Shown here one piece after another: positions 1 to 32,266 of a stretch of DNA of 32,266 nt. Source of the stretch: Candidatus Apopatocola equi (lineage in GTDB: Bacteria > Bacillota > Clostridia > Oscillospirales > Oscillospiraceae); assembly GCA_018065965.1 (NCBI GenBank), contig JAGHSH010000095.1, positions 1 to 32,266 on the forward strand. Direction: 5' to 3'. How positions within the stretch are numbered: position 1 is the first letter of the stretch; each line of letters begins with the position of its first letter. A model generated the notes under the pieces. That model ran no database searches and had not been told where the DNA came from. It was given only the letters and a program-made list of their open reading frames with translations. Both the position numbers and the translations under genes were made by a program.

Positions 1-2
1 AC

Positions 3-125
3 GAGGATCGCGCTTACCGGCAGGCACTGGGGCTTGCCGGGCAGGCCGCCGTCCGGGAGCGCTGCAGCGCGGAGAACTGTTTCCGCTTCCTCCGTACCGC
101 GTTGGAGGAGAGCGAAGCCCCATAA
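3..125 (+). CDS. 3' end of an upstream gene entering from the window edge (function unknown)
   Basis: The frame is open from base 3 to TAA at 123-125 (EDRAYRQALGLAGQAAVRERCSAENCFRFLRTALEESEAP*). GC is host-like. No family recognised. Confidence 0.3.
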   Translation, partial: EDRAYRQALGLAGQAAVRERCSAENCFRFLRTALEESEAP

Positions 126-150
126 CAGAAACGAAAAGGACACTCCGATC

Positions 151-1599
151 ATGACCAGGAAAGAAATTCTCCGCCGAATGGCGCTGGGAGCCGCTGCGGC
201 TCTCGCCCTTGCCCTGCTGATCCTCACCCTTGCGCTCCATCCCAGCCGCACGCTCATCGGGGGCTGGTACTACCGCCGGAACGAGACCGTGCTGGATCTC
301 TCCGGGGAGAAGCTCCGCTCCAACCGGGGGCTGCTGCGGCTGAACCGGCCGGAAAAGCTGGATCTGCGCGGCTGCCGTCTCAGCGCCGGGGAGCTCATCG
401 AGCTGGCGGAACGCTTCCCCGACTGCGAGATCCGCTGCGAGGTACCCGTAGGCAATGAGCGCATCGATAATTTCTCCGAGAGTCTGACGCTCAGCGAATG
501 CCGGGAGGAGCTTCTTATTCTCTTCCCCCGGCTCCGGACGCTGGAGCTGCGGGACGTCCTCCCGGAGGAGGCCGAGCGTTCCGCCTTTGCCCGGCGGCAT
601 CCGGCTCTGACCGTCCTCTACACCCGGGAGGCAGCGGCCGGGCACTACTTTCCCTTTGACTGCACGGAAATGGATCTCTCCGGCTGCACGGACTTCAGGC
701 TCTCGGCTCTCGCCCGACGGCTGCCGGAGTTCCCGCAGCTCCGGCGGCTCGTGCTCACCGGCTGCGGCTTTGAGCAGGAGAGTCTGCTTCTCTTCCGCAG
801 CGATCTGCCGGACATAGAGGTCGTGTGGGACATTCCTCTTTACGGAAAGACCTTCCTCTCCACAGACAGGGAGATCGATCTGAGCGGGCAATGGATCGCA
901 AAAACGGAGGAGCTGGAGGCCGCCCTGCCCTGCTTCTCCGAGCTGGAGACGGTGATCCTCTGCAACTGCGGCATTTCCGACGAGGATATGGATGCGCTGG
1001 ATCGGCGCTATGAGAACATACGTTTTCTCTGGGAGGTACATTTCGGGGTCTTCCATCTGCGCACCGACACCACCCGCTTTCTGGCGCTGGCCTGGGAGAA
1101 CGGCTACACCTGGCTCAGTGACGAGCAGCTGGTGCCCCTGAGCTACTGCCGGGACATGGTAGCGCTGGATCTGGGACATATGTGGTTTTCCGACACCACC
1201 TTCCTCCGGGACATGACCCACCTGCGCTGGCTCATCCTGGCCGACAACCGCATCAAGGACATCAGCTCCCTTGCCAATCTGCAGGAGCTGGAGTATCTGG
1301 AGCTTTTCCTCTGCGATGTGACGGACATCTCCCCCCTGCTCTCCTGCAAGAATCTGAAATACCTGAATCTGGCCTACTGCCCGGTGAAGAATGCGGAGCT
1401 TCTGGCGCAGCTGCCCTCGCTGGAGCGGCTCTGGGTCAACGGCTGCCCCATCAGCTACGCTGCCCTGCGGACGATCCGGGAGGCGCTGCCGAACATCGAG
1501 ATCAACACCGTCGGGGAGGAATCCACCGGTCAGGGCTGGCGGAAGCACCCGTCCTATTACGAAATGCGCGACGCCTTCGGTGCGGCGTATATGGAATAA
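151..1599 (+). CDS. membrane-anchored leucine-rich-repeat (LRR) protein
   Basis: ATG 151 is preceded by AAAGGA (134-140). An N-terminal TM helix (ALGAAAALALALLILTLAL) is followed by repeated LRR units, e.g. LRWLILADNRIKDISSLANLQELEYLELFLCDVTDISPLLSCKNLKYLNLAYC. The 34-150 TTG extension in the ORF track has no RBS and is discounted. Confidence 0.8.
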   Translation: MTRKEILRRMALGAAAALALALLILTLALHPSRTLIGGWYYRRNETVLDLSGEKLRSNRGLLRLNRPEKLDLRGCRLSAGELIELAERFPDCEIRCEVPVGNERIDNFSESLTLSECREELLILFPRLRTLELRDVLPEEAERSAFARRHPALTVLYTREAAAGHYFPFDCTEMDLSGCTDFRLSALARRLPEFPQLRRLVLTGCGFEQESLLLFRSDLPDIEVVWDIPLYGKTFLSTDREIDLSGQWIAKTEELEAALPCFSELETVILCNCGISDEDMDALDRRYENIRFLWEVHFGVFHLRTDTTRFLALAWENGYTWLSDEQLVPLSYCRDMVALDLGHMWFSDTTFLRDMTHLRWLILADNRIKDISSLANLQELEYLELFLCDVTDISPLLSCKNLKYLNLAYCPVKNAELLAQLPSLERLWVNGCPISYAALRTIREALPNIEINTVGEESTGQGWRKHPSYYEMRDAFGAAYME

Positions 1600-1640
1600 A
1601 AAAACTGCCCCGGCTTCCCTTTCGGAAAGCCGGGGCAGTA
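1598..1640. terminator. bidirectional rho-independent terminator between convergent genes
   Basis: A-run 1598-1604, then stem CTGCCCCGGCTT (1605-1616) / AAGCCGGGGCAG (1627-1638). Confidence 0.7.
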
Positions 1641-1644
1641 TCGT

Positions 1645-1869
1645 TCAGCACTCGCTGAAGGTGTAGCGGGCAGCGAGACCGAAGCTGTCGCCGGCCGTGA
1701 TCACCAGATCGCCGTCGGAGTTCTCATTGGCCTCGCGGACGGGGAAACGGCAGTGAGCCCTGACCCACTCCACGGGATCGTCACAGCGGACATCAATAAA
1801 CTCCGTCCGGGGTCTGTCTGCGCCGCCGCAGGGATTGATATCCTCCACCATTACTTCGTAATCTTTCAT
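1645..1869 (-). CDS. small hypothetical protein (74 aa)
   Basis: The ORF has host-like codon usage. It lies 17 nt downstream of the lipoprotein gene on the same strand and is followed by the terminator at 1598-1640. No motif recognised. Confidence 0.5.
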   Translation of the reverse strand: MKDYEVMVEDINPCGGADRPRTEFIDVRCDDPVEWVRAHCRFPVREANENSDGDLVITAGDSFGLAARYTFSEC

Positions 1870-1886
1870 AGCAGTCTCTTCGTCCT

Positions 1887-3236
1887 TTATCCTCTGTAAT
1901 ATGTCCAGAACTGCCCTTCCTCATAGGTCATCTTGAAGCAGTTGAAATACTGATCCTTGAGCCGGTAGCTCATTTCCGTCTCGGGGTCAAAAATATAGGT
2001 CACGCCGTCCTCAAAGGGGATCTCCACCCAGCTGTGGGGGTCAGCCTCATGACCCACCAGACCGCTGACGCATTTCGCATCGTAGCCCAGAGCGCGGGCC
2101 AGCGCCCAGAAGGTGCCGGTGAAGTTATAGCAGTTGCCCTTGCCGGTCTCCATCATGGTGCGGGCCTCGTCGATCTCCCAGCCGGTCTCGCCTACCTCAT
2201 AGTAGTTCCGGCGCAGGTAGAGGAAGCTGTCGCGGACATAGAGATACGCCTTTTTCAGCGCCTCCTCCCGGTCTCCCACCGGCTCGACCTTGTTGCGCAG
2301 CACCTTGGCCACCATGGCGTCCAGCAGCTCATCGCCGCTGGTATAGGCGCCGTCGCTGCCGAAATGCAGGCTGCCCAGATCGGTATCCTTGATGAAGTAG
2401 CCGTTTTCGTCAAAACAGAAGAGTCTGCCGTTGAGATGCAGGAAGCCCTGTCGGCTGCCCCAGTCCCGGCTTCCGCCGCCCAGCGCGGAAACGGCGGCAT
2501 AGCAGGGATGATCCCGGGGTACATCCGGGTAGTCGGCCGCGCCGCTCTGCAGTCCCAGCAGCTCGGCAAAGAGCATGGCCGCGCCGCCTCTCGTCAGCGG
2601 CAGCTCACAGTGGGAGAGCGCGGCATCCACCGCCGTCACCGGGAAGATCCGCTCCAGCAGAGCCGCCAGATCCCCCAGGGCAATGGGCACATCGGGGTAG
2701 AACTTTCCCTCGTCCAGCGGGAAATAGTCCGCCGCGGCAAGGGTGGAGGCCGCCTTGTAGCAGGCCGCCGCCGTGGTCACGTCCGCCAGAAACACCTCCG
2801 TGGCGGGCTTGTTCTGCAGCAGGTTATAGACCAGCCGCACAGCGTCGCTGCGGGTAAACTCCGCATCCGGCCGGAACAGGCCGTCCCGGTCAGGCTCAAA
2901 GGCGCCCCGGCCGTCGTTAAGTGCCGGAACGAAGGCTGCCGTCAGCTCCAGATCGGCGTGGATCTCCACCGTCTCCGGCCGGACAACGTTCCCCGCGGGA
3001 TCCAGCCAGCAGCGAAAGCCGCCCTCCACAGCCGCACCCGCGGGCGTACCGCCGTCCTCCAGCGTCTCGCTGCGGACGATCTCCCCGTTGACCGTATAGC
3101 GTACGGTGTAGAGGGGCGGGGCGGTGACCTCCGCTGTGGGCTCCGGCGTTTCCACAGCTGCCGACGGAACAGTTCTGCTTTTGCCGCAGCCTGTCAGCAG
3201 CAGGGCGAGGAGCAGAGGGATCAGCAGTTTTTTCAT
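1887..3236 (-). CDS. lipoprotein with C-terminal transglutaminase-like cysteine protease domain
   Basis: Start moved to ATG 3236, giving MKKLLIPLLLALLLTGC (signal peptide plus lipobox). The C-terminus GKGNCYNFTGTFWALARALGY...HSWVEIPF...FDPE fits the Cys-His-Asp transglutaminase core. Confidence 0.8.
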   Translation of the reverse strand: MKKLLIPLLLALLLTGCGKSRTVPSAAVETPEPTAEVTAPPLYTVRYTVNGEIVRSETLEDGGTPAGAAVEGGFRCWLDPAGNVVRPETVEIHADLELTAAFVPALNDGRGAFEPDRDGLFRPDAEFTRSDAVRLVYNLLQNKPATEVFLADVTTAAACYKAASTLAAADYFPLDEGKFYPDVPIALGDLAALLERIFPVTAVDAALSHCELPLTRGGAAMLFAELLGLQSGAADYPDVPRDHPCYAAVSALGGGSRDWGSRQGFLHLNGRLFCFDENGYFIKDTDLGSLHFGSDGAYTSGDELLDAMVAKVLRNKVEPVGDREEALKKAYLYVRDSFLYLRRNYYEVGETGWEIDEARTMMETGKGNCYNFTGTFWALARALGYDAKCVSGLVGHEADPHSWVEIPFEDGVTYIFDPETEMSYRLKDQYFNCFKMTYEEGQFWTYYRG

Positions 3237-3314
3237 AGGACTTCTCCAATAATCGACACAGAATAAGGTTAGTATACACGTTTTTTTCTTTTTCGCAAGC
3301 CCCTCCGCAGGCTC

Positions 3315-3343
3315 TTGCAAAAATTGTCAGCCTGCGTTATGAT
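3315..3343 (+). promoter_or_regulatory. sigma-A-type promoter for the exonuclease gene
   Basis: TTGCAA (3315-3320), 17-nt spacer, TATGAT (3338-3343), 22 nt upstream of the ATG. Confidence 0.45.
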
Positions 3344-3365
3344 GGGCGGGAGAGGAGCGTGAAGC

Positions 3366-3893
3366 ATGGAAAAGCCCAGTTATTCCCTGAACCGGAACTT
3401 CGATCCCTTTGTGGTCTTTGATCTGGAGACCACCGGCGTGGGCCGCGCAGACAAGATCACCGAGATCGGCGCGGTGCGCATGGAGTGCGGAGAGATCACC
3501 GCCACCTTTTCCTCTCTGGTGAATCCCGGCCGTCCCATACCCTATGAGGTGCAGCGCCTGACGGGCATCACCAACGCCATGGTGGCCGATGCCCCCACCG
3601 TGGAGGAGCTGCTGCCCTCCTTCCTCGATTTTGTGGGCGAGTGCCCGCTGGTGGCCCACAACGCTCCCTTTGACGCAGGCTTTCTGCTTCGGGAGTGCGA
3701 AAAGCTGGGGCTGCACGTAGATGTTCCCTTTGTTGATACCCTCCGGCTGGCCCGCCGGGTCTTTCCCGGGCTGCCCAGCTACAAGTTGGTGTATCTCACG
3801 GACTATTTCTGCATTTCCCAGAGCAGCGCCCACCGGGCCTGGTGCGACGCGGAGGCCACCGGAAAGCTGTATCGGATGATGAGAGAGTCCTGA
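3366..3893 (+). CDS. DnaQ / Pol III epsilon-like DEDDh 3'-5' exonuclease
   Basis: Exo motifs FVVFDLETTG, VAHNAPFDAGFL and HRAWCDAEATGKL. RBS GGAGAGGAG lies upstream of ATG 3366. Confidence 0.85.
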   Translation: MEKPSYSLNRNFDPFVVFDLETTGVGRADKITEIGAVRMECGEITATFSSLVNPGRPIPYEVQRLTGITNAMVADAPTVEELLPSFLDFVGECPLVAHNAPFDAGFLLRECEKLGLHVDVPFVDTLRLARRVFPGLPSYKLVYLTDYFCISQSSAHRAWCDAEATGKLYRMMRES

Positions 3894-4100
3894 GTTCTGC
3901 GTCCCGTCCTCCTGCACCTTCCGGCAAAACGGACAGGTGCATGTTTCTTTTTGCGCTCAGCACCCGGGAGGAGGGCTGCTGCCGCTTTGTCAGCGGGATG
4001 GTAACGGTTTGATAAAAAAATGCCTCCCGATTTGTTGTTTTTTTGTTGTCTTTGTCCTTTGGCATTTTGCATCCAAAAGGATATAATTGGAAATATATAA

Positions 4101-5540
4101 ATGAGAAAGGTTAATGAACGGTTTATGGATGAAAAGCAACGCCTCGCCCGCGAGAACAGGCGAAAAATGATGCTGGAGGAGAAGATGCTGCGGGTGATCC
4201 CCAAGGTGGCCATTCCCATGATCATCTCCTCTCTGGTAGACTCGATTTACAATCTGGCCGATACCTTCTTTGTCAGCCAGCTGGGTAAGAGCGCCACGGC
4301 TGCCGTGGCGGTCAACGACTCGCTGATGACGATCCTGAGGGCGGTGTCCATGGGCTTTGCCATCGGCGCGTCCAGCTACATCTCCCGTCTTACGGGTGCG
4401 GAGAAGGATGAACGGGCCTCCAGCGTAGCCAGTACGACGCTGATCGTGGGCTGCATTTTCTCGGCTCTGTTCGCCGGTGTGTGCCTCTGCTTCCGGGGGC
4501 CGCTGGTGCTGCTGCTGGGCATCACGCAGGACGCCAAGCAGTACTGCATGGACTATGCCCTGTGGATCCTGCTGGCCGCACCCTTTACCACAGCGGGACT
4601 GATGATGAACCAGTTTCTGCGAAGTGAGGGCAGTACCACCTATGCCATGATCGGCACCACCTCCGGCTGTATCCTCAACTGCATTCTGGATCCCCTCTTT
4701 ATCCGCACCTTCGGCTGGGGCGTGGGCGGCGCAGCGGCGGCCACGGCACTCTCCAAGGTGGTAAGCTGCTTCGTGCTGGCCCTGCCCTTTATCCGCCACT
4801 CCGCCATGCTGACCCTCTCGCCCAGGCTTTTCAGTCTAGAGAAGGACAATGTGACCGAGGTGGCCCGTATGGGTATCCCCTCCTTCCTGCGTATGTCCCT
4901 GATGTCTCTGGGCGGCATCGTCACCAACAACGTGGCGCGCGGCTTCGGCACGGCAGTGCTGGCGGCCATCTCCATTGCCAACAAGCTCAATAAGTTCATC
5001 TCCTCCGCCATCATGGGCTTCTCTCAGGGCTTCGGCCCCGTGGCGGGCTTCTGCTGGGGCGCGAAGCGCTACAGGCGTGTCCGGGAGGCCTATTTCACCA
5101 CGCTGGGCATCGGTTCGGTCTGCGCCCTCGTTTTCGGCGGCGCCATGTTCTTCGGTGCGGGCCCGCTGATCGGCGTGTTCAACTCCGAGAGCGACCCGGA
5201 GGTGCTGGCCATCGGCATCCTGAAGATCCGCAGCCTCTGCCTGATGCTGATCCCTCATATCGTGGTCATGGTCACCAGCAACCTCTACCAGTCGCTGGGC
5301 CGTCCCGTCGGCAATCTGGTGCTGAGTATGTCCCGGCAGCTGCTGGTGCTGATCCCGCTGGTGCTGACCCTGCCCCGCATCTACGGCGCCAATGGCCTTG
5401 CCGTGACGCAGGCGGCATCCGACGGCATATCCTTCCTGCTGCTGGCTCTGCCCCTTGTCATCTATATGTTCAGGAAGATCGGCAAGCTTCAGGACGGCGA
5501 TCCCTCGCCCTTTGCCTCCGATGCGAAGGTGAACAGATAA
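4101..5540 (+). CDS. MATE family efflux transporter
   Basis: 479-aa polytopic membrane protein. The N-terminal region IPMIISSLVDSIYNLADTFFVSQLGKSATAAVAV is typical of MATE/NorM-type exporters. Confidence 0.85.
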   Translation: MRKVNERFMDEKQRLARENRRKMMLEEKMLRVIPKVAIPMIISSLVDSIYNLADTFFVSQLGKSATAAVAVNDSLMTILRAVSMGFAIGASSYISRLTGAEKDERASSVASTTLIVGCIFSALFAGVCLCFRGPLVLLLGITQDAKQYCMDYALWILLAAPFTTAGLMMNQFLRSEGSTTYAMIGTTSGCILNCILDPLFIRTFGWGVGGAAAATALSKVVSCFVLALPFIRHSAMLTLSPRLFSLEKDNVTEVARMGIPSFLRMSLMSLGGIVTNNVARGFGTAVLAAISIANKLNKFISSAIMGFSQGFGPVAGFCWGAKRYRRVREAYFTTLGIGSVCALVFGGAMFFGAGPLIGVFNSESDPEVLAIGILKIRSLCLMLIPHIVVMVTSNLYQSLGRPVGNLVLSMSRQLLVLIPLVLTLPRIYGANGLAVTQAASDGISFLLLALPLVIYMFRKIGKLQDGDPSPFASDAKVNR

Positions 5541-5548
5541 TACAAGCG

Positions 5549-5603
5549 AAAAGAGACGGTTTTCTCCTGTCGTTCCGACAGAAGAGAACCGTCTCTTCTT
5601 TTG
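5549..5603. terminator. bidirectional terminator between MATE and clpC
   Basis: Stem AAGAGACGGTTTTCTC (5551-5566) / GAGAACCGTCTCTT (5584-5597), followed by a T-run at 5598-5602. Confidence 0.65.
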
Positions 5604-5625
5604 CTTGCGGAAGCCTCCGGCTGAT

Positions 5626-7635
5626 TTACGCCGCAGTCTTCACCACATCCAGTGCGCCGTCTGTCACGATCAGCTCGGCTTTGTCGCCCGCCCTGATCTT
5701 TCCCTCCAGCAGCCGCTCGGCGGCGGTGTCCTCCACCTGCGCCTGAACGGTGCGGCGCAGGGGCCGTGCGCCGTACTCCGGATCGTAGCCCCGGGTGCAG
5801 AGCAGCTCCAGCGCCTCGTCCGTGACGGAGAGCTCCACGCCGATATCCCGCAGGCGCTGCTTCACGCTCTCGAGCATATGGAGGGCGATGGTACGGATAT
5901 CCTCCCGTCCGAGCTGACGGAATACGATGGTATCGTCAATGCGGTTGAGGAATTCGGGGCGGAAGGTCTTTTTCAGATCCTGCAGGATGAGCCCGCGGCT
6001 CTCCTCGTAGCTCCGCTCTTCCCCGTTCCCGCCGCTGAAGCCCAGTGCCGTTTTCTTTTCGGTCAGGTAGCGTGCGCCCAGATTGCTGGTCATGACGATG
6101 ATGGTATTGCGGAAGTCCACAAGCCGACCCTGAGCGTCGGTCAGACGGCCGTCGTCCATGATCTGCAGGAGGATGTTGAAAACGTCCTCGTCCGCCTTCT
6201 CGATCTCGTCGAAAAGCACCACGCTGTAGGGCTTGCGGCGCACCTTCTCGGTGAGCTGGCCGCCCTCGTCATAGCCCACATAGCCCGGAGGGGAGCCGAT
6301 GAGCTTGCTGACGGTGTGCTTTTCCATATATTCGCTCATGTCCAGCCGGATCATGGCGTTCTCATCGCCGAACACCGCCTCGGCCAGCGCCTTGCACAGC
6401 TCGGTCTTGCCCACGCCGGTGGGGCCCAGGAACAGGAAACTGCCCACGGGGCGCTTGGGATCCTTCAGTCCCACACGGCCCCGGCGGATAGCTTTGGACA
6501 CGGCGGTGACCGCCTCGTCCTGCCCCACCAGTCTGCGATGGAGCACATCCTCCATATGCAGCAGCCGCTGACTTTCGTCCTCCGTCAGACTCTGCACGGG
6601 AACTCCCGTCCAGCCGGAGACCACGGCGGCGATGTCCTCGGCCGTGACCGATGTGCCGCTGCTGCGGGAAGCGTCCCAGCTCTCCCGCTCCTTTTTCAGC
6701 TCCTCCTGCTGCTCCCGCTCCCGATCCCGGAGAATGGCGGCCTGCTCATAATCCTGCGCCTTGATGGCCTCCTCCTTCTCGGCGGCGATGGCACGGAGCC
6801 TGTCCTCGATCACGCGCATACCGTCGGGGGCGGTGAGCGTGCCCATCCGCACCCGGGAGGCCGCCTCGTCCATCAGATCGATGGCCTTGTCCGGCAGGAA
6901 GCGGTCGGCAATGTAGCGGGAGGAGAGCCGCACGGCAGCCTCCACCGCCTCATCGGTGATGGTGAGCTTATGGTGCGCCTCGTAGCGGTCGCGGAGACCC
7001 TTGATGATGGCGATGCTCTCCTCCGCGGTGGGCTCGTCCACGGTCACGCTCTGGAACCGGCGCTCCAGCGCCGCGTCCTTTTCGATATACTTTCTGTACT
7101 CATTCAGGGTCGTCGCGCCGATAAGGCGGATCTCGCCGCGCCCCAGAGCCGGCTTGATGATGTTGGCCGCATCGATGGCGCCCTCGGCAGCGCCTGCACC
7201 GATGATGGTATGCAGCTCGTCGATGAAGAGGATCACGTCGCTGCTCTTGCCCGCCTCCTCAATGGCGGCCTTGATGCGCTCCTCAAAATCGCCCCGGTAC
7301 TTGGTTCCGGCCAGCATGGAGGTCAGATCCAGCGTGATGAGCCGCTTGCTGCGCAGATCCTCGGGCACCTCCCCGGCATGGATCCGCTGGGCAAGCCCTT
7401 CCACGATGGCGGTCTTGCCTACGCCGGGCTCACCGATGAGCACCGGGTTATTCTTGCTGCGGCGGGAGAGGATCTGGATCACCCGGAGGATCTCCCGATC
7501 CCGGCCGATGACCGGATCCAGCTGTCCCTTTGCGGCCAGCTCCGTCAGATCCCGGCCGTACTGATCCAGCGTCCTGGTTTCGCTGCGGCGCTCCCGATCC
7601 CGGCCCTTTGCCCCGCTTCGCGCGGTGTCCCGGCT
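5626..7635 (-). CDS. clpC: ClpC AAA+ body (D1, UVR-like middle domain, D2); same frame as the N-domain ORF but separated from it by TAG 7636-7638; first usable start is GTG 7482
   Basis: Walker A motifs GEPGVGKT and GPTGVGKT, and middle-domain sequence [21 protein letters not shown]. Codons 7635-7483 read [51 protein letters not shown], the normal ClpC linker. Confidence 0.85.
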
Positions 7636-8070
7636 CTAGATCCCCCGCAGGCGTTCGAGAATGTCGGTATAGAGCCGGTTCAGATCCACGCCCGTGGAGG
7701 TGAGCATACGGGCGGCGGTGCAGTCCCCCTGCCGGAGGATGCCCATGAGCAGATGCTCCGTACCCACATAGCTCTGTCCCAGTCTGGCCGCATCTGCGGC
7801 GGCGAGCTCCACGGCGCGCTTGCAGCGGGGACTCAGTCCCTGCAGGGGTGCGCCGGGTGTGCCTCTGCCGTTTTCCTTTTCCAGCAGCTCCGCAAGGAAT
7901 GCCTCGTCCAGTCCCGCCGTGCGCAGTACCCTCGCGCCAAGTCCCTCACTCTCCCGGGCGATGCCCAGCAGCAGGTGCTCCGTGCCCACATAGCTGTGAC
8001 CGAATTCCCCGGCGCACTCCTGCGCCTTCTCAATGGCGGAGCGTGCCCGCTCAGTGAATTTATCGTTCAT
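7636..8070 (-). CDS. clpC: ClpC N-terminal double Clp_N repeat domain, ORF terminated by an in-frame TAG
   Basis: MNDKFTERARSAIEKAQECAGEFGHSYVGTEHLLLGIARE... with a second repeat LGQSYVGTEHLLMGILRQ. RBS AAAGGAGGGA lies upstream of ATG 8070. Confidence 0.85.
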   Translation of the reverse strand: MNDKFTERARSAIEKAQECAGEFGHSYVGTEHLLLGIARESEGLGARVLRTAGLDEAFLAELLEKENGRGTPGAPLQGLSPRCKRAVELAAADAARLGQSYVGTEHLLMGILRQGDCTAARMLTSTGVDLNRLYTDILERLRGI

Positions 8071-8136
8071 GTCCTGTCCCTCCTTTGCAAAAGGGGCGCG
8101 CCGTGCGCGCCCCGTGAACCGTCAGATATGCTTTGC

Positions 8137-8568
8137 TTATTCCTTCATCTTCTTCAGCGCATCCCGCAGCTCGATGGCCTTTTCATAGTCCTCCCGCGCC
8201 ACGGCGTCCTTCAGCTGCTGCTCCAGAATATTGCGCTCCCGGCGGGCCTTCAGCTCACTCTCGCAGCTCCGGGCGTTCTCCGTCTGCTGCTCCCCGCTCT
8301 GCTTCTGCTCCGCTTCGGCGCTGCGTGCGCCGAGGGTCATGGGCTGGCGGGTGAGGCCGAAGAAGCTCTCAAAGGGAGAGAAGAAATCCTCAAAGAAGCT
8401 CCGGCCGAAGCCGAAGGCCGGGCCAAAGTCAAAGCCCCGGGAGAAGCGCTCCTGCAGCCCCTCCTCCTTTGCGCACTCCTCGCAGAGACGGATCTCTCTG
8501 CTCACGCCGTTGACAGTTTCTCTATAATAGTAGTTCGCTTCGTTCTTACCGCATTTTCCGCACTTCAT
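8137..8568 (-). CDS. McsA-like UvrB/UvrC-motif protein (zinc finger plus UVR domain)
   Basis: N-terminal CGKCG...CEEC, an F/G-rich middle region, and a C-terminal UVR motif LKDAVAREDYEKAIELRDALKKM. It sits between ctsR and clpC. Confidence 0.75.
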   Translation of the reverse strand: MKCGKCGKNEANYYYRETVNGVSREIRLCEECAKEEGLQERFSRGFDFGPAFGFGRSFFEDFFSPFESFFGLTRQPMTLGARSAEAEQKQSGEQQTENARSCESELKARRERNILEQQLKDAVAREDYEKAIELRDALKKMKE

Positions 8569-8591
8569 TGTACATTCTCCTTTACAAAAAA

Positions 8592-9050
8592 TCAGTCGTT
8601 TATGGTCTGCAATAACATATACTTGAAAATGGAGGACCGCACCGTGTCCCGGATCTCCCGGGGCAGCGAATGGAGGGCATTGTCCCCGATGCCCGCAAGG
8701 ATGAGCCGGGCGTCCCGCTCGGCCAGCACCCCCTGATGCACCGCATTGCTCAGGAACGCCGCCGCTGTCCGGAGATCCAGACTGCCGCCCACGCTGTTGA
8801 TGGTATGCATGATCACGCTGCGGGGATCCGTCAGCTGCACGCGGCTGATGCGGATATAACCGCCGCCTCCCCGCCGGGATTCCACCACATAACCCCGCTC
8901 CGGGGAAAAGCGGGTGGAGATCACATAGTTGATCTGGCTGGGCACGCAGTTGAATTTGTCCGCCAGCACGCTCCGCTGCAGCTCGGCGCTGCCGTCCGAA
9001 TCCTCCAGTGCCTCCAGAATAAAGCTCGCTATCAGATCGCTGACCGCCAT
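8592..9050 (-). CDS. ctsR: CtsR class III stress-gene repressor
   Basis: KFNCVPSQINYVISTRFSPERGYVVESRRGGGGYIRISRV is the CtsR signature. Start taken as ATG 9050 with RBS AAAGGTGGAG; the track's GTG 9062 is less likely. Confidence 0.9.
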   Translation of the reverse strand: MAVSDLIASFILEALEDSDGSAELQRSVLADKFNCVPSQINYVISTRFSPERGYVVESRRGGGGYIRISRVQLTDPRSVIMHTINSVGGSLDLRTAAAFLSNAVHQGVLAERDARLILAGIGDNALHSLPREIRDTVRSSIFKYMLLQTIND

Positions 9051-9070
9051 TTGCTTCTCCACCTTTCGAA

Positions 9071-9093
9071 TTTGACTTTGACTTTCTTTGACC
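9071..9093 (-). promoter_or_regulatory. CtsR operator (tandem heptad)
   Basis: The minus strand reads GGTCAAA-GAA-AGTCAAA-GTCAAA, matching the A/GGTCAAA-NAN-A/GGTCAAA consensus. It lies just downstream of the -10 element. Confidence 0.8.
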
Positions 9094-9103
9094 TTTCGAG
9101 TGT

Positions 9104-9132
9104 ATTATAGTCAGGGAAAGTCAAAATGTCAA
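9104..9132 (-). promoter_or_regulatory. sigma-A promoter of the ctsR operon
   Basis: Minus strand: TTGACA (9132-9127), 17-nt spacer, TATAAT (9109-9104). Confidence 0.7.
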
Positions 9133-9224
9133 GTGGGAAAATTGTGAAGTTTTTGTGATTTCTCGCGTTTGTAATACCTTTTGCGCATGACCTCATATTT
9201 TTTTCTATTGCATAGAAAATGTAG

Positions 9225-9252
9225 TTGCAATTTACGCAAGATATGTTAGAAT
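9225..9252 (+). promoter_or_regulatory. promoter of the ferredoxin gene
   Basis: TTGCAA (9225-9230), 16-nt spacer ending in TGT, TAGAAT (9247-9252). Confidence 0.5.
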
Positions 9253-9282
9253 GCTGATAATTCCAGATAGGAGGTACATACA

Positions 9283-9450
9283 ATGTACGTTATCAATGAC
9301 AAGTGCGTTTCCTGCGGCACCTGCGCCGACAACTGCCCCAACGACGCCATCACCGAGGGCGCCGATCGCTACGAGATCAACCAGGACGACTGCGTTTCCT
9401 GCGGCACCTGCGTTGACAATTGCCCCAACGACGCCATCGAGGAGCAGTAA
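9283..9450 (+). CDS. 2x[4Fe-4S] clostridial-type ferredoxin (55 aa; below the ORF-track cutoff)
   Basis: Hand translation gives MYVINDKCVSCGTCADNCPNDAITEGADRYEINQDDCVSCGTCVDNCPNDAIEEQ*, with two CxxCxxCxxxCP motifs. RBS AGGAGG at 9269-9274. Confidence 0.9.
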   Translation: MYVINDKCVSCGTCADNCPNDAITEGADRYEINQDDCVSCGTCVDNCPNDAIEEQ

Positions 9451-9465
9451 TTCTGCCTTTTCGGT

Positions 9466-9506
9466 AAAAAAGATCCTGCCGTTTTCTTCGGCAGGGTCTT
9501 TTTTGT
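9466..9506 (+). terminator. rho-independent terminator of the ferredoxin gene
   Basis: Stem AAGATCCTGCCG (9470-9481) / CGGCAGGGTCTT (9489-9500), then a T-run. Confidence 0.8.
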
Positions 9507-9594
9507 TTTCTGCCCGGGATGCAGCCCGCCCCCCCTTCTGCACTGCCATGCGTTTTCCTGCATAGTTATGGGATGTCAGTCAGCCGTGCAGACT

Positions 9595-9624
9595 GCGCGC
9601 TCCGCAGGGACGTGCGCTTTTTTT
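9595..9624 (+). terminator. leader terminator/attenuator hairpin immediately upstream of the CDF gene
   Basis: GCGCGC (9595-9600) pairs with GTGCGC (9612-9617) and is followed by 7 T (9618-9624). This ends 17 nt before ATG 9642. A competing hairpin CTGCG/CGCAG (9593-9607) overlaps the 5' arm. Confidence 0.5.
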
Positions 9625-9641
9625 ATCGGGGGGGATCGGTC

Positions 9642-10538
9642 ATGAATGAGGAAACCATCATCCGGCGCGTTTCCGCGGTGGGGGTCGGGGGGAATATCCT
9701 GCTCTCGGCGATCAAGCTCTGGGCGGGCGTGGTCGGGAGATCCGCAGCGCTGGTTTCCGACGCCGTGCATTCCCTCAGCGATGTGTTGGCCAGCCTCACG
9801 GCATGGCTGGGGGTGCGGCTCGGCCGACGCCCGGCCGACGAGGGGCACCCCTACGGCCATGAGCGTTTTGAGTGTCTTGCCTCGCTGGCGCTGGGGCTGC
9901 TCCTCACCCTTACGGCGCTGGGCATCGGCCTGGGCGGCGTAAAAACGCTGCTAACCGGGGGCAGCAGCGCTTCGCCGGGGACGGCGGCACTGTGGGGCGC
10001 GGCCGTTTCCATCGCCGTGAAGGAGGCCATGTTCCGTTATGTGCGGCACTATGCCGGGGTGCTGGGCTCTTCCGCCTTTCTGGCCGACGCCTGGCACCAC
10101 CGCAGCGATGCGCTCTCCTCCGTGGGCTCTCTGCTGGGCGCGGCGGGGGCCATGGCGGGCTATCCCGCTCTGGACAGCGCCGCCTGCGTGGTCATCTGCC
10201 TTTTCATTCTCCGGCTCGCCCGGGATGTTCTCCGGGACGCACTCTCCAGGCTGCTGGACAGCTCCTGCGGTGCAGAGAAGGAGCAGGAGCTGTCGGACTT
10301 CATCGAGGCGCAGGAGGGCGTGATCGCGCTGGATCTGCTCCGCTCCCGGCGCTTCGGCGACAGGCTGTATCTGGACGCGGAGATCGCCGTGGACGCAGAG
10401 CAGAGTCTTGCCGAGGCGCACTGCGTCGCCGAGGCCGTCCATGACGCGGTGGAGCGCCGCTTCCCGGAGGTCAAGCATATCATGATCCACGAAAATCCTG
10501 CCGCCGGAACGGTCGGGAGCCGCGCTTTTCCCCCTTGA
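9642..10538 (+). CDS. cation diffusion facilitator (CDF) family metal exporter
   Basis: Start moved to ATG 9642 (MNEETIIRRVSAVGVGGNILLS). HSLSD and HHRSD metal-site motifs are present, along with a C-terminal cytoplasmic domain. Confidence 0.85.
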   Translation: MNEETIIRRVSAVGVGGNILLSAIKLWAGVVGRSAALVSDAVHSLSDVLASLTAWLGVRLGRRPADEGHPYGHERFECLASLALGLLLTLTALGIGLGGVKTLLTGGSSASPGTAALWGAAVSIAVKEAMFRYVRHYAGVLGSSAFLADAWHHRSDALSSVGSLLGAAGAMAGYPALDSAACVVICLFILRLARDVLRDALSRLLDSSCGAEKEQELSDFIEAQEGVIALDLLRSRRFGDRLYLDAEIAVDAEQSLAEAHCVAEAVHDAVERRFPEVKHIMIHENPAAGTVGSRAFPP

Positions 10539-10563
10539 CAGGCGCCTTCTTTCGTGCTATATT
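10535..10563 (+). promoter_or_regulatory. sigma-A promoter driving the glycine riboswitch leader
   Basis: TTGACA (10535-10540), 17-nt spacer, TATATT (10558-10563). Confidence 0.6.
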
Positions 10564-10592
10564 AGCTCAAAATGTTGAATAAGTCGGTTGAT

Positions 10593-10757
10593 GCAAGGAA
10601 GAGACTGCCCTCCGGGGCAGACCGATGGGGCAAGCCCGACCCTGCCGAGGTCGGGGGAATCTTTCAGGTACAGACATCCCTTGCGGACGAAGCTCTGGAG
10701 AGTGCCGCTGCGGCGGCCACCGAAGAAGATCAAACTTTCAGGTTGAAGAAACAGAGG
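10593..10757 (+). promoter_or_regulatory. tandem glycine riboswitch (two aptamers)
   Basis: Aptamer 1: GGAAGAGAC...ACCGATGGGGCAA...TCTTTCAGGTACAGACATCC, with P1 GCAAGG/CCCTTGC. Aptamer 2: CTCTGGAGAGTG...CACCGAAGAAGATCAA...ACTTTCAGGTTGAAGAAACAGAGG. Both closely parallel my recollection of the B. subtilis gcvT leader. Confidence 0.85.
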
Positions 10758-10804
10758 ATATGCAGGCAGCTTATTTGCTGCGCGCATATCCTCTTTTTTA
10801 TTTT
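10754..10804 (+). terminator. riboswitch expression-platform terminator
   Basis: Stem GAGGATATGCAGGCAGC / GCTGCGCGCATATCCTC, then TTTTTTATTTT. Its 5' arm overlaps the 3' strand of aptamer-2 P1. Confidence 0.8.
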
Positions 10805-10830
10805 GAAAACACAAAGGGAGCTGAAAGAAA

Positions 10831-12153
10831 ATGAACGAAGACAATACCCTGAAAAAGGAACTGGGTGCGGCCACTGCCACCTCGCTGGTAGTAGGCTGCG
10901 TCATCGGCGCGGGCGTGTTCTTCAAGCCCTACGCCATTTATCAGGCCACCGGAGGCGCTCCGGGCATGGGCATTCTCTCTTGGGTGCTCGGCGGCCTCAT
11001 CAGCATTTTCGCCGCGCTGACCTTCGCCGAGGTGGCGGTGCTGATCCCCCGCACGGGCGGCATGGTCGAGTATCTGGGCGAGGTCTACGGCCGCCGTCTG
11101 GGCTTTCTGGCCGGCTGGATGCAGGTGGTCATCTTCTACCCCGCCTATCTGGCAGGCTACGGCGTAAAGGTCGGCAGCGAGCTGAGCGCCTATGTGGGCG
11201 AGCGCTTCGCCCTGCCCATCGGCATTCTGGTCATCGCCGCGCTGGTGCTGCTCAATGCCCGCGGCGTCCGCTCCGCCGGCGGTATGCAGCTTGTTTCCAC
11301 CGTCTGCAAGCTCATCCCGCTGGGTCTGCTGATCCTCTTCGGCTTCCTCCGAGGCGGCAGCAGCGCCTCCGTGCTCGACCGGCTTGTGGGCGACGGAAAA
11401 AGCGTCGGCAGCGTCACGGTCACCACCCTGCTGGCCGTGCTTTTTGCCTTTGAGGGCTGGACGAACGTGGGCACCATCGCCGGAGAGATGAAGAACCCCG
11501 GCCGCGACCTGCCCCGGGCCATCGTGGGCGGCGTGAGCATTATCATGGCCGTGTATCTGGGCATCAACCTTGCCTATCTCCGGGTGATCCCGGCCAGCGA
11601 GCTGATGAATCTGCCCTCCCCCGCCCATGCGGTGGCCACGAAGCTCTTCGGTGAGGCCGGCGGCACCCTCATCCGCGTGGGCATCATCATCTCCGTGATC
11701 GGCGCGGGCAACGGTTTTCTTATGTCCGGCAGCCGCGTGGCCTATCAGCTGGGTGTGCAGGGTATGCTCCCCGGCAGCAAGGCTCTCTCCCGTCTCAACA
11801 GCCGGGGCGTGCCTGCCAACGCCATTTATCTGGTGGGCGGTCTGGCCTGCCTCTACTCCCTCAGCGGCGAATTTGACCTGCTGACCGATCTGGGCACCTT
11901 TGCCTGCTGGGTCTTCTACACGCTCACCTTCTGCTGCGTCATCACCCTGCGGAAGCAGCGTCCCGATGCGGAGCGGAAATACAAGGTGCCCGGCTATCCC
12001 GTGATCCCCGCTCTGGCCATCCTCAGCGGCGTGTATGTGATCATCTCCCAGCTCTTCCTGTCCGGCGCCCGGGGGCTTGTGATGTCCCTCTGCTCCGTGG
12101 GCATCACCGCGCTGGGTCTGCCCGTTTACGCCCTGAGCGTCAAGCAGAAATGA
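10831..12153 (+). CDS. APC-superfamily amino acid permease (glycine-regulated)
   Basis: 440-aa protein with about 12 TM segments. The N-terminus LGAATATSLVVGCVIGAGVFFKP is typical of the APC family. RBS AAGGGAG lies upstream of ATG 10831. Confidence 0.85.
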   Translation: MNEDNTLKKELGAATATSLVVGCVIGAGVFFKPYAIYQATGGAPGMGILSWVLGGLISIFAALTFAEVAVLIPRTGGMVEYLGEVYGRRLGFLAGWMQVVIFYPAYLAGYGVKVGSELSAYVGERFALPIGILVIAALVLLNARGVRSAGGMQLVSTVCKLIPLGLLILFGFLRGGSSASVLDRLVGDGKSVGSVTVTTLLAVLFAFEGWTNVGTIAGEMKNPGRDLPRAIVGGVSIIMAVYLGINLAYLRVIPASELMNLPSPAHAVATKLFGEAGGTLIRVGIIISVIGAGNGFLMSGSRVAYQLGVQGMLPGSKALSRLNSRGVPANAIYLVGGLACLYSLSGEFDLLTDLGTFACWVFYTLTFCCVITLRKQRPDAERKYKVPGYPVIPALAILSGVYVIISQLFLSGARGLVMSLCSVGITALGLPVYALSVKQK

Positions 12154-12169
12154 TTTTCCCCATTCCGAG

Positions 12170-12215
12170 AAAAGACGGCAGCCCGTTTTGCCACGGGTGG
12201 ATAAGGAAGTATTTT
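12170..12215. repeat. left arm of a 46-bp imperfect inverted repeat
   Basis: AAAAGACGGCAGCCCGTTTTGCCACGGGTGGATAAGGAAGTATTTT matches the reverse complement of 12902-12947 at 42 of 46 positions. Confidence 0.9.
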
Positions 12216-12336
12216 CCCGTTTATTCTTTTCCTTCCTATGAGGTGTTAGGGGCTTGCCCTTAAATAATAAGCCGATGTTAATCTGCTTTGAGCGGAAAAA
12301 TATATCATTTTTCCCTGCTTGATACCGAATGAGACA

Positions 12337-12384
12337 AAACCACCTACCGAAAGAGATGATTACTCTTTTTCGGCAGGTGGTTTT
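12337..12384. terminator. long hairpin / bidirectional terminator downstream of the WapI-like gene
   Basis: Stem AAAACCACCTACCGAAAGAG (12337-12356) / CTCTTTTTCGGCAGGTGGTTTT (12363-12384). Confidence 0.6.
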
Positions 12385-12419
12385 CAGTTTAACAAAAGGG
12401 TATTTGTTTGTGCGATCTG

Positions 12420-12824
12420 TTAATTATCTGCGAATTGGTGTAATTCTGAAATAAAGCGCAAAAGCGCGGTCTGATCAGCTTCAAATTCAAATTTCAGTTC
12501 ATGTATCATTGCTTCTCCGAAGATATCTCCGCTGATTCTAATATGCCCAATATTATCAGCCGAAAAATGCAGCATTCCTCCGTATCCGATTTCTTGGATT
12601 CCAGCTTCTTTTGCTTTGAACTCGTACATTTTCTTAAGCTCATTTGTAAAATCGATTAGATTGCGCATATCAAATTCGCATGGTGAAACACCCATAAAAC
12701 CATTTGATTTCACTTTGATCTTAACTGTACAGTTATACGGATTTCCTCTTTCCGTTTCTTCGGGGTAAAAACGCAAGTCATCGAATTCTATATAATTTTC
12801 ACCAAACTCCAAAAGAGCATTCAT
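12420..12824 (-). CDS. WapI-like polymorphic-toxin immunity protein candidate (134 aa)
   Basis: Low GC. Start set at ATG 12824 (RBS GGGAG), because the track's 12929 start lies inside the inverted repeat. The overall pattern (YNCTVKIKVKS...F.GVS...LKFEFEADQTALLRFISEL) resembles the WapI immunity family as I recall it. Needs an HMM check. Confidence 0.5.
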   Translation of the reverse strand: MNALLEFGENYIEFDDLRFYPEETERGNPYNCTVKIKVKSNGFMGVSPCEFDMRNLIDFTNELKKMYEFKAKEAGIQEIGYGGMLHFSADNIGHIRISGDIFGEAMIHELKFEFEADQTALLRFISELHQFADN

Positions 12825-12901
12825 GTTTTTTCTCCCATTCAAAACCGGCTTGTCTTTATCATACAGGGGCATCAGATTTTTCCATACACCAAAAAACACA
12901 T

Positions 12902-12947
12902 AAAATACTTCCTTATCCACCTGTGGCATTACAGGCTGCCGTCTTTT
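12902..12947. repeat. right arm of the 46-bp imperfect inverted repeat
   Basis: The reverse complement reads AAAAGACGGCAGCCTGTAATGCCACAGGTGGATAAGGAAGTATTTT. Confidence 0.9.
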
Positions 12948-13019
12948 TAATTTAGATGTCAGCCCGGCGATCCGGGGCAGCAGGGTCGGTTCAGGTCGGC
13001 AGACCGCAGAAAACCGGTA

Positions 13020-14078
13020 TCAAGGAGAATCGCTCTCGGGCAGTATAGTGATCTCCTTAATTACACGCGACAGCGGGTAATAGCGGATGTGCAGTCGGTC
13101 GCCCGGCGTGAGCTTGCCCCGGCAGAGCGGCTCAAAGAGGAACAGCCGCTTTTTTCGTCCGTCTTCCCCTTGCAGAAGTATCCATTTGCATCTCACCTTC
13201 AAGGCGGCGAGGCAGAAGGTGATGAACACATCCTTTTTATATTCGATTTGCGTCAGTTCTCTTTCATTGCCGATTATTCCGTCCACGATCAGGAGCAAGC
13301 CGCGCAAAATTTCATGGAAAAACAGCATGACGCTCATAAAGCTGACCCAAGCTGCGCTGGCAATCAACCCGGCGGCATAAAGTTTGCGAATAAGCAGGAA
13401 CAGCAATACGCTCACCACCACCGCACCGCGGCGTGAGCGGCGCATCAGGCGCTCCGAATCCCAGGAGCGGGATTGCCTCCCGGGCTTCGATTCCCAACGC
13501 CACCCGCCGCAGTAACGGAGCAGCTCCGGCAGTTCGGTTTCGGGGTCAAGGTAAAGAGTGATCACTTTGTTTCCAATGTCTGCAATGTTTATGGCTATTT
13601 GACTTTCAAAATATCCTTTGGGAATATAGCGTCTGACCAGTTTTATTTCGGGATATTGCGTTACTTGTTCTGCAAACATTTCGCGCGTTCTTTTCAAGAT
13701 CCTGTCACTGTTTTCCGGATGCGATTCACGAATATAGTGGAAAGAATCCCAGGGGAAAAGCCGTGAACGTCCCAAACGGAAGATTCGAATTCCCTCCGCA
13801 CTGATTTCAAAGCGATCGAACAGTAGTTGAAACGTCCCTTCTATTGCTTCTGATATCATATGGGTATACAATAGGCAGAACATAGCAAGAGGAACTGCGA
13901 GGTAAATGAATTCATCATCTTCGCGCGGAGCATTGAGACCAAGATAAGCATAGAAAGGAATTGCTGCAATCATGATGCAAAAACAAGAAACTGCAGAAAG
14001 AACTATATACCTTCTGTATCTTTTTGTCATGTTGTTTCGGTTGTAGATCACCATTTTCCCGGTTTCTATGGAGTTCAC
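13020..14078 (-). CDS. multi-pass membrane protein of unknown function (compositionally chimeric)
   Basis: 352-aa ORF with TM helices near residues 25-75 and 215-270. The 5' half (about 13560-14078) is low GC and the 3' half is host-like GC. Start is GTG 14078 (RBS AAAGGA) or ATG 14054. Confidence 0.55.
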   Translation of the reverse strand: MNSIETGKMVIYNRNNMTKRYRRYIVLSAVSCFCIMIAAIPFYAYLGLNAPREDDEFIYLAVPLAMFCLLYTHMISEAIEGTFQLLFDRFEISAEGIRIFRLGRSRLFPWDSFHYIRESHPENSDRILKRTREMFAEQVTQYPEIKLVRRYIPKGYFESQIAINIADIGNKVITLYLDPETELPELLRYCGGWRWESKPGRQSRSWDSERLMRRSRRGAVVVSVLLFLLIRKLYAAGLIASAAWVSFMSVMLFFHEILRGLLLIVDGIIGNERELTQIEYKKDVFITFCLAALKVRCKWILLQGEDGRKKRLFLFEPLCRGKLTPGDRLHIRYYPLSRVIKEITILPESDSP

Positions 14079-14459
14079 GGTTTTACATCCTTTCTATTAC
14101 TAAACGAACCCGTCCGGTACTGTTTCCACGTCCGGTGCTGCTTCTAATGCCGACAGTTGACGAAACGGAGGGAGAAAGCGAGGAAGAATTAACGGTGCTC
14201 AGCGTTCCCTGTTTGCGGTGTGCAAGGCAGGTTTCCTCCGCCATGAATAATATGCATCCGCGCTTATATGGTTGCAGGTGCAGCAAAACTTTTGCGCATC
14301 TATTATGCTCGTGTACGTGAATGCCTCCGATCTTTAGAAATGCAGGAGTCACTGTCTGCGTAACCTCAAATTTAACTGTTTATGAAGTATTTACAAATGC
14401 TCTTTTGCACGGGCAAGTGTTGCCAACATCATTCCTGAAACCTTTAAGGGCTTGGGATT

Positions 14460-14508
14460 ATCCCAACGAACTGCCTTTTGTCCCCAAAAGGCGATGCTTG
14501 CCGGTACG
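14460..14508. repeat. 49-bp direct repeat, copy A (contains an 8-bp-stem hairpin)
   Basis: ATCCCAACGAACTGCCTTTTGTCCCCAAAAGGCGATGCTTGCCGGTACG matches 16051-16099 at 48 of 49 positions. It ends 2 nt from the stop codon of the 14511-14912 gene. Confidence 0.95.
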
Positions 14509-14510
14509 AT

Positions 14511-14912
14511 TCAGGCTTCTATCGCTACCATTATTCCTTCTAACAATTTATGCACTTCGGAATGCAGGATTTCTTCTTTGATTAGTGCAGGTTTATCGCA
14601 CTGTTTCCATACGCTATCGATTTTCCAATATTGATTATGTTGAGGCGAGAACACAAGTATGGGCTCTGTGTGTTCAACCGTAGAATAAACAAATTGATCC
14701 GCATTCCCTGTAAGATATCTGCGATACCAGTTAACTAAATACCAATAAAATTCAATAATAGCAACTTCTTCTGAAAATAGGATTTGATTATTGTAGGTAA
14801 CAGTCAAATCAGCCTCCCAAAGCAAATAACCATATATCTCATCAAGAGACATCCTAGAATAGGGTGCTCTAGGAGGTTGTTGTCCTAAAAAATCAATGTT
14901 AATCGTGAACAT
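14511..14912 (-). CDS. hypothetical protein (133 aa), immunity-like by context
   Basis: Low-GC ORF 70 nt downstream of the DUF4259-like gene on the same strand. RBS GGAGG lies upstream of ATG 14912. No motif recognised. Confidence 0.55.
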   Translation of the reverse strand: MFTINIDFLGQQPPRAPYSRMSLDEIYGYLLWEADLTVTYNNQILFSEEVAIIEFYWYLVNWYRRYLTGNADQFVYSTVEHTEPILVFSPQHNQYWKIDSVWKQCDKPALIKEEILHSEVHKLLEGIMVAIEA

Positions 14913-14982
14913 ATGTACCTCCTTAAGTTACTGGGGGAAAAAGGTAATAATTTTAGGAAGGATATTGCCATCCGGAAAAATT

Positions 14983-15936
14983 CTAAATGTTTTTATTTGT
15001 GTAAATACTGAGTTCCCTTAGATTGTGCCCACAATACCGCTTAATCATTTTTGTTTCAAATGTTTCATCGAATTGTTTCCATGATACAGACACAATATTT
15101 TCTTTTGAATGAGGAACAAATTCTTTTTGTGGATGAACAGTATTCGCAAAGTTACCTACGTAGATCAAATTTGTAGGAATAACTCTTTTTGAAGTATTAA
15201 GCAATTTCGCTCTATACTGCGGCAAAAAACCATATTCATCTACTTGATAGTTTATCTTAGATTTTTCGGCAATATCTTCTTGCGGACGTCTCATATCAAT
15301 TGGCAAAAAACGATCCTCGTACTTTGTGAACCATGTCTGGACATATTCCAATTGGTTATATTCTTCTGCGTTTGATGGAAGATTGTTATCATTGGTTATT
15401 TTCACATATACAATTGGTACTATGTGCCCAGGATGCCATACACCTTCATCAACCTTTTGGAGCAAAAAATACCGACCATAAAGACCTCTTTCTTTTGCTA
15501 AGTCGCTTTCCAATTGGTAGGCAAAAACATCTCCCAATTTCCATTGACATTTGTATATTCTCTTTTTTACTGGTTTTTTCACTGGAGGTTGCGGAGAAAG
15601 AAGTTTTGCTTGCAACTCATCAAGAATTTTTCTTCTTTTCGCTTTTACTGACATATCTATTGACCGACAATAAAACATACCACTGTCTTTTTCAACCCAG
15701 TAAAGAGCTTTTTCCTTAACCCAAGGCATAAGCACTCCCAGATTCCATTGTGTATCCGCCAATGCCAACCAAAACAACGGTTCTTCGTCAATGTCGCCCA
15801 TTATGCTTTTATAATCTTCCGTCAATTTGTCGGTGATATCTTGGACAGTATTTCCAGTATTATACAATTCTTCAAATTCATCTTTAACATCTAGTGACGT
15901 ATCGTTTTGATATAACTCAAATCCCCACATTCCCAT
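14983..15936 (-). CDS. DUF4259-like immunity-family protein with an extra C-terminal domain (317 aa)
   Basis: The N-terminus MGMWGFELYQNDTSLDVKDEF...PLFWLALADTQW resembles the MGxWGxGxFxND start of DUF4259, a predicted polymorphic-toxin immunity family. RBS GGAGGTG lies upstream. Confidence 0.6.
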   Translation of the reverse strand: MGMWGFELYQNDTSLDVKDEFEELYNTGNTVQDITDKLTEDYKSIMGDIDEEPLFWLALADTQWNLGVLMPWVKEKALYWVEKDSGMFYCRSIDMSVKAKRRKILDELQAKLLSPQPPVKKPVKKRIYKCQWKLGDVFAYQLESDLAKERGLYGRYFLLQKVDEGVWHPGHIVPIVYVKITNDNNLPSNAEEYNQLEYVQTWFTKYEDRFLPIDMRRPQEDIAEKSKINYQVDEYGFLPQYRAKLLNTSKRVIPTNLIYVGNFANTVHPQKEFVPHSKENIVSVSWKQFDETFETKMIKRYCGHNLRELSIYTNKNI

Positions 15937-16050
15937 TTATATCACCTCCAAATCAATTTCCAGTCCAATACAAAATCTCGTTGGACATTTGATTCCATCC
16001 GTAGTTCAAAGTGCCTAAAGCCAGTTCTTTAAACGCGCCCCAATATTTTA

Positions 16051-16099
16051 ATCCCAACGAACTGCCTTTTGTCCCCAAAAGGCGATGCTTGCTGGTACG
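16051..16099. repeat. 49-bp direct repeat, copy B
   Basis: Same sequence as 14460-14508 with one C/T difference. It ends 12 nt from the stop codon of the 16112-16603 gene. Confidence 0.95.
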
Positions 16100-16111
16100 T
16101 GTCATTCTAAA

Positions 16112-16603
16112 CTAGGTTGTTTCACAATCAACAAAGTTCTTGTATCTAGTTCCACATTTGTTGCACTCAAGTGTTATCCATATCCAAGTAAAAGCATTAT
16201 CTGTTTCGGTTATTTCAAGTTCCGCAAGTTCTTGAATATCAGGATATTCATATTTGATACCAACAGAAAATACTCTATTTCGGCATTTACTGCAATCAAT
16301 AGGTTTAGTTTGTACATGTGTATATTGCTCTTTTCCACATTGCTCATACCCATCACAACTGCTATCAAATACTGAGATAACTTTACCACACTTTCTGCAA
16401 CGAGCTTCTATTACAGTTTTGTCATTTTCTGGAAACAAGCACATTTTTGAAAACATACTGTGTTTTATTTCTCCAACAACAAACACTTCAAAATCATGGG
16501 CATTACAGCATGTAAGTATTCCTTCAATTATGCTGTTATCGCCTTCCTTTGGTTGATGTGTCATTTTAAAATGCGGTTGAACTTTTTTAGGAATCAATTT
16601 CAT
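16112..16603 (-). CDS. Cys-rich (zinc-ribbon-like) hypothetical protein, immunity candidate (163 aa)
   Basis: Cysteine motifs CRKCG, CDGYEQC, CSKCR and CNKCG. RBS AAGGGGGG lies immediately upstream of ATG 16603. It directly follows the toxin-tail ORF. Confidence 0.6.
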   Translation of the reverse strand: MKLIPKKVQPHFKMTHQPKEGDNSIIEGILTCCNAHDFEVFVVGEIKHSMFSKMCLFPENDKTVIEARCRKCGKVISVFDSSCDGYEQCGKEQYTHVQTKPIDCSKCRNRVFSVGIKYEYPDIQELAELEITETDNAFTWIWITLECNKCGTRYKNFVDCETT

Positions 16604-16609
16604 CCCCCC

Positions 16610-16744
16610 TTATTCAAACAATCTTCTAACCCAATTTACAATCTTTCCAACAGACCCCGAATTGTTTGAACGCATGTTGGACATCTTGTTAATAATATAA
16701 TTTGTGCTTTGTCTTGGACTCACAACTTCTACTAACTTATTCAT
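16610..16744 (-). CDS. 44-aa low-GC ORF, probable residual C-terminal tail of a displaced toxin domain
   Basis: Hand translation gives MNKLVEVVSPRQSTNYIINKMSNMRSNNSGSVGKIVNWVRRLFE*. Its ATG overlaps the TGA of the RHS fragment, and it ends 6 nt before the next gene's ATG. Confidence 0.3.
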   Translation of the reverse strand: MNKLVEVVSPRQSTNYIINKMSNMRSNNSGSVGKIVNWVRRLFE

Positions 16745-17052
16745 ACCGTATAGAATCCTGTCTCACTGTCGTAGTAATACCCCCGGTAGCGGAGCGGGTT
16801 CCGGGCGGTCACATCGGCGTCATATCCCCCGGTGGTGAGGATGTTGCCCCAGGCGTCATAGGTGTAGGTCGCTGCCTCGCTGCCCTCGCAGTCCAGCACC
16901 GCCATAATGTCGCCCTGCTGGTTCTTCACATAGGTGTACTCGCCGTAGGCCTCGCCGAGATACCGTTTGAAACCGAGAACATCCCCGTTCTGGTCATAGC
17001 GGCCGTGCGCCCGAAGCCGTCATACGTGAAGTGCTTTTTCAGGTTGACTGTA
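16741..17052 (-). pseudogene. RHS/YD-repeat core fragment, frameshifted and truncated at both ends
   Basis: One frame gives LKKHFTYDGFGR; the other gives GRYDQNGDVLGFKRYLGEAYGEYTYVKNQQGDIMAVLDCEGSEAATYTYDAWGNILTT...NPLRYRGYYYDSETGFY, then TV*. It lacks the YYxxxRYYDPxxGRF / DPxGL end of an RHS core. GC is host-like. Confidence 0.8.
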
Positions 17053-17059
17053 CTATGGC

Positions 17060-17536
17060 TCAGATCATTTTCTTGAAGTAGGAACAAGCGCTTCTCTCGT
17101 CCGAAGACATCGGCCCAAAGTGCGGCAGATCAAAAAGCACTTTAACATTGATCCAATCTAAAGGAACGCTAACAAGTTTTTTTCTGGTTGAATACTCATA
17201 CAATTGTATGTGGTAAGTCCGAGATCCCCATGGGATAATCAGAATCCATCGTACGGTACCCCTTGGATACTGCTTTACGCGACCAAAAGTGCCATAAAGA
17301 AATACTGAGTCTTGAGAAAGGATAATTTTCCATTGATAATAACGCAATATCATATGAAGCATTGCATATAGCAACGGAACGACAATAAACACAATATAAT
17401 AAAGAACATACCTGAAATCATCCGCACCCCAACCAATTGCTCCCATAAGTAAAAACAAGAGTAAAGCAAGCGCAAGGTACTTTATATCTTTTCCACTGGC
17501 ACGCACCACTTCATACTGCTTCATCTGCATAGACAT
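17060..17536 (-). CDS. two-TM membrane protein (YdbS/bPH-like architecture), immunity candidate
   Basis: Two N-terminal TM helices are followed by a beta-rich soluble part. The start overlaps the upstream ORF's stop (ATG 17536, or ATGA at 17521-17524). Confidence 0.55.
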   Translation of the reverse strand: MSMQMKQYEVVRASGKDIKYLALALLLFLLMGAIGWGADDFRYVLYYIVFIVVPLLYAMLHMILRYYQWKIILSQDSVFLYGTFGRVKQYPRGTVRWILIIPWGSRTYHIQLYEYSTRKKLVSVPLDWINVKVLFDLPHFGPMSSDERSACSYFKKMI

Positions 17537-17874
17537 TGTACCACTACCGTATTTCCAGTATTTCCAACGACAGACCCAAGAAAGTATTTGCCAGTCGTTA
17601 TTAGACTTTCAAGAGCATAAACTCTTTCAAAGTTTTGAGCAGCTTGTTTTACTGCTTTCCTTGCTGTTGACCCAACAAACTTCATTCCGCTCTTAGAAGC
17701 TTCGATTATTTCATTCAGTTGACCTGTTGCCTTTACGAGATTGCCTTTAGAACGACGAATACCATTGCCTCCAATCAATCCACTAACGAATCCCGCACCG
17801 GCTCCGTCTCTCTCCACCACGCGCGTCAGCCTGTTACCTGTATCATAATAGAAACGCTGAGAAGATGCAAGGGT
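17521..17874 (-). pseudogene. YD-repeat fragment fused to an unrecognised ~95-aa low-GC C-terminal domain (orphan toxin tip candidate)
   Basis: The frame is open from 17874: TLASSQRFYYDTGNRLTRVVERDG (host GC), then AGAGFVSGLIGGNGIRRSKGNLVKATGQLNEIIEASKSGMKFVG... (low GC). The only start codon is GTG 17820 and it has no RBS. Confidence 0.55.
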
Positions 17875-17902
17875 TCAGCCCCGGAAAAGAGCGTTGTCCA
17901 CG

Positions 17903-17935
17903 CAAAAACCCGCCGCCCTGCGGGCAGCGGGTTTC
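17903..17935 (-). terminator. terminator of the ZIP transporter gene
   Basis: Minus strand: AAACCCGC...GCGGGTTT stem followed by TTTTT (plus-strand A-run 17904-17908). Confidence 0.7.
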
Positions 17936-17957
17936 GCCTTATCGTTTTTTCGCGGGC

Positions 17958-18812
17958 TCACACATATACCAGCAGCAGGCCGGTCAGCGTCCCCACCAGT
18001 GCCATGGCGCCGGGAGCCTTGCTCCGCCAGCTCAGGAAGCTCTCGGGGAAAAGCTCACCGAAGACCACATAGAGCATCGCGCCGCCGGCAAAGCTCAGCG
18101 CCAGCGAGAGCCACACCGGGGAGATCAGACCCAGCGAGTAGCCCAGAGCCGCACCGAGAATGGTGGGGGCGCCGCTGAGCGCCGTGATGCCGATGGCCTT
18201 CCACTTGTTCATACCGCCGGAGATCAGCGGCACGGAGACCGCCATACCCTCGGGGATATTATGCAGACCGATGACCAGAGCGATCACAAAGCCGGAGCCC
18301 TGGGTGACCGCGCCGGGATTGCCCGCATAGGTCGCGCCGATGACCATGCCCTCGGGCATATTGTGCAGGGCGATGGCCGTGGCCATCACCAGTCCGGCCA
18401 CGAACAGACCCGAGCGGGGATCGGTCTCCTTGTGCATATTATAGTGATCCGCATGGATCAGCTCATCCAGTGCATCGGCAGTCTGCGGATGGTTCTCGTC
18501 GATGTGCTTGAGCTCCGGGTTGGTGGCCGCGTCGATCATCCGGTTCAAAGCCGCCACCAGCGCATAGCCTGTCGCCACGCCGCCGATAACGAACCAGACG
18601 GGAAAGCTCTCGCGGGCCCCCTCCGGCTGAAAGGCATCCGGAATCAGATCGAAGCACACCACCGCCATCATCACGCCCCCGGCAAAGGCCAGCAGCAGGG
18701 AGATGACCTTGGAGGAATCCCGGCGCAGCACCGCGCCCACATAACCGCCCAGACCCGTACCGCCTACGCCCGCTATCGCCGTGATCGCAATGATCCATCC
18801 CAGTGCGTTCAT
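17958..18812 (-). CDS. zupT: ZIP family (ZupT-like) metal transporter
   Basis: Start moved to ATG 18812 (MNALGWIIAITAIAGVGG; RBS GGGAG). ZIP signatures HNMPEG and HNIPEG are present. Confidence 0.85.
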   Translation of the reverse strand: MNALGWIIAITAIAGVGGTGLGGYVGAVLRRDSSKVISLLLAFAGGVMMAVVCFDLIPDAFQPEGARESFPVWFVIGGVATGYALVAALNRMIDAATNPELKHIDENHPQTADALDELIHADHYNMHKETDPRSGLFVAGLVMATAIALHNMPEGMVIGATYAGNPGAVTQGSGFVIALVIGLHNIPEGMAVSVPLISGGMNKWKAIGITALSGAPTILGAALGYSLGLISPVWLSLALSFAGGAMLYVVFGELFPESFLSWRSKAPGAMALVGTLTGLLLVYV

Positions 18813-18855
18813 AATCCGTCTCCCTTCGCAGAGCAGCTTCATTCTTTTCCCCGTC

Positions 18856-18884
18856 ATTATAGTTAGCTTATGCTAACATGTCAA
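18856..18884 (-). promoter_or_regulatory. sigma-A promoter with a palindromic operator in the spacer
   Basis: Minus strand: TTGACA (18884-18879), 17-nt spacer, TATAAT (18861-18856). The spacer contains the palindrome GTTAGC-TTAT-GCTAAC (18862-18877). Confidence 0.6.
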
Positions 18885-18894
18885 GAGGGGAAAT

Positions 18895-18932
18895 AAAAAA
18901 AGAGAGCTGCGGCCGGCAGTTCTCTTTTTTTC
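18895..18932. terminator. hairpin terminator flanked by A- and T-runs
   Basis: AAAAAAAGAGAGCTGCGGCCGGCAGTTCTCTTTTTTT lies downstream of the 18949-19461 gene. Confidence 0.6.
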
Positions 18933-18948
18933 AGTCTATGTGCGCTGC

Positions 18949-19461
18949 TCACGCAATATGAATCAGCTTCTGCGACACACGGAGGTTGACCTCCAGATAA
19001 TACTTGAGCTCCTCGTCGCTCATATCGTCCTCGTCCCACTGCTCAAAGGACTTGTCCATCTCCTCCGTTTTGGAGAGGAGATCCATGTACTGCGTCAGCA
19101 GCGACAGGTCGGTGGGGTTGGCGCTGTATTTCTTCATCAGGGCGATGTACTCGTCATAGAAGGCCTCGTAGCTGTCCATGGCGGCCTTGAACTCAGGGCG
19201 GATGCCGCTGCGCACAGGCGTTTTCTCCTCCGCGCTCTCCTCTTTGCTCTCTGCTTCCGGCATTTCTTCGCTTTCCGCTTCGCTCTCCGGCTCCGCCGTG
19301 AGTTCCGGCTCCCGGACAGGAGCGGCGGTCACGGTCGGCCGGGCAGGCTCCGTCCTCTTTGAAACGGCTGCGCCGCCGTCTCTTCTGCCGAAGGCATATA
19401 CGAGCAGCAGGATCACGAGCAGGAGCAGGATGCGGAAAAGACCGCCTTTCTTCTTTTTCAT
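18949..19461 (-). CDS. membrane-anchored hypothetical protein with an acidic low-complexity linker
   Basis: MKKKKGGLFRILLLLVILLLVYAF signal/anchor, a PE/SE-rich linker, then a C-terminal helical domain. Confidence 0.65.
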   Translation of the reverse strand: MKKKKGGLFRILLLLVILLLVYAFGRRDGGAAVSKRTEPARPTVTAAPVREPELTAEPESEAESEEMPEAESKEESAEEKTPVRSGIRPEFKAAMDSYEAFYDEYIALMKKYSANPTDLSLLTQYMDLLSKTEEMDKSFEQWDEDDMSDEELKYYLEVNLRVSQKLIHIA

Positions 19462-19531
19462 CTGTGTGTACCTCCGTTTTGTTTTTCAAAGTGAGCGTGT
19501 GTCGGTGAGAGGGGAAAGACCTTCTCCGGCG

Positions 19532-19828
19532 CTACTCGGCTTCTTCCGCGGTTTTCGCCTCGGCAATAAACTGCCGGATGCGCCTGTCGGAATAGCCGAA
19601 GAGTCTGGACAGCTCCCGCACGGAGGTATCCGGATAATGCTCCCGTACGTAGCTGCGGACATAGTCGGGGTTATAGAGCTTCTGGGGGAAGACGATCATC
19701 TGTCCCCGCAGGAGCCGGAAGAGTCTGACCGCCGTTTCGCAGTCGATCTGCTCGGCGATCTCTCCATAGATGCCGGCGAAAGAATCCGGTGACACCGCCT
19801 CCATCCCTCCTTTCATTCTCCGCTTCAT
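19532..19828 (-). CDS. Mor-family transcriptional activator-like small DNA-binding protein
   Basis: The pattern IYGEIAEQIDCETAVRLFRLLRGQMIVFPQKLYNPDYVRSYVREHY...VRELSRLFGYSDRRIRQFI fits the Mor family. Start chosen at ATG 19828 (RBS GGGAGGGAGG). The gene ends in TAG. Confidence 0.6.
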   Translation of the reverse strand: MKRRMKGGMEAVSPDSFAGIYGEIAEQIDCETAVRLFRLLRGQMIVFPQKLYNPDYVRSYVREHYPDTSVRELSRLFGYSDRRIRQFIAEAKTAEEAE

Positions 19829-19934
19829 GTCCGGCTCGCCTCCCTCCCGTAACAGTATAGGCGCAGGAGGAGAGCCGTTTCTATCCGAAAGCGGCACTGG
19901 TAATATGCATGGAAATCTGCCTGTGAAAACAGCC

Positions 19935-20000
19935 GAAAAAAGCTGTCCCCTTCGCGCACACGCTCATAGGAGCGTGTGTAAATTTCGCGAAAGGGACAGC
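19935..20000 (-). terminator. long nested-hairpin terminator after the sulfite-reductase-like gene
   Basis: Minus strand: GCTGTCCCTTTCGCG...CACACGCTC-CTAT-GAGCGTGTG...CGCGAAGGGGACAGC followed by TTTTTT. Confidence 0.7.
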
Positions 20001-20041
20001 CCTGCATATTCTCTTTTCAGCGCCCGGGGGCGCGGGTATGT

Positions 20042-20971
20042 TTATTTCTTCAGCTCGGCGGAGAGGATCTCGTCCTTCCGCTTCATGACCTCGCCGGATT
20101 CCAGCTGAGCGAGGAAGCTCTCCGCGCCGATGCGCTCGATGTAATCGCCGAAGCGCTCGCCCACCTTGCCCTGATCCCGGAAGAGCAGGATAGAACGCTC
20201 CAGCATTTCCAGCAGCTCATCGTGGGTGAACACCTTGTCCACCACCGTGGGCAGATGACGGCGCTTGCCCCAGAAGCCGCCCACCATGATCTTATAGCCC
20301 CGCTGCTTTTCGCGGACGGCGCCGAAGTTGCAGGCGTCGATGCACTTGCCGCAGCCGGTGCAGCGCTGCGCGTCGATGTGCATCACGCGGTTTTCGTCCA
20401 CGCTTGCCGCCTTCACGGGGCAGGCGTTCACCACGGCGCACTTACGGCACTTCTTGCAGTCATCCTCGCAGTAATCGGGGGTGCGCTGACCCATGATGCC
20501 GAAATCGTTGATGTCGGGCTTGGCGCAGTTATTGGGGCAGCCGCCGATGCCGATCTTGAACTTGTGGGGCAGCGTCACGCCGTGCCAGCCGAGATAGAAC
20601 TTTTCGTGGAGCTCCCGGGCCAGCGCCTGGGTATCGATGAGACCGTGGGTGCAGACGGTACCCTTGCAGCAGACGATGGGGCGCACCTTATTGCCCGTGC
20701 CGCCGGTGGTAAGACCGTGCTCCTCCAGGAAGGCACAGAAGGGCTCGATATTCTCATAGGGGATGCCCTGTACCTCCACCTGCAGGCGGGTGGTGAGCGC
20801 CACATTGCCATTGCCGAACTTTTCGGCAGCCTCGGTGAGCGTGCGGAGCTCATCGGCGTTAAGAACGCCGTCCACGGTCAGGACGCGGGCGGCATAGTGC
20901 TCCCCGTCCCGCAGGCAGATGATACCGCGGCCCTTGAGTGCCTTCTTCACTTCTGCTGTTACTTCTGTCAT
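20042..20971 (-). CDS. small sulfite/nitrite-reductase-family protein with inserted 2x[4Fe-4S] ferredoxin domain (AsrC/DsrA-like)
   Basis: Siroheme-[4Fe-4S] cysteine motifs CCKGTVCTHG and GGCPNNCAKP, plus ferredoxin motifs CKKCRKCAVVNACP and CTGCGKCIDAC. Confidence 0.75.
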   Translation of the reverse strand: MTEVTAEVKKALKGRGIICLRDGEHYAARVLTVDGVLNADELRTLTEAAEKFGNGNVALTTRLQVEVQGIPYENIEPFCAFLEEHGLTTGGTGNKVRPIVCCKGTVCTHGLIDTQALARELHEKFYLGWHGVTLPHKFKIGIGGCPNNCAKPDINDFGIMGQRTPDYCEDDCKKCRKCAVVNACPVKAASVDENRVMHIDAQRCTGCGKCIDACNFGAVREKQRGYKIMVGGFWGKRRHLPTVVDKVFTHDELLEMLERSILLFRDQGKVGERFGDYIERIGAESFLAQLESGEVMKRKDEILSAELKK

Positions 20972-21019
20972 GGTGTTACCCTCCCATTTTTCTATTTCGG
21001 TTCTCTTTTTCTGTTCTGC

Positions 21020-21328
21020 TCAGAGCATGGCCTCCAGCTGTGCCTTGGGGCGAACACCCACGGAAGAGGCCGTTACTTTTCCGTCCTTCATGACCGCCAC
21101 GGTGGGAATGCTGCTCACCCGGAAGGCGGCGGCCAGCTCCGGCTGCTCGTCCACATTGACCTTGCAGACCTTCACCCGGCCGGCATATTCCTCCGCCAGC
21201 TCCGCGACGGTGGGGGCGAGCATTCTGCAGGGGCCGCACCATTCCGCCCAGAAGTCGATGAGAACGGGGATGGGGCTCTCCATGACCTCGCTCTGAAAGT
21301 TTTCCTTCGTGATCGTAATTTCAGCCAT
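21020..21328 (-). CDS. trxA: thioredoxin
   Basis: Start moved to ATG 21328 (MAEITITKENFQSEV). WCGPC active site. 102 aa. Confidence 0.9.
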   Translation of the reverse strand: MAEITITKENFQSEVMESPIPVLIDFWAEWCGPCRMLAPTVAELAEEYAGRVKVCKVNVDEQPELAAAFRVSSIPTVAVMKDGKVTASSVGVRPKAQLEAML

Positions 21329-21452
21329 TGCGCACTCTCCTTGTCCTGTTTTACTATAGCTTGCCCGCGTCTTCACGGTTTATCTGTCATGTCATCAGCA
21401 ATTATCTCTGTCTGTGTACAGCTTACCGCAAAAGGGGCCGGATTGCAAGAGG

Positions 21453-21499
21453 AAAAAGGCCGCCCCGCTCTCCTTTGCGGGGAAAGGAAGCGGGGCGGC
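21453..21499 (-). terminator. terminator of the rubrerythrin gene
   Basis: Stem GCCGCCCCGC (21459-21468) / GCGGGGCGGC (21490-21499). A minus-strand T-rich run (CTTTTTCC) follows the hairpin. Confidence 0.7.
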
Positions 21500-21522
21500 G
21501 GGCAGGGAAACAGGGCACAGGA

Positions 21523-22059
21523 TCAGTAATTGTCCGTATGCACCTCAAAGTAGCTCTGGGGATGGGCGCAGACGGGGCAGGCGGCGGGAGCCTTGGTGCC
21601 GATGACGATGAGACCGCAGTTGCGGCACTCCCACACCTTGACCTCGCTCTTCTCAAAGACCTGCGCAGTCTCGATGTTCTTCAGCAGGGCGCGGTAGCGC
21701 TCATCGTGGCGCTTCTCGATGGCGGCGACCATGCGGAACTTGGCAGCCAGACCCTGGAAGCCCGCCTCCTCGGCGGTCTTGGCAAAGCCCTCGTATATAT
21801 CGGTCCACTCGTAGTTCTCGCCGGCGGCGGCGGCAGCCAGATTGGCGGCGGTATCGCCGATGCCCTCCAGCTCCTTGAACCACATCTTGGCGTGTTCCTT
21901 CTCGTTGTCAGCCGTCTTGAGGAAGAGCTCGCTCATCTGCTCGTAGCCTTCCTTCTTGGCCACAGAGGCAAAGTAGGTGTACTTGTTGCGGGCCTGAGAC
22001 TCGCCGGCAAAGGCGGCCTCCAGATTCTTCTCAGTCTGAGTTCCTGCATACTTGCTCAT
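21523..22059 (-). CDS. rbr: rubrerythrin
   Basis: Di-iron ExxH helices ([17 protein letters not shown]) and a C-terminal rubredoxin-like CRNCG...CPVC. Confidence 0.9.
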
Positions 22060-22263
22060 AAAATAAACCTCCTGTATGGAATGATAAGCATTTCAGCGGA
22101 GCCGGGTTTTCACCGCTCTCCGGTTTATTATCCCATATTTTCCCTCGGAAATCAAGTTTTTTCCGCAGTGCCGCGGAAACGTGCATATTTTCAGGTTGCG
22201 GAATCCGAAAGAATATTGTACAATAGTCGGTATATTACGATTGCACAGGAGTCTCTTTTCCCC

Positions 22264-23208
22264 ATGGAACACTCTGCTCCCCAAAAGCTCTGGACCCGGG
22301 ATTTTACCATCATCACACTGGGCAGCCTTGTGTCCATGATGGGCAATTCCATGTCAGGCTTTGCCCTGAGCCTGCTGGTGCTGGACTATACCGGCTCTAC
22401 CCTGCTCTATGCCGTTTACACCGTGGCGTTTACGGCGCCGTCCTTTATTATGCCTCTTTTCTCCGGGGCTATCCTCGACCGGTTTTCCCGGAAAAAGACC
22501 ATCTATACGCTGGATTTCACCTCTGCGGGTATTTATCTGCTGGCGGCGCTGCTGCTGCGCAGCGGGGCGTTCAATTTCGCATGGCTGGCCGCGGGCTGCT
22601 TTGTGGTCGGCACCGTCAACAGCGTTTACTGGATCGCCTACGAGAGCTTTTACCCCATGCTCATTACTCCCGGGAACTATTCCAAGGCCTATTCCATCGG
22701 CAGCGTGCTGGAAACGCTCTCGGCGGTGATGGTGCCTGTCTCCACCTGGCTCTACAAGCTGGTGGGCGCCATGGCGCTCATGGGCCGTGCGCTGGGCGGC
22801 GGTCTGAACTACCGCTTCACCCTGCCCGCCCGGAGCCGCTGGGCCGTGGCGCTGGGCGTATACTGCATCATCAATCTGCTTTTCGGCACCTACCTCTATA
22901 TGCCGCTGCCGGTGATGCTGCTCTTCAATTTCCTCTCCGGGCTGCTGGGCGTGACCAGCTATACCATCCGCGTTTCCGCCACCTCCGCCTATGTGCCCGA
23001 TGAGCGCAAGGGCCGCTTCAACGGAGCCTTCGCCATGCTCAACACCGGCGGCATGCTGGCCGGGGAGCTGCTGGCGGGACTGCTGACGGAGGTATTCCCC
23101 CAGCGCGCCGTACACGCCTCCTTCTACGCCCTGACCTTTCTGGCCGCTCTGATCCTGATCGGCGGCGGGCGCAGGAGCGTGTCTGCCATCTACAACAATG
23201 TACAGTGA
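22264..23208 (+). CDS. MFS transporter (314 aa, shorter than the usual ~400-aa 12-TM form)
   Basis: Real start is ATG 22264 (MEHSAPQKLWTRDFTIITLGSLVSMMGNS...LFSGAILDRFSRKK). The 21328-22263 part of the track ORF is antisense to rbr. Confidence 0.7.
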   Translation: MEHSAPQKLWTRDFTIITLGSLVSMMGNSMSGFALSLLVLDYTGSTLLYAVYTVAFTAPSFIMPLFSGAILDRFSRKKTIYTLDFTSAGIYLLAALLLRSGAFNFAWLAAGCFVVGTVNSVYWIAYESFYPMLITPGNYSKAYSIGSVLETLSAVMVPVSTWLYKLVGAMALMGRALGGGLNYRFTLPARSRWAVALGVYCIINLLFGTYLYMPLPVMLLFNFLSGLLGVTSYTIRVSATSAYVPDERKGRFNGAFAMLNTGGMLAGELLAGLLTEVFPQRAVHASFYALTFLAALILIGGGRRSVSAIYNNVQ

Positions 23209-23240
23209 CCGATTCTGAAATCATTTTTGGAGGACAGTTC

Positions 23241-23358
23241 CATGAAATTTTCCCAGATGCCCTATGAGCGTCCCGACATGGAGGCTCTCAAGCAGCAGTT
23301 CACCGCTCTGACCGAGCGGCTCCGGGCAGCGGAGAGCTATGAGGCTGCCCCGGCGTGA
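23241..23358 (+). pseudogene. N-terminal remnant of an M3 (PepF-type) oligoendopeptidase, frameshifted and truncated
   Basis: RBS GGAGGA plus ATG 23241 gives MKFSQMPYERPDM. After one extra G, the +1 frame continues EALKQQFTALTERLRAAESYEAA and stops at 23356-23358. Confidence 0.5.
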
Positions 23359-23524
23359 GGAGGAAGATTCCGAGCGTCCCCCCTGGGATCAGAGCGGACG
23401 CTGGAGCGGCCGGGAACGCCGCAGCGCCCTGTGGGGCGCCCTCAGCGCCTCGCTGCTGGTCGGCACGGCCTACGCAGCCGGGCTGGGACTGGTCATTTTC
23501 CTGCTGACGCTGCTTTTCCGATAA
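23339..23524 (+). CDS. questionable 61-aa ORF with a C-terminal TM helix
   Basis: Arg/Glu-rich N-terminus, then LLVGTAYAAGLGLVIFLLTLLF. It overlaps the pepF remnant and has no clear RBS. Confidence 0.25.
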   Translation: MRLPRREEEDSERPPWDQSGRWSGRERRSALWGALSASLLVGTAYAAGLGLVIFLLTLLFR

Positions 23525-23532
23525 AGATACGA

Positions 23533-23571
23533 CTGCCCGATGCAGGAGCTTTCCTGCATCGGGCAGTTTTG
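23533..23571. terminator. bidirectional terminator
   Basis: Stem CTGCCCGATGCAGG (23533-23546) / CCTGCATCGGGCAG (23554-23567), then TTTT. Confidence 0.8.
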
Positions 23572-23573
23572 TA

Positions 23574-25718
23574 TTAGTCGATCATGGACAGAGAGATCCG
23601 CCCCTTTTTCACGTCTGCCTCCAACACCGCGACCTCCACCACATCGCCCACGGAGACGGCTTCCGAGGGGTGGGAGAGGAAGCGGGTGCTGAGACGGGAG
23701 ATATGCACCAGTCCGTCCTGATGGACGCCGATATCCACAAAAGCGCCGAAGTCCACCACATTGCGCACCGTACCCCGGAGCTTCATGCCGCTTTTGAGAT
23801 CCTTCAGCTCCAGCACATCGCTCCGCAGCAGCACGGCAGGCAGCTCATCCCGGGGGTCACGGCCGGGCTTCATCAGCTCGGCGGCCATATCCCGAAGGGT
23901 GGGCAATCCCACGCCGCAGGCTTCGGCAAGCCGCTCCTCGCCCAGCTGCGTCATTTTCTCCCGCAGTGCGGAGAGCCTTCCCTCCGCCGCATCCTGCAGG
24001 GTATAGCCGCAGAGCTTCAGCAGCGTTTCCGCCGCCCGGTAGCTCTCCGGGTGTACGCCGGTGTTGTCCAGCAGGGAGCTGCCCCCGCTGATGCGCAGGA
24101 AGCCCGCGCACTGCTCAAAGGCCTTGGGCCCCAGCCGGGGCACCTTTTTCAGCTGCGCACGGCTCGTAAAGGCTCCGTTGCTCTGCCGGTAGGCCACAAT
24201 ATTTTTCGCCGTGGCGGCGCTGAGCCCGGAAACGCGGCTCAGCAGGGAGGGGGAAGCCGTGTTCAGCTCCACGCCCACGGCGTTCACGCAATCCTCCACC
24301 ACGCCGCCGAGAGCCTCGTCCAGCCGTGCCTGGGGCATATCGTGCTGATACTGCCCTACGCCGATGCTCTTGGGGTCGATCTTGACCAGCTCCGCCAGAG
24401 GATCCTGCAGCCGCCGGGCAATGGAAACCGCCGAGCGCAGGGACACATCGTATTCCGGGAACTCCTCCGCACCCAGCGGGCTGGCGGAGTACACCGAGGC
24501 TCCCGCCTCGCTGACCACCGTGTAGGCCACGCCGGGGAACTCCCGGCAAAGCTCCGCCAGGAAAAGCTCCGATCCCCGGGAGGCTGTGCCGTTGCCGAGG
24601 GCAATGGCGGTAACGCCGTGCCGTCGGATCATGTCCGAGAGGATGCGCCGGGCCTCCGCCGTTTTCTGATGGGGCGGCGTGGGATAGACCACGCCGGTCT
24701 CCAGCACCTTGCCGGTGGCGTCCACCCCGGCCAGCTTGCAGCCTGTCCGATAGGCCGGATCGAAGCCCAGCGTGATCCGCCCTCGGACGGGCGGCTGCAT
24801 GAGGAGGGGCCGCAGATTCAGCGCAAAGTTGCGAATCGCGCCCTCGGCGGCTCTGTCCGTCAGCTCCGTGCGGAGCTCCCGCTCCAGCGAGGGGAAGAGC
24901 AGCCGCTTCCAGCTGTCAGCGGCGGCATGGGCCACAAAAAGGTTGGAGGTGCTCACCGGGCGGATCAGCCGCCGCTTCAGCTCCGAGAGCGCCGCCGTTT
25001 CGTCCGGCTCGATGCTCACGCGAAGCACGCCCTCCCGCTCGCCCCGGTTGATAGCCAGAATGCGGTGATCCTGCAGACTGCGCACACTCTGCCGGAAGCC
25101 GCAGTACATACCGTAAACGCCTTCCTCCCCGCCGCAGCCCTCGCTGACGAGCTCGCCCCGGCTGCGCAGCTGCGCCCGCAGAGCGCCCCGGATGGCAGCG
25201 TCGTCGCTGATGCGCTCGGCAAGGATGTCCGAGGCGCCGCTGAGCGCCTCCTCCACGGAGTTCACGCCCTTCTGCGCACTCACAAAGGGCGCAGCCAGCT
25301 CCTCCGGGCTCCGCTTCTTCTCCTGCTGGGCAAAGAGCAGCTCCGCCAGCGGCTCCAGTCCCTTCTCCCGGGCCACCGTGGCGCGGGTGCGGCGCTTCTG
25401 CTTGAAGGGACGGTAAAGATCCTCGATCTCCGCAAGGGTCGCGGCATTGTCCAGCGCCCTGCGGAGCTCGTCTGTGAGTCCGCCCCGCTCCTCTATGGCG
25501 GCGGCTGCCTCTTCCCGGCGCTCGCCGAGCCGCCGCAGGTAATCCAGCCGCTCGGAGAAGGCGCGGATGGTCTGGTCATCGGTCGCGCCGTGCTGCTCCT
25601 TGCGGTAACGGGCAATGAAGGGCACCGTGCAGCCTCCGTCCAGCAGTCTGATAATATTCTCTGCATACTCCGCCCGCAGCGAAAACTCCGCGGCAAGCCT
25701 TTGCGTCATTGCATCCAT
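23574..25718 (-). CDS. tex: Tex-like transcription accessory protein (S1 RNA-binding domain)
   Basis: N-terminal TVPFIARYRKE, YqgF/HhH middle region, and a C-terminal S1 domain (GTVRNVVDFGAFVDIGVHQDGLVHIS). Confidence 0.9.
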   Translation of the reverse strand: MDAMTQRLAAEFSLRAEYAENIIRLLDGGCTVPFIARYRKEQHGATDDQTIRAFSERLDYLRRLGERREEAAAAIEERGGLTDELRRALDNAATLAEIEDLYRPFKQKRRTRATVAREKGLEPLAELLFAQQEKKRSPEELAAPFVSAQKGVNSVEEALSGASDILAERISDDAAIRGALRAQLRSRGELVSEGCGGEEGVYGMYCGFRQSVRSLQDHRILAINRGEREGVLRVSIEPDETAALSELKRRLIRPVSTSNLFVAHAAADSWKRLLFPSLERELRTELTDRAAEGAIRNFALNLRPLLMQPPVRGRITLGFDPAYRTGCKLAGVDATGKVLETGVVYPTPPHQKTAEARRILSDMIRRHGVTAIALGNGTASRGSELFLAELCREFPGVAYTVVSEAGASVYSASPLGAEEFPEYDVSLRSAVSIARRLQDPLAELVKIDPKSIGVGQYQHDMPQARLDEALGGVVEDCVNAVGVELNTASPSLLSRVSGLSAATAKNIVAYRQSNGAFTSRAQLKKVPRLGPKAFEQCAGFLRISGGSSLLDNTGVHPESYRAAETLLKLCGYTLQDAAEGRLSALREKMTQLGEERLAEACGVGLPTLRDMAAELMKPGRDPRDELPAVLLRSDVLELKDLKSGMKLRGTVRNVVDFGAFVDIGVHQDGLVHISRLSTRFLSHPSEAVSVGDVVEVAVLEADVKKGRISLSMID

Positions 25719-25821
25719 ATGCGTTCCCTTTCCTGTTGCTCAGATGGGAGGAAGTATAGCAGAAATCCGCCCTCTCTTCAAGAAAAACCGCGCCAAAGGC
25801 GTGAAATCTCCCCCTGCGCTC

Positions 25822-25850
25822 TTGACAGACGGCAGAGAAGCCGATAAAAT
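25822..25850 (+). promoter_or_regulatory. sigma-A promoter of the DUF853 gene
   Basis: TTGACA (25822-25827), 17-nt spacer, TAAAAT (25845-25850). Confidence 0.55.
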
Positions 25851-25887
25851 GGGTCAAAAGACTATAATAAAAAAAGGAGCGCTTCTC

Positions 25888-27552
25888 ATGTACCATAACG
25901 GTAAAATTTTCATCGCCAAGGACGGCGACGAACCCCTCTGCCTGCTCTGCGACAAGGCCAACCGTCACGGCCTCATCGCCGGCGCCACCGGCACCGGCAA
26001 GACCATCACTCTCAAGGTGCTGGCCGAGTCCTTCTCCGACGCAGGCGTTCCCGTGTTCCTGGCCGATGTGAAGGGTGATCTGGCCGGCATGAGCCGCTGC
26101 GGCACAGACAGCGAGGATATGCAGAAGCGCATTGCCCGCTTCGGCCTTGCGGAGTGCGGCTTCAACTACCACGCCTATCCCACCAATTACTGGGACATCT
26201 TCGCCGAGACCGGCCTGCCCCTGCGCACTACCATCACCGAGATGGGCCCCGTGCTGCTCGCCCAGCTGCTGGAGCTGACCCCCACCCAGGAGGACATTCT
26301 CAACATCGTCTTCCGCATCGCCGACGATGAGGGTCTGCTGCTCCTCGACAGCAAGGATCTTCGCTCCATGCTGGCCTACGTGGCCGAGAACGCCAAGGAA
26401 TACTCCAACTCCTACGGCAACATCAACAAGGCCAGTCTGAACGTCATTCAGCGCGGCATGGCCGCTCTGGAGACCCAGGGCGCCAACGTGTTCTTCGGCG
26501 AGCCCGCCCTGAACATCCGCGACTGGATCCGGCAGGACAACACCGGCAAGGGCTACATCAACATTCTCGACTCCCGCAGCCTCATCAACAATCCCAAGAT
26601 GTACGCCATGTTCCTGCTGTGGCTCCTCTCCGAGCTCTTTGAGGTTCTGCCCGAGGTGGGCGACGCGGAGAAGCCCAAGCTCATCTTCTTCTTCGACGAG
26701 GCGCATCTGCTCTTCTCCGACGCTCCCAAGCCACTGCTCCGCAAGATCGAGCAGGTGGTCAAGCTGATCCGCTCCAAGGGCGTTGGCGTTTACTTCATCA
26801 CCCAGAATCCCGCCGACATCCCCGACGGCGTTCTGGCGCAGCTGGGCAATAAGGTGCAGCACGCTCTCCACGCCTACACCCCCGCCGACATGAAGGGCCT
26901 GAAGGCCGCCGCCGATTCCTTCCGCGCCAATCCTGCCTTCGACACCCGCGAGGTGCTCCAGACGCTGGGCACCGGCGAGGCCCTCGTGTCCTTCCTGCTG
27001 GAGGACGGCACCCCCTCCATGGTGCGCAAGGCCAGCATCCTGCCTCCCCAGAGCCGCATGGGCACCATCTCCGAGGAGGAGCGCATGGCTGAGGTCAACG
27101 GCAGCCCCCTGTTCTATCAGTATTCCGAGACCATCGACCGGGATTCCGCCTATGAATTACTGCAGCGCGGGGAGCTCCAGAAGACCGAGCAGGCGCAGGA
27201 GGAGGCCGAGCGCATCGCCGCCGAGAAGGCTGCGGAAAAGGCTCGCATCGCCGCCGAGAAGGCCGCTGAGAAGGAGCGTCTCGCTGCCGAAAAGGCTGCT
27301 GAGAAGGCTCGCATTGCCGAGGAGAAGGCCGCCGAGAAGGAGCGTCTCGCTGCCGAAAAGGCTGCCGAGAAGGAAAAGGAGCGCAAGAAGGCCGCTCTCA
27401 CCGGCGCAGCCAAGACTGCTGCCGGCACCGTGGGCCGTGAGCTGGGCAAGACCGTCGGCGGCGCCGTGGGCGGCAAGTTCGGCAAGACGCTGGGCGGCAA
27501 CCTGGGCGCAAGCCTCGGCCGCGGCATTCTGGGCACCCTGTTCGGAAAGTAA
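25888..27552 (+). CDS. DUF853 / HerA-like P-loop ATPase with a repetitive C-terminal tail
   Basis: Start is ATG 25888 (RBS AAAGGAG). Walker A GATGTGKT and Walker B-like LIFFFDEAH. The C-terminus has (AAEKAAEKARI/ERL)x5 followed by a Gly/Lys-rich tail. Confidence 0.85.
   Translation: MYHNGKIFIAKDGDEPLCLLCDKANRHGLIAGATGTGKTITLKVLAESFSDAGVPVFLADVKGDLAGMSRCGTDSEDMQKRIARFGLAECGFNYHAYPTNYWDIFAETGLPLRTTITEMGPVLLAQLLELTPTQEDILNIVFRIADDEGLLLLDSKDLRSMLAYVAENAKEYSNSYGNINKASLNVIQRGMAALETQGANVFFGEPALNIRDWIRQDNTGKGYINILDSRSLINNPKMYAMFLLWLLSELFEVLPEVGDAEKPKLIFFFDEAHLLFSDAPKPLLRKIEQVVKLIRSKGVGVYFITQNPADIPDGVLAQLGNKVQHALHAYTPADMKGLKAAADSFRANPAFDTREVLQTLGTGEALVSFLLEDGTPSMVRKASILPPQSRMGTISEEERMAEVNGSPLFYQYSETIDRDSAYELLQRGELQKTEQAQEEAERIAAEKAAEKARIAAEKAAEKERLAAEKAAEKARIAEEKAAEKERLAAEKAAEKEKERKKAALTGAAKTAAGTVGRELGKTVGGAVGGKFGKTLGGNLGASLGRGILGTLFGK
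27217..27381 (+). repeat. five tandem 33-bp (11-codon) coding repeats inside the DUF853 gene
   Basis: Units start at 27217, 27250, 27283, 27316 and 27349. Alternate units give a near-exact 66-bp periodicity. Confidence 0.9.
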
Positions 27553-27638
27553 TACCCCGCTTTTACATGAAAAAAGGTTCCCCGCAAAACACAGATTTTG
27601 CAGGGAACCTTTTTCTTATCTCTTTCGGAGCTTGCTTC

Positions 27639-29678
27639 TCAGAACAGCTCCTGCTCGATCTCCGCCTCGATCACCGTGCCGTAGCGAACCATCTTGCCGG
27701 TGGCCTTATCCTTGGAGGTGGAGGAGCCGGCCCGCACCACGGGGGTCAGCTCGCCCACAGCGCCGCGGCGGCGGGCTTCCTCAACGACCTTCTTGGCGGC
27801 AGCCTTCTTACTCATCTCCACGGCCTCCTCATACCGGTCGCAGCGGACGGAGCCGGTGGGCAGGTGCGCAATGTAGTAGATGGAACCGTCGCGGGTCAGG
27901 GTCTGGGTGATGCTCACGCGCACGACTGCGTTGAGTCTGGCCTGCAGAGCGCCCAGGGCGTTGGCCACATCGTGGTCGGCGGCAAGGATGCACTCTGCAC
28001 CCAGCGCCTTGGCCACCTCGGGCAGGAACACATGGATAGGCGCGCCCACGCCCACCAGCGCCATATCGGAGGCAAACATCTGGGTGATGAAGGGGTTCTT
28101 CACCTCATCGTTGCGGGTCTGCCAGGTGCGGTGGATGAGGATATCCATCTGCTCGCTGAGCTCATCGAACTTGCCGGGGTAGAGCTGGCGCAGGAGGATC
28201 TGCACCAGATTGGCGTACATGCGCTCCTCGACCATGTCATAGACCTCGTCGGCCAGCTTCTGCAGCTCGGTCTCGTTGTCCTCGCGGCCCAGGCATGCCA
28301 GCAGGTAGCGGCCGCCCAGCACGGAGGCCTCCCGATCATAGCCCACATAGTCGCCCTTGATGTGCATGAAGTCGGTGGGAGTCATGCCGACGCGCATGAC
28401 GATGCCCTCGCTCTCCAGCCGCTCGGGGCTGAAGTAGTAGAGATCCAGACCGACTTTTTCTTCCATATCCTCCAGCATGATAGGACCCTGCTCGGCCAGC
28501 GCATCGATGAGCATGCGCTCGTTCTTGGTATAGAGCTCGGGCCGCTCGGGGCGGTGGAGCAGATAGAGGAACTCATGGAGGTGGAAGCGGTTGATGTGCT
28601 TGTCCCGGGGCGTGAGCAGACGGCGCAGATCCTCCTTGAGACGGGGCCACTCCACGGCGGCGGAGCAGAGGCTCTTCACACGCCGGACGCCCAGCTCGGT
28701 GAGCATGGTCTTGTCATCCACCCAGATGTGGGTATCGCCGCCCAGCGCAAAGGGAGAGGCAAAAACGCCCTGCACAAGGGTGCGCCACTGACCCAGTCGA
28801 ATGCCGCCGGTGGCGGGGACGGGCTTGCCGCCCAGCACCACGGACACATCGGTGGTGGTGCCGCCCATATCCACGGTCAGATAGTTTTCCCCATCGTAGA
28901 AAGCCTTGCCGGCCAGCACGGAGGCGGCAGGGCCGGAAAGGATGGTCTCCACGGGCTTGTCCAGCGTGGCCTCGGCGTTCATCATGGTGCCATCGGAGCG
29001 CACCACGGAGATGCGGGCATGGCAGCCGCGCTTCTGCAGATCGTGCAGAATGGCGGAAATAAAATCGTTGATCACGGGCAGCAGGCGGGCGTTGAGCAGC
29101 GCTGTGGCGCCCCGGGCGATCACGTTCAGCTCGTCGGTGATCTCAGCGGCGCAGACAGCCTTGATGCCCAGCTGATCCTGCATCCCGGCCTTAAAGCCCT
29201 TTTCGCAGGGTGCGCCGTTGTTGGAGGAATAAAGCTCGGAGCAGGCCAGCACGTCCGCATCGGCGAGCCACTGGCGGTTGTCCTCGATGATTTTGGGAAT
29301 GTCGGGCACATCGGGGTGCAGGCCGTCGGCGCTGCCGTGGGTATCAAAGCAGCGGACCTTCTCCAGCGGAATGCCGTATTCCTTTTCAATGTTCAGATAG
29401 CGCACCAGCTCATCGGTCATGCCGAAGATCACCAGCTTGGTGCGGCTGCCCTTGTCCTCCAGGCAGGCGTTGGTCGCCAGCGTGGTGGAAAGGCTTACCA
29501 GTTCCGCCTCGCGGATGTATTCCTGAGGCAGGGTGTCCAGCGCATTGCCGATGCCGACCTCCAGACAGGAATGGGTCGTCAGGGCCTTGCCCTTGGCAAG
29601 GAGCTTTTTTGCCTCCAGATCGTAGGCCACCGCATCGGTGCAGGTGCCGCCGGTGTCGATTCCGATTCCGATTCTCAT
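27639..29678 (-). CDS. hydantoinase/oxoprolinase (HyuA) family ASKHA protein
   Basis: GIDTGGTCTDAV at the N-terminus and a second phosphate motif, TVDMGGTTTDVS. Confidence 0.8.
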   Translation of the reverse strand: MRIGIGIDTGGTCTDAVAYDLEAKKLLAKGKALTTHSCLEVGIGNALDTLPQEYIREAELVSLSTTLATNACLEDKGSRTKLVIFGMTDELVRYLNIEKEYGIPLEKVRCFDTHGSADGLHPDVPDIPKIIEDNRQWLADADVLACSELYSSNNGAPCEKGFKAGMQDQLGIKAVCAAEITDELNVIARGATALLNARLLPVINDFISAILHDLQKRGCHARISVVRSDGTMMNAEATLDKPVETILSGPAASVLAGKAFYDGENYLTVDMGGTTTDVSVVLGGKPVPATGGIRLGQWRTLVQGVFASPFALGGDTHIWVDDKTMLTELGVRRVKSLCSAAVEWPRLKEDLRRLLTPRDKHINRFHLHEFLYLLHRPERPELYTKNERMLIDALAEQGPIMLEDMEEKVGLDLYYFSPERLESEGIVMRVGMTPTDFMHIKGDYVGYDREASVLGGRYLLACLGREDNETELQKLADEVYDMVEERMYANLVQILLRQLYPGKFDELSEQMDILIHRTWQTRNDEVKNPFITQMFASDMALVGVGAPIHVFLPEVAKALGAECILAADHDVANALGALQARLNAVVRVSITQTLTRDGSIYYIAHLPTGSVRCDRYEEAVEMSKKAAAKKVVEEARRRGAVGELTPVVRAGSSTSKDKATGKMVRYGTVIEAEIEQELF

Positions 29679-29796
29679 ACTGTTTCCTCTCTCTCCGCAC
29701 TATTTTGCCGCAGCAGGCTCAGAAATGCAGTGAATGCATCTTTTTACAAGTATTGAGTATAACACGCGCCGCCAAAAAGTGCAATAAAAAACGAAC

Positions 29797-29835
29797 CGCC
29801 GGGTACAGATTCTCAGCGGTTCGTCTGTTTTTTTC
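29797..29835. terminator. bidirectional terminator
   Basis: AAAAAACGAACCGCCGGGTACAGATTCTCAGCGGTTCGTCTGTTTTTTT. Confidence 0.75.
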
Positions 29836-29836
29836 G

Positions 29837-30289
29837 TTATTCTTCCTCTTCCTGCTCCTGCGTGACCCTCTTCACCTTTCTTGCCGCAAGGCTCAGGGTG
29901 AGCATCAGCACCCCAAACATGGCCACCGCCGTCACGGCCCCCAGCGCCAGACAGCCGAGAGGCCGCTCAGGGATCCGCAGATAGAAGCCCACACCCACCA
30001 GCGCACCGAAGATCAGCGCTGCCGCGCCCGCGATCCGGGCATTGCTCTTCGCATCCGGCTTCAGCCGCCTGTCCCAGATGCCGTTTCTGGCACTGGCCGC
30101 GCTGACATACACGCTCAGCACCATGAACACGATCCACTCGCCTGCCATGGCCTTCAGCTCCATGTCCAGAAAAAAGGCCTCCGCCAGCAGCACGGCCAGC
30201 AGCCCCCAGAAGGCGATGAGATAGCCGTTATGCTCAATTTTGAGCAGGACCTGCTCCTGCCGCTCGTCCAGAAGATTATTCGTTTTCAT
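29837..30289 (-). CDS. four-TM membrane protein normally partnered with a small XRE regulator
   Basis: Start moved to ATG 30289 (MKTNNLLDERQEQVLLKIEH), overlapping the stop of the upstream HTH remnant. Confidence 0.7.
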   Translation of the reverse strand: MKTNNLLDERQEQVLLKIEHNGYLIAFWGLLAVLLAEAFFLDMELKAMAGEWIVFMVLSVYVSAASARNGIWDRRLKPDAKSNARIAGAAALIFGALVGVGFYLRIPERPLGCLALGAVTAVAMFGVLMLTLSLAARKVKRVTQEQEEEE

Positions 30290-30422
30290 TCTCTGCTTCC
30301 TCCCAGAATAAATCATTTAAGGTCACTCCCAAGGCCCTGCAGATGGCAGATAAATCCGCCGTGCGCTGTGCTGTTTTTTCGATCTCGGAGGGAGAGACAC
30401 ATAATCTCCCATTTTCCGCAGA
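30276..30422 (-). pseudogene. 5'-truncated XRE-family HTH regulator remnant
   Basis: Reads ...SAENGRLCVSPSEIEKTAQRTADLSAICRALGVTLNDLFWEEAENENE*, covering only helix 3 onward. There is no in-frame start codon, and no frame upstream is HTH-like. Confidence 0.5.
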
Positions 30423-30465
30423 TAATACCTCCTGCGAAAAACAGAAGCATAGGAGAGGCGAGAAA

Positions 30466-31008
30466 ATGAAAGCAACGGGTATAGTTCGGAGAATAGACGA
30501 TCTGGGTCGGGTAGTCATCCCCAAGGAGATCCGCCGCACACTGCGGATCCGAGAGGGCGACCCGCTGGAGATTTTCACGGAGCAGGACGGTGCTGTGGTG
30601 TTCAAGAAGTATTCCCCCATGGGTGAGCTGAGTGAATTCGCGATCTGCATCTGTGAGAGCGTGCATAAGGCCGCAGGCAGCGCCGTGGCCGTCTGCGACC
30701 GAGACGCGGTCATCGCCTATTCCGGCAGCGGCAAGCGGGATGCGCTGGACAGGCACATCAGCCGCGAGCTGCAGCAGCTCATGGAGAACCGGCGCAGCGT
30801 GCTGAGCCGGGACGGAGAGCCGCTGCCCAGACTTTGTGAGGGAGAGGCAAGCCCCACGGTGACCGCAGCGGCGCCGATCCTCTCGGAGGGGGACGTGCTG
30901 GGCTGCGTGGTCATTCTGGACGGCCGGGATGGCTCCATGCCGGGCGAGCTGGAGCTGAAGCTGGTGCAGACTGCGGCGGGCTTTCTGGGGCGGCAGATGG
31001 AGCCCTGA
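30466..31008 (+). CDS. spoVT: stage V sporulation protein T (AbrB-type swapped-hairpin plus GAF-like domain)
   Basis: MKATGIVRRIDDLGRVVIPKEIRRTLRIREGDPLEIF. 180 aa. RBS AGGAGAGG at 30451-30458. Confidence 0.9.
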   Translation: MKATGIVRRIDDLGRVVIPKEIRRTLRIREGDPLEIFTEQDGAVVFKKYSPMGELSEFAICICESVHKAAGSAVAVCDRDAVIAYSGSGKRDALDRHISRELQQLMENRRSVLSRDGEPLPRLCEGEASPTVTAAAPILSEGDVLGCVVILDGRDGSMPGELELKLVQTAAGFLGRQMEP

Positions 31009-31024
31009 AAAAAAGAAAAAAGCT

Positions 31025-31054
31025 CTTGACTCCGGCAGGGAGATGTGGTATTAT
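31025..31054 (+). promoter_or_regulatory. promoter of the tRNA gene (extended -10)
   Basis: TTGACT (31025-31030), 18-nt spacer, TGG-TATTAT (31046-31054). Confidence 0.6.
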
Positions 31055-31069
31055 ACTTCCTGCAGATAT

Positions 31070-31145
<76 letters not shown>

Positions 31146-31150
31146 GTTGG

Positions 31151-31191
31151 AGTGGATGTAACTGATTTCAGTTACATCCACTTTGTTTTTT
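31151..31191 (+). terminator. tRNA terminator
   Basis: Stem AGTGGATGTAACT (31151-31163) / AGTTACATCCACT (31170-31182), then a T-rich run. Confidence 0.8.
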
Positions 31192-31202
31192 ACCCAAAAG
31201 TA

Positions 31203-31231
31203 TTGACAAGGGCATCATCCGTAAGTACAAT
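31203..31231 (+). promoter_or_regulatory. near-consensus sigma-A promoter of the nucleotidyltransferase gene
   Basis: TTGACA (31203-31208), 17-nt spacer, TACAAT (31226-31231). Confidence 0.6.
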
Positions 31232-31291
31232 ACAATGATTTAGCGAGAAACGCTGAATGGGTGGCATGGGCGAAGAAGAAAGGATTATAAT

Positions 31292-31948
31292 ATGAAACAT
31301 GATTTTAAGTTCATATCAAAACATTCGCCCCAAGTTAAGTCTGCCTATTCTGACCTTATGGAAATTCTCAGCCTTGTTCATGATGACTTACGAAAGCATT
31401 ACACTTTTCAGCATGAGCCTGTTGGCAGTTACTCTCGCAACATGATTACCTATGACGCGAAATCAAATATTGGTTTCGATTTTGACATCAACATTTATCC
31501 AAATGATGAAGAAAACCGTTTCAATGAAAAACAGATCAAGTTACTGTTCAAGCAATCATTGGATAAATTCGCACATCGGTATGGCTACGACTTTGCCGAA
31601 GACTCAACTCGCGTTTTGACCATCAAGGTAAAAGATCGCAAGAATTCCCGTATTCTTCATAGTGTGGACTTTGCCTTTGTTAATGACTATGAGGATGATG
31701 ACGGATACGATTGTCAAGAATACATTCACTATAACAAGAAGCAGAATACTTACTCGTGGTTAGAACAATCTCAAGGATTCTATATGCTTCCGGAGCGCTT
31801 TCAATGGATAAAAGATAACGGGCTGAAAGACGAACTGGACGCACTATACATCCGCAAGAAAAATAGCAATGATGATCCGAATAAGCATTCCCGTTCATTA
31901 TTTGCCGAAGCAGTCAATGCTTGTTATAATGAAAATTGTGATAAATGA
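31292..31948 (+). CDS. Pol-beta-superfamily nucleotidyltransferase (SMODS/CD-NTase-like minimal fold), low GC
   Basis: VGSYSRNMITYDAKSNIGFDFDINIY fits the GS...DxD motif, and a third acidic residue lies in ILHSVDFAFV. 218 aa. RBS AAAGGA. Confidence 0.65.
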   Translation: MKHDFKFISKHSPQVKSAYSDLMEILSLVHDDLRKHYTFQHEPVGSYSRNMITYDAKSNIGFDFDINIYPNDEENRFNEKQIKLLFKQSLDKFAHRYGYDFAEDSTRVLTIKVKDRKNSRILHSVDFAFVNDYEDDDGYDCQEYIHYNKKQNTYSWLEQSQGFYMLPERFQWIKDNGLKDELDALYIRKKNSNDDPNKHSRSLFAEAVNACYNENCDK

Positions 31949-31971
31949 ATTATCTTATGTACAGAGCAGGT

Positions 31972-32266
31972 TTACGCCTGCTCCGTTTCTTCTTCCTCAA
32001 AAGAATCATCGTCCACGCCGTATTCCTCCGGGAACAGTTCTTTCAGAGTCTCCGACGGCTCGCAGGAAACGTACTCAACGGCAACACCCTCGCGGATGTC
32101 GGCGGTATAGTTTACTCCTTTGTTAGTCCAAAGTCGTACTGCAAATAATCCGGAAGTTCGCTGTCCATATGAATATCGAAGAGCAGCGTTCCTTTGGGAT
32201 TATCTGTCTTTCTTGGATTCTTCATAACGCCCTCACCTACGTAGGTAAAGGGCATTACAATCCCAT
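31972..32266 (-). pseudogene. partial minus-strand coding region at the window edge, apparently frameshifted
   Basis: One frame is open from 32266 to TAA 32112-32114 (...GIVMPFTYVGEGVMKNPRKTDNPKGTLLFDIHMDSELPDYLQYDFGLTKE*). An overlapping frame continues ...TNKGVNYTADIREGVAVEYVSCEPSETLKELFPEEYGVDDDSFEEEETEQA* to 31972 but has no start codon. Confidence 0.3.

What the first reader, a model, noticed from the sequence alone, without database searches (positions are those of the whole stretch)
12154..17940. Low-GC 5.7-kb island looks like an array of orphan RHS/YD toxin remnants plus immunity-like genes, with no full-length toxin
Between the permease stop (12153) and the zupT terminator (~17935), GC falls from over 60% to roughly 35-45%, and every ORF is on the minus strand. 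Two short host-GC segments encode YD/RHS motifs (QRFYYDTGNRLTRVVERDG at 17800-17874; FTYDGFGR...YTYVKNQQGDIMAVLD...YTYDAWGN...NPLRYRGYYYDSETGFY at 16741-17052). Each switches abruptly to low-GC sequence and is followed by a small tightly coupled ORF, which is the layout of displaced toxin tips with cognate immunity genes. Other ORFs resemble immunity families (DUF4259-like N-terminus; WapI-like). The window contains no RHS shell or N-terminus, no secretion genes and no integrase. The locus therefore looks like an immunity or silent-cassette reservoir, and most of its proteins match nothing I recognise.
Basis: partly seen in the sequence, partly recalled or inferred. Interest (0 to 1): 0.75.

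Follow-up and report, generated by a model that had tools for sequence, protein, structure and literature searches.

The report
Toxin-less RHS immunity gene island
This Clostridia strain has only scraps left of the RHS contact toxin that a sister strain still carries intact at the same site, but it keeps six intact antidote (immunity) genes gathered from other bacteria, one riding on a tiny jumping element; this is a known kind of defensive island whose origin is unusually easy to read here.

Summary
Window 12154-17940 is a low-GC block (0.30-0.47, against above 0.6 in the flanks) with every gene on the minus strand. Its two host-GC patches are real RHS fragments.

A sister-strain contig (L214) is 98.5-99% identical in both flanks. 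At this exact site, between zupT and the permease, it carries an intact 1978-aa RHS toxin followed by an immunity gene. The window's fragments are 96-99% identical pieces of that gene, so this rhs gene was broken up where it stood.

No toxin domain survives. Only C-terminal stubs remain, of about 91, 44, 31 and 8 codons. Each stub lies directly upstream of an intact gene that follows the full-length version of that toxin in other metagenomes.

The island is therefore a heterogeneous polyimmunity locus derived from an rhs array, not a reservoir of usable toxin tips.

Two extras were found:
- The WapI-like gene sits on a 740-bp cassette with 27-bp terminal inverted repeats. The cassette occurs in six genomic contexts, four clearly inside terminator hairpin loops.
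- A repeat element, about 125 nt when complete and absent from Rfam, punctuates clostridial RHS arrays and marks one strain-to-strain exchange boundary here.

Protection is inferred, not shown.

The parts
17874..17900 (-). 27-nt filler between the zupT terminator and RHS fragment A. It replaces about 4.2 kb (promoter plus codons 1 to about 1345 of rhs) present in the sister strain.
   Evidence: Junction alignment with L214. The filler is absent from L214.
17795..17873 (-). RHS fragment A, a YD-repeat piece equal to codons ~1346-1372 of the sister strain's rhs.
   Evidence: 96% identical to L214 4773-4851. Peptide QRFYYDTGNRLTRVVERDG.
17521..17794 (-). Toxin stub 1. This is the last ~91 codons of a ~190-aa Gly/Ala-rich C-terminal toxin domain, fused in frame to fragment A at the microhomology GGAGCCGGTGC.
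   Evidence: Nine remote relatives; in the ones shown, the match lies at the C-terminal end of the protein, and several are 330-360-aa orphan RHS proteins with an RHS core (P0123, P0125). Junction seen. The word-indexed search found only the query itself.
17060..17536 (-). o158, a 158-aa protein with hydrophobic N-terminal segments. Candidate immunity protein for the stub-1 toxin family.
   Evidence: The 164-aa ORF directly after the P0123 toxin in L213 is 27% identical over 106 aa (E 7e-5). Both give a weak DUF6560 match. 100% identical in L088.
17003..17052 (-). Short RHS piece (HFTYDGFGRTAA), matching codons ~1421-1432 of the sister rhs. It joins fragment B out of frame through an internal deletion of ~210 codons.
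16750..17002 (-). RHS fragment B, equal to codons ~1643-1726 of the sister rhs. It ends 32 positions into the 76-position RHS-associated core domain.
   Evidence: 99% identical to L214 5662-5914. TIGR03696 positions 1-32 of 76. RHS_repeat E 2.9e-4.
16610..16749 (-). Toxin stub 2 (the 44-aa ORF). This is the last ~45 codons of a toxin domain of unknown type.
   Evidence: 96% identical to residues 304-348 of the 348-aa orphan RHS toxin in L116 and 78% to the one in L165.
16112..16603 (-). o163, a 163-aa cysteine-rich protein with several CxxC pairs. Candidate immunity protein for the stub-2 toxin.
   Evidence: Relatives of 87% and 73% identity lie directly after that toxin in L116 and L165. Only weak zinc-ribbon matches.
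16049..16108 (-). Repeat element, copy 2. Only the left 60 nt are present, cut where stub 3 begins.
   Evidence: 54-nt direct repeat at 94%. nhmmer E 2e-17. Alignment.
15953..16048 (-). Toxin stub 3. This is the last 31 codons of a GIY-YIG-type RHS toxin domain (KYWGAFKELALGTLNYGWNQMSNEILYWTGN*).
   Evidence: Matches the end of the 331-aa orphan toxin in L082 and the full RHS in L089 (89-93% at nucleotide level). GIY-YIG matches: L214's toxin E 1e-4, 23.0 bits against a cut-off of 22.6; L082's orphan E 6e-4, 20.5 bits, below cut-off.
14983..15936 (-). o317, a 317-aa candidate immunity protein for GIY-YIG-type RHS toxins.
   Evidence: 828 relatives at 74-98% identity. It directly follows the toxin in L082, L083 and L089 and sits in the RHS array of L085. 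40% identical to the 272-aa gene after the sister strain's toxin.
14928..14954 (-). Toxin stub 4. This is the last 8 codons (KIITFFPQ*) of the toxin that precedes DUF7878 genes elsewhere.
   Evidence: Compared with the toxin ends ...AGKIITFFPQ* in L171 and L110.
14511..14912 (-). o133, a DUF7878 protein and candidate immunity protein.
   Evidence: PF25297, E 2.3e-22. Relatives lie directly after RHS toxins in L171 and L110 and in an RHS context in L208. The o317-o133-element order is also seen in L090.
14424..14516 (-). Repeat element, copy 1. The left arm and middle are present and the right arm is degenerate. Near-identity with the sister strain resumes inside this copy (up to 14506).
   Evidence: nhmmer E 6.5e-26. 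The shared block 12929-14506 equals L214 7547-9123 at 98.5%. A promoter-like GGGACA-16-TG-GATAAT site lies inside it.
14079..14423 (-). Non-coding spacer or scar, shared with the sister strain. Another strain (L217) has a 159-aa gene inserted here.
13020..14078 (-). o352, a hydrophobic, probably membrane protein of up to 352 aa (start codon uncertain). It is a resident array gene of unknown partner.
   Evidence: Four database entries are related to it, one of them near-identical (99%). It is found in RHS arrays in L214 (99%) and L215 (52%). No Pfam family.
12189..12928 (-). 740-bp non-autonomous mobile cassette with 27-bp terminal inverted repeats (12189-12215 and 12902-12928). It carries the WapI-like gene (12420 to 12824 or 12929) and its own terminator hairpin (12336-12384).
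   Evidence: PF24716, E 2.7e-8. The sister strain has the empty site. The same cassette at ~97% identity occurs in five other sequence contexts.
12170..12947 (.). Host bidirectional terminator hairpin between o352 and the permease, split by the cassette. Its arms are 12170-12188 and 12929-12947, and the loop is TGTAAAC in the sister strain.
   Evidence: 46-nt inverted repeat, 91% complementary. Junction sequences.

Best explanation
**What it is.** The island is a decayed rhs toxin locus that now works as a toxin-less, heterogeneous polyimmunity locus.

**Shown: how it arose.**
- The ancestral state survives in a sister strain: zupT, a full-length RHS toxin with a GIY-YIG-type tip and a probable Sec signal peptide, its 272-aa immunity gene, a repeat element, o352, then the permease.
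- In this strain at least four deletions or replacements removed the promoter, about 1,345 N-terminal codons and the toxin tip. Three small RHS fragments remain.
- Foreign low-GC toxin-immunity modules were joined in, and every toxin was cut down to a C-terminal stub of about 91, 44, 31 or 8 codons.
- The gene after each stub is intact.
- A sixth immunity-type gene (WapI-like) arrived separately on a 740-bp cassette with terminal inverted repeats. It inserted into the loop of the o352/permease terminator.

**Inferred: how it works.**
- The six proteins would neutralise matching RHS toxins delivered by neighbouring Clostridia, including kin such as the sister strain's lineage. Soluble proteins would bind nuclease-type tips, and membrane proteins would block membrane-acting tips.
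- Expression would have to come from internal promoters, for example the promoter-like site in the repeat element, or from read-through. The cassette gene would be transcribed from o352, because the insertion separates the two arms of the terminator.
- The cell gains protection without the cost or self-risk of making a toxin.
For: **Sister strain.**
- L214 is 98.5-99.2% identical across zupT (window 17901-18515), across 12929-14506 and across 6128-12188.
- It carries a 1978-aa RHS plus a 272-aa gene where the window has the island.
- Window fragments A and B are 96% and 99% identical to internal parts of that gene, and the junctions were read base by base.

**Toxin stubs and their partner genes.**
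- Stub 3 with o317: the pair is intact in L082, L083 and L089.
- Stub 2 with o163: intact in L116 and L165.
- Stub 4 with DUF7878: intact in L171 and L110.
- Stub 1 with o158: the toxin family was found by exhaustive search, and the gene after it in L213 is a relative of o158.

**Immunity-type families.** WapI and DUF7878 pass Pfam cut-offs. o317 is 40% identical to the sister strain's post-toxin gene.

**Intactness.** Six of six post-toxin genes are full length compared with relatives. None of the four toxin domains is.

**Mobile cassette.** Empty site in L214. Six contexts, four clearly inside terminator loops, flanked by ..AA|AAA...

**Not an artefact.** Independent contigs span the junctions.

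**Fit to the literature.** The locus fits the published definition of heterogeneous polyimmunity loci that vary between strains (PMC3482391).
Against: - There is no expression or protection data.
- The rhs promoter region is deleted and zupT ends in a strong terminator, so transcription of the upstream half is unproven.
- The immunity role of o317, o163, o158 and o133 rests on conserved gene order, not on a tested family.
- o352 has no linked toxin and may be something else.
- PDB sequence searches and a fold search of o317 gave nothing.
- The rest of this genome was not available. A full-length rhs gene with matching tips could exist elsewhere, which would make these ordinary self-protection genes.
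- The direction of change (window derived, L214 ancestral) is the simplest reading but is not proven.
Confidence: 0.72

Rival explanations
1. Silent toxin-cassette reservoir. The stubs would be stored toxin tips that recombination with a full-length rhs gene elsewhere could switch into expression, as with orphan rhs modules in Salmonella.
For: Fragment B keeps 253 nt of 99% rhs homology that could serve as a recombination arm. Arrays of complete orphan tips do exist in related loci such as L085, L146 and L215. Orphan activation is documented in PMC3967940.
Against: All four toxin domains lack their N-terminal parts, and the two adjoining RHS fragments stop before the DPxGxW boundary. Recombination in the RHS arm would yield a truncated, out-of-context tip. 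Stubs 3 and 4 have no RHS arm at all.
Confidence: 0.06
2. Inert graveyard. The whole island, immunity genes included, would be unexpressed decaying DNA left by the collapse of an rhs locus, with no present function.
For: The promoter is deleted. There are several scars, a frame break and filler DNA. Both copies of the repeat element are incomplete. No function has been tested.
Against: The pattern is selective: six of six post-toxin genes are intact and none of the four toxin domains is. The genes are 98.7-100% conserved in independent samples. An immunity cassette was gained at a site that is still empty in a strain 98.7% identical in the flanks. Promoter-like sites are present.
Confidence: 0.18
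3. Assembly chimera. The low-GC block would have been wrongly joined to a high-GC chromosome during metagenome binning or assembly.
For: There are sharp GC changes. Short-read contigs break at the repeat element (L088 ends at 16063, and L090 starts and ends inside element copies).
Against: L088 spans zupT to the element. L090 spans element-stub-o317-o133-element. L217 and L218 span element-o352-cassette. L221 spans o352-cassette-permease. L214 independently shows an rhs locus at this site.
Confidence: 0.02
4. Anti-phage defence island or toxin-antitoxin modules, not interbacterial immunity.
For: Low-GC accessory islands of small genes between core genes often hold defence systems. Rhs elements have been reported to behave as type II TA modules (PMC7043789).
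Against: No PADLOC family matched any of the seven island proteins scanned. No intact toxin partner is present. Every gene is tied by context to RHS toxin tips.
Confidence: 0.02

Closest known systems
rhs loci with orphan toxin-immunity modules (Salmonella, Serratia, E. coli, Dickeya; B. subtilis WapA/WapI)
   Same: RHS/YD-shell toxin with a polymorphic C-terminal tip, followed by its immunity gene. Low-GC tips and immunity genes lie next to a host-GC shell. Further modules follow downstream. Content differs between strains (PMC3150448, PMC3967940, PMC10539506).
   Different: Here the main gene is destroyed and no module keeps a usable tip. Classical orphans keep a piece of the core plus a complete tip. 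The sister strain's toxin appears to be Sec-exported (WapA-like), not T6SS- or T7SS-linked.
Heterogeneous polyimmunity loci (Zhang et al. 2012, PMC3482391)
   Same: Four or more unrelated immunity-type genes in one orientation, with no intact toxin among them, variable between strains of one species, and proposed to act as a pre-emptive backup against others' toxins.
   Different: Toxin stubs and RHS fragments still sit between the genes, so the origin from an rhs array can be read directly. Spacers are longer (70-430 nt) than in typical tight arrays. No recombinase is adjacent.
Acquired interbacterial defence clusters AID-1 and rAID-1 of gut Bacteroidales (Ross et al., bioRxiv 10.1101/471110)
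   Same: Arrays of orphan immunity genes in gut bacteria, with skewed GC, horizontal spread and repetitive intergenic sequences.
   Different: Different phylum and toxin delivery route (RHS of Clostridia, not T6SS). There is no XerD-type recombinase in the window and the repeat element is unrelated. This island sits at a decayed toxin locus, not on an identified mobile element.
Mobile insertion cassettes and MITEs with passenger genes (own knowledge: e.g. MIC231 of Bacillus cereus)
   Same: The 740-bp unit has terminal inverted repeats, no transposase and one passenger gene. It occurs at many genomic sites.
   Different: The passenger is an immunity-type gene. Insertions lie in loops of intrinsic terminators, with an apparent 2-bp AA duplication. 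No matching autonomous element was found.

Membership tests
RHS/YD polymorphic toxin gene | Full-length protein: export signal, YD-repeat shell, RHS-associated core and C-terminal toxin | tested here: not met
   Only three fragments are present, of about 27, 12 and 84 codons. The core match stops at position 32 of 76. The feature is met in the sister strain L214 (1978 aa).
RHS/YD polymorphic toxin gene | Sequence belongs to the RHS repeat and core families | tested here: met
   HMM matches are just below threshold, but the fragments are 96-99% identical at nucleotide level to a bona fide RHS gene with TEN_YD-shell and RHS_repeat hits.
Orphan rhs toxin-immunity module | Partial core joined to a complete toxin tip, followed by an immunity gene | tested here: not met
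   The tips are cut to about 91, 44, 31 and 8 codons compared with full versions in P0123, L116, L082/L089 and L171. Immunity genes are present.
Heterogeneous polyimmunity locus | Four or more unrelated immunity genes in tandem, in the same orientation, with no intact toxin gene between them | tested here: met
   Six genes on the minus strand, with no detected sequence relationship among them in family scans and only toxin stubs between them. The immunity role of four is inferred from context, and o352 has no toxin link.
Heterogeneous polyimmunity locus | [quoted passage not shown] | tested here: met
   L214 (intact rhs, no cassette), L217 (an extra 159-aa gene) and the window differ, while the shared DNA is 98.5-99% identical.
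rAID-1 system | Conserved XerD-family recombinase next to the array | tested here: not met
   No recombinase or integrase domain in any sizeable ORF of the 32-kb window.
rAID-1 system | Repetitive intergenic sequences between cassettes | tested here: inconclusive
   Two incomplete copies of one element in the window. The element recurs between cassettes in other arrays (L185 has seven nhmmer hits). Its sequence is unrelated to what was described for Bacteroidales.
Integron | intI integrase, attI, and attC sites after each cassette | tested here: not met
   No integrase. The element does lie just 3' of cassette genes and is bounded by inverted repeats. Match to the attC consensus was not tested.
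WapI-like immunity family (PF24716) | Match above Pfam's gathering score | tested here: met
   34.6 bits against a cut-off of 27, E 2.7e-8, residues 55-165. Binding to a WapA-type toxin cannot be tested here.
DUF4259 | Match above Pfam's gathering score | tested here: not met
   o317 scores 16.9 bits against a cut-off of 22.8, over the first 40 residues only. The sister strain's 272-aa relative scores 20.5 bits.
DUF7878 (PF25297) | Match above Pfam's gathering score | tested here: met
   79.7 bits against a cut-off of 25.
Mobile insertion cassette / MITE | Terminal inverted repeats, no transposase, and the same unit in unrelated genomic sites with an empty site known | tested here: met
   27-bp repeats with one mismatch. 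740 bp carrying one gene. Six contexts at about 97% identity. Empty site in L214.
Mobile insertion cassette / MITE | A cognate autonomous element with the same ends that supplies the transposase | not testable with these tools
   The ends were not found in viral contigs or plasmids.

The most novel reading that the evidence does not exclude
Clostridial RHS arrays may be organised and exchanged through two dedicated DNA devices that have not been described.

**1. A structured repeat of about 125 nt.**
- It is bounded by the inverted repeats ACCRGCAAGCATCGCC...GGCGATGCTTGCYGGT.
- It sits directly after immunity genes and before the next orphan module.
- Its left ~45 nt are also found about 400 nt upstream of NikA/MobC-relaxase operons, the usual place of an origin of transfer.
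- It could be the 3' anchor for swapping toxin-immunity cassettes, or a relaxase-recognised site that lets arrays be mobilised or recombined.
- In this window it marks the point where identity with the sister strain resumes.

**2. A 740-bp cassette.** It carries an immunity gene into the loops of intrinsic terminators. There it would be transcribed from the host gene upstream, and the terminator would re-form behind it.
Probability: 0.3. Interest if true: 0.75.

Novelty: new member of a known kind. Interest (0 to 1): 0.5.

Why it matters
The locus gives a natural before-and-after pair. One strain is armed with an RHS toxin. A strain about 99% identical in the flanks has lost the weapon but holds antidotes of six kinds, four linked by gene order to foreign toxin types. 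This supports the idea that polyimmunity loci can arise when toxin arrays collapse, and that gut and rumen Clostridia exchange immunity genes across hosts whose flanking DNA ranges from 43% to 63% GC.

It also yields testable toxin-immunity pairings for protein families with no known function: the 317-aa family with GIY-YIG tips, DUF7878, a cysteine-rich 163-aa family, and a membrane protein with a glycine-rich tip.

If the repeat element and the terminator-loop cassette prove to be active recombination or transposition devices, they would explain how such arrays are built in Gram-positive gut bacteria.

Tried and rejected
- **Exact look-ups of zupT and the permease:** not on record, probably because of start-codon choice.
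- **Permease-based search of 185,579 species genomes:** 80 loci at 79% identity or less. None has zupT or any island gene nearby, so it was no use for synteny, and it consumed the only genome scan.
- **PADLOC:** no defence family.
- **NCBIfam:** nothing beyond the RHS core fragment.
- **Word-indexed search of toxin stub 1:** found only itself. The exhaustive search was needed.
- **Rfam on the island and on seven loci with complete repeat elements:** no credible family match; the only hit was a sub-threshold chance match elsewhere in the island.
- **RNAalifold on 36 complete elements:** stems are predicted, but only 2 pairs show compensatory change. RNA structure is therefore neither shown nor excluded.
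- **Plasmid database:** no match for the cassette or for a relaxase-context element.
- **Viral contigs:** no match for the cassette ends.
- **Literature search for the element's sequence:** nothing relevant.
- **PDB sequence searches of four island proteins:** nothing.
- **AlphaFold2 model of o317:** mean pLDDT 62, with only the N-terminal helical part confident. Foldseek gave no match with E below 0.2.
- **Idea rejected:** that the 46-nt inverted repeat around the WapI-like gene is an invertible switch. It is a split host terminator plus the cassette's own 27-bp ends.
- **Idea rejected:** that the frame break in fragment B is a sequencing error. It is a deletion junction, and L088 shows the same sequence.

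Full report
**1.

- GC is 0.30-0.47 in most 100-nt bins between about 12200 and 17800. It is 0.59-0.70 in the flanks.
- Short host-GC patches lie at 16800-17000 and 17800-17900.
- All credible ORFs are on the minus strand:
  - o169 (12420-12929)
  - o352 (13020-14078)
  - o133 (14511-14912)
  - o317 (14983-15936)
  - o163 (16112-16603)
  - a 44-aa ORF (16610-16744)
  - two RHS-like ORF pieces (16741-17087)
  - o158 (17060-17536)
  - a 99-aa ORF (17521-17820), whose frame stays open up to 17877
Fragment B changes frame near 17000.
- Pfam results:
  - WapI for o169: E 2.7e-8, above the cut-off.
  - DUF7878 for o133: E 2.3e-22.
  - A DUF4259 match below threshold on the first 40 residues of o317.
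  - RHS_repeat just under the cut-off for fragment B.
- NCBIfam places the end of fragment B on positions 1-32 of the 76-position RHS-associated core.
- The rest of the window is housekeeping, with no secretion, integrase or transposase gene. It holds an LRR protein, a transglutaminase/SLH protein, MatE, ctsR-mcsA-clpC, a CDF transporter, an amino-acid permease, ZupT, DUF6591, sulfite reductase, MFS, Tex, a HerA-like ATPase, hydantoinase, SpoVT and tRNA-Met.

**2. The decisive comparison: a sister strain**

A search with o352 returned four database entries related to it, one of them near-identical. One of them sits on a 15.9-kb contig, L214. L214 matches the window as follows.

| L214 | Window | Identity |
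|---|---|---|
| 1-615 (zupT end) | 17901-18515 | 99.2% |
| 7547-9123 | 12929-14506 | 98.5% |
| 9122-15181 (permease to clpC) | 6128-12188 | 98.7% |

- Between zupT and the permease, L214 carries:
  - a 1978-aa RHS protein (DUF6531, TEN_YD-shell and RHS_repeat hits);
  - a 272-aa gene;
  - one copy of a repeat element;
  - a 340-nt spacer;
  - o352.
- The window's fragment A (17795-17873) is 96% identical to nt 4773-4851 of that rhs gene.
- Fragment B (16750-17002) is 99% identical to nt 5662-5914.
- The short HFTYDGFGRTAA piece matches codons ~1421-1432.
- The interval is therefore accessory and differs between strains.
- The RHS fragments are the wreck of the resident main gene. Reading the junctions:
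  - About 4.2 kb (promoter plus about 1,345 codons) is replaced by 27 nt of filler.
  - Fragment A runs into foreign low-GC DNA at the shared string GGAGCCGGTGC.
  - An internal deletion of about 210 codons causes the frame break.
  - Fragment B ends at ...GGATTCTAT, inside the core motif YYDSETGFY.
- The sister RHS begins MKTTTWKRLTCLLLALLMMLQLTYLPEATAYA. By inspection this looks like a Sec signal peptide, as in B. subtilis WapA. The lack of secretion genes nearby is therefore not informative.

**3. What follows each RHS fragment is a toxin stub**

- **Stub 3.** Window 15953-16048 encodes KYWGAFKELALGTLNYGWNQMSNEILYWTGN*.
  - This is the last 31 residues of the toxin tip of the 331-aa orphan RHS in L082/L083 and of a full RHS in L089. 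The matching nucleotide stretch, which also covers o317, is 89-93% identical.
  - The tip gives a GIY-YIG match (E 6e-4 in L082, below the cut-off; E 1e-4 in L214, just above it).
  - In all these loci the next gene is the o317 relative.
- **Stub 2.** The 44-aa ORF is 96% identical to residues 304-348 of the 348-aa orphan toxin in L116. There, and in L165, the next gene is the o163 relative (87% and 73%).
- **Stub 4.** Window 14928-14954 encodes KIITFFPQ*. These are the last eight residues of the toxins that precede DUF7878 genes in L171 and L110.
- **Stub 1.** This stub has no close relatives. An exhaustive HMMER search found nine.
  - In the ones shown, the match is at the C-terminal end of the protein. 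Several are 330-360-aa orphan RHS proteins with core motifs such as NPLRYRGYYYDSETGFYYLQSRYYDP.
  - Their tips are about 190 aa and rich in Gly and Ala. The window keeps only the second half.
  - The 164-aa gene after one of them (L213) is 27% identical to o158 and shares its hydrophobic N-terminus.

None of the four toxin domains is complete. The six downstream genes are all full length compared with their relatives.

**4. Interpretation**

- The locus fits the published definition of a heterogeneous polyimmunity locus (PMC3482391). It has several unrelated immunity-type genes in one orientation, no intact toxin, and content that varies between strains.
- It also resembles the orphan immunity arrays of gut Bacteroidales (bioRxiv 10.1101/471110) and orphan immunity genes at rhs loci of Proteobacteria.
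- What it adds is a readable history. An armed locus in one strain corresponds to a disarmed, immunity-only locus in a near-identical strain. The foreign immunity genes are still tagged by scraps of their toxins.
- o317 is 40% identical to the sister strain's 272-aa post-toxin gene. It is thus a different allele of the same immunity family, paired with a different allele of the GIY-YIG tip.
- Cassette genes are low in GC (about 0.35) wherever they occur. Their hosts' flanking DNA ranges from 0.43 to 0.63 GC. This points to wide horizontal exchange.
- Protection itself, and expression, are inferred. The rhs promoter is gone and zupT has a strong terminator. Transcription must come from internal promoter-like sites or from read-through.

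**5. The WapI-like gene arrived by a different route**

- The 46-nt inverted repeat around it has two parts: 19 nt of host terminator arm and a 27-nt terminal inverted repeat, TGCCAC(A/G)GGTGGATAAGGAAGTATTTT.
- In L214 the site is empty. It is a hairpin, GACGGCAGCC-TGTAAAC-GGGCTGCCGTC, followed by a run of T.
- In the window a 740-bp unit sits in the loop between TGTAA and AAAC. This implies a 2-bp AA duplication.
- The same unit, about 97% identical, occurs in five other sequence contexts (L216, L219, L222, L223, L224).
  - In three of them the flanks are again the two arms of a terminator-like hairpin with a T-run, and all show ..AA|AAA.. junctions.
  - L223 shows only the left flank, and L224 shows no clear stem.
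- The unit has no transposase. It is a mobile insertion cassette carrying an immunity-type gene.
- Splitting the hairpin arms should let transcription from the upstream host gene enter the cassette. The arms plus the cassette ends could pair again behind it. This step is inference.

**6. A repeat element in the arrays**

- A 54-nt direct repeat (14460-14513 and 16051-16104, 94%) lies just after the stop codons of o133 and o163.
- Its invariant 22-mer occurs in at least 120 metagenome stretches.
- Of 126 copies, 58 are in RHS contexts and 24 are upstream of relaxase genes. The other 44 are on contigs too short to classify.
- In RHS contexts the element typically ends 9-65 nt after a small gene, and an RHS fragment starts 60-440 nt downstream.
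- Genes just upstream include known immunity families: Imm-NTF2-2, Barstar, DUF2019, DUF5071 and DUF7878.
- The relaxases are PF03432 proteins, often with NikA- or MobC-like genes between them and the element.
- In RHS arrays the complete element is about 125 nt.
  - It is bounded by the inverted repeats ACCRGCAAGCATCGCC...GGCGATGCTTGCYGGT.
  - 45 of 106 assessable copies have the right arm at a fixed distance of 102-118 nt. None of the relaxase-context copies does.
- It contains three internal hairpins, one with a few compensatory changes.
- It recurs between cassettes in some arrays, with seven nhmmer hits in L185.
- It matches no Rfam family.
- Both window copies are incomplete.
- Copy 1 is where near-identity with the sister strain resumes. 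A second strain polymorphism, the 159-aa gene of L217, starts a little beyond it.
- Whether it is a recombination anchor, a derivative of an origin of transfer, a promoter cassette or a selfish repeat is open.

**7. Verdict**

The idea of a reservoir of usable toxin tips is not.
- The island is a new member of a known kind: a polyimmunity or orphan-immunity locus at an rhs site.
- It is well documented by a natural armed/disarmed strain pair.
- It carries two side findings that may be new and deserve follow-up: the terminator-loop immunity cassette and the array-associated repeat element.

Noticed in passing
window 14424-14516 and 16049-16108; complete copies e.g. L135:6365-6495, L112:934-1064, L146:10982-11115: A repeat element of about 125 nt, bounded by inverted repeats and holding three internal hairpins, is specific to clostridial RHS toxin-immunity arrays. 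Its left ~45 nt also lie about 400 nt upstream of NikA/MobC-relaxase operons. It matches no Rfam family.
   Followed up: partly
window 12189-12928; also L216:1758-2492, L219:1038-1772, L222:343-1077, L224:124-858: A 740-bp cassette with 27-bp terminal inverted repeats carries a WapI-like gene. It is inserted in the loops of intrinsic terminator hairpins in several unrelated genomic contexts, and no transposase partner was found.
   Followed up: partly
L203:4069-4259: Four tandem fragments of 29-32 nt, each matching the element's first hairpin, lie next to an RHS fragment (two at 35-nt spacing; a fifth fragment lies further upstream). This suggests local amplification of that hairpin.
   Followed up: no
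window 7636-7638 (minus strand): clpC is split by an in-frame stop into a 144-aa Clp_N piece (7636-8070) and a 618-aa AAA piece (5626-7482). The sister-strain contig reads through with no indel. This could be a pseudogene, a sequencing error or a strain difference.
   Followed up: partly
window 31070-32266: tRNA-Met (31070-31145) is followed by low-GC DNA (0.39-0.42) to the end of the window, including a 218-aa ORF with no Pfam match. This may be the edge of another island integrated at the tRNA.
   Followed up: no
window 5605-8736 (+ strand): The longest ORF in the window (1043 aa, no Pfam match) is a shadow ORF antisense to clpC/mcsA in this high-GC DNA. It is not a gene.
   Followed up: yes
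L217:131-610 and L146:10501-10980: A family of 159-aa proteins (MYEQISIIYEPCD...) is another cassette gene found next to the repeat element. It is present in one strain variant of this island and absent from the window.
   Followed up: no
L112, L135, L189, L204 (137 nt after the element's 22-mer): Several orphan modules in other metagenomes begin their RHS homology at the position matching codon ~1640 of the sister rhs. This is the same point where the window's fragment B starts, which hints at a preferred module boundary.
   Followed up: partly
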